Assembly (NCBI GenBank): GCA_902512415.1
Contig: CABXJB010000003.1
Location: 1-51,775, forward strand
Direction: 5' to 3'
DNA: 51,775 nt
Source of the DNA: an uncultured Alphaproteobacteria bacterium
GTDB taxonomy: Bacteria; Pseudomonadota; Alphaproteobacteria; HIMB59; GCA-002718135
Positions within the stretch are counted from its first letter, which is position 1. The number at the start of each line of letters is the position of its first letter. The notes under the pieces are model-generated. The model did not search any database. It was not told the origin of the DNA and saw only the letters and a list, made by a program, of their open reading frames with translations. The position numbers were made by a program, and so were the translations under genes. Of this stretch, positions 1-51,775 are shown in pieces.

Positions 1-1
1 T

Positions 2-619
2 TTCAAACCTAATGCTGGTCAAATATGTGTTGCAATGTCTAGAGTGATTGTCCATCCAAAAGTAAAAGATGAGTATATGACTAAACTTGTAGATAAAACA
101 AAAAAATTAAAAATTGGTTCAGGGGATAACAAAGATACAGAAGTAACGCCTTTAATATCTTCTGAGCAGTTACAAAGAGTTTCTAACTATGTGAAGTCAG
201 GCATACAATCTGGAGCTACTATAAGTATTGGAGGAGATAAATCTGATGTTGGAGAGGGTAATTTCTACAAACCAACTATTTTTGATAACGTCAAAACAGA
301 TGCTACGATTGCACAAGAAGAAATATTCGGACCAGTAACTTCGATATTTGATTTTAATGATGAAGAAGAAGCCATAAGTATTGCTAATTCAACAAAGTAT
401 GGATTAGCATCTGGAGTTTTTACTGCTGATGATCAAAAAGCAAAATGGACGGCAGATCGAATTCATGCAGGTATTATTTGGCAAAATGATTGGTTTGTGG
501 ATGGTGTAAATTTACCAGGTGGCGGATACAAAAGATCAGGCTACGGGAGAGATGGTGGTATAGATGGAATATATAGCCATGGTCAGACCAAAAGAATTAG
601 TAAAAGATTAAATAATTGA
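2..619 (+). CDS. Aldehyde dehydrogenase family protein (5'-truncated by window start)
   Basis: The frame is open upstream of the listed ATG(35) to the window edge and reads FKPNAGQICVAM (catalytic Cys motif). EEIFGPV and GGYKRSGYGRD ALDH motifs are present. Confidence 0.93.
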   Translation, partial: FKPNAGQICVAMSRVIVHPKVKDEYMTKLVDKTKKLKIGSGDNKDTEVTPLISSEQLQRVSNYVKSGIQSGATISIGGDKSDVGEGNFYKPTIFDNVKTDATIAQEEIFGPVTSIFDFNDEEEAISIANSTKYGLASGVFTADDQKAKWTADRIHAGIIWQNDWFVDGVNLPGGGYKRSGYGRDGGIDGIYSHGQTKRISKRLNN

Positions 620-661
620 TCTAGATCAAATATTTTTATAAATTAATATTTTATTGAAAAG

Positions 662-690
662 TTGACATTTGAACCTAAATTAAGTTTAAT
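662..690 (+). promoter_or_regulatory. Sigma70-like promoter of the first sugar ABC operon
   Basis: TTGACA (662-667), 17-nt spacer, TTTAAT (685-690). SD GGAGG lies before ATG 719. Confidence 0.6.
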
Positions 691-718
691 TTACCATTAA
701 TTCACAAGGGAGGAAAAA

Positions 719-1708
719 ATGAAAACTTTAAAAATTTTAATTTCTTCATTAATTTTTATATCTTTTACTTCGCCTGCTTTTTCTATTGGAACAGACCTGG
801 GTGATAACTGGTGTAAAGATGTCAGAATTCACTTTTTTGCAGGTGGTGCAGAAGGTGATGGTTTTGCTGGTATTGTACAAGCTGGAGCAGAAAATGCGAT
901 TAGAGATACAGGTGCTGATGCGGAAATCTTATACTCTGAATGGCAATCTGATAGAATGATACAGCAACTTAGAGAAGCTATTGGTGCAGGTGTTGACGGA
1001 ATTGCAATGATGGGTCATCCAGGTGACGAAGCAATTATGCCTTTGGCACAAGCTGCAAGCGAAGCTGGTATTTTAATGATGTATCAAAATGTTGACGTGC
1101 CATCCGTTAGAGCAACATATGGTGGAGGTTATGTAGGTGCTAACTTAGCAACTCAAGGATATGCTCTTGGTTTAGAAGCTATAAGAGTATTTGATCTTAA
1201 GCCAGGTGATGATGCAATAGTGATGGTTCCAATTGGTGACTATTCTAGAGCTCAAAGAGAAGATAATGTAAGAATAGCATTTGAAGAACATGGAATGAAT
1301 GTTGTAGTTTTAGACGGAACACCTGAACAAGCTACAGATCCTAATTCTGCTATACCTGTAATATCTGCAGCTTTAGTTGGTAACCCTAATACTAAGATAT
1401 TAGTTCATCCCGGCGGTCAAATGTTAGGTAATGCTGAAACATTTGCAATGGCAGCTGGGTACGGTCCTAATGAACTATTACAAATTGGATTTGATACTAG
1501 CCCTCAGGTTATGTCAGGTTTTGTAAATGGATACGCGCATTTGACTTCAGATCAACAACCATTTCTGCAAGGTTACTTGCCAATACTTTCTTTATGTCAA
1601 ATGAAGGTTTTAGGAACAGGTGCAATTAATCAAGATACTGGTGCAGGATTTGTTACAACTGAAAATTATGAATCTGTAATGGATCTTGCTAACGCAGGCC
1701 TAAGATAA
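719..1708 (+). CDS. Sugar/polyol ABC transporter substrate-binding protein (RbsB-like, type I PBP)
   Basis: Signal peptide, GVDGI, IGFD and DQQPFLQGY motifs. Followed by an ATPase and a permease. Confidence 0.9.
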   Translation: MKTLKILISSLIFISFTSPAFSIGTDLGDNWCKDVRIHFFAGGAEGDGFAGIVQAGAENAIRDTGADAEILYSEWQSDRMIQQLREAIGAGVDGIAMMGHPGDEAIMPLAQAASEAGILMMYQNVDVPSVRATYGGGYVGANLATQGYALGLEAIRVFDLKPGDDAIVMVPIGDYSRAQREDNVRIAFEEHGMNVVVLDGTPEQATDPNSAIPVISAALVGNPNTKILVHPGGQMLGNAETFAMAAGYGPNELLQIGFDTSPQVMSGFVNGYAHLTSDQQPFLQGYLPILSLCQMKVLGTGAINQDTGAGFVTTENYESVMDLANAGLR

Positions 1709-1721
1709 TCATAAATAATTT

Positions 1722-1748
1722 TTAACTGGCCTATATTAGGCCAGTTAA
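1722..1748 (+). terminator. Stem-loop after SBP gene (partial terminator or mRNA stabiliser)
   Basis: 12-bp inverted repeat TTAACTGGCCTA-tat-TAGGCCAGTTAA. Confidence 0.7.
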
Positions 1749-1762
1749 TTTCTTGAGAAATT

Positions 1763-2515
1763 ATGGAACCAATTATTGAGTTAAAAAATGTTACAAAGAA
1801 GTTTGGTGGTATCACAGCACTAGACTCTGCTTCATTGCATGTAGATAAAGGTGAAGTTGTTGGTTTGATTGGTGATAATGGTGCTGGAAAATCCACTTTG
1901 ATAAAAACATTAGTTGGAGTTTATAAACCAGATAACGGTGAAATTATAATAAAAGGAAAAAAGGTAAATAATTGGAATACTAAAAAAGCAAGAGAAGCAA
2001 AAATTGAAACAGTTTTTCAAGACAGGGCTCTTACCCCGCAACAATCGATTGTATGGAATATTTTTATGGGTAAAGAACTTAGGCATCCATTTGGTTTTAT
2101 AAAAGTAAAAGAACAAATAAAAGAAGCAAACAAAATAATTAGAGAAATAGGATTTACTTCAAACTTAATTGATGCAAATTCTCCAGTGGGCAACCTATCT
2201 GGAGGAGAAAGACAAGGAGTGGCTATTGCAAGAGCAATTTATAATGATGCTGATTTAATTATTTTAGATGAACCTACAACGGCATTATCTCTTATTGAAA
2301 CTCAGAAAGTATTTGATTTTGTTAATAACGTTAAAGCAAAAGGAAGGTCAGTTCTTTTTATAGGACATAACATATTTCATGTTTTCGACATATCAGACAG
2401 GTTTATTATTTTAGACCGAGGACAGGTAATTCATAAACTAGATAAGAATGATGTTAAAACTCCAGAAGAATTAATAAAAGTAATGAAAGATACAGTGATT
2501 GGAGGAAAAAATTAA
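1763..2515 (+). CDS. Monosaccharide ABC transporter ATP-binding protein
   Basis: Walker A GDNGAGKST, signature LSGGERQ, Walker B IILDEPT. Confidence 0.95.
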   Translation: MEPIIELKNVTKKFGGITALDSASLHVDKGEVVGLIGDNGAGKSTLIKTLVGVYKPDNGEIIIKGKKVNNWNTKKAREAKIETVFQDRALTPQQSIVWNIFMGKELRHPFGFIKVKEQIKEANKIIREIGFTSNLIDANSPVGNLSGGERQGVAIARAIYNDADLIILDEPTTALSLIETQKVFDFVNNVKAKGRSVLFIGHNIFHVFDISDRFIILDRGQVIHKLDKNDVKTPEELIKVMKDTVIGGKN

Positions 2516-3490
2516 ATGAAAGCAAAAACTGGCTTAACATCTTATCTTGCTGATAATAGCAGACCACTAAGTAGTTTTTTTTATTTTGCTTTTATAATGA
2601 CTATTTTTTTTGTAGCTGCTCCTGAAGTTTTTTTTGCTCCAAAATTCCATCAGGCGGTAATGACAACTCTTCCTATGATAATCTTCCTTGTTATACCTCT
2701 TGTTTTTGTTGTAACAATGGGTGAAATAGATCTCTCATTTGCTTCAATTTTTGGTTTTGCCGCTTGGGTATTTGCGGGATCAATAAAATATCTTGGCTTT
2801 GATCCATTTTTAGGTTTGTTAGTTGGAATAGCTGGTGGTGCTGGACTTGGAATATTTATGGGTTGTTTAGTTGTTTATGGAAGAATTTCATCACTAGTAG
2901 CTTCATTAGGAGCTTTATTTTTAATTAGAGGATTTTTGTTTGTTGTTAGTGATAGTAAATCAATTACAATCATCGCAATTAGAGAGCATTGGATGTACCC
3001 GTTATTAGTTGGTAAATTTTATGGCTTTCCCATGCAAATATTTTGGGCTGCAATATTTGTAGTAATAGCCTATTATTTATATCATCGTCATGTTTTTGGA
3101 ATTCACGTACATCATGTTGGTGACAATCCTGATAGCGCCGCTCAAATGGGAGTCAATGTAGATTTAACAAGAATATTTTGTTTTATGTATTGTGGGATAG
3201 GAGCTGGAATAGCAGGGATTTTCTCTACATTAATAAATTTCACATGGTGGCCAACACAAGGATTTGGTTTCTTATTACTTGCTATAGCCGGAGTATTTGT
3301 AGGAGGAACTCCTACCTGGGGTGGGGTAGGAACAATATTTGGAGCAGTTTTTGGATCAGGAGTTATTGCTTACATGGAAACTGGGATAGTCGCAATGGGC
3401 TGGAGTGGTTTATGGCGACAATTTTTCAATGGATTAATTATTATTCTTGCTTTACTTGGACATAGATTTCACGGAAATAGAATTCGATAG
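2516..3490 (+). CDS. Monosaccharide ABC transporter permease (RbsC family)
   Basis: Multi-TM protein with GEIDLS, VGDNPDSAAQMGV and VFVGGTPTWGGVGT motifs. Confidence 0.93.
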   Translation: MKAKTGLTSYLADNSRPLSSFFYFAFIMTIFFVAAPEVFFAPKFHQAVMTTLPMIIFLVIPLVFVVTMGEIDLSFASIFGFAAWVFAGSIKYLGFDPFLGLLVGIAGGAGLGIFMGCLVVYGRISSLVASLGALFLIRGFLFVVSDSKSITIIAIREHWMYPLLVGKFYGFPMQIFWAAIFVVIAYYLYHRHVFGIHVHHVGDNPDSAAQMGVNVDLTRIFCFMYCGIGAGIAGIFSTLINFTWWPTQGFGFLLLAIAGVFVGGTPTWGGVGTIFGAVFGSGVIAYMETGIVAMGWSGLWRQFFNGLIIILALLGHRFHGNRIR

Positions 3491-3495
3491 TTTTT

Positions 3496-4281
3496 ATGGT
3501 TAATTTAGTGATTTGGAATGAGTTCGTTCATGAACAAGAAGATGAACATGTAAAATCAATATACCCAAAAGGTATTCACGGTTGTATAAAAGATTTTTTA
3601 TCAGATGATAAAGATCTTCAGATTAAAACAGCAACTCTTGAAGAAAAAGACCATGGATTAACTGAAGAACTTCTTGATAAAACTGATGTTTTAATTTGGT
3701 GGGGCCATAAAGCACATCAACTTGTAGAAGACAGAATAGTTGATAGAGTTCAGCAAAGAGTTTTAGAAGGAATGGGACTTCTTGTTCTTCATTCTGGTCA
3801 TCATTCAAAAATTTTCAAAAAGATGATGGGGACAACAGCAAATATTCGGTGGGCTGAAAGAGGTGAGAAAGAAAGAATTTGGGTTTGTAACCCTGGACAC
3901 CCTATTGCTGAAGGATTAGGAGAATATTTTGAAATTGATATGACTGAAATGTATGGTGAACCTTTTCAAGTCCCTGCTCCTGATGAAACAGTTTTTGTTA
4001 GTTGGTTTGAAGGAGGTGAAGTATTTCGTTCTGGTCTTTGTTATAAAAGGGGTAATGGAAAAATTTTTTATTTTAGGCCTGGTCATGAGTCTTATCCTGT
4101 TTATTACAACAAAGATGTACAGAGAGTTATAAAAAATTCTGTTCATTGGGTTTGTCCTGAAAAAACTGCAGGAACTTGGATTGATCGCATAGCTAAAGGC
4201 ATTGATAATATGGAAAGAACAACTCCGGTAGAACCGATAGAAACAAGAGGATACCAAGTAGATCATAATTATAAGAAATGA
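3496..4281 (+). CDS. thuA: Trehalose utilisation protein ThuA
   Basis: WNEFVHE, YPKGIHG, DVLIWWGH, LHSGH, EMYGEPF and FYFRPGHESYP are ThuA-family motifs. Confidence 0.9.
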   Translation: MVNLVIWNEFVHEQEDEHVKSIYPKGIHGCIKDFLSDDKDLQIKTATLEEKDHGLTEELLDKTDVLIWWGHKAHQLVEDRIVDRVQQRVLEGMGLLVLHSGHHSKIFKKMMGTTANIRWAERGEKERIWVCNPGHPIAEGLGEYFEIDMTEMYGEPFQVPAPDETVFVSWFEGGEVFRSGLCYKRGNGKIFYFRPGHESYPVYYNKDVQRVIKNSVHWVCPEKTAGTWIDRIAKGIDNMERTTPVEPIETRGYQVDHNYKK

Positions 4282-5345
4282 TTAAAATTGGTATTGTTGG
4301 TACTGGTGGTATTGCAGATTGGCACGTTACTGAATTCCAAAAAAATAAAAATTCAACAGTTGTTGCTGCATGTGATATTTCATCAGATAGATTAAATGCT
4401 TTCTGTGATAATTTTAATATCAAAGAAAGGTATAATAGTGTTGAAGAATTACTTGATAAAGCAGATATTGATGCTGTAACAAACACAACACCAGATTCTT
4501 TTCATAAAGATATTTCAATTCAAGTAATTAATAAAAATAAACACATTTTTTGTGAAAAACCACTTGCAGAGAATTATCAAGATGCAAAAGAGATGTGCGA
4601 TGCTTTGAAAAATAAAAATTTAGTTAATATGGTTAATTTTAGCTATAGAAATTCTTCAGGTTATCAAGAGCTAGTTAAAACTGTTCAATCAGGAAAGATT
4701 GGGAATATAATTCATATGGATGCAAATTATTACCAATCTTGGCTCTCTTCTAAATATTGGGGTGATTGGAAAACTCAAGACAAATGGCTTTGGAGACTTT
4801 CAACCAATCACGGGAGTATGGGAACTCTTGGTGATATTGGTGTTCATATTTTTGATTTTGCCTCTTTTCCTATTGGGCCAATTAACAAATTAAATGCAAG
4901 ACTAAAAACTTTTCAATCTAAAGGTGAAAAAATAAAAGATTATATTCTTGATGCTAATGATACTTTTATATCTATGATTGAATTTGAAAACGGTGCATTA
5001 GGAACTATTACTTCAACTAGATTTGCTACTGGGTACTCCAATAGACTAGAATTAAGAATTTTTGGAGACAAAGGGGCTGTCAAAATAGAGTTTGATGATC
5101 CATTGACAGAAGGTAATCAATTTATGTTTACCGATGATATTAACCGTGAATTTACAAGTAGAAAAGATAAATTAAAATGGGAAATAATAGAAACAAAACC
5201 AATTATGAATAATTTTGAAAAATTTATTGATTCAATTCTAAATGGAAAAAACCATCAACCGAATTTTATTAGAGGTGCAGAAATTCAAAAAATATTAGAT
5301 AAATGCTCTGAAAGCAGTTTATCAAATTCTTGGGTTGATATTTAA
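4278..5345 (+). CDS. Gfo/Idh/MocA family oxidoreductase (ThuB-like)
   Basis: GTGGIA Rossmann motif, CEKP and GDIGVH. Overlaps thuA by 4 bp. Confidence 0.9.
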   Translation: MIKIGIVGTGGIADWHVTEFQKNKNSTVVAACDISSDRLNAFCDNFNIKERYNSVEELLDKADIDAVTNTTPDSFHKDISIQVINKNKHIFCEKPLAENYQDAKEMCDALKNKNLVNMVNFSYRNSSGYQELVKTVQSGKIGNIIHMDANYYQSWLSSKYWGDWKTQDKWLWRLSTNHGSMGTLGDIGVHIFDFASFPIGPINKLNARLKTFQSKGEKIKDYILDANDTFISMIEFENGALGTITSTRFATGYSNRLELRIFGDKGAVKIEFDDPLTEGNQFMFTDDINREFTSRKDKLKWEIIETKPIMNNFEKFIDSILNGKNHQPNFIRGAEIQKILDKCSESSLSNSWVDI

Positions 5346-5405
5346 TTAACTAAATATAGTAAATTCATCTTTAATTTTATTCATTTCATTATATATTAAA
5401 ATAAA

Positions 5406-6401
5406 ATGTCTGAGAAAATAGATAATGTAGATAGTAAATGGTTCAGGGCCAATATTGATAAAAAAGATCTTAAGAATTTATCACAAAAAAGTGATATTAA
5501 AGGATTTCAACATATAGTTTTATATTTTTTACTCCTTTTCTTTTTTGGTTACATGGCAGTTATAACTTGGGGAACTTGGTGGACAGTTCTTTGGCTATGG
5601 TTATACGGAGTTCTTTTTAATGCTAGCAATCCCATATGGCATGAGTGCGGACATAGAACAGCATTCAAATCAAAAATTTTTAATGAAATATTTTATCAAA
5701 TAGGTTCATTTATGACTGATTTTGAACCAACAAGATGGACATGGAGTCACTTTAGACACCATAGCAATACAGCATCGATTAAAGATCCTCATGACTATGA
5801 AGCAGCGCTTTTTCATGGCTACCCTTCTCTCTTTAGCTTTCTTTTTAGCTTTGTTCCTTTTGCAGAACTTATTAGATTCAAAAATGCATGGAAGTTTGAA
5901 ACAATCAAGCACGCAATTGGGATGACGACTCCAGTAATGAAAGATTGTATACCTCAAAATGAAATATGGAAATGTCGATTAATTTCTAGAATTCATGTTA
6001 GTATATGGATAGCATCTTTTGTATTTTCTTTTTATCTTATGAATCCACTTCCAGCCTTACTTATTTTCTTCCCAAGGTATTGGGGTAATATTGTAGAGTT
6101 ATTTAATCTAACTCAACATATTGGGTTACCCGAAGATATTAAGGATCACAGATATACTACTCGATCTGTAAAGTTTAATCCTATTTTTAGTTTTCTTTAT
6201 TGGCATATGGAATATCATGTAGAACATCACATGTTTCCATCTGTTCCTTCTTACAATCTCAATAAACTTAACAAGCTAATTAAAGATCAACTTCCAAAAC
6301 CTAATAAAAGTTTATTTGATGCCTACAAAGAAATAATTCCTACAGTTATTAAACAGCATAAAGATAATAATTTTTATATAACTAAAGAAATTCCATCATA
6401 A
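5406..6401 (+). CDS. Membrane di-iron desaturase/hydroxylase family protein (MocD-like)
   Basis: His boxes HECGH, HFRHH and HVEHH, TM segments, and a TQHIGL...TTRSV...FLYWHMEYH block as in MocD-like proteins. Confidence 0.85.
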   Translation: MSEKIDNVDSKWFRANIDKKDLKNLSQKSDIKGFQHIVLYFLLLFFFGYMAVITWGTWWTVLWLWLYGVLFNASNPIWHECGHRTAFKSKIFNEIFYQIGSFMTDFEPTRWTWSHFRHHSNTASIKDPHDYEAALFHGYPSLFSFLFSFVPFAELIRFKNAWKFETIKHAIGMTTPVMKDCIPQNEIWKCRLISRIHVSIWIASFVFSFYLMNPLPALLIFFPRYWGNIVELFNLTQHIGLPEDIKDHRYTTRSVKFNPIFSFLYWHMEYHVEHHMFPSVPSYNLNKLNKLIKDQLPKPNKSLFDAYKEIIPTVIKQHKDNNFYITKEIPS

Positions 6402-6414
6402 AGAAGAATTTGCT

Positions 6415-7428
6415 TTAAATATTTAATACTGAACCTCTGTCTATAATTTCTGCTTTTGCTAGATAATTTTTATCTTTAATATTTAATTTTTTATCCATTA
6501 AGATACGGACAGCATTATAACCGAGATCATCATTTGGATGTGAAATTGAAGTCAATTCTGGATGAATTAAATTGCTTACTATCAAGCTGTCATAAGTGAT
6601 TATAGATAAATCTTTACCTATTTTTATATTCATTTTGCTACAAGCTTTTATCGCCCCTGCAGCAATATATTCAGTACAACAAATTAAAGCAGTAATTTTT
6701 TTTTGTTTTTTTAATAATTTAATAATGACATCTCTGCTAATTTCAGGATCATTTCTTTCTATTTCAAAATAGTAATTTTTATTTATCTTTTGGTTCTTTT
6801 CTTTTAAAAAATCAAAATAAGCCTCCATTCTTTGATAAGCAAAATTGAATTTTTTATTTATATTAATAAAAGCTATCTCTTTATGATTTTTTTTAATCAA
6901 ATGTTCTAATATTATTTTCATACTTTGATGGTTGTCAAGATCAACCCAAGCATAATTTTTTAGATTTTGAGTTCTTCCCCAAGCAATAAAATTAATGTTA
7001 TGTTTTTTTAAAAGCGGTATTCTCTTATCTTTAATTGCTAAATCTCTTATTATTATATTCTTTACTTTTAATTCAATTATTAATTTTTTATAAGCATCCA
7101 TCTCTTCTTTTTCACTTTTTACTAATAGCATTGAAAATTGAATATTTTCTTCATCCATTGCATTTTTCATGCCTGATAAAAATTGAATAAAAGAAGTATG
7201 ATTGAGAGGTGAATAATTTAATCCATATAAAGGAATAACGATGCCTAAGTTATTGGGATTTCTTGATGCCAATCCTGATGCAAAAGGGTTAGGCTTATAA
7301 TTGTATTTTTTTGCATATTTTCTTATTTTTTCTTTAGTTTTCTGACTTACATCTAAATGATTGTGCAGCCCTCTGGATACAGTTGTGATCGATAAATTAA
7401 GCTTCTTTGCTAATTCTTTAATATTCAT
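6415..7428 (-). CDS. LacI family transcriptional regulator (AglR-like)
   Basis: HTH MNIKELAKKLNLSITTVSRGL, YKPN hinge and RGS C-terminus. Start moved to ATG 7428. Divergent from aglE. Confidence 0.92.
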   Translation of the reverse strand: MNIKELAKKLNLSITTVSRGLHNHLDVSQKTKEKIRKYAKKYNYKPNPFASGLASRNPNNLGIVIPLYGLNYSPLNHTSFIQFLSGMKNAMDEENIQFSMLLVKSEKEEMDAYKKLIIELKVKNIIIRDLAIKDKRIPLLKKHNINFIAWGRTQNLKNYAWVDLDNHQSMKIILEHLIKKNHKEIAFININKKFNFAYQRMEAYFDFLKEKNQKINKNYYFEIERNDPEISRDVIIKLLKKQKKITALICCTEYIAAGAIKACSKMNIKIGKDLSIITYDSLIVSNLIHPELTSISHPNDDLGYNAVRILMDKKLNIKDKNYLAKAEIIDRGSVLNI

Positions 7429-7488
7429 AAAAAAAACTAAATATCCTACAATTATACATTTTACAACCAATCCTACTATTTAAAATGA

Positions 7489-7510
7489 TTGACAACCAAA
7501 ACGTTTTGGT
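7489..7510 (+). promoter_or_regulatory. -35 element plus LacI-type operator upstream of aglE
   Basis: TTGACA (7489-7494) is immediately followed by a perfect 16-bp palindrome ACCAAAACGTTTTGGT (7495-7510) with a central CG. Confidence 0.8.
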
Positions 7511-7545
7511 AAATTATTAATATATAATTATTATCGAGGGGAAAA

Positions 7546-8853
7546 ATGAAAAATATTATTAATACGATAATTGTTACCTTCGCTTCTTTTTTTATAAGTT
7601 TTTCTGTTTTTGCAGGTGGTACTTATAGTGGCCCAGATCTAAGTGGACAAAAGGTAGTAATGTTTGGTCCATGGTTATCGCCAGAGCAAGAAATTATGAG
7701 AGAAGTAGGTGCAATTTTTGAAAAAGCTACAGGCGCTACTTTTGAATATGGTGGTTCTGATAGTTTTGAACAACAAGTTATGATTGATCTTAAAGCAGGA
7801 AGTGCTGCAGATTTAGTTGTGTTTCCACAACCAGGTCTTGCTGCCAATGCTGCTGCTATGGGCGGTCTTGTACCTTTAGGAAATGATATAAGACAAATGG
7901 TTTTAGATAACTATGCTGCTGGTCAATCTTGGATTGATCTTTCAACTTATAAAGATGCTAATGGTTATAGTCAGTTTAATGCTATTTTCTTTAGAACTAA
8001 TGTTAAAAGTTTGGTTTGGTATTCACCTGATAACTTTGAAGATAATGGCTATGAAGTTCCTACTACAATGGAAGACTTAATTGCTTTATCTGACCAAATG
8101 GTAGCAGATGGAAATACTCCATGGTGTATAGGTTTGGGATCAGGTGCCGCTACAGGTTGGCCTGCAACTGATTGGATGGAAGATATTATGCTTAGAACTC
8201 ATGCACCTGATGTTTATGACATGTGGGTATCAAATGAAATGCCATTTAATGACCCTAGAGTTCTTGAAGCAATGGATTTCTTTGGTTCAATTGCTTTAAA
8301 TGATGACTATGTAAATGGTGGATCAAAAGCAGTTGCAACAACTGATTTTAGAGATGCACCTAACGGTCTATTTACATCTCCTGCAGAATGCATGATGCAT
8401 CGACAAGCTAGCTTTATTCCTGCCTTCTTTCCTGAAGGAGTAGAAGCTGGTGTTGATTATGACTTCTTTTACTTTCCTGCATTTTCAACAAAAAATCTTG
8501 GAACTCCAGTTCTTGGAGCCGGTACATTGGTAGGTGCTACTAATTCTAATCCTGCTACTCTAGAGTTCATTAGGTTCTTAATGCATCCAGAACCACATGA
8601 GTATTGGATGGCTAAAGGTGGATTTTTAACTCCTCATAAAGGTGTTGATGGTAGTAAATATGCTAGTGATACCTTTAGAAAACTAGGTGAAATTCTAACA
8701 GGGGCAACAACTTTTAGATTTGACGCTTCAGATTTAATGCCTGGCGCAATTGGCGCAGGTACTTTCTGGACTGGCATGGTTGATTATACAAATGGTAAAT
8801 CAGCTAAAGAAGTTGCAAATTCAATACAAGATAGCTGGGACGCTATCAAATAA
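7546..8853 (+). CDS. aglE: Alpha-glucoside ABC transporter substrate-binding protein (AglE/GgtB-like)
   Basis: Signal peptide, PQPGL, KSLVWY, PWCIGLGSGAATGWPATDW and FRFDASDLMP motifs. Confidence 0.88.
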   Translation: MKNIINTIIVTFASFFISFSVFAGGTYSGPDLSGQKVVMFGPWLSPEQEIMREVGAIFEKATGATFEYGGSDSFEQQVMIDLKAGSAADLVVFPQPGLAANAAAMGGLVPLGNDIRQMVLDNYAAGQSWIDLSTYKDANGYSQFNAIFFRTNVKSLVWYSPDNFEDNGYEVPTTMEDLIALSDQMVADGNTPWCIGLGSGAATGWPATDWMEDIMLRTHAPDVYDMWVSNEMPFNDPRVLEAMDFFGSIALNDDYVNGGSKAVATTDFRDAPNGLFTSPAECMMHRQASFIPAFFPEGVEAGVDYDFFYFPAFSTKNLGTPVLGAGTLVGATNSNPATLEFIRFLMHPEPHEYWMAKGGFLTPHKGVDGSKYASDTFRKLGEILTGATTFRFDASDLMPGAIGAGTFWTGMVDYTNGKSAKEVANSIQDSWDAIK

Positions 8854-8866
8854 TTTACCTCCAATA

Positions 8867-8893
8867 AAGGCGAACAATTATCTTGTTCGCCTT
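8867..8893 (+). terminator. Stem-loop after aglE
   Basis: 11-bp inverted repeat AAGGCGAACAA-ttatc-TTGTTCGCCTT followed by a T-rich tract. Confidence 0.75.
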
Positions 8894-8918
8894 AAACTTT
8901 TTATATATTTATTTTTAA

Positions 8919-9902
8919 GTGAGTATCCTCGATATATCATTGATTGTTTGTTTAGGTATTGTATCCTTTATTTTATATTTTCATATATCAAATTATATTT
9001 TAGATTTTTTTGGTAATAATAATCTGAAAAGAATTAAATTTGAAAATTCTATTAGAGTTTTAATATTTATTGCTCCTGCTTGTATTATTTTATTTATTTT
9101 TATTTTATATCCAGTGTTTGAAACAATAAGGCTAAGTTTTTATGATAAATTTGGAAGAGAGTTTGTTGGACTTTACAATTACAATTGGGCTGTAAATGAT
9201 CCTGAATTTAAAAGAAGTATTTTTAATAACCTAGCTTGGTTATTAGTAGTCCCTACATTAAGTACATTTTTTGGTCTAATCATTGCCAACCTAGCAGATA
9301 GAATTTGGTGGGGATCAATTGCTAAATCAATAATTTTTATGCCGATGGCAATATCCTTTGTTGGAGCAGGCGTCATTTGGAAATTTATTTATGAATATAG
9401 AGGGCCAGGTGATACACAAATTGGATTATTAAATGCAGTTATAGTATCTTTTGGTTATGAACCACAAGCTTGGTTAACTATTCCAATTTGGAATAACTTT
9501 TTTTTAATGGCTATAATGATTTGGATTCAAACTGGCTTAGCTCTAGTTATTTTTAGTGCAGCACTAAGAGGGATACCAAAAGAGATGATTGAAGCAGCAA
9601 GAATAGATGGGGCAAGTGAATTGAAAATTTTTTTTTCCATAATTATTCCATTTTTAGAACAAACCATTTTAGTAATTTGGACTATTATTACAATTCTTGT
9701 TCTTAAAATATTTGATATCATTTTTGCTATGACCAATGGTGAATGGCAAACAGGTGTTTTGGCAAATTTAATGTATGATTGGATGTTTAGAGGCGGAGGT
9801 GATTCAGGTCGAGGTAGCGTGCTTGCTATTGTAATAATGATAGGAGTTTTTCCAATTATGGCTTGGAATATTTATAAACATAAACAAGAACAAAAAATTT
9901 AA
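8919..9902 (+). CDS. aglF: Alpha-glucoside ABC transporter permease (MalF-type)
   Basis: KSIIFMPMAISFVGAGVIWKFIY and EAARIDGA loop. GTG start. Confidence 0.88.
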   Translation: MSILDISLIVCLGIVSFILYFHISNYILDFFGNNNLKRIKFENSIRVLIFIAPACIILFIFILYPVFETIRLSFYDKFGREFVGLYNYNWAVNDPEFKRSIFNNLAWLLVVPTLSTFFGLIIANLADRIWWGSIAKSIIFMPMAISFVGAGVIWKFIYEYRGPGDTQIGLLNAVIVSFGYEPQAWLTIPIWNNFFLMAIMIWIQTGLALVIFSAALRGIPKEMIEAARIDGASELKIFFSIIIPFLEQTILVIWTIITILVLKIFDIIFAMTNGEWQTGVLANLMYDWMFRGGGDSGRGSVLAIVIMIGVFPIMAWNIYKHKQEQKI

Positions 9903-11041
9903 TGAATAAAGTTTCTCTTAGATCAATATTATCTCAGCTTTTATTATTATTATTTGTAATCATCTGGATACTCCCTACTTTTGGTCTTTTTATAAGTTCC
10001 CTAAGAGACAAAGATCTACTGGCAATCAGTGGATGGTGGAGCGCCCTTACAACTACAAATGTTAATGAAATTTATAGAATGCAGGGAATGGATGAGCAAA
10101 ATCAAGCAGATAATTATTTTATAATTACAGATAATTTATTTAAAAAAAATTCAGGTAAAAAAATAGAAACTTTTGGAATAACTTCAAAAAAAATTAATGA
10201 ATTTAAAGTTGGAGAAGTTGCTATCTTTAAAGACAAAAGTACAGTTACTGTAAATGAGGATGGTTTATATATCTGGAAATCTGAAAATGAATTTACAAAG
10301 AAAAAAGGTAAAAGGCTTTTTATTACAGCTTCAAGTCCGCCTTCATTTACATTTGATAACTATAAAGAAGTTTTGTTTCAAGAAGGTATAGGTCAAGCTT
10401 TTGTAAATACAATAGCAGTTGCTTTGCCATCAACCTTAATACCTTTAATCATTTGCTCTTATTTTGCTTATGCACTTACATGGATGCAATTTTTTGGAAG
10501 AGATACCTTACTTGCAATCATAATTGCATCTCTAGTAGTTCCTCTTCAAATGTCTCTAATACCAATATTGACAATTTATAATGATTTTGGGGCACTCTTT
10601 GGAGTCGCTGCAAAATCTTATCCTGGTGTGTGGATGGCCCATACAGGTTTTGGTTTGGCCTCAACAACATTTCTCTTGAGAAATTTTATAAAATCTCTTC
10701 CAAATGAAATGATGGAAGCTGCAAAAGTTGATGGCGCCTCACATTATGATATTTTTCTTCGTATTATAATACCTCTATCTATACCTGCTTTCGCTTCAAT
10801 TTTTATTTTACAATTTCTTTGGTGCTGGAATGATTTATTGGTAGGATTAGTTTTTTTAGACCAAGTACCTAGTGAAATAATTTTAACAGCCAAATTAAAA
10901 GAATTGCTTGGTTCTAGAGGGGAAAATTGGGAAATTTTAACAACTGGTGCTTTTGTATCCATGACGGTTCCATTATTCATATTCTTTGCATTACAAAGAT
11001 ATTTTATAAGAGGTTTAGTTGCAGGCTCAGTCAAAGGTTAA
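9902..11041 (+). CDS. aglG: Alpha-glucoside ABC transporter permease (MalG-type)
   Basis: SSLRDKDLLAISGWW, EAAKVDGA, FQ-like FLWCWNDLLV, and C-terminal RGLVAGSVKG. Confidence 0.88.
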   Translation: MNKVSLRSILSQLLLLLFVIIWILPTFGLFISSLRDKDLLAISGWWSALTTTNVNEIYRMQGMDEQNQADNYFIITDNLFKKNSGKKIETFGITSKKINEFKVGEVAIFKDKSTVTVNEDGLYIWKSENEFTKKKGKRLFITASSPPSFTFDNYKEVLFQEGIGQAFVNTIAVALPSTLIPLIICSYFAYALTWMQFFGRDTLLAIIIASLVVPLQMSLIPILTIYNDFGALFGVAAKSYPGVWMAHTGFGLASTTFLLRNFIKSLPNEMMEAAKVDGASHYDIFLRIIIPLSIPAFASIFILQFLWCWNDLLVGLVFLDQVPSEIILTAKLKELLGSRGENWEILTTGAFVSMTVPLFIFFALQRYFIRGLVAGSVKG

Positions 11042-11090
11042 AACAAGATATAATACTAGATTTTTCAACCAATATTGATATAAATTTAGC

Positions 11091-11111
11091 ATTGAATTAT
11101 GGTAATTCAAT
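11091..11111. promoter_or_regulatory. Palindromic putative operator upstream of the ABC ATPase gene
   Basis: ATTGAATTA-tgg-TAATTCAAT, a 9-bp perfect inverted repeat in the 100-bp aglG-aglK gap. Confidence 0.5.
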
Positions 11112-11141
11112 CACTTGTAAGATCGCTCAAAGGAGGATGAA

Positions 11142-12221
11142 GTGGCAGATATAAATATAAATACAGTTAATAAATATTATGGAGATGTTCACGTTATTAA
11201 AGACGTATCTCTAGATATTAAAAGTCAATCATTTACAGTTTTAGTTGGACCATCTGGTTGCGGTAAATCAACAATGTTAAGAATGATTGCGGGATTAGAA
11301 GATATTAATTCTGGAACTATTTCAATTGATGGTCAGGTTGTAAATGACTTACCGCCAAAACAAAGAAATATTGCTATGGTTTTTCAATCCTATGCTTTGT
11401 ATCCACATATGACAGTTTTTGATAATATGGCATTCGGACTTAAGCTAGAGAAAAGATCAAAAGATGAAATTAATGAACGTGTGCAAGAAGCGGCAAGAAT
11501 ACTTCAAATTGAAGATTACCTACATAGAAAACCTAAACAATTATCTGGCGGACAAAGACAAAGGGTTGCAATAGGTAGGGCTATAACTCGTAAACCAAAA
11601 GTGTTCTTATTTGATGAACCTTTATCAAATCTAGATGCTGCACTTCGTGTACAAATGCGTGTTGAGTTAGCAAAACTTCATGATCAACTTAATGCAACAA
11701 TGATTTATGTAACTCATGATCAAACAGAAGCAATGACACTCGCAAATGATATTGTCGTTCTGGATGAGGGTATAGTTTCACAAAACGGATCACCTATGGA
11801 TCTATACCATGATCCAAATAATCTATTTGTAGGGGGATTTATTGGTTCTCCTAAAATGAATTTTATCTCTACTAAAATTACAAGCAAAAGTAGTGATAAA
11901 ACAGAAGTAGATTTAATGGGATCTGCAAAAATCAGTATTCCAAAAACTTCAGCATCAGCCTCTGAAGGTGATGCGGTACAACTAGGTATTCGACCTGAGC
12001 ATCTAACTGTTAATGCGGATAGTGATGGAAGTTGGGAGAGTAAGGTGTTTGTTGTGGAAAAATTAGGATCAGGAACTTTCCTTTATCTTGAAAAAGAAGG
12101 TGAACCTCTGGTTGTTGAAACTGAGGGTGATTCAAATATTAAAGTTGGAGATACTGTAAAAGTTGGTTTTTCAGCTTCTCATTGTCATTTATTTGATAGC
12201 TCACAACAAGCTTTTAAGTAA
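11142..12221 (+). CDS. aglK: Sugar ABC transporter ATP-binding protein (MalK/AglK/MsiK family)
   Basis: GPSGCGKST, VFQSYALYPHM, LSGGQRQR, DEPLSNLD and TOBE tail GIRPEH. GTG start with AGGAGG SD. Confidence 0.92.
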   Translation: MADININTVNKYYGDVHVIKDVSLDIKSQSFTVLVGPSGCGKSTMLRMIAGLEDINSGTISIDGQVVNDLPPKQRNIAMVFQSYALYPHMTVFDNMAFGLKLEKRSKDEINERVQEAARILQIEDYLHRKPKQLSGGQRQRVAIGRAITRKPKVFLFDEPLSNLDAALRVQMRVELAKLHDQLNATMIYVTHDQTEAMTLANDIVVLDEGIVSQNGSPMDLYHDPNNLFVGGFIGSPKMNFISTKITSKSSDKTEVDLMGSAKISIPKTSASASEGDAVQLGIRPEHLTVNADSDGSWESKVFVVEKLGSGTFLYLEKEGEPLVVETEGDSNIKVGDTVKVGFSASHCHLFDSSQQAFK

Positions 12222-12238
12222 TAGAATCGTTTATTATC

Positions 12239-12264
12239 AATGCCCCCTAAATAAGGGGCATTTT
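12239..12264 (+). terminator. Rho-independent terminator after aglK
   Basis: AATGCCCC...GGGGCATT hairpin followed by Ts. Confidence 0.75.
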
Positions 12265-12319
12265 CCAAAGCGTTTCGGCCATTTATAGTCATAAGTTATA
12301 AATGATTTATAATAATATT

Positions 12320-12421
12320 AGAGCAGAGAGTTTCATATTATTTCCTCCTATAAGAAGTATTCCTCTTGTAAACTTCTCTGCTCTTGTAAGAAGAGAAGAT
12401 CGTGCACGAGGAATGCTTTTT
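12320..12421 (+). ncRNA. Candidate ~100-nt small RNA with anti-SD segments
   Basis: TATAAT at 12308-12313, long 3' hairpin 12355-12418 with two G-U pairs followed by Ts, alternative stem 12320-12333/12370-12384, and UUUCCUCCU at 12341-12349. Confidence 0.5.
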
Positions 12422-13571
12422 ATAATGGCTTAGTATCTGTCCAGTTTTTTGTGTTTTGCATTGATAAATAAGGATTAAGCTCTTCCATTACCTTCTCAGA
12501 TAATTTTCTATATGTTGTGAGCTTGCCTCCATATATGTTTAGCAAGGGTGAGTTTTTATCTTGAAGATTTAAATCAAACACATAGTCTCTCGTAACTTTT
12601 GATGCATCTCTAAAATCTTCAATTAAAGGTCTAATGCCTGAATATGTATCCACAATATCTTCTTTTGAAATTTGCTTAATAAAATGATGATTAATTGTGT
12701 TGATCAAATATATTTTTTCTTCATTAGAAATTAAAGGATTATCAGGAGTGTTTACATCCACTTCAGTGGTGCCAATAAGGGAATATTCATTCTTATAAGG
12801 AATGATAAAAACTATTCTATTATCATCATTTTGTAAAGTGAATGCTATTTCCTCATTATATAATTTTTTAGTAATTATATGACTGCCCCTAACCAATCTT
12901 ATGGATTTATTTGCATTAACCTCAATTACATTATTAACTATTTCATTAATCCAAGGACCAGCAGCATTAATTAAAATTTTAGATTTTATTGTTTCATTAT
13001 TATCTAGGGTAATTTCCCAACCTTCTTCTAATCTTTTAGCATTAATTACTTTTCTGTTCTCCACAATATTGGCGCCCATTTTTTTTGCATCATCAATATT
13101 CATCTCAACTAATTTCTTATCATCAACCTGTACATCGTAATATTGGAAGCCAACCGTAAATTGAGATTTTAAAATATTTGAATATTTTTTATTTAAATTA
13201 ATTTTTGATGATTTTGGAATTTTTGTTTTACCTCCGAGATTGTCATACAAAAACAAACCTAATCTGATCAATAATTTCGATCTTAATTTTTTTGTATACG
13301 GTATTACGAAAGGTAAAGGTTGTGTAATAGCTGGTGCAATTTTTGTAATAACTTCACGTTCTTTTAATGACTCTCTAACCAATTTAAACTCATAGTTCTC
13401 AAGATATCTTAAGCCACCATGAATTAATTTTGAAGACCATGATGAAGTAGCTGAACCAACCGTGCCCTTTTCTGCTAGAAAAACTTTTAACCCTCTACCC
13501 GAAGCATCTCTAGCAATGCCGGCTCCATTAATTCCTCCGCCAATTATAAATATATCAAATATTTGATTCAC
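12420..13571 (-). CDS. glpD: FAD-dependent glycerol-3-phosphate dehydrogenase (lacks C-terminal domain)
   Basis: GGGINGAGIARDA, SSKLIHGGLRYLE, SGIRPL and GGKLTTYR. Only 383 aa. Confidence 0.88.
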   Translation of the reverse strand: MNQIFDIFIIGGGINGAGIARDASGRGLKVFLAEKGTVGSATSSWSSKLIHGGLRYLENYEFKLVRESLKEREVITKIAPAITQPLPFVIPYTKKLRSKLLIRLGLFLYDNLGGKTKIPKSSKINLNKKYSNILKSQFTVGFQYYDVQVDDKKLVEMNIDDAKKMGANIVENRKVINAKRLEEGWEITLDNNETIKSKILINAAGPWINEIVNNVIEVNANKSIRLVRGSHIITKKLYNEEIAFTLQNDDNRIVFIIPYKNEYSLIGTTEVDVNTPDNPLISNEEKIYLINTINHHFIKQISKEDIVDTYSGIRPLIEDFRDASKVTRDYVFDLNLQDKNSPLLNIYGGKLTTYRKLSEKVMEELNPYLSMQNTKNWTDTKPL

Positions 13572-13577
13572 TAATTT

Positions 13578-14168
13578 TCATATAAACTTATCTACCTCTA
13601 ATTCAATTTTATTTGGATCTACTAAATGGATAGTGTTTAAATGTATGATTTTTGCCGCCTCAATATTTTCTAACTTATCATCGATAAAAACAGTTTTCTG
13701 TGGCATTAAATTAAAACGATTAATTGCAAGTTCATAAATGGCCATATCTGGCTTCATTAATTTATCTTCCCCAGAAATAAGGAGTCCATCAAATAATTTT
13801 AAAAAAGGATAGTCATCAATCATTCCTGCAAAGGTTTCAGCAGACCAATTGGATAAAACATAACATTCATAATTTTGTTTTTTTAGTTTTTCTAAAACGT
13901 TAATCGATAGATTAAATATCCCTCTGATCATTTTACGATGATTCATGTAATACATTTTAATTTCTCTCTCATAATGAGGAAATTTAGGTATTAATTCAGA
14001 CTCAGCCTCTTCAATAGTTCTTCCCGCATCCTGCTTGATATTCCATTCATCACTACAAACTTCAGTTAAAAAGTATTTACTTTCATCTTCTGTATCAAAA
14101 ATATCCTTATAAAAATGATGAGGATCCCAATCAAAAAATACACCACCTAGATCAAAAAGAAATTTCAT
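13578..14168 (-). CDS. HAD family phosphatase/hydrolase
   Basis: FDLGGV, LSNW, KP and FIDD motifs. Start moved to ATG 14168. Confidence 0.88.
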   Translation of the reverse strand: MKFLFDLGGVFFDWDPHHFYKDIFDTEDESKYFLTEVCSDEWNIKQDAGRTIEEAESELIPKFPHYEREIKMYYMNHRKMIRGIFNLSINVLEKLKKQNYECYVLSNWSAETFAGMIDDYPFLKLFDGLLISGEDKLMKPDMAIYELAINRFNLMPQKTVFIDDKLENIEAAKIIHLNTIHLVDPNKIELEVDKFI

Positions 14169-14218
14169 ATAAATAAATTTATTGTATAAATTAATAATTA
14201 CCAAAATTCATTATATTT

Positions 14219-15094
14219 ATGAAAATTGACATGATTACTTTTATTCAAGAAAAATTAATAATACTAACAAGCAAAAAATATTCAAAAAAATATATTTCGC
14301 AATACATTGTTCCAATAATCAACAATATATATTACTCAAAGGATAATAAATTCATCATCGCTGGACCTCAGGGCTCAGGTAAATCTACATTAGCTAAATT
14401 ATTTAAATTAGTTATCGAAAAATTTTATAAAAAAAAAGTCATGTTGCTCAGTATTGATGATTATTATTTAAGTAAAAGTCAAAGATTAATTTTATCAAAA
14501 AAAATACACCCACTTCTTCTTACACGTGGTGTACCAGGTACACATGATATCAAAGCATTAAAAGATCATGTAAATAAATTTAAAAATCAAAATTTTCCAA
14601 TTAACAGTCCCACTTTCAATAAATTAAAAGATGATATTAATAATAAAAGAAATATTTTTAATAATTCTGAGATATTATTATTGGAGGGTTGGTGTTGTGG
14701 TTCTAAGCCTATTACGAATCAATATCTTTTCAAAAATATCAATAGTTTAGAAAATACCTTTGATAAAAATAACAACTGGAGGAAATATTATAACTTTCTT
14801 CTACGAAATGAATATAAAAGTGTTTTTTCTTTGTTTGATAAGCAAATATATATTCAAGCACCTTCTTTTAAATATGTTCTAAAATGGAGATATCATCAAG
14901 AAAAGCGAAGTGCTTCTAAATCTAATAATAAAAATTTTATGAACATATCAGACTTACAAAAATTTATTCAACATTATGAAAAGTTAACAAAATGGATGAT
15001 CCAAACTATGCCAGCAAAATCAGATATTGTAATTAAGTTAGATAGTAATCAGAAAATAAAAAAGTTATTATTTAAGGTTGATAAATATCATTAA
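14219..15094 (+). CDS. P-loop kinase, D-glycerate 3-kinase (GLYK)-like
   Basis: GPQGSGKST, LSIDDYY, TRGVPGTHD, LEGWCCG and WRYHQE. Confidence 0.75.
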   Translation: MKIDMITFIQEKLIILTSKKYSKKYISQYIVPIINNIYYSKDNKFIIAGPQGSGKSTLAKLFKLVIEKFYKKKVMLLSIDDYYLSKSQRLILSKKIHPLLLTRGVPGTHDIKALKDHVNKFKNQNFPINSPTFNKLKDDINNKRNIFNNSEILLLEGWCCGSKPITNQYLFKNINSLENTFDKNNNWRKYYNFLLRNEYKSVFSLFDKQIYIQAPSFKYVLKWRYHQEKRSASKSNNKNFMNISDLQKFIQHYEKLTKWMIQTMPAKSDIVIKLDSNQKIKKLLFKVDKYH

Positions 15095-15095
15095 A

Positions 15096-15554
15096 CTAAA
15101 AAAATATCCATTTTTTTACAGCTTGGACATATCTTTCATATTCATCTCCAAATTTTTCCTTCAAGTAACTCTCTTCAATAGGAATGACATTATGATTAAT
15201 CCAAATAAATAAACCTATAGCGCTTAAAAAATATGCCACATTTTCGAAAGTCAAAAACATACTAAAGTGAAAAGAAATAAAAGCTAAATACATAGGGTTT
15301 CTGCAATACGCAAAAATTCCTGTTTTTATTAGACGTTTCGTATTGGATTGAGGTGTAGGATTTTCTTTGTATGAATTAAACATGCTGAAAGAGGAAAAAA
15401 ATAAAACTAAACTTAATATTAGGACAATAATACCTATTAAATTGAGCAAGTTAAATAGTGGATAATGAGGAATAAAGAACTCACCCACAACGTAAGAAAT
15501 AACCAATAATAAGACAGATATTCTAAGAGGATTTCCTTTAACTGCTGGTCCCAT
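15096..15554 (-). CDS. ICMT/PEMT family membrane methyltransferase
   Basis: LIKTGIFAYCRNPMY and EESYLKEKFGDEYERY motifs. Confidence 0.85.
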   Translation of the reverse strand: MGPAVKGNPLRISVLLLVISYVVGEFFIPHYPLFNLLNLIGIIVLILSLVLFFSSFSMFNSYKENPTPQSNTKRLIKTGIFAYCRNPMYLAFISFHFSMFLTFENVAYFLSAIGLFIWINHNVIPIEESYLKEKFGDEYERYVQAVKKWIFF

Positions 15555-15555
15555 T

Positions 15556-16215
15556 TTAATTTCTTTTAATGATTTCTAATATTTTTTTATAGTTATTTGT
15601 AACAGTAAATGCCCCAGCATCAAGCAGTTCTTTATCATCCCTATTCTCATGCCAATGCCCTCCTGCTGTAAGACCTATTACCTTAACACCAGCACTGACT
15701 CCTGCCTTAACCCCTACTACACTATCTTCTATAATTATAGTTTCAGTTTTATTAAGATTATTATCTTCAATAGCTTTTAAATAAATATCAGGTTCAGGCT
15801 TAGGTTTTTCAACTAGATCAAATGAATACACTTGCTCAGTTTTAAAGTATTTACTTAATTCCACTCTCTCTAGTCCGTCTATTATTCTATCTTTCATGCT
15901 ATTAGATCCAATGTATAAATTAAGTTTTGCTTTACTTACAAAGTCATAAGCGCCTGCAACAGTAGTTAATTCTTTCTTATAAATATTTGAAGCAATCTCC
16001 ATAATATCAGTAAAAAATTTTTGCTGATCTTTAATTGAATATTTTTGTGATAAAATATCTATGACTTGGACTGTTTTTTTTCCCGCAAAATTGGCAAATT
16101 CTTTTTCATCTATTTCTATGCCAAAATTTTGCATATATTTAGCAAAAGCTTTAGCTACCAAAATTTCACTATCTACAAGCACTCCATCAAAATCAAAAAT
16201 TATATTTTTAATCAT
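15556..16215 (-). CDS. HAD-IA family hydrolase (beta-PGM/phosphatase-like)
   Basis: FDFDGVLVDSE, KPEPDIY and IEDS motifs. Confidence 0.9.
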   Translation of the reverse strand: MIKNIIFDFDGVLVDSEILVAKAFAKYMQNFGIEIDEKEFANFAGKKTVQVIDILSQKYSIKDQQKFFTDIMEIASNIYKKELTTVAGAYDFVSKAKLNLYIGSNSMKDRIIDGLERVELSKYFKTEQVYSFDLVEKPKPEPDIYLKAIEDNNLNKTETIIIEDSVVGVKAGVSAGVKVIGLTAGGHWHENRDDKELLDAGAFTVTNNYKKILEIIKRN

Positions 16216-16249
16216 AAATGAGTATAGTTTTTATAGTTTTTTTTTAGAT

Positions 16250-16362
16250 TTGGACGTTTTTTATTGAAATTTTATAAATTTATAATACCAATTATATAGC
16301 GATACATAACTCGTCGTCATTATACGAAAGTGGGATAGGTCGCCTTCAAATTGGAGGGTAAT
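16250..16362 (+). promoter_or_regulatory. Promoter and structured 5' leader (candidate translational cis-regulatory RNA)
   Basis: TTGGAC-17-TATAAA (16250-16278), a GC-enriched leader with nested stems, and two helices able to occlude the SD GGAGG. Confidence 0.45.
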
Positions 16363-17535
16363 ATGAAAATAGGCTATTTCTGCAATTCAACTAACTGGGG
16401 GAATAAAAAGACTTATAATCAAATCTTAGAAGAAATACGGGAGATTGCAGTATACTGTGATCAAAATGATTGGGACTCAATCTGGTTTACAGAACATCAT
16501 TTTAGTCATGAAGGTATGGAGATTTGCCCTAATCCTATTTTATTAAGTTCTGATATCGCAGCTAGAACTAAAAATATCAGAATCGGTCAAGCCGCATCCA
16601 TAATAACTTTTTGGAACCCAATTCGAGCAGCTGAAGATATAGCTTTGTTAGATCAATTGTCTAATGGTAGAGTTGAGGTAGGAGTTGGTAGAGGTATTTA
16701 TGGAAGAGAAGCATTAAATATGAATGCTGATGCTGATATGAAAGATCAAGCTAAAAATTTTAGATTATTTGAAGAAACTCTTACCATTATTAAAAAAGCT
16801 TGGACTGAAAATTTTTTTAATCATGAAGGAGAATTTTATACTTATCCTGCTCCAAATTTTGAGTGGGATCATGATATGAGTCCACCAAGTACTGAATTTA
16901 TGAACTTAGAAACAAAAATTCTAGAAAAAATTAATGTTGTACCTCAACCAGTTCAAAAACCTCACCCTCCTCTATGGCAAGTAGTAGATAGCCCAAGTTC
17001 AATTGAATGGGCAGCTAAAAATGACATTAGTGTTATTATGTGGATCCCACCTGTTCAATCATTAAAAAAACGTTTTGAAATATATCAACAAGCTAAATCT
17101 GAAAAACAAAAACGCCCTATTGAATTAGGAGATGGTATCAGTGTTGTAAGAGATATGTTTGTCGCTAATAGTATGGAAGAAGCAAAAGAAAAAGCTGGTG
17201 AGCAAATGGTTAATTATATGCGATGGGTTTGTCATTGGAGAGGACTTGGCACTCACATGAATCCAGGTGAAGAACTTCCAAAAACAAATCATAAATTAGA
17301 TTTGCTATCCTATGAATTTTTACATGAAAGAAATATGTTGTTTGGAACTGTTGATTACATCATTAATAAAATTGAAGAAATGCAAAAAGAATTAAATTTG
17401 CAAAATTTAAAAGTTTGGTCAAATTTTCCTGGTGTTAAGCATGAAGATTGTATGAAAAGTATAAAGTTATTTACTGAGAAAATAATCCCTCATTTTAAAA
17501 GCAAAGCAAAAAGTAAGATTAAAGCTGCTTCATAA
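16363..17535 (+). CDS. LLM-class (luciferase-like) flavin-dependent oxidoreductase
   Basis: WFTEHHF, NPIRAAEDIALLDQLSNGRVEVGVGRG and PQPVQKPHPP. Start moved to ATG 16363 after GGAGGG. Confidence 0.92.
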   Translation: MKIGYFCNSTNWGNKKTYNQILEEIREIAVYCDQNDWDSIWFTEHHFSHEGMEICPNPILLSSDIAARTKNIRIGQAASIITFWNPIRAAEDIALLDQLSNGRVEVGVGRGIYGREALNMNADADMKDQAKNFRLFEETLTIIKKAWTENFFNHEGEFYTYPAPNFEWDHDMSPPSTEFMNLETKILEKINVVPQPVQKPHPPLWQVVDSPSSIEWAAKNDISVIMWIPPVQSLKKRFEIYQQAKSEKQKRPIELGDGISVVRDMFVANSMEEAKEKAGEQMVNYMRWVCHWRGLGTHMNPGEELPKTNHKLDLLSYEFLHERNMLFGTVDYIINKIEEMQKELNLQNLKVWSNFPGVKHEDCMKSIKLFTEKIIPHFKSKAKSKIKAAS

Positions 17536-19229
17536 TGAATGTAAAGAACAACCACCCTATTTCGGGAGGTAAAGCAGTTATTGAATGTCTTAAAGCCCAT
17601 AATGTTAAGTACGTATTTGGCTTAATTGGATCTGCTACAATGGAGCTCTTTGATGCGCTTTATGACGAGCAGAGCATAACTTTTATTGATGTAAGAGATG
17701 AGCGCACAGGCACTCATATGGCTGATGCATTTGCTAGAGCATCAGGCAATATTGGAGTTATGATTGCAGGTCAAAATGGCCCTGGTGCTACAAATCTTGT
17801 AACAGGTGTTGCTCAAGCGAAAGCTGCTTTTTCTCCTCTATTATCTATAGCTGGTGCAATCGCAACTGAACATCAGGGCAAAGATGCATTTCAAGAAGTT
17901 GATCAACAAAAATTATTTGAACCAATTACAAAGAAAACATTTTCTATCAAAGATACTAAATCAATTACAGAGGAATTGAACAAAGCATTAAATCTTTCAA
18001 CACAAGGAAAATGGGGGCCTGTTCATGTAAATATTCCTCGAGATGTACTTGCAGGGACAGAAAGTTTTGAAACTTTTAGAATTGAGAACAAAATTGAACA
18101 TAAAAAAATAAATCAAAATGATTTAGAAACAATTATTTCTTTGATTGAACAAGCATCTAAACCCGTAATTATTTGTGGTGCGGGAGTTAAAAATTCCAGA
18201 ACTCAGGATGAGATAATTTTACTTTCAAAAAAATTCAATATACCTGTTGTCTCTTCTGCTGGTCACGGAGATGTTATTTCATTTGAATACGAGCTATATG
18301 GTGGACAAATGGGACCAAGAGGTAATAAAGTAGCTTCCTCTCTTGTAAAAAATGCAGATTTAATTCTAGCTCTCGGAACAAGACTTGGTTTTAATTCAAC
18401 TTTTTATTCCTATGATAATATATCTGAATCAGCAAAAATTGTTCAAGTTGATATAGACCCAATTTCAATTGGTCGTTATTTTCCAGTTGAAGTAGGCATT
18501 CAAAATGACGTAAAAATATTTTTAGACAACTTAATATCTTTAACCAAAAATAAAGATTTAAAAAATGATAATCAAAGTTGGACTCAAAATTTTTTAAAAG
18601 AAAAAATAAATTATTATAAAGAAAGAGATAAAAAAGCTGATGTAAACTCAAAAATCATCCAACCATCAGGATTATTTAAGGAATTAAGAAATATAATACC
18701 CAAATATTCCTCAATAACACTAGATGCAGGCACTTTATGTCTTCAAGCAACTGATGAATTTAATTTTTTTAAACCTAAATCACTTTTTACTCCGTTAGAC
18801 TTTGGATTAGTTGGTTTTTCATTTGCAGCAGGCCTAGGTGTTAAACTAGCAAAACCCGATTTACCAGTATTTAGCTTAATGGGAGATGGAGGGTTTGGGA
18901 TGACAGTATCTGAATTATCAACCGCAGTTCATCACAAAATTAATACCATTACAATTATTATGAACAACAAATCATGGGGTGCAGAAAAAGCCTACCAAAG
19001 AGATTTTTATGATCAAAGATATATTGGAGCAGATATTAACAGCCCCCCTTTCCATAAACTTGCTGAAATCTATGGAGCTAAAGGTTATCACGTTAATGAA
19101 CTTAAAGATTTAAGAGAGGCTGTATCTGAAGCTTTGATTTGTAATAAACCTGCTATTATTAATGTCGAAGTTGACCCAAAAGCTCTTTATAGTTTTCGGA
19201 AAGATTCTTTTAAACATCGATCTAAATGA
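17535..19229 (+). CDS. TPP-dependent enzyme, sulfoacetaldehyde acetyltransferase (Xsc)-like paralog
   Basis: RDE, QNGPGATN, FQE, GDGGFGM...NN TPP motif and Xsc-like WGAEK. Confidence 0.85.
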   Translation: MNVKNNHPISGGKAVIECLKAHNVKYVFGLIGSATMELFDALYDEQSITFIDVRDERTGTHMADAFARASGNIGVMIAGQNGPGATNLVTGVAQAKAAFSPLLSIAGAIATEHQGKDAFQEVDQQKLFEPITKKTFSIKDTKSITEELNKALNLSTQGKWGPVHVNIPRDVLAGTESFETFRIENKIEHKKINQNDLETIISLIEQASKPVIICGAGVKNSRTQDEIILLSKKFNIPVVSSAGHGDVISFEYELYGGQMGPRGNKVASSLVKNADLILALGTRLGFNSTFYSYDNISESAKIVQVDIDPISIGRYFPVEVGIQNDVKIFLDNLISLTKNKDLKNDNQSWTQNFLKEKINYYKERDKKADVNSKIIQPSGLFKELRNIIPKYSSITLDAGTLCLQATDEFNFFKPKSLFTPLDFGLVGFSFAAGLGVKLAKPDLPVFSLMGDGGFGMTVSELSTAVHHKINTITIIMNNKSWGAEKAYQRDFYDQRYIGADINSPPFHKLAEIYGAKGYHVNELKDLREAVSEALICNKPAIINVEVDPKALYSFRKDSFKHRSK

Positions 19230-20008
19230 ACTTAAAAAAAATCTTAGACTCTCATGGAAATTATTATGAGATTAGTAAATTCAAAAAATATCCAACGACC
19301 ATTTTTATTCATGGTGTAGGCTTGGATAATACGATGTGGTATCCACAAAAGAAATACTTTCATAACAAATCAGTTTTATTTTATGATCTTTTTAATCACG
19401 GTCAATCAATTGGTGGTTTCAAAGATTTAAGCTTTGATATTTACAGCAATCAATTATTAAGTCTAATTAATGAATTACAATTAGAGAAAATTAATATTGT
19501 TGGATTTTCAATTGGAGCACTTATAGCTCAGCATTTTACGGAAAAGTTCTATGATAAAGTAAATAAATTAGTTTTAATTGGAAGTGTGTATCAAAGATCA
19601 GATAAACAAATTGAAACAGTTCAAAAAAGATATAACGAAGCTCTTAATGGAGCAAATATAACTATCGATTCAATTAAAAGATGGTTTTCAGAGAGTTATT
19701 TAAATAATAACCCTCAAGTTTATGATTTTTTTTATAAACTTTTAGAGAATAAAAAGGATGAAGATTTTTTACCTGCATACAAAATATTTGTAAACTCTGA
19801 TAAATATTCTATTAATTATAGTAATTTTAAAATGCCATCTTTAATCATGACAGGTGAAAATGAAATTGGCTCTACTCCATTAATGAGTGAAGGAATTAGC
19901 AAAGAAATTAAAAATAGTGATTTATATATTATTAAAAATGCAAAGCATGGTGCAACAATTGAACAGTCAAATGTTGTTAATGAAAAACTTAATAAATTTT
20001 TATTCTAA
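19226..20008 (+). CDS. Alpha/beta hydrolase (PcaD-like)
   Basis: IHGVG oxyanion motif, GFSIGA nucleophile elbow and C-terminal His (AKHG). Confidence 0.85.
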   Translation: MNLKKILDSHGNYYEISKFKKYPTTIFIHGVGLDNTMWYPQKKYFHNKSVLFYDLFNHGQSIGGFKDLSFDIYSNQLLSLINELQLEKINIVGFSIGALIAQHFTEKFYDKVNKLVLIGSVYQRSDKQIETVQKRYNEALNGANITIDSIKRWFSESYLNNNPQVYDFFYKLLENKKDEDFLPAYKIFVNSDKYSINYSNFKMPSLIMTGENEIGSTPLMSEGISKEIKNSDLYIIKNAKHGATIEQSNVVNEKLNKFLF

Positions 20009-20199
20009 TCTACTGAACAAGTCATATCTGCACCACAGCACAAAGGAGATTTAATTTTTCCGTGACCACTAGGACATTTTGAAATCTGAACCTCTGAACC
20101 ATCATCTTTTACTAATATATCATTCTGAAGAGGTTTATTACATTTAGCACAAGTTGCATTAACCGACATTCCACAAGTTTTACATTCGTAAGTTGCCAT
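20005..20199 (-). CDS. Small Cys-rich putative metal-binding protein (64 aa)
   Basis: CxxC-x7-CxxC...CxxxH...CC...C pattern. The AGGAG SD is spaced for the second ATG (20199). Confidence 0.8.
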   Translation of the reverse strand: MATYECKTCGMSVNATCAKCNKPLQNDILVKDDGSEVQISKCPSGHGKIKSPLCCGADMTCSVD

Positions 20200-20249
20200 C
20201 ATAACTCCTTTTATAAAAGTATATTTTTAGTTTTACTCAAAGTAAATAG

Positions 20250-21353
20250 TTAATTGGTTTCTGAAACTTGATATTTAGAACTATTTAGCCATTCTGGATT
20301 AATAATTACTCCCCATCCAGGCCTATCCGTAATGTTAACACAACCATTTTCTACTGCAAAAGGATTATCCAAAAATAAATCTTGTTGCCACGGGTAATAA
20401 TCCTCACCTTCAATAGAAAGCTCAAGGTATGGACCGGCATTAGGTATGGCTTTCAATAAATGCATGGTGCACATTGTAACTAATGATAAATTTGCAGCAT
20501 GAGGGGTGCATATGTATCCACCCTCTTCTATTATTTTTACAACTTGCAAAGTTCTTGTTAGTCCTCCTAAATACATTACATCAGGTTGAAAAATATTTAC
20601 AATCTTTCTTTCAACCATATCATTCCATATTCTTATATCACAGTCTTGTTCTCCACCAGTAACATCTATCGACAGTGCATCTGTAACTTCCTTTGTTTGT
20701 TCTGGTTCCCAATATGGGCAGGGCTCTTCGAAATGTATCACATTATTATCTTCTAAAAGTTTTCCTATTTCAATTGCCTGAACCGAAGAGAAGCAACTGT
20801 TTGCATCAACTAATTTTTTTACAGAACTATCAAGTGATTTATTTATTGTTTTTACAATATCCTCAGTTCTGCCTTCCCATTCATCCAATCCTCTTCCACA
20901 CTCAGCTCCAATTCTAAATTTAAAAGCATTAATTCCTTTTTCTTGAAATAACTTTTTAAAACGATCAGCTTCATCAATAGCACTAATTTCTCTTTTCATA
21001 GATGAGCCATATACTTTTAGAGGACCTGTTTTGCCTCCTATTAATTCTACCACAGGCTTATTTTCTAATTTACCCTTTAAGTCCCATAAAGAGGTGTCAA
21101 GACCTGCTATTGCCCTTAATAGATATGATCCAGGAAATTTATGTTCTTTTTCTAATACTAAATTTTCGATATCATTAAAGTCAGTCCATAATTTATCTAA
21201 AACCCAAGGTGCAACTTGTTTGTGAAATATTTGCGCAGTAATATCTGCTTGATATGTAGACATTTGACCATATCCTTCAGAACCATCCTCTAAAGTTGTT
21301 TTAACAAAACTAACATATGGTTTGGTAAAAGTTTCTAATTTTTTAATTTTCAT
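20250..21353 (-). CDS. Mandelate racemase/muconate lactonizing enzyme family protein
   Basis: LWDLKGK, KFR, VDAN, FEEP, GGEQ, QPD and PH enolase-superfamily motifs. Confidence 0.9.
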   Translation of the reverse strand: MKIKKLETFTKPYVSFVKTTLEDGSEGYGQMSTYQADITAQIFHKQVAPWVLDKLWTDFNDIENLVLEKEHKFPGSYLLRAIAGLDTSLWDLKGKLENKPVVELIGGKTGPLKVYGSSMKREISAIDEADRFKKLFQEKGINAFKFRIGAECGRGLDEWEGRTEDIVKTINKSLDSSVKKLVDANSCFSSVQAIEIGKLLEDNNVIHFEEPCPYWEPEQTKEVTDALSIDVTGGEQDCDIRIWNDMVERKIVNIFQPDVMYLGGLTRTLQVVKIIEEGGYICTPHAANLSLVTMCTMHLLKAIPNAGPYLELSIEGEDYYPWQQDLFLDNPFAVENGCVNITDRPGWGVIINPEWLNSSKYQVSETN

Positions 21354-22969
21354 TGATATCGTCTTTTTAATTCTTCTAAAATAATTTTGCTAGACAAATG
21401 TGATAACATCATAACAGGTGCGTTAATATTTCCGGAGGTAATATTTGGCATGGTGGACGCATCAACTATCCATAAATTATCTAAACCATGAACTTTTAAT
21501 TTTTCTGATACAACGCCTGAATCAATATCCTTACTCATTCGACATGTCCCACATGGGTGATAAATGGTTGTTGCATTTGATTTAAAATGATCAAGTAATT
21601 CATGATCAGTAGCTTTTATAGGATCAATATTGACAGGAGATTTAATAATATCACTAATATTTTTATTAGTAGAAAACTTCCTCATAAAATCAAATGTTGC
21701 ATACAAATCATGAATATCTCTTTCATCACTTAAAAAATTAGGATTGATGCTTGGCAGATAATCGTCTTTAAATGATTTGAGCTTAACCTCACCAAGACTT
21801 TTTGGTCTACATGAATTAAAACCAATTATAAAACCATTGAATTTATCAGTTTTAAGTAAAGGCCTTCTATTTTTGTATGAAACTGAATATGTTAAGGGAT
21901 TAAAATATAGTTGAATATTGGGATATGGATCAAGAGAATTCCAATTAATATATCCTCCTCCCTGATTTAAACTTAAAGATAAAGGTCCGCTCCTATTGTA
22001 TAAATATCTTAAAGCTGATTTTATTCTTCCTCCCCACGTACCTAAATCTTTATTTAATGTTAGTGTTAAAGTTTTGTATAAATAATCTAAACCTAAATGA
22101 TCTTGAAAGTTTTTACCAACGTGAGGACTATGTAAATTTAATGGTATATTATGATCTTTCAAATCTTTAGCATTACCAATACCTGATTTTAATAGTAAAT
22201 AAGGCGTCATAATAGAACCACTAGAGAGGATAGTACCAATCTTAGGTTTCACAGTAATTATTTTATTTTTATGCTTAATATTTAAGCCTACTATTTTTTT
22301 ATTTTCGTAATTTAATTTTAACACTTCCGTTTTAGTAAGAATGGTTAAATTATAATGATTCTTTATAGGTTTTAAAAAAACTTTAGATGATGAAGTTCTA
22401 AAACCTTTAAATATATTAACATTGTAGTTTCCTACCTGATTTTCAGTTGAGCTTTTAAGTTGTTTATTAAATGTAAAATCAAAATCCTTAGAAGCATCAA
22501 AAAAATTCTTTAAAATTGAATGGTGTTGTTTACTAATATCATTTACGGGAATTTTATTAGAGGGTAATGTTTTTGTATTTTCATTAACTTTAAATTCTAT
22601 TTGGTCATAAGATTTTTTAATATTATCCCATGACCAGTTTTCACTTAAATTCCAATTTTCAAAATCAGATTTTAAACCTCTTGCATAAATCATTGCATTA
22701 ATTGAACCTGATCCACCTAATACTTTACCTCGTGGATAATAAACTTCACGATTATGCAGGTTTTCTTGAGTTTCAGAATAAAAATTCCAATTCATTTTTT
22801 TATTATAGAAAGTCATTCCATAGCCAAGAGGTACTTGAATAACTGGATTATTATCGCTGGAACCCGCTTCTATCAACAATACTTTATAATTTGTGTTTTT
22901 GATTATTTGATTAGCTATAATACACCCCGCTGAACCAGCACCTACAATCGCGATGTCAAAATTTTCCAA
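21350..22969 (-). CDS. GMC family oxidoreductase (choline dehydrogenase-like)
   Basis: GAGSAG, RGKVLGGSGSINAM, VGKNFQDH, YHPCGTCRM and SGNINAP. Confidence 0.92.
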   Translation of the reverse strand: MENFDIAIVGAGSAGCIIANQIIKNTNYKVLLIEAGSSDNNPVIQVPLGYGMTFYNKKMNWNFYSETQENLHNREVYYPRGKVLGGSGSINAMIYARGLKSDFENWNLSENWSWDNIKKSYDQIEFKVNENTKTLPSNKIPVNDISKQHHSILKNFFDASKDFDFTFNKQLKSSTENQVGNYNVNIFKGFRTSSSKVFLKPIKNHYNLTILTKTEVLKLNYENKKIVGLNIKHKNKIITVKPKIGTILSSGSIMTPYLLLKSGIGNAKDLKDHNIPLNLHSPHVGKNFQDHLGLDYLYKTLTLTLNKDLGTWGGRIKSALRYLYNRSGPLSLSLNQGGGYINWNSLDPYPNIQLYFNPLTYSVSYKNRRPLLKTDKFNGFIIGFNSCRPKSLGEVKLKSFKDDYLPSINPNFLSDERDIHDLYATFDFMRKFSTNKNISDIIKSPVNIDPIKATDHELLDHFKSNATTIYHPCGTCRMSKDIDSGVVSEKLKVHGLDNLWIVDASTMPNITSGNINAPVMMLSHLSSKIILEELKRRYQ

Positions 22970-22973
22970 GATA

Positions 22974-23996
22974 TTAGAAAGTTTCAGTTACCTTAGTTAA
23001 ATAACGAGGTTTATCAGGATCAAGGCCTTTTTTTTGAGCATATCGAACAATCCACGGATAAAATTTTGTCATTATGACTATAGAATCAAATTCCATAATT
23101 TTATTTGCTGGAAAGTAGAAATTTTCACTTCCCTTCATTGTTGAAGTAATATTATAAAAAAGTTTTGTATACTTTGAAATTTCATTACTATCTTTTATTA
23201 CTGTTTGACCGCTTGTGTCATTCATACTTAAAGTAAAAAGCTTAAAGGTGTCTTGAATTAAACTTTTGGGACCATGCATAACTTCTGCACTACTAAAAGG
23301 CTCTATCATTTCTTGACATAATTCCTTAAATTTAAGAGAAATCTCATTAGAGAGTGCAAAACCAACACCTCTTCCTAGAATAAAACCTGAATTAATACTT
23401 TTATTTACTAGATCTACATTCCATTGATTATTTTCATCCTCCAAAAGTGTTTCACTTAAGAGCTTTATACTATCATTAATTTGTTTTCTTCCCTCACATA
23501 TAAATACTAGCTTTTTTAAGATCAATAAAGTTTGCACAAATGATTTAGTGGCAGCTACACTTTTTTCTATACCTGCAAACATATTAAAGAAATAATTAGC
23601 AGAATTAACAATGGGACTATTTTCATTATTAGATATTAGCACTGTAATAGCTCCCATTTCTTGAGATTTTTTTTCACATTCAATTAAATCAGAACTTTTA
23701 CCCGATTGACTAATAACTATTACTAAAGCTTCAGAAAAATCAAATTTAGATTTTTCTAAAGTGATAATTGATGGCGGCATACTATATGATGGTAGTCCTA
23801 AATATTTTGCAAAAATATAAGAACTATATAACGCTGCACAATCAGAAGTTCCTCTTGCAACAGTAACTATATATTTTATTTTTTTTTGACTAATTAAATT
23901 TGCTATTTCTTGATATTGATTATTATCGATTTGAGAAAACTTATCTATAACCAATGGTATACTTAGTGCCTCTTGTAAAACTAGAGAGTTACTCAC
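22974..23996 (-). CDS. SIS-domain glucosamine-6-phosphate deaminase (NagB-II type)
   Basis: ARGTS, ISQSGKS, EKSVAATKS, SAEVMHGP and GLDPDKPRYLTKVT. Overlaps nagA. Confidence 0.85.
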   Translation of the reverse strand: MSNSLVLQEALSIPLVIDKFSQIDNNQYQEIANLISQKKIKYIVTVARGTSDCAALYSSYIFAKYLGLPSYSMPPSIITLEKSKFDFSEALVIVISQSGKSSDLIECEKKSQEMGAITVLISNNENSPIVNSANYFFNMFAGIEKSVAATKSFVQTLLILKKLVFICEGRKQINDSIKLLSETLLEDENNQWNVDLVNKSINSGFILGRGVGFALSNEISLKFKELCQEMIEPFSSAEVMHGPKSLIQDTFKLFTLSMNDTSGQTVIKDSNEISKYTKLFYNITSTMKGSENFYFPANKIMEFDSIVIMTKFYPWIVRYAQKKGLDPDKPRYLTKVTETF

Positions 23997-25074
23997 TTAC
24001 CAATTCCCCATTTAAAAAAATTTTAAGTAAATTTAAATTTTTATCCATAACAATAAAGTTTGATAAATTATTTTTTTCTAAAACACCTACATTTTCTAAT
24101 TTTAAATATTTTGATGCATTGTAACTTGTCATTCTAACAGCTTCTTCAAGAGAAAAGTTCATATCAACTAAATTTTTAAATGTTTCATGCATGGTTATTG
24201 AGCTACCTGCAAGTGTGTTTGAGTTTTTTAAATAAACTTTATTGTTTTTCTTTTCTACAGTAACTCCTGCAAAATTATACATACCATCATCTAAGCCTGT
24301 AGCAGATATGGCATCTGAAATAGCATATAGTCCAGGAATACACTTGTGAGCAATTTTAATTCCTTCTTCACTTACATGATTATTGTCACATATAATTTCA
24401 GCATATTTACCATTTAATAAAGCAGATGATAAAACTCCAGACTCTCTACTAGTGTGTCCGGACATAGCATTATATAAGTGCGTAAAGCCAATTGGATATT
24501 TACTCAAATATTCATTTGAAGTTTTAAAGTCAGCCAAAGTATGACCAAATTGCACTTGTATTTTTTTACTTATTAGAAATTTAATAAATTCATTCATTCC
24601 TTCTATTTCAGGTGCGAGAGTAATAACTTTAATATTAGCTATCTCGAGAATATTTTCTATAAATTCACTTGAAGGAAGATGGGTTAATGCTGGTTGAGCA
24701 CCTAATTTATTTGGATTAATAAAAGGACCTTCAAGATGAATCCCCTCAATATTATTTGTTGTATCTGCTACAAGTTTATTAACATCATGAAGAGCTTTTT
24801 TAATATGATCAAACTTACTTGTCCACGTCGTTGGTAATAATGTTGTAGTACCATTTAATAAATGAAAATGACTCATTTTTTTTATTGAGTCGTAACCATG
24901 CATCGTATCAAAGCCTGCTCCTCCATGACAATGGAGGTCTATATAACCAGGTAAGATAATAAGATTATCATCAACTTTTTCTTCTTTATGAATTTTTTCT
25001 ATTTTATTATTAAAAAAAATTTCGCCATAAAAGCTTTCATTATAATTTATAATTTTACCTTTTATTGAATTCAA
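23989..25074 (-). CDS. nagA: N-acetylglucosamine-6-phosphate deacetylase
   Basis: PGYIDLHCHG, HLEGPF, TLAPE, THLYNAM, SDA and LAGS. Confidence 0.93.
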   Translation of the reverse strand: MNSIKGKIINYNESFYGEIFFNNKIEKIHKEEKVDDNLIILPGYIDLHCHGGAGFDTMHGYDSIKKMSHFHLLNGTTTLLPTTWTSKFDHIKKALHDVNKLVADTTNNIEGIHLEGPFINPNKLGAQPALTHLPSSEFIENILEIANIKVITLAPEIEGMNEFIKFLISKKIQVQFGHTLADFKTSNEYLSKYPIGFTHLYNAMSGHTSRESGVLSSALLNGKYAEIICDNNHVSEEGIKIAHKCIPGLYAISDAISATGLDDGMYNFAGVTVEKKNNKVYLKNSNTLAGSSITMHETFKNLVDMNFSLEEAVRMTSYNASKYLKLENVGVLEKNNLSNFIVMDKNLNLLKIFLNGELVSE

Positions 25075-25134
25075 AACATTATCCGTATTATTTATTTTTA
25101 TTTTAACTAAATTAAATGTATTTATAATCTATAT

Positions 25135-25863
25135 ATGAATATCTCGATAGAAAAATTATCAATAAAAATTAATGAAATAATAAATAAAATATCAAATAAA
25201 GAAAAAGGTAAAATTAAAAAAGTTGCTAAAATATTATCTAAAAAGTACCTAGAAGGAAGTCATCTATATATTTTTGGCACAGGTCATAATCATTGTATTG
25301 CTGAAGAAAGCTTGCATAGAGCAGGTGCTTTTGCAGGAGTTACACCTATACTTGATAAAAATATTGATTTTAGTAAAGGAATTACTAGAGCCTCAGCTAA
25401 TGAAAGAGATAAATCTTTAGCAAAAAAAATCTTTGAAAAATTTAAACCTTTAAAATGTGACTCAATTATAATCTTTTCTAACAGTGGGGTTAATCAACTA
25501 CCAATTGAAATAAGCAAAATAGCTAAGCAAAAAGGGTTATTTGTTATTGTTGTTTTATCAATAAAATACGCAAATTCACTCTCAAAAAAAACTTTTAAAA
25601 ACTTAAGTCACTTTTGTGATATTCATATCAATAACTACAGTCCAATTGGAGATACTATATTTGAAGAAAAAAATATTGGAATTTCATCATCTTCTACAAT
25701 TGCAGGAATTTTTATTCTTAATTCTTTATGGGCTGAAATGTATAAATTTTTAAAGAATGAAACACCTTTACCTTTCTATAAAAGCTCAAATCTTCCAAGA
25801 AGTAATTTACATAATAAAATAATAGAAAATAAATTTAAAAATAAGAATATTTTTTTAAAATAA
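25135..25863 (+). CDS. Single SIS-domain sugar isomerase family protein
   Basis: FGTGHNH, FSNSG and SSSTIAG motifs. Divergent from nagA. Confidence 0.8.
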   Translation: MNISIEKLSIKINEIINKISNKEKGKIKKVAKILSKKYLEGSHLYIFGTGHNHCIAEESLHRAGAFAGVTPILDKNIDFSKGITRASANERDKSLAKKIFEKFKPLKCDSIIIFSNSGVNQLPIEISKIAKQKGLFVIVVLSIKYANSLSKKTFKNLSHFCDIHINNYSPIGDTIFEEKNIGISSSSTIAGIFILNSLWAEMYKFLKNETPLPFYKSSNLPRSNLHNKIIENKFKNKNIFLK

Positions 25864-25890
25864 TTCTGGGGCATAAATGCCCCAGAAAAA
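25864..25890. terminator. Terminator between convergent genes (U-tract on - strand)
   Basis: TTCTGGGGCAT-aa-ATGCCCCAGAA followed by As. Confidence 0.8.
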
Positions 25891-25899
25891 ATAAATAGT

Positions 25900-27111
25900 T
25901 TATTTGTATTCTTCCAATTCTTCAGCTGCTTCTGCAACTAAATCTACTGCATCACCCTCTCCAAGAATTGCTCCTTGAATCATTGAGTTCATTACAGTTT
26001 GGAATGCTTTATAATCAACAAATAGTGGCTCAGGTCCACCATCACCAATTGCATCAATAAACATCATCCAATAATCTTCATTGTATGGTGCAACTGCTCC
26101 AATTTGTGGATACTGCATTATTGGAGTCAAACCCCAATCAGTATCTAAGCTGTATTGAGAATCACCAGACGAAATGATGCTTGCTAACGCCATTGCATGC
26201 TCTTCAACACCAGTGTTATTGAAAACTGCAATACTATCTGTGATTAATAGAGTGCCTTGACTACCTTGTGGTCCAGCAGGAATTCTAACTGTACTTACAT
26301 TTAATCCTTCCTTATGCTGACCTCTTCCCCAAGGGCCATTAATATACATAGCAATTTTTTCATCATTAAATAGTTCAGTAAGTTGAGATCTCTCCCAAGC
26401 TAACGGACCTTCTTGAGCTACGTTAGCAAGTTTTCCATAAAATTCTAGAGCTTGAACTGTATTAGATGAATCAAGAGTTATCTCATTAGTTAAAGGATCA
26501 ATAACTTGCCCTCCATTACTATAAAGATAGTTTAAGAATTGGTGCATTGTATTATCAAAATCTTTACCTGCCAAACCAATGCCGGCAACTCCAGCAACAT
26601 TATTTGTCACAGCTTCTGCCATTGAATATAATTCATCCCATGTTTGAGGGCCTTCACAAGCAACACCTGCTTGCTCTAGTAAACCACAATTCATGAAAAG
26701 AGCTTTAGTTGAAAACGCGTGAGGGAAACCCCAAGTTTTGCCCATATGCGTAACTGTATTCAAAATACCTGGTTGATACATTGCTTGTTGAGAAGCAGGG
26801 ATATTTGTTTCTAAAATATGTCCATTCTCTGCAAGACCTTTTAAAGTTCTTGAACCTACATAAGAAAATGCAACTGGATCTCCTGCAATTGCAAGATTTA
26901 TTACTTTATCCTGACAAGTACCCCAAGGAACAGCCTCTAATGTTACATTAACACCAGGATTATTTTTCATATACTCATCAGCTATTTCTACGTAATTAGG
27001 TCTAAGATCACTACCACAAAAAACCCCATGCACATCAGCTGCAAAAGTTTTAAAACCAGTAAGTGAAAATATTGAAATTATAAGAAATGAAGATAGTTTT
27101 TTTAAATTCAT
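25900..27111 (-). CDS. Carbohydrate (probably amino-sugar) ABC transporter substrate-binding protein
   Basis: Signal peptide from MNLKKL with GGAGG SD. SBP_bac_1-like motifs TWDEL and AMYINGPW. Located in the nag cluster. Confidence 0.88.
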   Translation of the reverse strand: MNLKKLSSFLIISIFSLTGFKTFAADVHGVFCGSDLRPNYVEIADEYMKNNPGVNVTLEAVPWGTCQDKVINLAIAGDPVAFSYVGSRTLKGLAENGHILETNIPASQQAMYQPGILNTVTHMGKTWGFPHAFSTKALFMNCGLLEQAGVACEGPQTWDELYSMAEAVTNNVAGVAGIGLAGKDFDNTMHQFLNYLYSNGGQVIDPLTNEITLDSSNTVQALEFYGKLANVAQEGPLAWERSQLTELFNDEKIAMYINGPWGRGQHKEGLNVSTVRIPAGPQGSQGTLLITDSIAVFNNTGVEEHAMALASIISSGDSQYSLDTDWGLTPIMQYPQIGAVAPYNEDYWMMFIDAIGDGGPEPLFVDYKAFQTVMNSMIQGAILGEGDAVDLVAEAAEELEEYK

Positions 27112-27183
27112 ATTTCCTCCATTATTTATAAGACACATAACATTAAGTGGTAATATGGATCAAGGTTGTTTTACTGTTTAAGG

Positions 27184-28023
27184 CTAGTTTTTTACCGCTC
27201 CTGAGGTTAATCCTTCCACAATATATTTTTGAAGAAATAAAAAGACAATTAAAACAGGGGCTATTCCTACAAGAGATGCAGCCATCATTTCATTCCATTT
27301 CACCGTAGTATAACCAATAAATTCATACAATCCTGAAGGTATTGGCATATATTCTTTCTTTTGATTAAAGGTAATTGCAAATAAGAATTGTTGAGCATAA
27401 GCGCCTATAAATGCATAAATACCCACAACAACTAATCCAGGCGTGCTCAGAGGTGCTATGATGTGACGGAGAATTTGAACACGTGAAGCTCCATCAACAA
27501 ATGCTGCTTCTTCAAGATCTACAGGTATTTTTTCAAAATAAGATTTTAATAACCAAATTGATGTTGGAATTAAAAACGCTACACCCGGAACAATCATCGC
27601 TTGGTAACTGTTCAAAAGCCCAAATGTTCTAAGTACTTTGTATAAAGGTATTAATAAAACAGCCCCAGAGAACATATTAATTGCTAATAAAATATACAAA
27701 GAAGAATTTTTAAAAGGAAAATTAAATCTTGCGTATGAATAAGCAGCAGGAATTACAAAAAGTAAAGTTAAAATTGCTACAGAGGTTGCTAAGAAAAAAC
27801 TATTAAAAATATAACGGCCTAACATAGGTACTGTATTCCACATTTCTCTGTAAGCCCAAAAAGATAAATCATCTGAGTAAAATTGATATGGTGATCTAAA
27901 TAAATGATCTAATGGTCGAAGAGATGCATAAAACATTTCAACGAAAGGAAGTAATATAAATATTAAAAAAATTGTAATTGAAAAATATAAAATTATTTTT
28001 TCATAAAGTTTATATTTATTCAA
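27184..28023 (-). CDS. Carbohydrate ABC permease, MalG-type, copy B
   Basis: EEAAFVDGA loop and QKYIVEGLTSGAVK. TTG start 1 nt after the copy A stop. Confidence 0.88.
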   Translation of the reverse strand: MNKYKLYEKIILYFSITIFLIFILLPFVEMFYASLRPLDHLFRSPYQFYSDDLSFWAYREMWNTVPMLGRYIFNSFFLATSVAILTLLFVIPAAYSYARFNFPFKNSSLYILLAINMFSGAVLLIPLYKVLRTFGLLNSYQAMIVPGVAFLIPTSIWLLKSYFEKIPVDLEEAAFVDGASRVQILRHIIAPLSTPGLVVVGIYAFIGAYAQQFLFAITFNQKKEYMPIPSGLYEFIGYTTVKWNEMMAASLVGIAPVLIVFLFLQKYIVEGLTSGAVKN

Positions 28024-28860
28024 TCTAGTTTTTAACTGCTCCAGCAGTTAATCCTTCTACAATGTATTTTTGTAAAAATATAAATAAAATCAACACGGGT
28101 GCTATTCCAACTAGTGAGGCTGCCATCATTTCATTCCATTTAACACTTTGGTATCCAATAAATTCATACAATCCTGAAGGTATTGGCATATATTCTTTCT
28201 TTTGATTAAAGGTAATTGCAAATAAGAATTGTTGAGCATAAGCGCCTATAAATGCATAAATACCCACAACAACTAATCCAGGCGTGCTCAGAGGTGCTAT
28301 GATGTGACGGAGAATTTGAACACGTGAAGCTCCATCAACAAATGCTGCTTCTTCAAGATCTACAGGTATTTTTTCAAAATAAGATTTTAATAACCAAATT
28401 GATGTTGGAATTAAAAACGCTACACCCGGAACAATCATCGCTTGGTAACTGTTCAAAAGCCCAAATGTTCTAAGTACTTTGTATAAAGGTATTAATAAAA
28501 CAGCCCCAGAGAACATATTAATTGCTAATAAAATATACAAAGAAGAATTTTTAAAAGGAAAATTAAATCTTGCGTATGAATAAGCAGCAGGAATTACAAA
28601 AAGTAAAGTTAAAATTGCTACAGAGGTTGCTAAGAAAAAACTATTAAAAATATAACGGCCTAACATAGGTACTGTATTCCACATTTCTCTGTAAGCCCAA
28701 AAAGATAAATCATCTGAGTAAAATTGATATGGTGATCTAAATAAATGATCTAATGGTCGAAGAGATGCATAAAACATTTCAACGAAAGGAAGTAATATAA
28801 ATATTAAAAAAATTGTAATTGAAAAATATAAAATTATTTTTTCATAAAGTTTATATTTAT
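27314..28860. repeat. Direct repeat, 706 bp identical (27314-28019 = 28155-28860, period 841)
   Basis: Line-by-line comparison found no mismatch across the block. The flanking 130 bp differ. Confidence 0.95.
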
Positions 28861-28864
28861 CCAT
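28025..28864 (-). CDS. Carbohydrate ABC permease, MalG-type, copy A
   Basis: EEAAFVDGA loop and QKYIVEGLTAGAVK. ATG start overlaps the upstream permease. Confidence 0.92.
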   Translation of the reverse strand: MDKYKLYEKIILYFSITIFLIFILLPFVEMFYASLRPLDHLFRSPYQFYSDDLSFWAYREMWNTVPMLGRYIFNSFFLATSVAILTLLFVIPAAYSYARFNFPFKNSSLYILLAINMFSGAVLLIPLYKVLRTFGLLNSYQAMIVPGVAFLIPTSIWLLKSYFEKIPVDLEEAAFVDGASRVQILRHIIAPLSTPGLVVVGIYAFIGAYAQQFLFAITFNQKKEYMPIPSGLYEFIGYQSVKWNEMMAASLVGIAPVLILFIFLQKYIVEGLTAGAVKN

Positions 28865-29756
28865 GTGAAATCTTCTTATTAATCCTAGCTAGAAGAGCTA
28901 AGTAAAAACCTGCGAATAAAGTTAATAAAATCATTACAACAACTGCTCTAGCTGCACCTCTTCCAAACTTATAATTACCTAAGGCCTGCTTATATGTATC
29001 AATAATTAAAGTGGTTGTTGCACCTCTTGGACCTCCTTCAGTCAATATCCAAATTATTTCAAAAGAGTTGAAAGTCCAAATTGCTGATAATATAGACATA
29101 GTAATAATAACAGGTGTAATTTGAGGAAGTGTAATTTTAAAAAATCTGTCCCATCTAGAAGCTCCATCACAATAAGCGGCCTCATATAAATCTTTAGGAA
29201 CTCCCTGCATTGCTGCTAAGAAAAAAACTGTTACCATTGGGGTTCCGACCCATACATCAGCTACAATTGTAGAAATAAATGCACTTTGTTTATATGCAAG
29301 AAACCCAAAGGGGCCATCCAAAATTCCTGTATGCATTCCAACACCAGCAATAATACCAAAATAACCATTATAAAGCCAAAGCCATCCAAGCATACCTATA
29401 GCAATTGGGACCACCCATGGAGGCATTATTAAAACTCTAAACATAGATCGACCTCTTAAATTAGCGTTCAATAAAATTGCACCAATTAAACCAATAAATA
29501 ATTTCAAACTTACTGAAAAAAACATCCAAACGAAAGTTCTGGTAACAATTTTATTAAATTTTTTACTAGAGAGCATTTTTTCATAATTTTCAAAACCAAC
29601 ATAATCCTCTCCAGCTAAACTAGAATTTGTGAAAGATAATCTTATTGTTTCAAGAACTGGCCATGCAACAATTAATAAAATATAAATTGCAGCTGGAGCT
29701 ATTAGCGCATAAGCTAAAAATGTTGGTGAGTTAAAAGATTTTAATTTTTTATTCAT
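28857..29756 (-). CDS. Carbohydrate ABC permease, MalF-type
   Basis: VGFENY, LYEAAYCDGA and ILTEGGP. Confidence 0.92.
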   Translation of the reverse strand: MNKKLKSFNSPTFLAYALIAPAAIYILLIVAWPVLETIRLSFTNSSLAGEDYVGFENYEKMLSSKKFNKIVTRTFVWMFFSVSLKLFIGLIGAILLNANLRGRSMFRVLIMPPWVVPIAIGMLGWLWLYNGYFGIIAGVGMHTGILDGPFGFLAYKQSAFISTIVADVWVGTPMVTVFFLAAMQGVPKDLYEAAYCDGASRWDRFFKITLPQITPVIITMSILSAIWTFNSFEIIWILTEGGPRGATTTLIIDTYKQALGNYKFGRGAARAVVVMILLTLFAGFYLALLARINKKISHG

Positions 29757-29758
29757 TT

Positions 29759-30907
29759 TTAATTTTTAATTTCTTCATCTAACCTATTCCAACTATTTGT
29801 TAAATCTATTATTTTCCCAGTTTTTCTTGATTCATCTATTTTCATAGCCACTATACCAGCCTCAATACAGTCTTTTACACCAACAGGTAGATTCATCTTT
29901 TCAGAATTAGTTAAGTGATGATTTATATCTTGCAGCATAAGATTATCAGCTCCATAGTGCCCTTTTGAAGCTCCAAAAGCTGCACCATAATCTTCATCTA
30001 ATACTATATTATTTTGTTGATCGTGAGCTTTAAGAAATCCTCTTACAAAATCTCCTTCGACCATGCCGTTAGTACCTATAACAGCAAAACGTCTAAATTC
30101 ATCTGGAACTCGCATGTTTGTATGAAAAGCCAAAGTAGCTCCGTTTTCATATTCAATTATTGCTACTTGATGATCAACAATATCAGCATCACTATCGAAT
30201 ACATTCTCTTTAGATTCCCATCCAAATAAATTATATTTTGAGTACTCATCTAAATTTTCATTTGGCGTATTTTGAGGAATAAATGAATTTCTTCCACCAA
30301 AACTCGCAACCCTTTTTGGTCTGCAACCAGCTATCATATTATAAAAATCTAAATCATGACAACATTTCTCTAACATAAAGCCGCCTGAGAATTTTTCTTT
30401 TCGACGCCAATTTCGCATAAAGAATCCTCCGTGCCAAGGCATAATGTGCTCTGAAGCTTCAATAGACACAACATTACCTAAAACATTTTTATCTATTAAA
30501 TCCCTAACTGATCTTGCATGTTGAGAATATCTAAGAACAAGTCCGACCAAAACTTGTTCTTGCCCAAATTCACTCAATAGTTTTGCTAACTCAAAAGATT
30601 GTTTTTCATCAACAACTATTGGTTTTTCTGCAAAAATTTTAATTCCAGCATTTAGCCCAATAGTAATATGTTCTAGATGCAAATGATTTGGAGAGCCAAT
30701 CATCAAAAGATCTAATTTTTCATTAGATAGCATATCATTTAAGTTAGAATATTCCTTAGATGGAAAAAAATTATGCTTTTCTGCGTAATGCTTACCTATA
30801 GGCTTAGGATCTACATAGGCAATCAATTTTGAATCTTTATTTATTTGAGATAATTCGTGGTATATATGCGCTATTCTGTTTCCAAACCCTACTGCCCCAA
30901 TTTTCAT
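29759..30907 (-). CDS. Gfo/Idh/MocA family oxidoreductase
   Basis: GFGNR, AEKP, LEKCCHDLD and GHYGAD. Confidence 0.9.
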   Translation of the reverse strand: MKIGAVGFGNRIAHIYHELSQINKDSKLIAYVDPKPIGKHYAEKHNFFPSKEYSNLNDMLSNEKLDLLMIGSPNHLHLEHITIGLNAGIKIFAEKPIVVDEKQSFELAKLLSEFGQEQVLVGLVLRYSQHARSVRDLIDKNVLGNVVSIEASEHIMPWHGGFFMRNWRRKEKFSGGFMLEKCCHDLDFYNMIAGCRPKRVASFGGRNSFIPQNTPNENLDEYSKYNLFGWESKENVFDSDADIVDHQVAIIEYENGATLAFHTNMRVPDEFRRFAVIGTNGMVEGDFVRGFLKAHDQQNNIVLDEDYGAAFGASKGHYGADNLMLQDINHHLTNSEKMNLPVGVKDCIEAGIVAMKIDESRKTGKIIDLTNSWNRLDEEIKN

Positions 30908-30937
30908 TTTATCCCCCCTACTACATTAATTATAATA

Positions 30938-32800
30938 CTAAAAATTATGAAACTTCCAGCCTAATTTTGTCAAAAATTCTAAATTATTTATCAATGATGA
31001 TCTAAATTGACTCCATGATCTTTTTGCTTTTGAACACCAAGCTATTTCAGCAAGAGCAGCAAGACGTGGATTAATCATTTGGTCAAAATAATCTTTATTT
31101 GTAATTGTTTCTGACCAAAGCTGACCTTGGATACCTAAGATATTAACCAGATCATTAGTTTCATAATCCTGAATAGGTTTCCATTCAAACACTTCTCTTA
31201 CTTCTATTGTAGCTGCCCAACAAATTCCCCTTTCATATGTAGAATTATTATAAGCCATATCAAAATATGTTTTATGACCGGGACAAAGGACAGTTTTAAA
31301 TCCTTTTTTGGCAGACATCAATCCAACATCTGGATGCTCCCATGCAAAAATAATACATGATTTATCGATTTTACCTGCACTGCCAGCAGATCCTATTTCA
31401 TTATGTGGAGGTAGTGCGGCCTCATTCCAAGCTGCTGTTAATTTATTTGAATTTTTTAAAATATTAATAATAATATTCATATAGTCATCTTGTAGTTCAT
31501 CAAAAGAAGTGATGTTATTTTTTTTCATGTATTCAATGACTTTGGGTGAACCTTCCCAAGACTCTTTGGGTCTTTCATCAACTCCAACATGAATGATGTT
31601 AAATGAAAAAATTTCACTTAATTCTTCTAAAATATTTTTTAAAAAAACATGCGTCTCATCAATCGCAGGATTAATCGTATTATTCGGATAATTACCCACA
31701 TCCTCTGAAATAATATTAGATGATGAATCTCTTAACTCAGGCATCACTTGCAACAATGTCCAGGAGTGAGCTGGTAAATCAATCTCTGGCATAATTTGAA
31801 TATTACGTTGTTTTGCGTAATCAGTTAATGCTTTAATTTGACTTCGTGAGTAATAACCACCAGTCTTATTATATCCAGTACCATAGAAGGGTGGTATATT
31901 TTCATTATAGCCCCTGAAAGAACCGATCTTAGTTAATTTTGGATAACTTGCTAATTCAACTCTCCATGCTTCGTTGTCAGTTAAATGCCAATGAAAACGA
32001 TTTAATTTAAAAAAACACATATAATCCATTAGTCTTTTTATTTCATCGATGGAATAAAACTGCCTTGCACAATCTAAATGCATTCCTCTCCAGCCTAAAC
32101 TAGGTTTATCTTCTATTGATCCTAATGGTAATTTTGATTTATAAAAATTTATAAGTTGTATCAACGTGATAATTGAATAAAATTTTCCACCATAATCAGA
32201 ATAATGAATTGTAATTATTTTTTTATCAATCACAATTTTGTATTCATCAGTTTCTAAATTTTTTTTAATAAAAACAATTGGATGACCTATTGATGTGTTA
32301 AATTTTATATCAGATACTTTTACAAAATTATTAAAATTTTTAAAAAAATTTTTTTCACTTGATGATATTTTAAATTCTGAATTTGTAATTTGAATAGTTT
32401 CTTTTTTTAAATTTGATATAAACGGAACAGGAATAACTGGATCAAATTTATTCTCCTGATCATTAGAATAAATGATCTCAGGTATTGGGTCCTCAAATTT
32501 GAGAACATTTATTTTACATTCTAATTTTTCATCATTTTTTCCAATAATAAATAACCCTTCAGGTCCGCAAGAAAGATTATAAGAGCCTATTCTTGGTTTC
32601 TGTAATGTAAAAATTATTTCATCTTGTTCAGAAAAAATTTCATAATATCTACCAACTTTTTTGGAAATTTTCCCACCATCAACATCTTGAATTGAATAAA
32701 CAAGAGAAAAACAAATTTTAAAATTACCGTGCTGATGTGCATTATTCGAAATAGATAATTTTAATTTATTATTTTTAGTAAAAATTAAGTGTATTTCCAT
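30938..32800 (-). CDS. Beta-N-acetylhexosaminidase (GH20), no signal peptide
   Basis: WRGMHLDCAR, FHWHLTD, PEIDLPAH, HVGVDE catalytic pair, LWSE and PRLAALAE. ATG 32800 is preferred over TTG 32806. Confidence 0.92.
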   Translation of the reverse strand: MEIHLIFTKNNKLKLSISNNAHQHGNFKICFSLVYSIQDVDGGKISKKVGRYYEIFSEQDEIIFTLQKPRIGSYNLSCGPEGLFIIGKNDEKLECKINVLKFEDPIPEIIYSNDQENKFDPVIPVPFISNLKKETIQITNSEFKISSSEKNFFKNFNNFVKVSDIKFNTSIGHPIVFIKKNLETDEYKIVIDKKIITIHYSDYGGKFYSIITLIQLINFYKSKLPLGSIEDKPSLGWRGMHLDCARQFYSIDEIKRLMDYMCFFKLNRFHWHLTDNEAWRVELASYPKLTKIGSFRGYNENIPPFYGTGYNKTGGYYSRSQIKALTDYAKQRNIQIMPEIDLPAHSWTLLQVMPELRDSSSNIISEDVGNYPNNTINPAIDETHVFLKNILEELSEIFSFNIIHVGVDERPKESWEGSPKVIEYMKKNNITSFDELQDDYMNIIINILKNSNKLTAAWNEAALPPHNEIGSAGSAGKIDKSCIIFAWEHPDVGLMSAKKGFKTVLCPGHKTYFDMAYNNSTYERGICWAATIEVREVFEWKPIQDYETNDLVNILGIQGQLWSETITNKDYFDQMINPRLAALAEIAWCSKAKRSWSQFRSSLINNLEFLTKLGWKFHNF

Positions 32801-32828
32801 TATCAATAATTTATATATTTAGTTTATC

Positions 32829-33896
32829 ATGAGTTTTAAAGATTTATTTCAAGATGATTATTTATTTACTAACAATGCTCATGCAAGAGTAAATTTAATA
32901 GGTGAACACACTGATTATACTGGTGGCTATGTTATGCCATCTTTACTAAACTTTAAAACAACTATTCAAATTTCCAAAAACAATATGGAAGAATATCAAG
33001 TCTATTCTGAAAATTTTGATGAACACAAAAACTTTACTGATTTTCTTAAATCAAAAAATAACGATTGGATAGATTATGTTAAAGGCTGCCTATTTGTTTT
33101 TTATGAAGAAAATAAACATATTCCTAACACTTATTTAAATATTTTTATATCTTCAACTATTCCAATGGGTAGAGGTATTTCATCATCATCTGCTCTTTGT
33201 GTTGCTATCCTAAAAACACTAAATGATTATTTTAAAACTGACTATCCTGAGAAGCACATTGCAATATTAGCTCAAAAGGTTGAGCGTAACTATATTGGTG
33301 TCTCTGGAGGAATAATGGATCAAATGGTTTCATCAATTGGTATTCATAGAAAAGCTTTTTTCTTAGATTGTTTAAGTTTAAAATTTGAATTGATAGACCT
33401 ACCAAATGATTGGGTTTTTTGTTTAGTCGACTCTGCTGTTCAAAGAAATCTTAGAGATAGTGCATACAACGAAAGATATAACCAACTCAAGAAAGCTGAG
33501 GAATATTTAAAGGCAGATTACTTAGGTTCAATTAAACCTGATCAATTTGATGAAAATAAAATAAATGATGAATTAATATTAAAAAGAGCAAGACATGTAA
33601 TTACAGAAAATGCTAGAGTCCTTGAAGCTAAGCAATCTATTATAAATGAAGATATAAAATTATTTGGAAAGTTAATGAATGAAAGTCATAAATCATATGC
33701 AAAAGATTTTGAAGCATCAACAAAAGATGTTGATAAAATAATTGAAAGATCAATTTTATCAGGTGCAGAGGGCGCAAGACTAACAGGTGGAGGATTTGGT
33801 GGATTTACTGTTTCACTCATTCATAAAAATAAATACGAAGATTGGAAAAAAAATATTAATAAGTTTTATGATAGCAAAAATATATTTGAGGTTTAA
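32829..33896 (+). CDS. galK: Galactokinase family GHMP kinase
   Basis: RVNLIGEHTDY, PMGRGISSSSA, GIMDQ and GARLTGGGFGG. Confidence 0.88.
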   Translation: MSFKDLFQDDYLFTNNAHARVNLIGEHTDYTGGYVMPSLLNFKTTIQISKNNMEEYQVYSENFDEHKNFTDFLKSKNNDWIDYVKGCLFVFYEENKHIPNTYLNIFISSTIPMGRGISSSSALCVAILKTLNDYFKTDYPEKHIAILAQKVERNYIGVSGGIMDQMVSSIGIHRKAFFLDCLSLKFELIDLPNDWVFCLVDSAVQRNLRDSAYNERYNQLKKAEEYLKADYLGSIKPDQFDENKINDELILKRARHVITENARVLEAKQSIINEDIKLFGKLMNESHKSYAKDFEASTKDVDKIIERSILSGAEGARLTGGGFGGFTVSLIHKNKYEDWKKNINKFYDSKNIFEV

Positions 33897-35368
33897 TGCA
33901 AAAATTTAAAAATTATATTAATGGAGAATTTGTTGAATCAAAATCTGGAAATTCTTTTACAACTATTGATCCCTCTACTGAAAAGGAGATTGCAGAAATT
34001 TCTTTAGCAGAAGAATTTGAAGTAAATTTAGCTGTAGATGCAGCATACAAGGCTTTTCATGGAGAATGGTCAAAAATTCTACCTTATAAAAGAGCTCAGT
34101 ATTTAAGAGCTATAGGCGATCAACTTAAAGACAAAGCTGAATTACTTGGAACAATTGAAACAAAAGATACAGGAAAATTATATAAAGAAACAAAATTTCA
34201 AGCAAACTATATAGCAGAGTATTATTATTATTATGCTGGATTAGTTGATAAAATTGAAGGGTCAACACTTCCTATAGATAAAGAAGATATGCTTGTTTTT
34301 ACCAACAGAGTGCCAGTGGGAGTAGTTGCGGCAATAATACCTTGGAATTCACAAATGTTTCTTACGGCAGTTAAGCTTGCACCAGCCTTAGCTATGGGTA
34401 ATACAATAATTATTAAAGCATCAGAAATTGCACCAACACCGTTATTAGAATTTGCGAAAATAATTGACAAAGCAGGTTTGCCTAAAGGTGTTGTAAATAT
34501 AATAACTGGATTTGCAGATACTTGTAGCAAGGTTTTGACTTCACATCGCAAAATTAATAAAATTGCATTTACTGGAGGAGTTAACACAGCAAAACATATA
34601 GTAAGAAATTCTGCAGAAAATTTGTCTCAATTATCTCTTGAGCTCGGAGGTAAAAGTCCAGTAGTGGTATTTAATGATGCTAGAAAAGATAATGCTATAA
34701 ATGGAATTATGGCAAGTATATTTGGAGCAAGTGGACAAAGTTGTATTGCTGGTTCAAGGCTTTATTTGCAGGAAGATATATATCAAGAATATTTAGAGGA
34801 GTTAAAAAATAGAGCTGAGAATATTAAAATAGGTGATCCTTTATCCACTACTACGCAATTAGGACCTCTTGCTACATTAAATCAATTACAAAATATTGAA
34901 GAAAAAATTAAACAAACAATAGAGCAAGGAGGTCGAATAATTACTGGAGGCAATAAAGTTACTGAATTTACAAACGGATACTATTTTGAACCTACAATTA
35001 TTGAATGCGATAATCACAAATTACCTACTGCTGAAAATGAATTATTTGGTCCGGTCTTATCTGTAATGAAGTTTAAAGATGAAGAGCATGCAATTAATTT
35101 AATGAATGATAATAGTTATGGATTAGCGGCTGGTATCTTTACAGAAAATAATGGTATAGCAATGAGAGTTTCTAAAGCTGTTCAAGCAGGAATTGTATTT
35201 GTTAATACATATAGATTAATTTCTCCTGTCGCTCCTTTTGGTGGATTTAAAAATAGTGGTTATGGAAGAGAGTCAGGTTTAGAGGTTATGAAGGATTATT
35301 CTAATACAAAAACAACATGGATAAGTACTTCAACCAAACCTCTAAGTGATCCATTTAATATTAGATAA
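33896..35368 (+). CDS. Aldehyde dehydrogenase
   Basis: PWN, FTGG, LELGGKS, GQSC, ELFGPV and PFGGFKNSGYGRE. Confidence 0.95.
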   Translation: MQKFKNYINGEFVESKSGNSFTTIDPSTEKEIAEISLAEEFEVNLAVDAAYKAFHGEWSKILPYKRAQYLRAIGDQLKDKAELLGTIETKDTGKLYKETKFQANYIAEYYYYYAGLVDKIEGSTLPIDKEDMLVFTNRVPVGVVAAIIPWNSQMFLTAVKLAPALAMGNTIIIKASEIAPTPLLEFAKIIDKAGLPKGVVNIITGFADTCSKVLTSHRKINKIAFTGGVNTAKHIVRNSAENLSQLSLELGGKSPVVVFNDARKDNAINGIMASIFGASGQSCIAGSRLYLQEDIYQEYLEELKNRAENIKIGDPLSTTTQLGPLATLNQLQNIEEKIKQTIEQGGRIITGGNKVTEFTNGYYFEPTIIECDNHKLPTAENELFGPVLSVMKFKDEEHAINLMNDNSYGLAAGIFTENNGIAMRVSKAVQAGIVFVNTYRLISPVAPFGGFKNSGYGRESGLEVMKDYSNTKTTWISTSTKPLSDPFNIR

Positions 35369-35373
35369 CAATT

Positions 35374-36546
35374 ATGCAAAATAATAAAGCTCCTATAAGA
35401 GGATTTTCGACAAAAGAATTTGAAACTCGTTTGGCTAATGCTCAAAAAATTATGCAAGTTTATCAACTTGATAGTCTTTTAGTAACTACTCCACAGAATA
35501 TTAGATATTTTACTGGATATGACTCTCAATTTTGGGAAAGTCCAACTAGACCTTGGTTTGTAGTAATACCAGCAACAAGTAAACCTATCGCCATCGTGCC
35601 TGAAATAGGAGAATCGGAATTTAATAAAACATGGCTTGATGAAATACTTACCTGGCCATCACCTAGACCTGAAGATGAAGGTGTTTCACTTTTGAAGGCT
35701 AGTTTAGAAAATTTAAAAAAAACCCATGGAAATGTCGGTGCTGAATTTGGAAAGGAAATGACTATTAGAATGCCGGTAAAGGATCTTGAGAAATTAAGAA
35801 AAACTATCAATTTAAATATTATTGATGGTTCTGATGCTCTTTGGGATATACGCATGGTAAAAACAAATGCTGAAATAGAGCATATAAAATATATATGCTC
35901 AATTGCTAGCGATGCTTACAATCAACTTCCTTCAAAATTAGCAATTGGAGATACTGAGAGAGATGTCGTAAGAAAATTAAAAATAGATATGCTTCAAAAA
36001 GGAGCAGATAGTGTTCCTTTCATGCCGGGTATTTCTGGAGAAGGCGGAGTTTCTCAAATTGTATGTGGACCAACTGATAAAGTGCTTAATAATGGGGATA
36101 TTCTTTGCATCGATACTGGTTCAACCTATGATGGATATTTTTGTGACTTTGATAGAAACTATGCTTTTGGAGAAATATCAAGTGAAGTTGAAAGAATACA
36201 CGAAACATTATGGCTTGCTACTGAGGCTGGTATTAAAGCAGCGATACCTGGAGCTACAACAGATGAAGTATGGGTAGCTATGAATACTATAATTCAAGAG
36301 GCTGGAACAATTGGAAATAACGTTGGTCGCCTAGGACACGGACTTGGACTTCAATTAACTGAACCCCCTTCTCACCGTCCAGGGGATAATACTCGTATTG
36401 TTGAGAATATGGTTCTCACTATTGAACCAGGCATGGAATATGCGCCTGGTAAAATGATTGTACACGAAGAAAATATTGCTATCACAAAAGATGGTTCAAG
36501 ACTTTTGACAAAACGTGCTCCACGTCAAATGCCTATTATAAAATAA
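35374..36546 (+). CDS. M24 (Xaa-Pro peptidase/creatinase-fold) metallopeptidase family protein
   Basis: Creatinase-like N-domain (NIRYFTG). Metal ligands are present in IDTG..CD, GHGLG, TIEPG and HEE. Confidence 0.88.
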   Translation: MQNNKAPIRGFSTKEFETRLANAQKIMQVYQLDSLLVTTPQNIRYFTGYDSQFWESPTRPWFVVIPATSKPIAIVPEIGESEFNKTWLDEILTWPSPRPEDEGVSLLKASLENLKKTHGNVGAEFGKEMTIRMPVKDLEKLRKTINLNIIDGSDALWDIRMVKTNAEIEHIKYICSIASDAYNQLPSKLAIGDTERDVVRKLKIDMLQKGADSVPFMPGISGEGGVSQIVCGPTDKVLNNGDILCIDTGSTYDGYFCDFDRNYAFGEISSEVERIHETLWLATEAGIKAAIPGATTDEVWVAMNTIIQEAGTIGNNVGRLGHGLGLQLTEPPSHRPGDNTRIVENMVLTIEPGMEYAPGKMIVHEENIAITKDGSRLLTKRAPRQMPIIK

Positions 36547-36568
36547 TAATTTTTATTTGATCACTTAA

Positions 36569-37660
36569 TTAATTGCTTAGTGATTTTAAAAGTCTTAATT
36601 TTCCTTCAGCAGCATCGTGCCCAAGATAACATCCTTGAAGATGTCTTAATCCAGTATTTGGAAAAAATTTTGTTCTTCCATGAAGTAACCGATGATTATC
36701 AAACATCATCAATGTACTTTTCTTTAATCTAAATTTAATTTGAAAATCTGAAGAGTTACATAACTTAAAAAAAAATTTTCTTGCTTTATAATATTTAGTA
36801 AGTCTATCTTTATCTAGTAAAGGTACATAATCAGATCTTCCATTCAATCTTATTTGTTTAAAGTCTCCATTTGAATCGAGTTCAATAATCTTGCCTTTAT
36901 TTTCAAGAATTATATCTTTATCAATAAACTTAAATAAAACTTCTGTAGATGTTAGAGTGTCAAAGTAACATTTATTATTTTTTCTTAAATATTCACAGAC
37001 ACTATATCCATCGACTAATGCAGTATCACCTCCTTTAGCCTCATTAGTAATACAATGCAAAATTTGAATACCTGGGACTGGTTTTCGATAAGGATTATCT
37101 GTATGAACAGATAATCCTAAAGAAGTATATGCGAGATTATTTGCTTTTTTTTTTGAAATTACATCAAAAATTCTTCCATAATTTGTTTCAATTATAGGAC
37201 CAATTCTTTCTGCAAACTTAATGATCTCTTTTTCTTTAGCCTCAATATTATTAATTATTACAAATCCATATTCGTAAAATTTTTCAAGCAAGTTAATTAA
37301 TAATTTTTCATCATTGTTTAAAAAAGACGAATCAAATTGCAACATTTTTAAATCAATACTTGCCGACCAAAAGATCTTTTTAGGAATAAAGTCTTTTCCA
37401 ATAATTTCTTTATGTAAATTATAAATATTATAATTAGATTCAGTTTTATCACTAAACCTAACATACAATAATTGATTATTAATTTTATAATCTAATATAA
37501 AAATATCTATATCTATTAAGGACGGATCATAAAGGCGTTGTAAATTATTTGTATCTAAATTTATTTCGTCTGTAACACGTTCTCTTAACCATAATGCATG
37601 CAAATAATAACCCTTTAATGGACCTTCTTTTAGATTAATGCCTCTGATACGATTATTCAC
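36569..37660 (-). CDS. TauD/gamma-butyrobetaine hydroxylase family Fe(II)/2OG dioxygenase
   Basis: WLRE, NLAYT, HTDNPY, DNHRLLHGR and RHLQGCY. Confidence 0.88.
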   Translation of the reverse strand: MNNRIRGINLKEGPLKGYYLHALWLRERVTDEINLDTNNLQRLYDPSLIDIDIFILDYKINNQLLYVRFSDKTESNYNIYNLHKEIIGKDFIPKKIFWSASIDLKMLQFDSSFLNNDEKLLINLLEKFYEYGFVIINNIEAKEKEIIKFAERIGPIIETNYGRIFDVISKKKANNLAYTSLGLSVHTDNPYRKPVPGIQILHCITNEAKGGDTALVDGYSVCEYLRKNNKCYFDTLTSTEVLFKFIDKDIILENKGKIIELDSNGDFKQIRLNGRSDYVPLLDKDRLTKYYKARKFFFKLCNSSDFQIKFRLKKSTLMMFDNHRLLHGRTKFFPNTGLRHLQGCYLGHDAAEGKLRLLKSLSN

Positions 37661-37734
37661 AACAAATAATATTTATATTTCTAAATATTAATCAAATATA
37701 TAATTTACAATCAAAAATTGCAATTTTAAGATAA

Positions 37735-37755
37735 GCGCTACTAATAAAGTAGCGC
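37735..37755 (-). terminator. Stem-loop after the aminomethyltransferase gene
   Basis: GCGCTACT-aataa-AGTAGCGC. Confidence 0.6.
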
Positions 37756-37764
37756 CTAGAAATT

Positions 37765-38964
37765 TTAAGCTTTTCCTACTGGAATCTGTTTCTTCGGATC
37801 CCAAAATGGTAAATCTTCTACAACTGATTCTAATTCACCATATGGAGAATTTATAAAAAACTTACATCCTTTATTTGTGTATTCAATAGGAACAAAAGCA
37901 TAAGCAATGTTTTTCTTTAATCTTGGAGAAAAACATTTTGATGTAACATATCCAATTTCTTCACCTTTATCATTATTCACTGGCCAATGATCAGGCACAA
38001 AATAACCTGGTGTGTATGTCGGAGGAACAATTTCTGTTATCGATTCACCTAATATTTCAATTCCTACCAATTTTCTTTTTATTCCTTCCTGTTTAATTTT
38101 TTTTAATGCTTCTTTCCCACAAAAATCAGCTTCCATTTCTAAATCAACTAATCTATCCATTCCTATCTCATAGGGATTATCAGTAACACGCATATCTTGA
38201 AAATAAGAAAAAATTCCTGCCTCTACTCGTCTTATTTGAGAAGGACCAGTTGGTGCAATTTTATAAGGTTCACCAGCTGCCATTATTTTTTCATATAAAT
38301 CTGCACCACGTTTTTCATCACGTAAATAAACCTCGTAACCAATCTCGCCACTCCAACCTGTTCTTGATATTACAACTGGAATTTCATCTATTTCAGTTTC
38401 TTTACACCAATAATATTCTAAATCATTTATCCAAGATCCAAACAAATCAACCATAACATTTTTGGATTTTGGTCCCTGAACTTGCAAAGGTGAAACATCT
38501 GGTTCGCATAAGTTTATATCATATTTTCCATTTCCAGCTACTCCCATTGCCCACAATAACAAGTCACTGTCTGAAATTGAATACCACCAGTGATTCTCTC
38601 CTAATCTTAACAATATAGGATCACTAAGAATTCCACCATCATAGTTGGTATTTAATACGTACTTGCATTGGTTAATCTGACAATCAGATAAGTTTCTCGG
38701 TGTTAAAAGTTGTGTAAATTTGCTAGCATCTGGACCTGTTATTTCGACTTGTCTTTCAACTGCTACATCCCACAATGTAACATCATTTACTAAACTCCAG
38801 TAATCATCTTCTGGTGTATTATAATAAACTGGAAAATACATATGATTGTATGTTGTATATTCTTTGCAACCCCACTTTAAAGTTGATTCAAAATAAGGTG
38901 ATTTTCTTACTCTAGTTCCAAATCCTAAATGTGGCTTTGGAGGACTATTTGTTGGTTTGGCCAT
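37765..38964 (-). CDS. GcvT-family aminomethyltransferase/demethylase (DmdA-like paralog)
   Basis: YNHM, WDVAVERQVEITGPDA, SRTGWSGEIGYE and RRVEAG. Confidence 0.88.
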   Translation of the reverse strand: MAKPTNSPPKPHLGFGTRVRKSPYFESTLKWGCKEYTTYNHMYFPVYYNTPEDDYWSLVNDVTLWDVAVERQVEITGPDASKFTQLLTPRNLSDCQINQCKYVLNTNYDGGILSDPILLRLGENHWWYSISDSDLLLWAMGVAGNGKYDINLCEPDVSPLQVQGPKSKNVMVDLFGSWINDLEYYWCKETEIDEIPVVISRTGWSGEIGYEVYLRDEKRGADLYEKIMAAGEPYKIAPTGPSQIRRVEAGIFSYFQDMRVTDNPYEIGMDRLVDLEMEADFCGKEALKKIKQEGIKRKLVGIEILGESITEIVPPTYTPGYFVPDHWPVNNDKGEEIGYVTSKCFSPRLKKNIAYAFVPIEYTNKGCKFFINSPYGELESVVEDLPFWDPKKQIPVGKA

Positions 38965-39066
38965 ACTAACTCCTTATAAAATTATAAAAATATATGATCA
39001 TTTTTTATTGATCTGTCTAGAAAATTTTACTGTAAATGAATTTTTCTTTTGGATAATTTTAAAGTG

Positions 39067-41487
39067 CTAACTACGCAATCTTTCATTCATTGGATCATAT
39101 GCTATCTGATCTAAAACAAACGCTTTCCTTTTTATTCCTTGAATTTTTATTTCGAATTCTTTTACATTATTAACTATTTCTGCATCTACATATGCAAAAG
39201 CAAGACTTTTATTGACTCTAAAGCCAAATCCTCCTGAAGTAACTACTCCAACTATCTTATTATTATGGTACACAGGCTCATTTCCTCTAGCATCTACATC
39301 CTCAACATCGATCTCAAGATAAACTATTTTAATATCAACTCCTGATTGCAGTTTTTCTCTAAGAATCTCTGAACCAATAAAATTACTTTTTTTATTTAAA
39401 TTAAAAAAACGATCCATACCTGCTTCTATCAAACTAATTTCTCCAGTCAATTCTGTACCCCAACCACGATAAGCTTTTTCCATCCTCAGTGAGTTAACAG
39501 CATAGGTTCCAAAATTGGAAATGTTTTCATTTTTACCTACTTCATAAATTGCATCATATAAAGATTCCATCTGTTTTATTGGATGGTGTAATTCCCAGCC
39601 CAATTCTCCCATATAATTAATTCGAAGTGCTCGTACAGAAACTTTATTAATCTCTATTTCTTTTCCTTTTAACCAAGGAAAATTTTTGTTATCTAATCTT
39701 TCAGAAGTTAGTTGTGATAAAATATTTCTAGATTTTGGTCCTACTAAAACAAGAACTCCGTAATCTTCGGTTACGTTCTTTATTTCAACTTTTTCTTCTT
39801 TATTTAGATTATGGTTAAACCAGTCTAAATCCCTTATTTCTGATGCAGTGGCTGATAGAACATAAAAATTATTATTTGCTAATCTAGTTATAGTTAGTTC
39901 ACTTTGAATTCTACCTATTTTATTAAGCGTGTGAGCTAGAATAATATTACCTTCTTTTTTTGGAACTGAGTTTGCACATAAGCGATCTAGATATGTTTCA
40001 CTGTCCTTTCCTTTAATTTCATATTTTGCAAAGGTGCTTAAATCTAAAATACCTACGTTATGTTGAACATTTGCACATTCTTTTTGTACATAAGGAAAGG
40101 CATTTGTTCTTTTAAAACTATATTCTTCTTTCATTCCAGGTTTTGCAAACCATGTAGGTTTTTCCCATCCATAAGTGTCTAAATACATAGCACCCATATC
40201 TTTTAACTTCTTGTAAATTGGAGTAGTTTTATTAGGTCTTCCAATTTCGATACTTTCATTAGGCATAGGTGTTACATACATTCTTTTGTATTGATCGGTT
40301 GATTTTTGAATAGCATAATCTTTTGTTGTCCAACTCATGTATCTTCTGGGTTCAAATTCCAACATGTTAATTTCAGCATCTCCATGAACTATCCATTGTG
40401 CAAGATATTTTCCAACCCCTCCTCCTTGAGCAATTCCTATACTTGCTGCGCACGCCATCCAAAAATTTTTTAAACCAGGTGCAGGACCAGCTAAAAAATT
40501 GTCATCTGGCGTATGAGTGATAGGTCCACAAATAATTTTTTTTATTCCAACATCTTTAAACTCTGGAATTCTGTTCATTCCTATTTCTAAATGCTTTTCA
40601 ATTCTATCGAGTTCAGGTTCTAATAACTCCATATCAAAATTCCAATCCATTCCATCTAAAGCCCAAGTTTTTGCATCAATTTCATAAGGACCAATTAATA
40701 ACCCCTTACCTTCTTGTCTTAGGTAAGCAGAAGATTCCGGATCTCTTGTAACTGGTAATTCTTTTGTTAATTTTTTAATTTCTGGATGTTCATCCGTTAC
40801 CAAATAATGATGTATCATGTTTATACTTGGTATATTTTTTAAACCAACCATTTCACCAACTTCTGGACAAAAGCTTCCTGCTGCATTAACAACATGTTCG
40901 CAAATAATATCTCCATTTTCAGTAAATACTTTCCATTCTCCTGATGGAAGTAACTTAATATCGGTCACTCTATTATTTCTGTATATCTTAGCTCCACCGT
41001 TTCTGGCTCCTTTGGCCATAGCATTTGTGGTACTCGTAGGATCAGTATGTCCATCTTCTAAAGTATAAAATGCTCCAACAATTCCATCGAGTTTTATAAA
41101 TGGATGAATTTTTTTAATTTCTTCAGGCGAAATTATTTCTGCTGGTGCCCCGACATTATCTAAAATTCCTTTAATATAATGAAACCATTCAATATCTTCC
41201 TTTTTATAAGCCAATCTTAAACTACCACAATCATGAAAACCCGTAGCTTGACCCGTTTCTTTTTCTAATTGTTTATAAAGATTTGTCGAATGTAAATGTA
41301 CTTTAGCTAAATTATAGCTTCCAATCATATGTGGGCATTGACCAGCAGCATGCCATGTAGAACCTGAGGTAAGTTCACCTTTTTCAATTAAAACAATATC
41401 GGTCCAATTTTCTTTAGTGAGGTGATAAAGGAGACTAACACCAAGTATCCCCCCTCCAACTATTACTACTTGAGTATGAGTTTTCAT
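39067..41487 (-). CDS. Dimethylglycine/sarcosine dehydrogenase-like GcvT family flavoprotein
   Basis: GGGILG, ELTSGSTWHAAG, YLRQEG, GELGWELH and NSLRMEKAY. 806 aa. Confidence 0.92.
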   Translation of the reverse strand: MKTHTQVVIVGGGILGVSLLYHLTKENWTDIVLIEKGELTSGSTWHAAGQCPHMIGSYNLAKVHLHSTNLYKQLEKETGQATGFHDCGSLRLAYKKEDIEWFHYIKGILDNVGAPAEIISPEEIKKIHPFIKLDGIVGAFYTLEDGHTDPTSTTNAMAKGARNGGAKIYRNNRVTDIKLLPSGEWKVFTENGDIICEHVVNAAGSFCPEVGEMVGLKNIPSINMIHHYLVTDEHPEIKKLTKELPVTRDPESSAYLRQEGKGLLIGPYEIDAKTWALDGMDWNFDMELLEPELDRIEKHLEIGMNRIPEFKDVGIKKIICGPITHTPDDNFLAGPAPGLKNFWMACAASIGIAQGGGVGKYLAQWIVHGDAEINMLEFEPRRYMSWTTKDYAIQKSTDQYKRMYVTPMPNESIEIGRPNKTTPIYKKLKDMGAMYLDTYGWEKPTWFAKPGMKEEYSFKRTNAFPYVQKECANVQHNVGILDLSTFAKYEIKGKDSETYLDRLCANSVPKKEGNIILAHTLNKIGRIQSELTITRLANNNFYVLSATASEIRDLDWFNHNLNKEEKVEIKNVTEDYGVLVLVGPKSRNILSQLTSERLDNKNFPWLKGKEIEINKVSVRALRINYMGELGWELHHPIKQMESLYDAIYEVGKNENISNFGTYAVNSLRMEKAYRGWGTELTGEISLIEAGMDRFFNLNKKSNFIGSEILREKLQSGVDIKIVYLEIDVEDVDARGNEPVYHNNKIVGVVTSGGFGFRVNKSLAFAYVDAEIVNNVKEFEIKIQGIKRKAFVLDQIAYDPMNERLRS

Positions 41488-42443
41488 TTTATCTTATAAT
41501 GTAAAATTCTTCCAATAGCGTTCATTAACAATTGAGCAGCAAGAGTAGAAGTAGAAAATGTTAAATCATAATCAGGAGCAACTTCAACTAAGTCCATTCC
41601 AATAACTTCACCTCTTTGAATTATCGCATCAAGCAATTCAAGAATTTCATAATAATAAAAACCTCCATGACTAGGAGTACCTGTACCTGGAGCAATAGAA
41701 GGATCAAAAGCATCTATATCTATCGAAATATAATATCTTTTATTTTTAGGAACAGATTCTAATATTTTTTTTAAACCTAGATTGCGAAATTGCCTAACAG
41801 AAAAAATTGATGAACCACGTGCTCTAGCATCCGTGTATCCATCTTTAGCAGTTGAAGAAACATTTCTAATACCAATTTGTGTCATGCCTGTTACATATTT
41901 TTTTTCAGAAGCTCTGCGCATTGGATTGCCATGCCCATAACGAACTCCATGTCTTTCATCTACAAAATCTAAGTGGGCATCTATTTGTATAAGATGAAAT
42001 TCATCTTCATTTTCGAATGCATCAATACAAGGTATATTAACTGAATGATCGCCTCCTAATATTATTGGAATAGCTTTTGCCTGTAATATTTTTTGTACAC
42101 CATATTTAATATTTTCATGACTTTTTACCGTATCAGTATGGATAATATCGGCATCTCCTAAATCAACTATATTAGTAGTCTCTGATGGAAGATAGGTAAT
42201 ATCGTCTTCATGATCATAGGCTCCTGCATGACCAAAAGAAAATAAAGTTGAAGCTTCCCTTATACCTCTAGGCCCCATTCGAGCACCTGATCTAAACTGA
42301 CTGCCAAAATCAAATGGTGCTCCTAAAATTGCCACATCAGCATTTATTCTATCCCAACTTTCTTGATAAGGATATTTACCGAAGGTACAAATACCAACAA
42401 ATGGTAAATTTAACCTTCCCTTATCATAGCTGTTACTTGTCAT
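41484..42443 (-). CDS. Ureohydrolase (agmatinase/guanidinobutyrase family)
   Basis: GAPFD, GGDHS, DAHLD, DIDAFDPSIAPGTGTP and VEVAP. Confidence 0.92.
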   Translation of the reverse strand: MTSNSYDKGRLNLPFVGICTFGKYPYQESWDRINADVAILGAPFDFGSQFRSGARMGPRGIREASTLFSFGHAGAYDHEDDITYLPSETTNIVDLGDADIIHTDTVKSHENIKYGVQKILQAKAIPIILGGDHSVNIPCIDAFENEDEFHLIQIDAHLDFVDERHGVRYGHGNPMRRASEKKYVTGMTQIGIRNVSSTAKDGYTDARARGSSIFSVRQFRNLGLKKILESVPKNKRYYISIDIDAFDPSIAPGTGTPSHGGFYYYEILELLDAIIQRGEVIGMDLVEVAPDYDLTFSTSTLAAQLLMNAIGRILHYKIK

Positions 42444-42568
42444 AATTTATTGATATATCATTTATATATAAACTAAATATTTAATATTAAACAAGTTCAT
42501 TTTATTTTTATTAAGCTTGTGATAGAGTTGAGAGAGATCAAAATCTAATTTTTTTATAAATATTCATT

Positions 42569-43642
42569 ATGCCAAATCAAATTTATAAAGGACTTCCTTC
42601 AATAGCCTACAATAATAAAGATTTTTGGGATAAGGAAAGTAATACAGTGTTTTCAAATAGTTGGGTATTTGTTGGCTTCACTCATGAATTAAAAAATATA
42701 GGAGATGCTCTTCCGGTTACTGTAGCAGAACAACCTATACTGCTTTTAAAAAATTCCAAAGGTGCGATATTGGCTTTTCATAATGTCTGCAGTCACCGTT
42801 GCTTAAAATTAGTGGATCAAAGAAAAAATATTGGCAAAATAATTAACTGTCCGTATCATGCATGGTGCTACGATCTTGATGGAAACTTGCTTGCCTCTCC
42901 ACACTTCGGAGGCACAAATAATCACAAACCAAAAGGATTTGATACTAAAAAAAATGGCCTTAGATCAGTACGTATCCATATTTGGAATGATTGGATTTTT
43001 ATTAATTTAAATAAAAAAGCCCTACCATTTAATAAATATGCATCTTCGTTAATTAAACAACTTAAAGAAATTGATCTTAACAAAATTAAACCTGTTGCAA
43101 CATTAGATTTTGGTGAAATTAAAACAAATTGGAAATTTCTTATTGAAAATTATATTGAACCATACCATGTGCAATTTGTTCACAGAAAAACAACAAGTCA
43201 ACCTCTGAAGGATCACTATACTATTGTTGAAGGTATGTGTTATGGAAGCGGTGTTGATTTAAAAGAGGAAAATACTTCAGCAAATAGTTTAGCTGTAAGC
43301 TCAAAATATCTTTCATTGTTTCCCAACTTTATTATTGGCACCTATTATCCAGGGCAAGTTGGGGTACATCTTAATATGCCTGTTGCACCCGGGATAACGC
43401 ACCAAAAAAGAGTTATTTATACAACAGATGGTAATAATCTTACAAAAAAAGAAGTTTCCCAAATACGAGATCTTTGGTGGAAGGTTCATAAAGAAGATCA
43501 TGAAATATGTGAGAGATTGCAATTAGGTAGATCATCACCTGTATCAAAAGAAGGTGGGTTATTATCTCCATATTGGGAAAATAGTGTTCGAACATTTCAG
43601 CAAATTGTGGTTAAACACATAAATAAATCAACAAAAAGATAA
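42569..43642 (+). CDS. Rieske non-heme iron oxygenase alpha subunit (choline monooxygenase/CntA-like group)
   Basis: CSH...CPYH Rieske ligands, ENYIEPYHVQFVH and EDHEICERLQ mononuclear Fe motifs. Confidence 0.9.
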   Translation: MPNQIYKGLPSIAYNNKDFWDKESNTVFSNSWVFVGFTHELKNIGDALPVTVAEQPILLLKNSKGAILAFHNVCSHRCLKLVDQRKNIGKIINCPYHAWCYDLDGNLLASPHFGGTNNHKPKGFDTKKNGLRSVRIHIWNDWIFINLNKKALPFNKYASSLIKQLKEIDLNKIKPVATLDFGEIKTNWKFLIENYIEPYHVQFVHRKTTSQPLKDHYTIVEGMCYGSGVDLKEENTSANSLAVSSKYLSLFPNFIIGTYYPGQVGVHLNMPVAPGITHQKRVIYTTDGNNLTKKEVSQIRDLWWKVHKEDHEICERLQLGRSSPVSKEGGLLSPYWENSVRTFQQIVVKHINKSTKR

Positions 43643-43656
43643 TAAAGGAAACCTAT

Positions 43657-44079
43657 ATGGAACAAGATAAAATATTTGATGGATTTAGGTTGGCACATAC
43701 AATGCTGAGGGTTCAAAATCTTGACCTGTCATTAAAATTTTATTGTGAAATATTAGGTATGAAAGTTCTACGCAAAACTGATTATTCTGATGGAAAATTC
43801 ACAAATACTTTTATAGGTTATGGTCCTGAGGGAGAATTTCCTACCTTGGAACTGACTCATAATTGGGATCAAAAAGAGCCTTACGATAAGGGAAATGGTT
43901 GGGGTCACATTTGTATTGAAACCCCTGATGTTTACAAAGCGTGTGAAAATTTATCATCTGCTGGAATAAAAATTACAAGACCACCTGGACCAATGAAGCA
44001 TGGAACAAGAGTAATAGCTTTTTGTGAAGATCCTGATGGTTATAAAGTTGAATTAAACGAAAAAATACAATCTTCTTAA
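43657..44079 (+). CDS. gloA: Lactoylglutathione lyase (glyoxalase I)
   Basis: HTMLRV, LELTHNW, GWGHI and IAFCEDPDGYKVEL. Confidence 0.9.
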   Translation: MEQDKIFDGFRLAHTMLRVQNLDLSLKFYCEILGMKVLRKTDYSDGKFTNTFIGYGPEGEFPTLELTHNWDQKEPYDKGNGWGHICIETPDVYKACENLSSAGIKITRPPGPMKHGTRVIAFCEDPDGYKVELNEKIQSS

Positions 44080-44095
44080 AGAAAGGGAAATTTTT

Positions 44096-44494
44096 ATGGG
44101 TAATAAACCTCAATTATACAAATTTAAAGATATAGAGCATCGGTTACACACTTTAGAACCTGGTCAAACTTATATTAAACCGTTTGTAACTTCAAAAGTA
44201 AGTGACACTATGTGCGGAGGGTTAAATTTTTTAAACAAAATATCAGTACCATGGGATTTAACATGTGATGAAATTATATATTGCATGAAAGGTTCTTTCA
44301 GACTTACTTGTGATGGCGAATCATATGTTTGTAATCCAGGAGATGTTCTGTATGTCCCAAGAGATAATCATATAGCGTATGAATGCGATGAGAAATGTGT
44401 AATTTTCTATGCTGCCTATCCACATGATTGGAAGAAAAAAGCTGGACTTACTCATGTGCCAGGAATTGATCCTGAAGATATGGGTATAGAATAA
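44096..44494 (+). CDS. EutQ-like cupin
   Basis: WDLTCDEIIYCMKG...PGDVLYVP...YAAYPHDW resembles EutQ-type cupins. Confidence 0.7.
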   Translation: MGNKPQLYKFKDIEHRLHTLEPGQTYIKPFVTSKVSDTMCGGLNFLNKISVPWDLTCDEIIYCMKGSFRLTCDGESYVCNPGDVLYVPRDNHIAYECDEKCVIFYAAYPHDWKKKAGLTHVPGIDPEDMGIE

Positions 44495-44518
44495 AAGAAT
44501 TTAAGGAGGATAATAGAA

Positions 44519-45934
44519 ATGAATAAAATTTATTATGAAAGTTTATTAAAAGCAATAGAAAGAAATAAACCTAACATAGCTTCAACTAAAAAAAGACTAG
44601 AAGATGCTGGTGTAAAATATGTTTTATCAAGTTGGATTGACATGCACGGTATTCCAAAAACTAAACCTGTGCCAATGAGTGATTTTGAAGCTTTATGTAT
44701 GGGGAAAGGTCCTCAGTTTGCTGTTCATTCAATTTCTTTTGTTCCAGAATTAACTCCGGCTGATTCTGATCAAGTTATGCTTCCTGATCTTAATTCTGTT
44801 TATATTTGTCCATGGGATAAAACAACAGCCATAATATTTGCAGACTTATTTTGGGAAGATGCACCCTATAATGTTTGTCCAAGACAGGCTCTTAAAAAAA
44901 TTATTCAAGAAAAACAAGATCAAGGATACCAAGGTTTTGCAGGTATTGAGCCTGAATTTATTGTAATGAAATACAATGAAAAAGGTGAGCCAGTCAAAGC
45001 AATAGATAACGATCCTCCTCATGGTATTCAACCAAGAAGACAAGCATTTGGCTATGATGTAGAGTATTCTTTAGACTCAATGCATTTTTTAAAAGAAATG
45101 ATTGATATATTGGGTGAATTAGGATGGGACTTACATGATGTTGTTGCTGAGGGCGCTTATTCTCAATTTGAATTAGATTTTCATTATACTGATTTGCTTC
45201 AAATGGCAGATAGATTAGTATTTTTAAAAATACTTTTAAAAGAAATAGCAAAAAAACATGATATGTTTGTAACTTTCATGCCAAAACCTACTATCGGGGA
45301 TTGGCGATCAGGAGGACATATAAATTTTTCACTTAACGATATTAAGAAAAATGCAAATGTTTTTAAAGACGGTGATAAATGGTCTCAAGATGCAATGCAT
45401 GCGGTTGGTGGTTTACTTGCTCATTCAGAAGCCATAACAGCTATCACTTGCCCTACAGTAAATTCATATAATGGATTGGTACCAACAGTTGGTGGTTTTG
45501 AAGGAGGGGTTCATACTTGGGCACCAACTAACATTACATATGGACATAATAATCGTTCTGCTCAGTTTAGATTACCACAAAATAGATATTGTATAGAGAA
45601 CCGTGCAGCTGATTTAACAATGAATGTTTATTTGGCACTTGGCATGACTATATCAGCCGCAGTAGATGGCATTCAAAATAAAACTGATCCTGGTAAGCCT
45701 TCCGACTTTGATCTGTATACTTTAAAAGATGAGGATATGAAAAAACTTGGTATTAGACGTCTTCCTCGAAACTTACTGCAAGCAACTGCAGCTTTACAAA
45801 AAGATAAACTTGCAGAAAAAGTAATGGGTAAAGTTATGTTAAATTCCTATGTTCAGTATAAAAATGATGAATGGGAAAGATATCATCAGGCTGTTACCGA
45901 CTGGGAAGTAAAAGAATATCTAAGGTTATATTAA
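44519..45934 (+). CDS. Glutamine synthetase-like gamma-glutamylamide ligase
   Basis: GIEPEF, EGAYSQFE, TFMPKP, SGGH, NNRS and IENR. The N-terminal region diverges from GSI. Confidence 0.88.
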   Translation: MNKIYYESLLKAIERNKPNIASTKKRLEDAGVKYVLSSWIDMHGIPKTKPVPMSDFEALCMGKGPQFAVHSISFVPELTPADSDQVMLPDLNSVYICPWDKTTAIIFADLFWEDAPYNVCPRQALKKIIQEKQDQGYQGFAGIEPEFIVMKYNEKGEPVKAIDNDPPHGIQPRRQAFGYDVEYSLDSMHFLKEMIDILGELGWDLHDVVAEGAYSQFELDFHYTDLLQMADRLVFLKILLKEIAKKHDMFVTFMPKPTIGDWRSGGHINFSLNDIKKNANVFKDGDKWSQDAMHAVGGLLAHSEAITAITCPTVNSYNGLVPTVGGFEGGVHTWAPTNITYGHNNRSAQFRLPQNRYCIENRAADLTMNVYLALGMTISAAVDGIQNKTDPGKPSDFDLYTLKDEDMKKLGIRRLPRNLLQATAALQKDKLAEKVMGKVMLNSYVQYKNDEWERYHQAVTDWEVKEYLRLY

Positions 45935-45964
45935 TTAATATAAAATAGATTATATTTTACTATA

Positions 45965-46981
45965 ATGAATATTAATGATTATGAAATTTATAATCTTGGT
46001 AATGTAGAGCTTGTATCAGGTGAAACTTTACTTTCGGCTAAGCTAGCTTATAAAACATACGGTTCATTAAATTCAGATAAAAGTAATGTAATAGTTTTAC
46101 CTACTTTTTATACTGGTACTCATAATAGAAATGAAGGTTTCTTTGGTACGAATAGAGCTATTAATCCTGATAAGCATTTTATAATATCTATAAATTTATT
46201 TGGAAATGGCTTATCTTCATCTCCAAGCAATGCAGATGAAAAACAAAAAGGTTCACAATTTCCTTCAATTTCTTTGTTTGATAATGTTGCTTGCCAACAC
46301 AAACTTTTAACGAAGCATTTAAATATTAACAAAATTGCATTAGTAACTGGATGGTCCATGGCAGGTTGCCAATCCTATCAATGGGCTTCTCAATATCCAG
46401 ATATGGTTGATGCCATCTTACCTTTTTGTGCTTCAGCCAAAACTTCAGAACATAATTTTGTTTTTTTAGAAGGTGTTAAAGCTGCCCTTTGTGCTGATCC
46501 AGCTTGGAATAATGGTAATTATTCTTCACCTCCACTTAGAGGTTTAAAAGCTTTTGGAAGAGTTTACGCTGGTTGGGCTTTTTCTCAGTCTTTTTTTAGA
46601 GAAAAGGCATATAAAATTTTAGGTTTCCAAAATGTTGAAGAATTATTAGTTGATTGGGAAAATGATCATGTCAGCAATTGGGATGCAAATAATCTTTTAA
46701 CAAAACTATTAACCTGGCAAAAAGGAGATATTTCTGTTGGAAAAAAATATAATGGTAATTTTATAGAAGCGCTAAAAAGTATTAAAGCTAAGACTATAAT
46801 TATGCCATGTAGCCACGATCTATATTTCCCGCCTGAAGATAATGAATTTGAAATCAAACATATTAAAAACTCTGAATTAAGAACTTACAACTCCATCTGG
46901 GGGCATTGTGTTGCCAATCCAGGGAATGATAAAGGTTTTGAAATTGCACTAGATCAAGCAGTTAATGACCTTTTAGGATAA
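45965..46981 (+). CDS. Alpha/beta hydrolase, homoserine acetyltransferase (MetX)-like
   Basis: LAYKTYGSLN, FGNGLSSSPSN, GWSMAG, DLYFP and WGH. Confidence 0.85.
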   Translation: MNINDYEIYNLGNVELVSGETLLSAKLAYKTYGSLNSDKSNVIVLPTFYTGTHNRNEGFFGTNRAINPDKHFIISINLFGNGLSSSPSNADEKQKGSQFPSISLFDNVACQHKLLTKHLNINKIALVTGWSMAGCQSYQWASQYPDMVDAILPFCASAKTSEHNFVFLEGVKAALCADPAWNNGNYSSPPLRGLKAFGRVYAGWAFSQSFFREKAYKILGFQNVEELLVDWENDHVSNWDANNLLTKLLTWQKGDISVGKKYNGNFIEALKSIKAKTIIMPCSHDLYFPPEDNEFEIKHIKNSELRTYNSIWGHCVANPGNDKGFEIALDQAVNDLLG

Positions 46982-47020
46982 TTATTTAAATTTAAATCCA
47001 ATTTTGTATAATATATAAAA

Positions 47021-47269
47021 ATGAATATAAAATTAATCAAAGAAAAATGGATTAAATTTTATAAAAGAGGTTTTATAACTGGTTTGATGGTTTTGTGTTT
47101 TTTATGTCTCATAGACCAAACTCTACAAACACCGTTTTTTTTCAATAAACTAGACAGTAGTAATATTATGCTCACTCTTTCTTTTATTTTATTTGGATCA
47201 GTTTTTTGTGGAATAATAAGTTTTATTTTTTTAATAATTATATCTATTGTAACTGTTCCTAAAAAATAA
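47021..47269 (+). CDS. Hypothetical small membrane protein (2 TM)
   Basis: 82-aa ORF with two hydrophobic segments that fills an intergenic gap. Confidence 0.6.
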   Translation: MNIKLIKEKWIKFYKRGFITGLMVLCFLCLIDQTLQTPFFFNKLDSSNIMLTLSFILFGSVFCGIISFIFLIIISIVTVPKK

Positions 47270-47283
47270 TTATATTTGGATTA

Positions 47284-47451
47284 TTATTTTTTTTTAAAAA
47301 AATCTTTTAAATAAAATTCATTATCTTTTTTTGCTAATTTTCGAAGTAATAAAAACATTATGATAGCCCATAAAATTATTACAATTATTTTGTATTCAAA
47401 ACCTAATTGATAAATATTGCTTAAAAAGTTTTCAATAATTTTATAATTCAT
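47284..47451 (-). CDS. Hypothetical 55-aa single-pass membrane protein (not in ORF track)
   Basis: Manual translation MNYKIIENFLSNIYQLGFEYKIIVIILWAIIMFLLLRKLAKKDNEFYLKDFFKKK. Fills the gap, but no SD. Confidence 0.4.
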   Translation of the reverse strand: MNYKIIENFLSNIYQLGFEYKIIVIILWAIIMFLLLRKLAKKDNEFYLKDFFKKK

Positions 47452-47482
47452 ATTAAATAATTTATCTTACATGCATAATTAA

Positions 47483-47510
47483 AAAAGGGCAGTAAAAATA
47501 CTGCCCTTTT
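47483..47510. terminator. Rho-independent terminator closing the amt unit (potentially bidirectional)
   Basis: AAAAGGGCAGTA-aaaa-TACTGCCCTTTT with A/T tails. Confidence 0.85.
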
Positions 47511-47526
47511 AATTTATAAAATAAGT

Positions 47527-47700
47527 TTACTTGTTGTTTTCTGCTGTCTCTGATTCATGTCTTGCAGCAGCAATAATTACACCTAAGCATATGCAAGCTG
47601 TAACTAAAGTGAATAGAACAAGCATGCCAGATGAGCCTGCCCATGTAAAATAAGCATCTACACCCTCCCAACTTGCTGATTCTCCAGGAAATGTATTCAT
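47527..47700 (-). CDS. 57-aa single-pass membrane protein directly downstream of amt (not in ORF track)
   Basis: Manual translation MNTFPGESASWEGVDAYFTWAGSSGMLVLFTLVTACICLGVIIAAARHESETAENNK. AAGGA SD, lies between the amt stop and the terminator. Confidence 0.8.
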   Translation of the reverse strand: MNTFPGESASWEGVDAYFTWAGSSGMLVLFTLVTACICLGVIIAAARHESETAENNK

Positions 47701-47720
47701 AATATGTTCCTTTCTCTCTG

Positions 47721-49001
47721 TTACTGGTTATAAGCTTGTAATCCAAGCTCAGCTTTATCAATACCTGCTTTTTGAACGTGATCTGGGACACGTAACCAAC
47801 CAGCCATTTTCATAATATATGAAATAACATAGCCAGGTACAAATCCAGTTAAAGCCATTACAATGGCGCCAACTATTTGACCCGTTAGATTTGAAGCTGG
47901 AATTTCTCCTGCTGCTGGAAAGCCAGAAGCAAAAAGACCTACACACAACATACCTAAGATACCACAAACACCGTGAATTGATACCGCTCCTACACAGTCA
48001 TCAATTTTGAATGTGTTATGAAGCCAATTATTTGCAGGAATAATTACACACCCTGCAATTGTACCAAGAATAAATGCAAAGCCAGGATACCAAATATCAA
48101 GACCACCAGCACATATAAATATACCTGCTAGTCCACCTGACATCATCCAAAACGGATTTCCTTTACTCCACCAGAAAGCACCGATCATGCCTCCAGCTAG
48201 ACCCATCAAAGTATTGAATGCAAAAGAAGATAATGTAGCTGGTGCACCATAAATATTTACCCAACCTCCATAATCTGATCCTGCCCAAATTAAACAAGCT
48301 CCTAGGAATCCAAAGAAACCTACAATCAAAGTTAATAAACCAACAAAAGATAGAACTAAGCTATGACCTTCAAGATCATTTGCAGAGCCATCATCATTAT
48401 ATTTTCCTATTCTTGGACCTAGATTCAAGAGTACTCCAAACGCAAACAATCCTGCAACAGTATGAACACACCCTGCAGCTGCTACATCATGGAATCCCCA
48501 ACTAGTTACAAGCCATCCATCTGGATGCCATCCCCAAGAAGCTGCTAAAATCCAAACTACAGATCCTAAAACAACTGCTAGAAATACGAATGCACTAATT
48601 CTAATTCTTTCAATTACAGCTCCTGAAAAAATCGAAGCTGTTGTACATGCAAACAATGTAAATGCAGCCCAGAATACACCAGTAGCCTGGTCACTTAGCA
48701 TTGGTCCCATTGAAACATTCCATGGAACTCCGTATCCTTCTAAATCAATAGGTACAAATCCTCCTGGAAAAGCTAGGTAGATCCACCATCCAAATAGCCA
48801 AAATGTTGGGATCATAAATGCAAATGCTAATAAATTTTTAACACCTGAAGAAACAGCGTTTTGCATTCTTGTAGCGCCTACTTCATACATTAAGAAACCA
48901 ACGTGAATAATAATCATAAGTCCTGTACACCACCAATAGTAAGCTTCCATGCCCACGTTTGCTTGTGTGGTGACAAAAACATTTAATTCTTCCAACGTCA
49001 T
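47721..49001 (-). CDS. amt: Ammonium transporter (Amt) family protein, atypical (possible methylamine transporter)
   Basis: SGAVIERIR, HDVAAAGCVH, LGPRIGKY and IDDCVGAVSIHG. AGGAGG SD. Confidence 0.92.
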   Translation of the reverse strand: MTLEELNVFVTTQANVGMEAYYWWCTGLMIIIHVGFLMYEVGATRMQNAVSSGVKNLLAFAFMIPTFWLFGWWIYLAFPGGFVPIDLEGYGVPWNVSMGPMLSDQATGVFWAAFTLFACTTASIFSGAVIERIRISAFVFLAVVLGSVVWILAASWGWHPDGWLVTSWGFHDVAAAGCVHTVAGLFAFGVLLNLGPRIGKYNDDGSANDLEGHSLVLSFVGLLTLIVGFFGFLGACLIWAGSDYGGWVNIYGAPATLSSFAFNTLMGLAGGMIGAFWWSKGNPFWMMSGGLAGIFICAGGLDIWYPGFAFILGTIAGCVIIPANNWLHNTFKIDDCVGAVSIHGVCGILGMLCVGLFASGFPAAGEIPASNLTGQIVGAIVMALTGFVPGYVISYIMKMAGWLRVPDHVQKAGIDKAELGLQAYNQ

Positions 49002-49091
49002 TTTGTCCTCCTTACGAGTTTATTTCAAAACAACCGCTTAACTCATTAAGTTTAAGGGAAATGAAAAAGGCTAAAAGAAAAAACTATAACT

Positions 49092-49146
49092 GCGTTCCTT
49101 CGGTTTTAACCTACTTCCGTCTCACTCAAATTATGAGATGAACGAT
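49092..49146 (-). ncRNA. Glutamine riboswitch (glnA RNA motif)
   Basis: The minus strand reads AUCGUUCAUCUCAUAAUUUGAGUGAGACGGAAGUAGGUUAAAACCGAAGGAACGC: P1 CGUUC/GAACG, P2 UCUCA/UGAGA, GGAAGUA, P3 GGUU/AACC, GAAG. Located upstream of amt. Confidence 0.88.
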
Positions 49147-49257
49147 AAATAATGATTTATATCTAGACTTTTATTAGCTGATTCAACATTAAAATTTACT
49201 TTTTAGTGGATCATGGGTATATTTTTTCCCTGATTTTAGGCATTTTACTATTTATTG

Positions 49258-50136
49258 TTAATTAATTTTTTTATTTTCACGAAGTTCATAAGCTGTGTGA
49301 GTTATTATAATCAAAATTATAACAATTCCTCCTATGATTGTTTTTGTTGATGGTTGCTCATGAATAACAAACCAAACCCAAATTGGACCAAGGATGGTCT
49401 CTAGAATAAAAAATATTTCAACTTCATATGCTGGTATATATCTCGGAGCAATAGTCATACAGGCCAATGGAATAACTAAAAATAAACCCATTACAAAAAT
49501 AAAAAACAATTGATCTGAATTAATGAAAAGTAATGCATTAAATGAATTTAAAAAAACTAAAGGAATTACTAGAGTAAATAATTTTGCTATCAAAAGTGCA
49601 GGAAGAAGATCAACCAGTTTACTAAAACGTATCACTACAGCACTACCTCCAATAAATATCGCAGTCAGTAATCCAAAAAAATCTCCAAAAAGACGCCCTC
49701 CTTGATAAGACTCATAAAAAATAAATAATATAGTCACAAAACAAGCAATAATTGTTACCCACATTCTTTTACTAGGATATTCTTTGATAAATATTGAGCT
49801 AAGAATGGCGGTTGCAAAAGGAGTTAACGCAATCATTATTAGTGTATTTGCAACATTAGTATTTTGGATGGATATTACAAACGTTGTGTTACCTAATGCA
49901 ACTAAGACAGCATACAATAAACCTGGCAGCCCGGTTATCAGTAAAGAGTGAAGAAAGTTTTTTTTATAATATAAGAGTAAGAAAATTAATAAAAAAAAGA
50001 ACGGAATCAATCCTCTATAAAAAAGTAACTCCCAAGAAGGAATATTGATTAAACGAATAAACAAAGAATCTGGGGTAATAAGTAATACACCAATTAAAGA
50101 TAAGAAAATTCCTTTTTGTTTATCTGTTAAATCCAT
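49258..50136 (-). CDS. DMT/EamA family transporter
   Basis: About 10 TM segments, LITPDSLFIRL and LETILGPIWVW...EQP. Confidence 0.88.
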   Translation of the reverse strand: MDLTDKQKGIFLSLIGVLLITPDSLFIRLINIPSWELLFYRGLIPFFFLLIFLLLYYKKNFLHSLLITGLPGLLYAVLVALGNTTFVISIQNTNVANTLIMIALTPFATAILSSIFIKEYPSKRMWVTIIACFVTILFIFYESYQGGRLFGDFFGLLTAIFIGGSAVVIRFSKLVDLLPALLIAKLFTLVIPLVFLNSFNALLFINSDQLFFIFVMGLFLVIPLACMTIAPRYIPAYEVEIFFILETILGPIWVWFVIHEQPSTKTIIGGIVIILIIITHTAYELRENKKIN

Positions 50137-50143
50137 TATTTTA

Positions 50144-50989
50144 TTAATTTAATTTTCTTACTTCTCTAATTGAAATATAAATACCACTTGATACAATAAA
50201 AAATAAACCTAACCATAACCATTTGTTAGGAAAGTCGCCAAAGAAATAATAACCAATTAAAACATTATTAACTATTTCAAAGTAACCTAAAGGAGCAAGT
50301 TTAGATGCTTCTGCATAGTTTAATGATAAGATTAAACAAAAATGAGCAAAGGCTCCTACTGCCGCTAAACAAATCATCAATAACCATTGATTAATATTTG
50401 GTGTTGTCCAATAATATGGAACAATAAGACTAGTTATAATAGCACCAAAGACGCCAGTAAATATTAATGTCAGATAGGGATTATCAAAAGATGTAAGTTT
50501 TCTAGTTGAAATTATATAAAATGCATAGGATATTCCTGCTCCAATACTAGCGATTGATGCTAGGTTAATTTTTATAATACCAGGTTGAATAATAATAAGT
50601 GCTCCAATAAATCCTACAAATACTGCCCCCCATCGATGAATCCCAACTTTTTCTTTTAATAAAAGTGCGGATAAAATTGTAACAAAGATTGGAGCAACAA
50701 AAGCCAAAGTTAGGGCTTTTGCTAAAGAAATAACAGAAATAGAATAAAAAAAACAAATAGTTGATAAGAATAAGAAAATACTTCTAGAGAGTTGGAGTAA
50801 AAAATTATGTGGCCACGTAAGATATTTTCTTAAAAATAAAAACGTGATTGGAAGACTTATTAGAACCATAAAAAAATAACGCGCCCATACTACTTCTAAA
50901 AAATGCATCTCAGTACTTAAGTATTTTGCCATACCGTCCATTATGGGTAGTGTAGACCACGCTATAAGATTTAATATAATTGCTTTCAT
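50144..50989 (-). CDS. DMT/EamA family transporter
   Basis: About 10 TM segments, LLKEKVGIHRW, IIIQPG and AEASKLAPLGY. Confidence 0.9.
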   Translation of the reverse strand: MKAIILNLIAWSTLPIMDGMAKYLSTEMHFLEVVWARYFFMVLISLPITFLFLRKYLTWPHNFLLQLSRSIFLFLSTICFFYSISVISLAKALTLAFVAPIFVTILSALLLKEKVGIHRWGAVFVGFIGALIIIQPGIIKINLASIASIGAGISYAFYIISTRKLTSFDNPYLTLIFTGVFGAIITSLIVPYYWTTPNINQWLLMICLAAVGAFAHFCLILSLNYAEASKLAPLGYFEIVNNVLIGYYFFGDFPNKWLWLGLFFIVSSGIYISIREVRKLN

Positions 50990-51107
50990 TTGGATATTTA
51001 TAGTAAAAAGTATTATTGAATAGTTATTAAATGTTTTATAAAAAATGTATTTATTAATTATTATTTGATGTTTAATAATCTGTTATTTAAATATTTAAGG
51101 AGATAAA

Positions 51108-51775
51108 ATGGCTATAAATCTAGCGGAGATCGCAAAAAAGAAAAAAATAAAATACTTTTTAATAAGTTATGTGGATTTTTTTGGAGTACTTAGATCTAAA
51201 TTAGTTCCTGCTCAATCTATAAAAGAAATGCAAAAAGAAGGTGCGGGATTTGCCGGTTTTTCTACATATTTAGATATGTCTCCATCTGACCCAGATATGG
51301 CAGCAATACCTGATCCGAATAGCTTCATACAACTACCCTGGCAAATGGATGTGGGTTGGTTAGCGGCAGATTTATGGATGGATGGTAAACCTGTTGATGC
51401 ATCTCCTCGTGTTATGTTGCGCAATCAAATTAATAAATTAGCAAAAAAAAATATGTATTTAAAAAGCGGTGTTGAATGTGAATATTTTTTAATTTCTCCA
51501 AGTGGAGATTCCATAGCTGATCAAAAAGATATTGCTGATAAACCATGTTATGATCAATCTGCGCTAATGCGTCAGTATGATTTGATTAGAGGTATATGTG
51601 ATTCAATGATTATGCTAGGATGGGGTCCATACCAAAACGATCATGAAGATGCTAACGGACAATTTGAAATGAATTGGGATTTTTCAGACTGCCTACAAAC
51701 GGCTGACCGTCATGTTTTTTTTAAATTTATGGTTAGAACTCTTGCAGAAAAGGTGGGTTTAAGAGCTACCTTTAT
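51108..51775 (+). CDS. glnT: Type III glutamate-ammonia ligase / gamma-glutamylmethylamide synthetase (3'-truncated by window end, not in ORF track)
   Basis: Manual translation MAINLAEIAKKKKIKYFLISYVDFFGVLRSKLVP...GAGFAGF...GVECEYFL...KPCYDQSALMR...YQNDHEDANGQFEMNW. AGGAG SD. Confidence 0.92.
   Translation, partial: MAINLAEIAKKKKIKYFLISYVDFFGVLRSKLVPAQSIKEMQKEGAGFAGFSTYLDMSPSDPDMAAIPDPNSFIQLPWQMDVGWLAADLWMDGKPVDASPRVMLRNQINKLAKKNMYLKSGVECEYFLISPSGDSIADQKDIADKPCYDQSALMRQYDLIRGICDSMIMLGWGPYQNDHEDANGQFEMNWDFSDCLQTADRHVFFKFMVRTLAEKVGLRATF

Follow-up and report, generated by a model that had tools for sequence, protein, structure and literature searches.

A family-restricted RNA element downstream of a sugar-transporter ATPase gene: a candidate small RNA of the anti-Shine-Dalgarno kind in the AEGEAN-169/HIMB59 branch

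What is a structured stretch of DNA doing between two convergent genes of an uncultured marine alphaproteobacterium? The window, i.e., the whole stretch of DNA that was analysed, comprises 51,775 nucleotides. Within it, a gap of 198 bp (12222-12419) separates the gene of a MalK/UgpC-like ABC ATPase on the + strand (11142-12221) from that of a GlpD-like FAD oxidoreductase, glpD, on the − strand (12420-13571, stop codon 12420-12422). The ATPase gene is the last of a cluster made up of a LacI gene, a gene for a substrate-binding protein (SBP), two permease genes and the ATPase gene itself. An initial annotation, made from the sequence only, had placed into the gap a candidate small RNA (sRNA) with a free 5′ arm antisense to the translation start regions of SBP genes and had speculated that it responds to sugar and sets a hierarchy of transporters. 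It had also named the sober alternative, which is that the hairpin seen there is simply the terminator of glpD. As will be argued, the preferred reading is that of a new sRNA gene of the anti-Shine-Dalgarno (anti-SD) kind, restricted to one family and linked to the sugar-transporter ATPase gene as well as, in some members of the family, to the LacI-type repressor of the transporter.

The structural claims proved correct, each at the coordinates given. The hexamer TATAAT is present at 12308-12313, 6 nt before A12320. Sequence and fold agree on a hairpin in which 12355-12370 and 12403-12418 form 15 of 16 possible pairs, two of them G-U (12358/12415 and 12369/12404); its inner stem CUUCUCU/AGAGAAG is returned by an inverted-repeat scan. 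A run of U on the + strand (12417-12421) follows this hairpin and overlaps the stop codon of glpD. The competing stem, 12320-12333 with 12370-12384, is there as well, and 12320-12329 is 100% complementary to 12375-12384. The + strand of segment 12318-12425 folds with −36.3 kcal/mol (z = −4.9), and none of 200 shuffled sequences folds as well; the − strand of the same segment reaches −27.8 kcal/mol (z = −2.7).

The core of the element is the competing stem, here called P1, around an almost invariant loop, UUUCAUAUUAUUUCCUCCUAUAAGAAGUAUUCCUCUU. The 5′ arm of P1, AGAGCAGAGAGUUU (12320-12333, + strand), is likely the 5′ end of the RNA. It is followed by the first seed, CAUAUUAUUUCCUCCU (12334-12349, +), which occupies invariant alignment columns and is the complement of AUG, a 7-nt spacer and AGGAGG, the AUG complement being located at 12334-12336 and the anti-SD sequence at 12341-12349. 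The next feature is an inner hairpin, AUAAGA/UCUUGU (12350-12369, +), which was recognised by pair counts and by an RNAalifold consensus on a MAFFT alignment; it encloses a second anti-SD-like motif, UUCCUCU (12360-12366). The 3′ arm of P1, AAACUUCUCUGCUCU (12370-12384, +), also supplies the 5′ side of the inner stem in H2, the long terminator hairpin (12349-12424, +), which was delineated by folds and by its conservation within genus g1 and competes with P1 and the inner hairpin. The shape common to the family is P1 around a loop of roughly 36 nt, in which, according to the alignment and the predicted folds, the seed is invariant and accessible.

How far does this element extend beyond the window? 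A query of 701 bp across the gap matched 18 genomes of the same genus through the whole gap. In 19 aligned loci of the genus the core is near-identical over ~60 nt, and the flanking coding DNA is 70-84% identical. The near-invariant block reads (G/A)GGCAGAG(G/A)G-UU(U)-CAUAUUAUUUCCUCCUAUAAGAAGUAUUCCUCUU(A/G)UAAA-ACUU(U/C)UCUGC(C/U)C. Since the core is nearly identical in 61 loci of 61 genomes while the intergenic and even the coding flanks diverge, the observation is more than chance. The first seed is kept in 25 of the 27 model matches printed, the exceptions being L085 and L086, which are also the weakest matches. Neither of these was counted as a syntenic copy. L085 (E 0.0036) is apparently coding DNA devoid of the motifs, and an ATPase paralogue of 37% identity follows it 0.5 kb downstream in the same orientation; L086 (genus g4, E 0.006) displays P1-like arms and UUUCCUCC but has no ATPase gene nearby.

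For counts in the family and across the order, a covariance model, R1, was built from the conserved block. It matched 93 of the 116 genomes of the window's family, mostly with one copy per genome, and many of the family genomes without a match are only 53-77% complete. By genus, the matches amount to 84/104 in g1, 5/5 in g7, 1/1 each in g3 and g5, and 1/1, a weak one, in g4; the single genomes of g6, g8 and g9 gave none. In g9 a divergent copy that R1 had missed was found by eye after the ATPase gene. It has a P1 with G-U pairs and AAUUUCCUCC, and no second motif. In g6 another gene occupies the expected place after the ATPase gene. The order-wide sample yielded matches in 68 of 79 genomes of the window's family (f1) and in none of 71 genomes of its sister family f2, to which the cultured HIMB59 type belongs; cultured representatives of f1 itself are not known. 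A strict core pattern, run against one genome per species in 185,579 species, matched 84 stretches. The 80 of these matches listed all come from single-cell or metagenome genomes of uncultured Alphaproteobacteria or from records named "Proteobacteria bacterium", "Pelagibacteraceae bacterium", "HIMB59-..." or "MarineAlpha5", which identifies the lineage as the AEGEAN-169/HIMB59 branch, also named SAR11 subclade V (PMC10308909).

Two trivial explanations were discarded. The element is not a repeat or a mobile element: it is present as one copy in its own genome, where other BLAST matches span 16-22 nt. Nor does it encode a small protein on the + strand: the 43-codon open reading frame at 12302-12433 is broken by indels between clades.

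As to the neighbourhood, the element is immediately preceded in 18 of 20 divergent loci, at a distance of ~100 nt, by the ATPase gene, which is 84-98% identical at the amino-acid level and is oriented like the + strand of the model; the other two are weak model matches. Downstream, genus g1 has glpD and the genera g7, g5 and g3 have a HAD hydrolase gene, both on the − strand; in L075 and L077 the place is taken by a gpsA-like gene of 341 aa on the + strand. The next gene is thus convergent in 16 of the 18 syntenic loci, and only in L075 and L077 does a gene on the same strand follow. Since the downstream gene varies and the ATPase gene is the constant upstream neighbour, the element belongs with the 3′ side of the ATPase gene and not with glpD. 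The proposed + strand element is, accordingly, a conserved, structured one and not merely the glpD terminator; its core persists without glpD in g7, g5, g3 and L075/L077.

Is the element then part of the ATPase transcript? Right behind the ATPase gene, an inverted repeat on the + strand (12239-12262) has the shape of a terminator, GCCCCC-loop-GGGGC followed by AUUUUCC, and would separate the ATPase transcript from the element. Relatives have a hairpin at the same position. It is a clear stem with a U6 run in L077 and genus g7, where a 13-bp stem and then a U run stand between the ATPase stop codon and the −10 box. Contigs of four out of 19 listed metatranscriptome runs, which carry no strand or end information, showed pieces only on 10500-10767 and 11036-12241, i.e., on the permease end and the ATPase gene; in the same four contig-only runs coverage ends inside the 12108-12241 bin, the last listed piece reaching 12176, and nothing was seen on 12242-14500, the element included, which weighs neither for nor against it.

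The candidate promoter has the TATAAT at 12308-12313 (+) as its −10 box. A consensus scan pairs this −10 box with TAGTCA across a 16-nt spacer (10/12 matches). Taken alone, the scan means little, since it found 4 sites where 3.8 are expected. The copies are more instructive. By eye, a TAnnAT hexamer lies 6-7 nt before P1 in most of 60 distinct copies, i.e., at −12 to −7 (or −13 to −8) of the start of P1. In these hexamers T1, A2, A5 and T6 are fixed, and positions 3-4 and the six bases that follow vary, as would be typical of a −10 box. There is only a weak −35 region. By its conserved position and pattern across copies, the hexamer would qualify as a −10 element. Further upstream, a possible second −10 box, TATAGT (12284-12289, +; 9/12 matches in the scan), might work with TTTCCA (12262-12267) across another 16-nt spacer, and this spacer contains an operator-like palindrome.

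The palindrome, CCAAAGCGTTTCGG (12265-12278), resembles a LacI-type operator and differs by 2 mismatches from CCAAAACGTTTTGG. The perfect form of the latter is found at 7496-7509, between TTGACA and the −10 box of the SBP-permease-ATPase operon and beside the divergent LacI-family gene (6415-7470, − strand). This 14-bp sequence occurs only once in the 925-kb assembly, and allowing for up to 1 mismatch yields only 1-4 copies per genome. The same module of −35 box, operator and −10 box precedes six further binding-protein operons in four genomes of family f1 and one of family f2. At the place of 12265-12278, relatives have operator copies with 0-1 mismatch. In genus g7, L075 and L077 the operator abuts the −10 box of the element and stands between it and a −35-like box; G011 has one copy beside the element. 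In the window's clade the operator-like palindrome lies ~30 nt upstream of TATAAT and is centred ~48 nt upstream of 12320, and in the largest clade of genus g1 there is no operator at the element. To regard the operator as a mere hairpin is not convincing, as the stem would have only 5 A-U-rich pairs and the identical 14-mer sits in a promoter spacer beside a LacI gene, as it does in 7 of 7 promoter sites printed. The attribute "sugar-responsive", originally a guess, gains support in that the operator sequence of the adjacent, LacI-regulated sugar ABC operon recurs at the putative promoter of the element in several clades.

The link to the ATPase gene can also be read differently. The element could be a cis-acting part of the 3′ UTR of the ATPase mRNA, reached by read-through, with its loop folding onto the SD sequence of its own mRNA or operon, or it could be an sRNA derived from this UTR. 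The invariable distance of ~100 nt and the common strand would suit such a role, and the ATPase gene has one of the only 23 six-mer SD sequences (AAGGAGGAUGAAGUG) among 919 open reading frames. In the largest clade, moreover, the U run comes only 9 nt after the ATPase hairpin, so termination may be leaky there. Yet a hairpin does intervene between gene and element, a −10 box is conserved directly before P1, in some clades as part of a full −35/operator/−10 module, and the complementarity to the start region of the ATPase gene is confined to the 7 nt AGGAGGA. We therefore consider action in cis unlikely, if worth keeping in mind.

More intricate is the relation of P1 to H2. In most of genus g1, H2 is 90.8% paired and has one compensatory pair; among the loci compared, it was not found in L076, L078 and the genera g7, g5 and g3. 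L076 and L078 have glpD although H2 is absent. Where both folds exist, H2 is the more stable one: −36.1 kcal/mol against −26.9 kcal/mol for the best fold that keeps P1 in the window, and −32.9 against −18.8 kcal/mol in the largest clade. The nascent RNA, by contrast, is predicted to be able to form P1 first (−18.1 kcal/mol). In the finished RNA, the H2 fold would leave GAGCAGAGAGUUUCAUAUUAUUUCCUCC free at the 5′ end, in line with the proposal of the initial annotation.

Such mutually exclusive stems, both conserved in genus g1, bring to mind a structural switch. A protein or a small ligand would bind and, via the choice between P1 and H2, decide whether transcription of the + strand stops at 12421 or reads through, antisense, into glpD. 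The near-invariance of the loop is what a binding site would show, and genus g9 also has a hairpin that uses the 3′ arm of P1. In L076, L078, g7, g5 and g3, however, H2 is missing, a U-rich sequence follows P1, and nothing is left to switch; in L072-L075 the U-rich run comes directly after P1. Furthermore, the downstream gene differs among the clades, the H2 fold is by ~9-14 kcal/mol more stable than any fold in which P1 is enforced, and no known riboswitch family of Rfam 15 matches. Nor does the element qualify as a riboswitch or attenuator leader, which would lie upstream of a regulated reading frame on its own strand: genus g1 offers alternative folds, but the next gene is mostly convergent. 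As an explanation of the element, the switch appears improbable.

Which strand is functional can be judged from the way the pairs change. On 61 sequences, 37 of them distinct, P1 is 98.4% paired; with the alignment (A3) fitted to the model and the independent changes few and from close relatives, both partners vary in 4 pairs (G-C/A-U at column 6/73; C-G/U-A; G-C/G-U/A-U; G-U/A-U/U-A), and none of 500 shuffles scores as high for covariation. Pairing in slid controls is 48-62%. P1 and a 6-bp inner hairpin are also obtained, independently, when RNAalifold is applied to 16 sequences aligned plainly with MAFFT. Columns 12-14 of P1 vary between G-U, A-U and G-C against a mostly constant U, and H2 varies from U-A to U-G. 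These wobble changes favour the + strand because on the − strand they would read as A-C mismatches. The G-U argument, first raised on two pairs of a single hairpin, thereby extends to the homologues: the changes in P1 and H2 keep the pairing on the + strand only. One position of the inner hairpin runs opposite to this trend, being A-C on the + strand and G-U on the − strand.

The latter position would fit a functional − strand, be it as a decoy ribosome-binding site with an open reading frame of 9-10 codons at the end of the glpD transcript or as what is left of the beginning of a gene for a binding protein. The − strand indeed reads AGGAGGAAAUAAUAUG, a perfect SD sequence plus AUG, with MKLSALILL as the reading frame in the window, and over 24 nt it agrees exactly with the start region of the gene for a 474-aa SBP in the sister family. 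But the CAU of the first seed, and hence the AUG of the − strand, is lost in L082, L076, L074 and genus g9; a 1-nt indel turns the peptide from MKLSA... into MNPLP... between clades; the neighbour on the − strand varies while that on the + strand is constant; and a neutral relic would not stay invariant. Together with the A-C mismatches in P1 and H2, this leaves a − strand function with a slim chance. The simplest idea, a terminator of glpD or of both genes with everything else due to chance in A+T-rich spacer DNA, is hardly credible, even though H2 is a strong hairpin between convergent genes with a run of A before and a run of U behind it, since it is P1 with its loop, rather than H2, that does not vary, copies of the element exist without glpD and without H2, and the U run is on the + strand, where the ATPase gene already has a hairpin of its own.

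If the element is an sRNA gene, as we prefer to think, which mRNAs could the RNA pair with? Its free 5′ sequence is, as claimed, the exact complement of UAGGAGGAAAUAAUAUGAAA, which comprises AGGAGG, a 7-nt spacer and AUGAAA, and a second CCUC motif follows this start-region complement. Two particular matches had been pointed out, and both are real: the one of 10 nt, TATTTCCTCC, at 27111-27120, the start of the SBP gene 25900-27111, and the one of 8 + 6 nt at 709-724, likewise an SBP start. Across 918 start regions of open reading frames, the mean duplex energy of the top 20 sites is −19.1 kcal/mol, compared to −17.05 ± 0.90 kcal/mol in controls, i.e., 30 RNAs with shuffled flanks and a fixed CCUCC, none of which (0/30) reaches the real mean. 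There are 32 sites with −16 kcal/mol or less, where the controls have 14.7 on average. Solute-binding proteins, from six Pfam families, account for 9 of the 24 best sites. The top 30 include 11 signal-peptide-like proteins, compared to 7.6 ± 1.9 (maximum 11) in the controls, which is a weak excess. Six-mer SD sequences (AGGAGG or GGAGGA at the right distance) precede, as mentioned, only 23 of 919 open reading frames, which makes CCUCC selective in this genome. About 10 of these 23 strong-SD genes have a signal-peptide-like N-terminus and are likely periplasmic binding proteins, to judge from their sequences.

The individual candidates fared less well. The top target, an OpuAC-type SBP, is complementary in 19 of 20 nt; as a conserved target it had to be dismissed, since its start region is weak and non-complementary in three RNA-carrying genomes of the largest clade. 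The same region is strong in a genus without an RNA match (model E ≤ 0.01). The longest complement, 26 nt with −37 kcal/mol, is found in the start region of the 474-aa SBP of the sister family, which is without the RNA. In the window's family, the three of four orthologues that are readable (that of G091 lies at a contig end) are less complementary, with −16 to −21 kcal/mol. This protein was also discarded as the primary target, being present in only 4 of the 34 genomes of the genus that were searched and less complementary than its counterpart in the sister family. A search of five genomes of the genus for a single long antisense target, with a 22-mer complementary to the seed and up to 3 mismatches, returned only the element itself and two sites away from gene starts. 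A duplex scan of the whole window with a 69-nt RNA gave loose, uninformative duplexes only. Of the postulated antisense relation to SBP start regions, the short matches have thus survived; a specific target set has not emerged, the complementarity of the two best targets not being conserved. The predicted targets look generic rather than specific. Considering the small excess over the controls and the non-conserved best targets, the seed looks like a mirror of the ideal start region of the lineage rather than of one gene. The "transporter hierarchy" can, for the time being, only be conjectured, as no transcript was seen in the contigs of the four runs and no specific target set was obtained.

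What, then, do the conservation, strand, structure, promoter box, operator and synteny of the element, all of them observed in silico, amount to? We infer transcription, action in trans and the kind of mRNAs acted on, and give about an even chance to a separately transcribed, Hfq-independent regulatory RNA that is sugar-gated in part of the family and pairs with strong ribosome-binding sites. The gene would be located on the + strand directly after the ATPase-gene terminator and have its own promoter. Transcription would start at ~12320, driven by the −10 box at 12308-12313. The family-wide form would be P1 with its ~36-nt loop; in genus g1, H2, which ends in the U run 12417-12421, would take over as the terminator and leave the first ~27 nt single-stranded. 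The exposed anti-start sequence would pair with the few strong-SD mRNAs and lower their translation without the help of Hfq. An RNA of ~70-105 nt thus probably dampens the translation of nutrient-binding proteins. In part of the family, where the promoter would be under the operator of a LacI-type repressor, the RNA would be made together with the sugar ABC transporter. A bolder version, according to which this is the first trans-acting sRNA regulon in SAR11-like streamlined bacterioplankton, run by an Hfq-independent "anti-start-site" RNA that is LacI-switched along with a sugar ABC importer, is tentative and on balance rather doubtful.

Ocean bacteria of the SAR11 type are commonly described as poor in regulators, with riboswitches doing much of the work. 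If the proposal were true, it would add a post-transcriptional layer to the way in which abundant ocean cells choose among dissolved nutrients, and it would provide an example of sRNA control without Hfq or ProQ. Since strong SD sites are that rare (23/919), the RNA would selectively throttle a small class of genes, comprising ~10 likely periplasmic binding proteins and the shared MalK-type ATPase, and uptake capacity would be reallocated when sugar appears. The alternative of P1 and H2 in genus g1 might then be a second layer that controls exposure of the seed or antisense read-through into glpD. In practical terms, R1 and the fixed position after a malK-like gene make up a marker to be sought in stranded ocean metatranscriptomes.

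It remains to compare the element with known systems. Searches of Rfam 15 with 12150-12500 and 10950-12450 revealed no family at the gathering threshold and chance-level matches only. The best sub-threshold ones were Phe_leader on the ATPase terminator, with 26 bits where 55 are required, and miRNA models on H2; around 10950-12450 nothing beyond chance-level matches was seen at E ≤ 5. In the whole window, Rfam recognises only a glutamine riboswitch at 49089-49146. The terms sRNA, riboswitch and noncoding do not occur in the main text of the genome paper on AEGEAN-169, and full-text searches of the literature on small RNAs of Pelagibacter/SAR11 turned up no description of the element. Hfq, searched with Pfam, was found in 0 of 31 relatives, 10 of which are at least 90% complete, and in 0 of 5 family-f1 genomes of 90-96% completeness; ProQ was found in 0 of the 5 most complete family-f1 genomes. 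The control genomes matched in all these searches.

AbcR, which has an Rfam family, and GcvB had been invoked as precedents. With no Rfam match and no Hfq found, the relation is reduced to an analogy. GcvB of enterobacteria represses multiple mRNAs of periplasmic binding proteins by means of a very conserved seed; this seed is G/U-rich, addresses C/A-rich sites and needs Hfq. The element resembles it in its conserved seed and in its proposed action on several binding-protein mRNAs. It differs in that its seed is a direct complement of SD and AUG, and there is no relation by sequence or Rfam.

The likeness to AbcR1 and AbcR2 of Rhizobiales (Agrobacterium, Sinorhizobium, Brucella), as described in PMC4152367, is closer: both are alphaproteobacterial, contain two pyrimidine-rich anti-SD modules and are predicted or proven to act close to the start site of mRNAs that encode binding proteins of ABC transporters. 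According to this source, AbcR1 consists of three hairpins, exposes UCCC motifs in single-stranded regions and works through Hfq. Our element, in contrast, has one stem with a large loop, to which a terminator hairpin is added in genus g1; its motifs are CCUCC and CCUC, accompanied by the full complement of spacer and start codon; and no Hfq was found in its lineage. It differs from AbcR (alpha-r15) in both the three-hairpin architecture and the dependence on Hfq, and does not belong there. With the malK-I, malK-II and malK-III motifs (Weinberg et al. 2017, PMC5737381) it has in common the association with malK-type genes of sugar-transporter ATPases. Those motifs, however, reside in the 5′ UTR next to the SD sequence of malK, whereas the element comes after the stop codon of the ATPase gene, which sets it apart from all three.

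Downstream of a coding region, an anti-SD pyrimidine motif may also serve the mRNA it belongs to, and the element resembles such a motif in its location. The example is the 3′ UTR of icaR in Staphylococcus aureus, whose anti-SD element works inside a single mRNA. In the present case a promoter-like box stands before the element, and the complementarity to the ATPase start region is limited to the 7 nt already mentioned.

Finally, sRNAs are known from the 3′ ends of transporter and metabolic operons, such as MalH (malEFG), SroC (gltIJKL) and DapZ (dapB). Like these, the element shares its strand with the transporter gene that it immediately follows, and, as in DapZ, a promoter of its own seems to lie in or behind the 3′ region. 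It is unrelated to them in sequence, is separated from its gene by a terminator-like hairpin and, in some clades, by a LacI-type operator, and occurs in a lineage without Hfq. By analogy with MalH, SroC and DapZ, it is plausible that a sugar regulon is here linked to the control of other uptake proteins.

Besides the candidate small RNA element (12320-12421), a promoter module is conserved in this lineage. The module TTGACA-A-CCAAAACGTTTTGG-TAAAAT is conserved ahead of operons for solute-binding proteins (SBPs) of ABC transporters that adjoin a divergent LacI-family gene. It occupies 7489-7520 in the window and recurs in relatives at loci L121, L122, L123, L125, L126 and L128; it is found in both the window's family and the sister family. 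It makes a clean candidate for an operator, and genomes have 1-4 such sites.

The ATPase gene (11142-12221) has a conserved mark of its own. Directly 3' of its stop codon stands the heptamer AGAATCG (within 12222-12232 in the window), which occupies the same place in relatives and has been preserved from genus to genus. A long terminator stem, GAAUCGGUAU...AUACCGAUUC with a U run after it, has the heptamer as its 5' half in genus g7 and at L077; the window's genus has retained the heptamer although the partner half of the stem has been lost. In one genome (L079, 59-1984) a divergent LacI-family gene directly adjoins the ATPase gene, with no SBP or permease genes in between. The ATPase could be an energising subunit that stands alone and is shared.

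Beyond the element, on the minus strand, lies the gene of a GlpD-like protein of 383 aa (12420-13571). Its match to the glycerol-3-phosphate dehydrogenase model, which has 508 positions, is confined to positions 4-392, so the protein appears to be without the usual C-terminal part. In two genomes of the genus the place of glpD is taken by a 341-aa gene on the opposite strand (L075, 2209-3234; L077, 2156-3181), which, judged by eye, looks like a gpsA-like, NAD-dependent glycerol-3-phosphate dehydrogenase.

An SBP of 474 aa (L216-L228) matched nothing in Pfam or NCBIfam at 1e-5. It is 93% identical between the window's family and the sister family; the start region of its gene is not the same in the two. 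Since only 4 of 34 (the window's genus) and 9 of 40 genomes searched have the gene, it looks like a flexible, exchanged one.

Strong Shine-Dalgarno sites are rare in the window's own genome: the 6-mer precedes 23 of 919 ORFs, roughly 10 of which encode a signal-peptide-like N-terminus, and 5-mers were counted at 75 ORFs versus 51 in control windows inside genes. Elsewhere in the window, a 426-aa ORF (47721-49001) is preceded by a glutamine riboswitch aptamer (Rfam RF01739; 49089-49146, minus strand), which scores 68 bits where the threshold is 35.

A divergent copy of the element itself is present in genus g9 (L230, genome G131), about 100-200 nt 3' of the ATPase gene. It has the first anti-Shine-Dalgarno motif only. 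Its short hairpin, UCUCUC...GAGAGA, re-uses the 3' arm of the conserved stem P1, as does the competing terminator hairpin H2 in the window's genus, g1.

Follow-up and report, generated by a model that had tools for sequence, protein, structure and literature searches.

Sequence evidence for an old tandem pair of MalG-type permease genes, probably homogenised by gene conversion, in an uncultured alphaproteobacterium

In Streptomyces, NgcEFG and DasABC are CUT1 importers of N-acetylglucosamine and chitobiose that belong to amino-sugar catabolism, and each is known with a single MalG-type gene, unlike the pair reported here. As described, these systems comprise a binding protein and two permeases without an ATPase of their own, which is also the arrangement of our locus. 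That gene conversion can make prokaryotic paralogs evolve in concert is known from the tuf genes. To our knowledge, the share of the membrane subunits in substrate choice by ABC importers is understood in detail for little beyond the maltose system of E. coli. E. coli has one malG, and the P3 loop of its product (residues 236-262) is described as entering the sugar site of the binding protein, with deletion of the loop abolishing transport (PMC6906923), while MalG is reported to form two hydrogen bonds with the sugar's reducing end in the pre-translocation state (PMC13543919). Thermotoga genomes resemble ours in having two MalG paralogs, malG1 and malG2, but these lie in separate mal operons and have a large extra hydrophilic region, and gene conversion goes unmentioned in the text of that paper (PMC2246101). 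Published cases of concerted evolution likewise show recurrent conversion, with stretches of the gene in which the paralogs of one genome resemble each other more than orthologs do; in a survey of 26 cases, the main text mentions neither ABC genes nor permease or transporter genes (PMC6053082). Keyword searches of open-access text found no earlier description of a tandem MalG pair or of converting ABC permease paralogs.

The locus lies in a 51,775-nucleotide stretch of DNA, hereafter called the window, from an uncultured Alphaproteobacteria bacterium (HIMB59, GCA-002718135; assembly GCA_902512415.1, contig CABXJB010000003.1, positions 1-51,775), whose genome we label G000 and whose lineage consists of small, streamlined marine bacteria. 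Here two MalG-type genes, copy 1 (upstream) and copy 2 (downstream), follow one malF-type gene. Both score above the curated PF00528 cut-off of 26.4 bits (Table 1) and miss the cut-off of 261 for the MalG equivalog NF008231 (110.1 and 111.8 bits); by profile they are MalG-like proteins and not maltose MalG. Among PDB chains, the best phmmer matches were to mycobacterial SugB, with an E of 2e-32, and to E. coli MalG, with an E of 3.8e-24. SugB of LpqY-SugABC, the closest solved protein (PDB 8JA7 and 7CAD; E 2e-32 and 3.1e-32, residues 17-278), is likewise the second permease of a CUT1-type system and has a similar length, but it belongs to a trehalose system, occurs singly and differs from the twin permeases in loop-region residues. 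With E. coli MalG (MalFGK2-MalE, PDB 2R6G) they share the PF00528 fold family, the EAA loop, a C-terminal GLTAGxVK tail and six hydrophobic segments, placed by hydropathy at about residues 10-28, 76-94, 109-127, 141-159, 188-215 and 246-264. phmmer places their EEAAFVDGAS motif opposite the EAA region of MalG, in the loop between TM4 and TM5, which is cytoplasmic if the orientation follows the family, and the P3 scoop loop, put by hydropathy at about residues 216-245 between TM5 and TM6, can be aligned to MalG 236-262. In this alignment Q239 falls on Q256 of E. coli MalG and W243 on W260, which bears out the glutamine-to-tryptophan spacing on which the original prediction had drawn; Gln256, for which that prediction had named substrate contact, is nowhere mentioned in the maltose-transporter papers searched. 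Insertion of the scoop loop into the binding protein and its contact with the sugar are documented for E. coli only.

The gene order is GH20, GFO, MalF-like, copy 1, copy 2 and binding protein, adjoining nagA and nagB, and the ATG of copy 1 overlaps the 3' end of the MalF-like gene. The operon partners, a MalF-type permease and an SBP_bac_1/8 binding protein, are those expected for CUT1, and the genes for both are present in one copy each in the relatives' loci examined. The nagA-like and NagB-II-like neighbours suggest an N-acetylhexosamine substrate, and from this context, which points to amino sugars rather than the maltodextrins of E. coli MalG, the importer is CUT1-type with an N-acetylhexosamine-containing sugar as its probable cargo. 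Since no ATPase gene lies within the permease locus, a second CUT1 system in the window provides a candidate shared ATPase, of MalK/UgpC type, that may serve the twin-permease importer.

Table 1. Features of the twin-permease locus and the candidate ATPase gene, by position in the window
Feature	Position	Strand	Evidence or remark
GH20 hexosaminidase	30938-32806	(-)	profile match; syntenic in relatives
GFO/IDH/MocA oxidoreductase	29759-30907	(-)	profile match; syntenic in relatives
MalF-type partner permease, 299 aa, single copy	28857..29756	(-)	PF00528 67.4 bits; MalF/UgpA-like
Copy 1, MalG-type ABC permease, 279 aa	28025..28864	(-)	ATG start, ORF, PF00528 45.4 bits
Identical 706-nt block within copy 1, gene nt 5-710	28155..28860	(-)	pairwise ORF comparison
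Tract A, copy-2-type sequence in copy 1	28790..28860	(-)	gene nt 5-75 at least, possibly to nt 145 (28720)
Copy 1 codons 239-240, CAA AGT = Q S	28145..28150	(-)	sequence; Q239 opposite E. coli MalG Q256
Copy 1 tail, gene nt 711-840	28025..28154	(-)	P3 loop end, TM6, C-terminal tail
1-nt spacer, copy 1 TAG / copy 2 TTG	28024..28024	(-)	direct sequence reading
Copy 2, MalG-type ABC permease, 279 aa	27184..28023	(-)	TTG start, ORF, PF00528 48.0 bits
Identical 706-nt block within copy 2, gene nt 5-710	27314..28019	(-)	pairwise ORF comparison
Tract B, copy-1-type sequence in copy 2	27314..27878	(-)	diagnostic nt 146-416; identity on to nt 710
Copy 2 codons 239-240, ACT ACG = T T	27304..27309	(-)	sequence; T-T in 24/24 other copy-2 sequences
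Copy 2 tail, gene nt 711-840	27184..27313	(-)	within copy-2 clade of tail tree
Solute-binding protein, 412 aa, sole one in operon	25900..27138	(-)	SBP_bac_1 and SBP_bac_8
nagA-like deacetylase	23989-25074	(-)	NCBIfam TIGR00221 233.5 bits, cut-off 225.65
NagB-II-like deaminase	22974-23996	(-)	NF046059 224.6 bits, below cut-off 430
MalK/UgpC-type ATPase of second CUT1 system	11142..12221	(+)	NF008653 477.1 bits, cut-off 432

Direct comparison of the two 840-nt ORFs, both of which are open, gave 31 mismatches, at gene nt 1 and 4 and at 29 positions within nt 711-831. The 706-nt blocks between them show 0 differences, while the 29 differences in the final 130 nt give five amino acid changes (Q239T, S240T, L260V, I262L and A274S); the N-terminal differences, copy 1 versus copy 2, are M1L (TTG) and D2N. 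The observation behind the original prediction, namely a perfect 706-nt identity followed by some 29 differences and five amino acid changes in two intact frames, is thus confirmed. Q-S belongs to the upstream gene and T-T to the downstream gene. Beyond the start, the residues still distinct in G000 are this scoop-loop pair, two residues in TM6 and A274S, and the identical block stops 4 nt short of the scoop-loop codons. In a Sawyer-type permutation analysis of 423 polymorphic sites in 40 aligned sequences, the G000 copies agreed over a run of 360 sites, compared with a mean of 51 and a maximum of 146 in 10,000 permutations; their identity is far above chance.

The search for the same tandem pair in relatives that had been proposed was positive. 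Across the genus, matches at E<=1e-60 numbered at least two in 51 of 105 genomes, one in 30 and none in 24. Copy 1 starts with ATG and copy 2 with TTG in all 25 sequences of each, the layout of stop, 1 nt and TTG recurs in the relatives' pairs examined, as judged from match coordinates, and the GH20-GFO-MalF-G-(G)-SBP synteny is kept. All copy-2 rows of the tail tree, together with the row G001_s, formed one clade (support 99/94.9), and a grouping of the two G000 copies was rejected for the tails (p-AU 8.6e-10). The tails therefore sort into copy-1 and copy-2 clades and are orthologous by position: the copy-2 tails of G000 and its relative G066 have 0 differences over nt 709-837, and the copy-1 tails have 7 synonymous and 0 non-synonymous differences. 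Judged from the tail tree and the shared start and junction, the duplication occurred once, inside the genus and before the split of the species compared, and the spacer at 28024 marks the place where the two ancient duplicates join. The positional orthology of the tails and a dS of ~2 between those of G000, where synonymous sites are saturated, rule out a simple recent tandem duplication.

Against this background the G000 copies are mosaics. Over 46 diagnostic sites, copy 1 runs from one site of copy-1 type through 16 of copy-2 type to 29 of copy-1 type, and copy 2 from 17 of copy-2 type through 20 of copy-1 type to nine of copy-2 type. In Tract A, copy 1 carries the copy-2 state at 16/16 diagnostic sites (nt 14-75), and its identity to the nearest species here is 93-98% for their copy 2 and 61-68% for their copy 1. 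In Tract B, the left edge of which may reach as far as nt 76, copy 2 carries the copy-1 state at 20/20 diagnostic sites (nt 146-416). Here G000 copy 2 has G69, V82 and S139, where the other copy-2 sequences have P (24/24), T (23/24) and T (24/24), respectively. Identity to the nearest species is 92-100% in the flanking genes and falls to 70-82% in the converted stretches when these are compared with the same-position copy. One unequal crossover as sole cause was rejected, as it would give a triplication or a single chimera and not a shared mosaic of copy-2 then copy-1 type. When metagenomes were scanned for a copy-2-type 5' end, two loci emerged, of which L032 is an ordinary diverged pair with 184 differences and L033 was given no weight, being a 2-kb contig at 1x coverage with an unrelated RNase-H-like frame after 709 nt.

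The proposal of old paralogs kept alike by conversion was upheld in part by the tandem pairs of many species and their diverged, positionally orthologous tails, but homogeneity everywhere except the tail does not stand as a general rule. Among the 22 other pairs, 105-184 of the 840 nt distinguish the two copies, identical runs are patchy and at most 29-239 nt long, nt 1-60 is the most diverged stretch throughout (63-78% identity), and the bodies differ at G69P, S139T and mostly V82T, T at 82 being found in 23/24 copy-2 sequences other than G000. Likewise, the lineage-specific identity expected in relatives appears as tracts rather than gene-wide. The longest concordant runs exceeded permutation in 13/14 pairs (P<=0.036, values that overstate because the genomes are kin and not independent), and in eight representative genomes, themselves kin, the within-genome paralog distance was well below the cross-genome distance in nt 61-180, 301-360 and 421-660 (0.06 versus 0.16 at nt 481-540), but not in the windows holding fixed residues. 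For the body (nt 5-710), a clade of all copy-2 sequences had an AU p of 0.43, or 0.38 without G000 and G001; as this clade is not rejected, concerted evolution in the relatives appears patchy. A gene-wide version, suggested by a FastTree grouping of nt 151-710 by species group that was not robust, was dropped when IQ-TREE and the AU test gave it no backing.

With G000 left out, copy 1 and copy 2 share no state at nine sites (24 versus 24 sequences), all at codon positions 1 or 2 and corresponding to G/P69, S/T139, Q/T239, S/T240 and A/S274. In G011 and some other relatives most of the tail is converted, yet codons 239, 240 and 274 are still distinct. Paralog dS was 0.57-2.2, compared with 1.1-2.3 for orthologs between species groups, and dN/dS was 0.04-0.13 for paralogs and 0.016-0.04 for orthologs; by these ratios both copies are under purifying selection. 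The cases in the main text of PMC6053082 differ from ours, in which conversion is patchy and leaves fixed amino acid islands, one of them in a functionally important loop.

The G000 assembly is 61.6% complete, MAG- or SAG-like and in 55 contigs, and the original prediction had allowed for an artefact. For the tandem arrangement itself this is excluded, and we consider it unlikely that a real pair differs inside the 706-nt block and that a short-read assembler merged the bubbles and walked a simple loop twice. The path proposed for such a loop runs from MalF through block, tail 1 and block again to tail 2. Marine metagenome-type data in a fragmented, incomplete assembly would favour such a collapse, as would the many relatives' contigs that end within the pair, leaving partial genes at contig ends both in genomes with at least two matches (e.g. 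G002, G028, G034, G079 and G117) and in those with a single match (e.g. G019, G010, G121, G064 and G080); the single copy-1/copy-2 chimeric genes of G001, G109 and G088 could also be collapsed loops. In the MAG there is no leftover contig with a copy-2-type body, small contigs usually being dropped. Two sets of Logan contigs and two runs of raw reads were compared with 26700-28154, which spans one block copy, the junction and tail 1. The Logan pieces listed measured 76-911 nt, and their depth does not give a copy number; the runs gave 8 and 9 reads, and an X2 piece at 27919-28048 (2 other letters) crosses the junction with 24-29 letters on the tail-1 side, fewer than the 31 required. Against a collapse, the block forks at gene nt 4/5 and 710/711, so reads must join the MalF end and ATGGAT to a copy-2-type N-terminus, and as this is a fork and not a bubble, at least the 5' conversion that gave copy 1 a copy-2-type N-terminus is real. 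Furthermore, a collapse needs identical runs of at least k around every diverged patch, far beyond the homogenisation of the relatives, and the mosaic shows a single switch point with no random mix of branches. In practice the pair is an assembly hazard, with contigs breaking in it and single chimeric genes in some MAGs.

Two other readings concern the pair as it stands. Recombination with a divergent allele, also raised in the original prediction, would mean that a recent exact duplicate acquired one of its tails from a different strain or species, and although the copy-2 tail is identical to that of G066 and several species share 97-100% identity over the 5' part of the binding-protein gene, making between-species exchange at the locus plausible, we find this barely credible. 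By position, the 22 other pairs share the two tails, the TTG start of copy 2 and the 1-nt junction, each tail matching the same-position tail of the nearest species, and a recent exact duplication would not yield a copy-2-like 5' end with a copy-1-like middle. It is also quite improbable that the second copy is redundant, retained for dosage or being lost, with the remaining differences as neutral leftovers. G000 does tolerate loss of the copy-2 body-specific residues, three relatives have only the chimeric gene, the 3' end of copy 1 is disrupted in G029, and the operon has one binding protein only; however, five residues are fixed across the genus despite frequent conversion nearby, all nine fully fixed sites are at non-synonymous-type positions, the paralog dN/dS is low, and the TTG start and junction are conserved in 25/25.

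The most probable explanation is therefore, in our judgement, that of two functional, anciently duplicated tandem MalG-type genes of one CUT1 importer that were homogenised by gene conversion in G000; the age of the pair, the conversion and the tract directions are established at the level of sequence. After one tandem duplication inside the genus, copy 2 would have kept P69, T139, T239/T240 and S274, while non-reciprocal homologous recombination between the copies would have repeatedly wiped out differences between these kept positions. In G000, copy-1 sequence would have entered copy 2 from ~nt 100 to 710 and copy-2 sequence would have entered copy 1 from nt 5 to ~100, the events abutting and one edge of the latter being hidden in already identical sequence. 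The one MalF-like subunit and the one binding protein may, together with a shared ATPase, pair with either protein as alternatives, the two proteins then differing in sugar unloading or selection by the scoop loop, and selection on the scoop-loop and other fixed residues may stop conversion from fixing across them.

We tentatively propose, as a possibility that falls short of the probable, that the genus maintains two exchangeable MalG-type subunits for an importer whose MalF-type partner and binding protein are single and whose ATPase is borrowed, and that these subunits differ chiefly around the mouth on the periplasmic side (residues 69, 82, 139 and 239-240), so that one operon would yield two transporters of different unloading or substrate range, maintained by selection against a flux of conversion. 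If so, G000 would be a natural minimal swap, its subunits told apart by the scoop-loop pair and three tail residues. The pair is present in at least 51 species-level genomes, and that of G000 is almost isogenic, with five residues differing after the first two. The differences that outlive conversion sit at the scoop loop and at other periplasm-facing positions, and a conserved alternative MalG-type pair would thus offer a natural experiment on the role of the membrane subunit in substrate choice. It would likewise be a clean bacterial case of gene conversion limited by selection, with non-synonymous fixed islands in a homogenised background.

The two permease genes follow one another with a single base between the TAG of copy 1, the upstream gene, and the TTG of copy 2, the downstream gene. 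Base-by-base comparison confirmed both parts of the original prediction exactly, with 27314-28019 identical to 28155-28860 over 706 nt (gene nt 5-710, the block), and 29 of the 130 nt of the tail (nt 711-840) differing between copies, with five amino-acid changes (copy 1 to copy 2: Q239T, S240T, L260V, I262L and A274S). In total there are 31 differences, at nt 1, nt 4 and the 29 within nt 711-831, and the identical block ends 4 nt short of codon 239. The copies in G000, the genome of the window, are concordant over 360 consecutive sites, compared with a permutation mean of 51 and a maximum of 146 in 10,000 trials, based on 423 variable sites in 40 aligned sequences.

Coordinates of the twin permease genes and of the ATPase gene of the second sugar system
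Feature	Position (nt)	Strand	Start
Copy 1, 840-nt ORF	28025-28864	-	ATG
Copy 2, 840-nt ORF	27184-28023	-	TTG
MalK/UgpC-type gene of second CUT1 system	11142-12221		

Both proteins match PF00528 above cut-off, with mycobacterial SugB and E. coli MalG as their closest solved relatives, and because they score 110-112 bits against the MalG equivalog profile, under the cut-off of 261, both genes are classified by sequence as MalG-type but not maltose MalG. Hydropathy gave six segments and a periplasmic scoop loop (P3) at about residues 216-245, and the anticipated Gln-Trp spacing held in a phmmer alignment, which placed Q239 on MalG Q256 and W243 on W260. In order, the locus comprises a GH20 hexosaminidase, a GFO/MocA oxidoreductase, a MalF-type permease, copies 1 and 2 and a binding protein, each encoded on the minus strand, with nagA-like, NagB-II-like and SIS-domain genes adjoining; this gene context makes an N-acetylhexosamine-containing sugar the probable substrate. 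No ATPase gene lies inside the permease locus. Elsewhere in the window (7546-12221 and 36569-41487, noted together) lies a second CUT1 sugar system that has a MalK-type ATPase of its own, and the same regions hold DMSP demethylase-like, dimethylglycine/sarcosine-type and trimethylamine-related enzyme genes, a combination that fits a streamlined marine heterotroph. The binding-protein gene is 97-100% identical over its 5' third (window 26700-27138) between G000 and several other species (L030, L034, L037, L038), with neighbouring genes at 88-95%, which could reflect recent interspecies exchange or strong constraint.

The tandem pair was also found in relatives: of 105 genomes, each representing a different species of the genus, 51 had at least two matches at E<=1e-60, 30 had one and 24 had none. 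Single-match genomes are not all readable as single-copy, since assemblies of the genus often break inside the pair (contig ends in G002:C41, G028:C8, G034:C30, G079:C30, G117:C48/C40, G019:C23, G010:C11, G121:C47, G064:C111 and G080:C24). In ten genomes a lone gene occupies the place between MalF and the binding protein, with all three on the same contig, and seven of these look like pre-duplication lineages (five fetched members of a ~82%-identity group, G006 and G033). A further 22 pairs were recovered in full, 21 of them in genomes and one on a metagenome contig. The start codon is ATG in all 25 copy-1 sequences and TTG in all 25 copy-2 sequences, and by match coordinates copy 2 starts one base past the copy 1 stop codon in the pairs examined.

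In a maximum likelihood tree built from nt 711-837 of the tail, the copy-2 rows all fell into one clade (support 99/94.9), and constraining the G000 tails together was rejected (p-AU 8.6e-10). These two tails differ with a dS of about 2.1 and a dN/dS of 0.04, while the G000 copy-2 tail is identical to that of its relative G066 and the copy-1 tail differs from the G066 ortholog at seven sites, all synonymous. The duplication is therefore old, and a recent one is ruled out by the position-sorted clade, the tail dS and the tails matching G066 orthologs. Recombination with a divergent allele, the other origin proposed, is likewise disfavoured by the position-sorted tails and the same-position match to G066. 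The suspicion that the tandem arrangement is an assembly artefact was not borne out, because 22 other pairs exist. The window spans an entire contig from an assembly of 925 kb in 55 contigs, with a completeness of 61.6%, and the runs containing its sequence are marine metagenomes. It is unlikely that the assembly hides real differences inside the identical block. The block edges are forks, not bubbles, at which assembled reads must link the MalF end plus ATGGAT to a copy-2-type N-terminus, which is where every other pair diverges most. The remaining block could be merged only if identical runs no shorter than k lay around each diverged patch, in itself an unusual homogenisation, and the G000 mosaic has a single switch point.

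The direction of the exchanges in G000 is given by 46 diagnostic sites that tell the two copies apart in the seven nearest pairs. Copy 1 has the copy-1 state at nt 1, copy-2 states at 16/16 sites in nt 14-75 and copy-1 states at 29/29 sites in nt 146-831, and copy 2 has copy-2 states at 17 sites to nt 75, copy-1 states at 20/20 sites in nt 146-416 and copy-2 states at nine sites from nt 711. Two conversion events suffice for this mosaic, one running from copy 1 into copy 2 over about nt 100 to 710, and the other from copy 2 into copy 1 over nt 5 to about nt 100. Their abutting needs no coincidence, since one edge of the later event, whichever that was, is hidden in already identical sequence. 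Through these tracts copy 2 lost P69, T82 and T139, and copy 1 lost its own N-terminus. Genes flanking the pair are 92-100% identical to the nearest species and the converted stretches 70-82% identical to the same-position copy, as expected if the change occurred on the G000 lineage.

Conversion is also recurrent among relatives, where the 22 other pairs show 105-184 differences per 840 nt and longest identical runs of 29-239 nt. Concordant runs exceeded permutation in 13 of 14 tested pairs (P<=0.036; the exception was the metagenome pair M032), although these and the distance tests were made on kin genomes and are not independent. Scanning 60-nt windows in eight representative genomes, the paralog distance within genomes was far below the cross-genome copy 1-copy 2 distance in nt 61-180, 301-360 and 421-660 (at nt 481-540, 0.06 versus 0.16, and 0.16 versus 0.43 at third positions), with equal distances in nt 1-60, 181-300, 361-420, 661-720 and 781-837. 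Whole-gene dS between paralogs (0.57-2.2) was mostly below that of orthologs between species groups (1.1-2.3), despite the older duplication. Taking the body (nt 5-710) as one block, however, a copy-2 clade survived the AU test (p 0.43 and 0.38), and homogenisation in relatives is thus patchy, not gene-wide.

Comparison of 24 copy-1 with 24 copy-2 sequences, leaving out G000, identified nine sites without a shared state, all at codon position 1 or 2. These account for the start codon, a codon 7 difference, G/P69, S/T139, Q/T239, S/T240 and A/S274, and V/T82 holds in 23 of 24. Hydropathy together with the topology of the family would place residues 69, 82, 139 and 239-240 on the periplasmic side and 274 in the cytoplasmic C-terminal tail. 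In the relative G011 the copies are nearly identical over most of the tail past nt 720, yet T-T and S274 are retained, so specific codons are protected and not the tail as such. Purifying selection acts on both copies (dN/dS 0.016-0.13). The proposal of old paralogs homogenised by conversion except in the tail is therefore right in kind, as to the age of the pair and recurrent conversion, but too strong in form, as relatives are only patchily homogenised and the tail has no protection of its own.

Several loci depart from the common pattern. Copy 2 of G073 (L039) has copy-1 states at nt 241-255 (residues 81-85) and matches its own copy 1 at 98% identity over nt 241-300, with P69, T139, T-T and S274 kept, and this is a second lineage with one island lost. 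Copy 1 of G029 (L018, 2382-3179) loses frame near codon 258 and is separated from copy 2 by ~40 nt, which could reflect pseudogene formation or misassembly. Single genes in G001 (L029), G109 (L044) and G088 (L045), between MalF and the binding protein, join a copy-1 5' part to a copy-2 3' part, switching within nt 417-710 in G001 and G109 and nt 34-205 in G088; they represent either a genuine deletion through unequal recombination or a loop collapsed during assembly. A 2002-nt low-coverage metagenome contig (L033) runs from tail 1 across the junction into 540 nt of a copy 2 and then into an unrelated RNase-H-like frame. It is a probable chimera, and its copy 2 combines G69 and copy-1-type residues 80-85 with T139. 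In a Logan contig of one read run (X1), at window 28029, tail 1 is followed by a stop codon, ~20 other letters and a start like some relatives' copy-1-type start, a single record suggestive of a further type of junction among the organisms sampled.

Copy 2 may be translated by coupling at TAG-N-TTG, and the lone MalF-type subunit and binding protein could take either permease as an alternative partner, with residues 239-240 of the scoop loop possibly mattering for sugar unloading or selection. In E. coli, the P3 loop (236-262) enters the site of the binding protein and its deletion abolishes transport (PMC6906923), and MalG makes two hydrogen bonds to the reducing end of the sugar prior to translocation (PMC13543919). 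The portions of the E. coli maltose-transporter literature searched held no statement on Gln256 itself.

The evolutionary mechanism is ordinary, and bacterial paralogs are well known to undergo gene conversion. Transporters go unmentioned in the main text of a survey of 26 long-lasting conversion cases (PMC6053082), and Thermotoga malG1 and malG2 occupy separate operons (PMC2246101), unlike the tandem pair here. Literature searched by keyword described no tandem MalG pair, which is not proof of absence. The genes offer a testable case, in which conserved, putatively alternative subunits with a fixed scoop-loop difference are accompanied by a near-isogenic natural pair in G000.

Follow-up and report, generated by a model that had tools for sequence, protein, structure and literature searches.

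In proteobacteria, glutamine is usually sensed by a protein cascade, formed by the uridylyltransferase GlnD together with P-II, which controls glnA and amt. Environmental glnA-motif RNAs of marine metagenomes were reportedly treated by Ames and Breaker in 2011. The motif was described from cyanobacteria and marine metagenomes by Weinberg 2010 (PMC2864571), with tandem copies noted and with downstream genes for ammonium transporters, glutamine synthetase, GOGAT and P-II. For the gifB leader, glutamine was found to switch expression on, and this was proposed to come about by the melting of a helix in which the ribosome-binding site is otherwise masked (Klahn 2018, PMC6212724). The same paper gives such riboswitches as confined to cyanobacterial genomes and marine metagenomes, and presents the host taxonomy of the metagenomic glnA leaders, and the effect of glutamine on them, as not known at that time. 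The Rfam family of the motif, RF01739, has been noted earlier in SAR11 and OM43 phages and in SAR86 genomes. Sherlock et al. 2022 (PMC9481103) give 157 glutamine riboswitch doublets and 4 triplets. Smith 2013 (PMC3870248) speculated that amt paralogues of Pelagibacter come under riboswitch control by way of other, uncharacterised RNA motifs. The original prediction for the DNA studied here had described a glutamine-binding motif of cyanobacteria and unassigned marine metagenomic DNA, with gifB as an ON switch, and this account agrees with Weinberg 2010 and Klahn 2018.

The window analysed here is the whole of a 51,775-nucleotide stretch from an uncultured alphaproteobacterium (contig CABXJB010000003.1). 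RF01739 (Glutamine) is the sole match above gathering score in the entire window (cmscan, Rfam 15). The match lies at 49146-49089 on the minus strand and scores 68.0 bits against a gathering score of 35 (E 4.7e-13), the top score among all RF01739 matches in the genus. It spans positions 1-53 of the 53 in the model, untruncated, and a search of the whole genome returns the identical place. No second aptamer was found in the window by cmscan, or on the contig by the whole-genome search at E<=0.001. A complete, single glnA-motif aptamer had been predicted, with a covariance-model search as the proposed check, and the score is not a low one.

The conserved core of the aptamer is ACGGAAGUAGG ... 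GAAGGAACGCA, and the core letters AUCGUUCA..., ACGGAAGUAGG and GAAGGAACGCA are all identical to the RF01739 consensus in the cmscan alignment. When P1 is forced in the fold, a three-helix junction is seen, with P1 at 49144-49140 paired with 49097-49093, P2 at 49138-49133 paired with 49125-49120 and P3 at 49111-49109 paired with 49104-49102 (all minus strand), along with the core ACGGAAGUAGG ... GAAGGAACG. RNAalifold recovers P1, P2 and P3 from 14 orthologous leaders, among which P3 covaries: alignment columns 38:49 hold GC in nine, AU in three and GU in one. The ligand-bound glutamine-I fold, said to have been described by Ren in 2015, reportedly contains a long-range pseudoknot or linchpin pair and an E-loop. 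The structure line of RF01739 in the Rfam match carries no pseudoknot. Judged by model score, core letters and helices, the element at 49146-49089 is a genuine and complete glutamine-I riboswitch aptamer, and it would be expected to bind glutamine.

The aptamer is on the same strand as an amt gene and ends 87 nt before its ATG, close to the "about 90 nt" first estimated; it is therefore a sense-strand 5' leader of a nitrogen-metabolism gene, a position kept in 41 distinct leaders. The span initially given, 49002-49146, runs exactly from the 5' end of the aptamer to the base before the start codon, but the minus strand had been left unstated. The gene (47721..49001, minus strand) encodes a divergent Amt-family transporter of 426 aa that matches PF00909 over residues 24-424 (203.8 bits against 23.2, E 4.9e-60), with an N-terminus that has no signal peptide-like sequence. 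It falls below the cut-offs of both TIGR00836 ("ammonium transporter", 206.8 vs 343.3 bits) and TIGR03644 ("marine subtype", 176.4 vs 514 bits), and it is therefore placed in a divergent Amt subfamily. Twenty nucleotides downstream and co-oriented is an open reading frame for a single-pass membrane microprotein of 57 aa (47527..47700, minus strand) with one hydrophobic stretch, for which no Pfam or NCBIfam family was matched. By tblastn, 73 of 80 loci have this reading frame immediately behind the amt orthologue, and they extend as far as records titled Methyloceanibacter and Thiotrichales. A strong intrinsic-terminator-like hairpin (47483..47510, minus strand; a stem of 12 pairs, five of them G-C, a loop of 4 and a T run) closes the unit; it is the sole site of its kind found in the 2 kb scanned, where 1.2 were expected. 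The sense-strand placement and the hairpin at 47510-47483 fit the earlier view of the aptamer as leader of an amt/microprotein unit.

The neighbouring genes include two glutamine-synthetase-like ligases, a MetX-fold hydrolase and two EamA transporters, and further off are genes resembling enzymes for the breakdown of methylated amines and osmolytes. Given these neighbours, the suggestion that the unit serves amine uptake is a reasonable guess, but it was overstated for an Amt this divergent.

The closest described system is the gifB (IF17) leader of Synechocystis (PMC6212724). Both RNAs belong to RF01739, both carry a single aptamer in a 5' leader, and for both a pairing of the ribosome-binding site that controls initiation has been proposed. 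The two differ in host, a cyanobacterium as opposed to an HIMB59-type alphaproteobacterium, and in target, an inhibitor of glutamine synthetase as opposed to an Amt transporter. They differ as well in polarity, given that gifB was tested as ON whereas the amt leader is predicted to be OFF, and in platform, since nucleotides adjacent to P1 are the proposed mask in gifB, while here a pyrimidine-rich linker of about 75 nt lies between. The environmental glnA-motif RNAs (PMC2864571) share with this locus the motif, the ammonium-transporter class of gene and a marine origin, and tandems are frequent among them. Unlike those RNAs, which came without a host, the present leader has a defined host group, defined led genes, a split between singlets and doublets and a candidate platform.

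Two further comparisons concern the sensing of nitrogen in related organisms. Pelagibacter, with riboswitch-like leaders on its amt genes SAR11_0818 and SAR11_1310, is likewise a streamlined alphaproteobacterium of the sea that lacks the complete P-II/GlnD/NtrBC cascade, and leader RNAs responsive to nitrogen status are likewise presumed to control its Amt paralogues, but the RNA motifs there have no assigned ligand and do not belong to RF01739 (PMC3870248). The GlnD/P-II system senses the same metabolite for control of glnA and amt, but does so with a protein cascade. The original reading of the locus, as a glutamine riboswitch that leads an amt/microprotein unit in a heterotrophic alphaproteobacterium, is correct. 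The switch class, its association with amt (2010) and the presence of RF01739 in SAR86 were already known and will not surprise riboswitch specialists. The novelty is therefore modest, and consists of the host group, a distribution across the family that is opposite to that of GlnD, the singlet/doublet split and a model of an OFF switch by linker alternation. The full texts searched gave no report of RF01739 in HIMB59/AEGEAN-169 or of its polarity outside cyanobacteria.

The window has a G+C content of about 30% and belongs to a 925-kb assembly that is 61.6% complete. The nearest amt loci, at 95-99% amino acid identity, are on contigs named uncultured Alphaproteobacteria bacterium (single-cell assemblies), HIMB59-LRMED-201 and Pelagibacteraceae bacterium, and more distant ones come from HIMB59 MED-G104 and MarineAlpha5. 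By these relatives, the host is an uncultured marine alphaproteobacterium of the HIMB59/AEGEAN-169 type, in keeping with the non-cyanobacterial host first proposed. HIMB59, once SAR11 subclade V, is the AEGEAN-169 group (PMC10308909), and the word "riboswitch" is absent from the text of that paper. The region from 45.2 to 51.5 kb aligns as a single piece in nine other assemblies at 79-91% nucleotide identity. A region of about 6 kb that is collinear in nine assemblies is not chimeric, nor does the aptamer sit at an assembly joint, so that the cyanobacterial or chimeric origin raised as a concern at the outset does not apply. In three further genomes, similarity to the window stops at 49148-49188, no more than about 40 nt from the 5' edge of the aptamer, with a different neighbour beyond, so the aptamer travels with amt.

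The genome to which the window belongs has three glutamine aptamers: the amt singlet, plus two in tandem that lead a type-I glutamine synthetase gene. In 25 genomes of the genus, among them that of the window, there are 127 aptamers, arranged as 62 doublets and three singlets, and all three singlets precede the divergent amt. When 20 regions from eight of the genus genomes were inspected, both singlets present lay before the divergent amt and the 57-aa reading frame, and the 23 doublets led glnA (7), marine-type amt (12) or a CP_ATPgrasp_2/Alpha-E operon (4), with the led-gene families confirmed on representatives only and the others assigned by N-terminal sequence. In the family as a whole, doublets lead glnA, two marine-type amt genes and the operon of the circularly permuted ATP-grasp and Alpha-E proteins. 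The doublet-led amt genes of the genus exceed the TIGR03644 cut-off (573.8 and 534.4 bits). Singlet and doublets share the aptamer, the genomes and downstream genes of nitrogen assimilation, but in the doublets the second aptamer is followed by a different element, about 35 nt long and strongly conserved, and no built-in anti-aptamer is seen.

A scan of the order detected RF01739 in 77 of the 79 genomes of the window's family and in none of the 71 genomes of the sister family, the only other family of the order sampled. With one genome per family, a scan of the class found it in one of 150 other families, and that sole carrier, G168, has a single aptamer before a CP_ATPgrasp gene. By covariance-model search, the glutamine riboswitch is a near-universal trait of the window's family. 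At the level of the amt locus itself, a regular expression for the aptamer core matched 13 of 80 orthologous loci, with the core 104-114 nt before the ATG. Rfam was run on 40 of the 80; eight of nine regex-positive loci pass (L030 fails), and none of 31 regex-negative loci passes. A metagenome scan added 32 stretches, which together with the genomic leaders give the 41 distinct singlet leaders.

Between aptamer and gene, the linker and candidate expression platform (49015..49088, minus strand) is 61-62% pyrimidine. In the helix lists of the folds, the part at 49084-49035 is complementary to nearly the whole aptamer and can be called an anti-aptamer. Two short tracts, CCUU at 49057-49054 and CUUA at 49050-49047, show complementarity with the Shine-Dalgarno region, and UGAGUU at 49045-49040 pairs with AACUCG at 49020-49015 in the folds. 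The ribosome-binding site (48999..49014, minus strand) comprises the Shine-Dalgarno sequence UAAGGAGG at 49014-49007 and the AUG at 49001-48999. The element AACUCGUAAGGAGG is nearly invariant across aligned leaders, and AUGAGUU...AACUCG, directly 5' of the Shine-Dalgarno sequence, is conserved in aligned genomic leaders. The pyrimidine-rich linker with CCUUA (49057-49053) is present as first described. The small hairpin proposed along with it, CUUAA at 49050-49046 with UUAAG at 49041-49037, fared less well: its letters do occur within 49050-49037, but they are not conserved in the 13 other aligned genomic leaders, and it was rejected as a functional hairpin.

A translational OFF switch can be proposed from this arrangement. 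In the absence of glutamine, the pyrimidine-rich linker would pair with the purine-rich 3' half of the aptamer and with the P2 arm, a pairing that would include GGAAG(U) with a CUUCC-type motif, and the ribosome-binding site would be largely open. With glutamine bound, P1 and the core would be locked and the linker released, such that it could fold back on AACUCG-UAAGGAGG and the start codon and mask them. Thus a single-aptamer type-1 glutamine riboswitch that acts as a translational OFF switch on the amt/57-aa unit of an HIMB59/AEGEAN-169-type host is the reading put forward here, and it is considered probable, with a good deal of room left for others.

Left unconstrained, the window leader does not adopt the aptamer structure as its minimum-energy fold (-40.5 kcal/mol); linker and aptamer instead form one long hairpin that takes up nearly all of the aptamer. 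Aptamer CUCAU pairs with linker AUGAG, UUUGAG with CUUAAA, GAGA with UUUC, GGAAG with UUUUC, AGGUUAAAA with UUUUAGCCU and GAAGGAAC with GUUUUUUC. Forcing P1 serves as a stand-in for the glutamine-bound state, and in the resulting fold (-29.8 kcal/mol) the freed linker pairs with AACUCG, UAAG, GAGG, the AUG and the codons that follow it. Forcing P1 lowers the unpaired probability of the Shine-Dalgarno sequence from 0.41 to 0.04. The same constraint applied to the 41 singlet leaders lowers access to the Shine-Dalgarno sequence in 32, by at least 0.25 in 19, raises it in three and leaves it about unchanged in six. The single aptamer that precedes an ATP-grasp gene in an independent alphaproteobacterial family behaves in the same way (0.73 to 0.01). 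L030 also shows a strong drop in access, yet its aptamer is below the Rfam threshold.

Several controls bear on whether the linker is matched to its aptamer. CUUCC occurs in the linker of 24 of the 41 leaders, as opposed to 1.5 +/- 1.3 in shuffled linkers, and is complementary to the invariant core GGAAG and, with one G-U pair, to GGAGG. Linkers were shuffled for eight leaders, and in six the native change is matched by just 2-7 of 60 shuffles; the control fails in L027, where 39 of 60 shuffles reach the native change, and in L034 (53 of 60). In all 15 leaders examined, aptamer plus linker fold more stably than their shuffles do on average (z from -0.4 to -3.2), and in six of them no more than four of 100 shuffles are equally stable; for the window leader z is -3.2 and none of 100 shuffles is as stable. 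For 30 of the 41 aptamers, their own linker is better than unrelated linkers. The proposed helices are pairable in 85.9% and 88.2% of cells over 14 leaders, compared with 10-55% in slid registers.

The fold of linker plus ribosome-binding site is no more stable than composition-matched shuffles (z -1.8 to +0.7), so that masking would owe much to pyrimidine content. Pair counts over the 14 leaders reveal no platform-helix pair that has changed on both sides, one side being invariant, and RNAalifold on the same 14 supports just the aptamer and a 3-bp CUC/GAG stem. The ensemble favors the non-aptamer fold by 1.7-12 kcal/mol in all 41 singlet leaders (0.4-8.7 kcal/mol in doublets). This is above the likely payback of weak glutamine binding, and control would therefore be kinetic.

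Among 19 tandem leaders treated with the same model, 17 show no change between the two states and two show an opposite change, and the glnA leader of the window's own genome shows no state-dependent change either. Given that OFF is physiologically expected for glnA, the power of the model to read polarity is unproven, and polarity cannot be transferred to the amt leader from glnA. The other aptamer-led genes of the family, glnA included, assimilate nitrogen, and negative regulation was called "reasonable" for metagenomic glnA leaders in Klahn 2018 (PMC6212724). Taken together, OFF is the best-supported polarity and is favored with moderate confidence, on grounds of architecture, composition, modeling and the physiology of the led genes. 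The OFF logic of the original prediction thus agrees with the models for 32 of 41 leaders, but it comes without compensatory covariation and with the tandem leaders silent. The analysis establishes the identity, position and conservation of the aptamer, its host group and distribution, and the complementarity; glutamine binding, the OFF direction and a translational mode of control are inferred for the amt leader.

The failure of the translational model on tandem leaders implies another mechanism within the family, and a functional aptamer could act on the transcript rather than on initiation in the amt leader as well. Under such a scheme, which is judged unlikely, Rho-dependent or intrinsic termination would occur in the 87-nt linker, or RNase access would depend on ligand, and polarity would be OFF or unspecified. 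The linker is U-rich, with UUGUUUUG after the AUGAG arm, and orthologous leaders that lack the riboswitch have a CUCAU...GAUGAG hairpin followed directly by a U run. However, the terminator scan found no terminator-like site between the aptamer and the ATG, and effects of Rho or RNase are unreadable from sequence. The strong Shine-Dalgarno sequence, the invariant flank and the masking modeled in 32 of 41 leaders fit initiation control, as the translational OFF reading proposes.

An ON switch, as in cyanobacterial gifB, is judged quite unlikely. Here glutamine would open the ribosome-binding site, and a divergent accessory Amt, for instance a low-affinity or export-type paralogue, would be made when nitrogen is plentiful. 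The sole member of the class tested by experiment does activate expression (Klahn 2018, PMC6212724), and a wiring for ON is possible, in which the bound aptamer frees AUGAGUU to pair with AACUC and so keep AACUC off the GAG of the Shine-Dalgarno sequence. In line with this wiring, AUGAG is pairable with the aptamer CUCAU in 89.7% of cells and GAGUU with AACUC in 88.2% (14 leaders), and three of the 41 leaders model as more open with P1 forced. RNAalifold retains the CUC/GAG stem on the Shine-Dalgarno sequence, but this stem has just three pairs and is invariant. Moreover, 32 of the 41 leaders model the opposite way, and the order of aptamer, linker and ribosome-binding site means that a closed aptamer releases the linker rather than captures it. 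In these genomes, moreover, glnA and two other amt genes are led by this aptamer class too.

That the aptamer is a relic, with its sequence conserved but the accessory gene no longer regulated, is very improbable. Loss or decay of the element is indeed seen in relatives, as illustrated by the sub-threshold score of L030, the mere ATCGTTCAT remnant kept by L041 and L048, and the 67 of 80 orthologous loci in which the regular expression finds no aptamer (with no Rfam match in the 31 of these searched), but the window's aptamer has the highest score in the genus and a core intact at every position, and in 41 distinct leaders the aptamer, a CUUCC-type tract and the sequence that flanks the ribosome-binding site are retained, with nearly constant spacing.

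The distribution of the protein sensor bears on what the riboswitch may replace. A search for GlnD (TIGR01693) found it in none of 79 genomes from the window's family but in 60 of 71 from the sister family, such that inside the order its distribution mirrors that of the riboswitch in reverse, a single phylogenetic contrast that carries no statistic. In the class, GlnD is present in 104 of 150 other representatives, and many small genomes have neither GlnD nor aptamer. Strict exclusivity of riboswitch and GlnD was considered and rejected at class level, since G168 carries both and coexistence is therefore possible. A search for NtrC gave nothing above cut-off in any of five genomes, the window's and four relatives, and NtrC thus has no power to separate the two families. 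A P-II gene was found in all five, with the match in the window's own genome covering positions 1-90 of 102. The description of the control as "protein-free" was therefore too strong; the protein not found in the 79 genomes of the family is GlnD.

A broader reading of these distributions is held only tentatively, at somewhat less than an even chance. In it, RNA would have taken over glutamine sensing from GlnD in one family of the HIMB59/AEGEAN-169 type, and would wire glnA, three amt genes and the ATP-grasp/Alpha-E operon. The amt singlet would be a translational OFF switch in which one pyrimidine tract pairs with either the aptamer core or the Shine-Dalgarno sequence, with a polarity opposite to that of the only tested member of the class and a different platform. 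Klahn 2018 had left two questions open for marine metagenomic glutamine riboswitches, namely the identity of their carriers and the effect of glutamine on the gene behind them. The first is answered for one group, the abundant uncultured alphaproteobacteria of the HIMB59/AEGEAN-169 type. The second becomes concrete on a short, defined RNA, 49146-48990, for which OFF by release of a pyrimidine-rich mask is predicted. If true, one aptamer class would serve nitrogen control at both polarities, and RNA would have replaced part of a protein signaling cascade in a streamlined ocean bacterium.

Upstream of the aptamer, a promoter-like site (TTAACA-17-TAAAAT; 49233..49261, minus strand) has 10 of 12 consensus matches and overlaps the stop codon of the EamA gene that lies upstream. 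Such sites are no more frequent than chance in the 2-kb region, with six found and 7.1 expected from shuffles, and the site at 49261-49233 is a possible promoter of the amt unit, with weak support from its sequence. Of 21 sequencing runs, 20 contain part of the stretch. No metatranscriptome contig at >=90% likeness lies on 49062-49300; the contigs come from related strains in which the leader diverges, and nothing can therefore be read from them on where transcripts start, on attenuation or on the level of expression. At the same likeness, the contigs of four metatranscriptome runs, from four studies, cover 47512-49061 and bridge the junction between amt and the microprotein gene.

The single glutamine aptamer, amt and the 57-aa microprotein gene can occur as a module without the two EamA genes that accompany them in the window. 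When window 47555-49188 was compared with orthologous loci, both EamA genes were absent in three genomes (L034, L035 and L068), and the module there directly adjoins a GS-III-like gene, with similarity to the window stopping no more than about 40 nt from the 5' edge of the aptamer. In the window, the amt unit is flanked by two GS-like genes, within an island of genes resembling those for the breakdown of methylated amines and osmolytes. One is a GS-like ligase with a paired MetX-fold hydrolase (44519-46981, plus strand), where the ligase scores 366 bits against TIGR03105, below the cut-off. The second, at the window's end (51108-51773, plus strand), is GS-III-like, its first 222 residues scoring 307.8 bits.

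The microprotein (47527-47700, minus strand) is a single-pass membrane protein with the conserved pattern W-E/D-G-x-x-A-Y-F-T ... H-E, and it has no family in Pfam or NCBIfam. In 73 of 80 loci (L023-L099), its gene lies directly 3' of an amt gene of the divergent subfamily, and the pair is seen not just in HIMB59-type genomes but as far afield as records of Methyloceanibacter and Thiotrichales.

Not every orthologous amt leader carries an intact aptamer. The aptamer-less leaders found among L037-L085 retain a CUCAU...GAUGAG hairpin followed by a U run, those of L041 and L048 have only a ATCGTTCAT remnant left, and that of L030 has a decayed aptamer that falls under the Rfam threshold. These leaders look like stages of aptamer loss, or else like the ancestral leader.

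Glutamine aptamers also accompany other genes. In two near-complete genomes of the window's genus, the sole P-II gene ends 60-130 nt upstream of a glutamine aptamer (G044:C1:376581-377084 and G047:C1:45516-45951), which resembles a glnB-glnA arrangement with a riboswitch in between. The window's own genome yields just one P-II match, at G000:C1:56600-56884 (minus strand), which covers model positions 1-90 of 102. In two separate alphaproteobacterial families, glutamine aptamers lead an operon for a circularly permuted ATP-grasp protein (PF14403) and an Alpha-E protein (PF04168), as in L109, L112, L115, L121 and L123 (1462-56, minus strand), and this placement hints at a role for the operon in nitrogen metabolism.

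Every doublet, both in the tandem leaders L104-L122 and in L002 of the own genome (minus strand), carries a strongly conserved stretch, some 35 nt long, 3' of the second aptamer. Before amt and ATP-grasp genes the variant is ...AAUUUCCAUAGCUAAGCAUGA, and before glnA it is ...AGAUUUCAUAACUAGAGCAUGA. In the own-genome glnA leader (L002, minus strand), AUUUCAUAA is predicted to pair with UUAUGAAAU across the start codon, both in the unconstrained fold and in the P1-forced fold that stands in for the glutamine-bound state.
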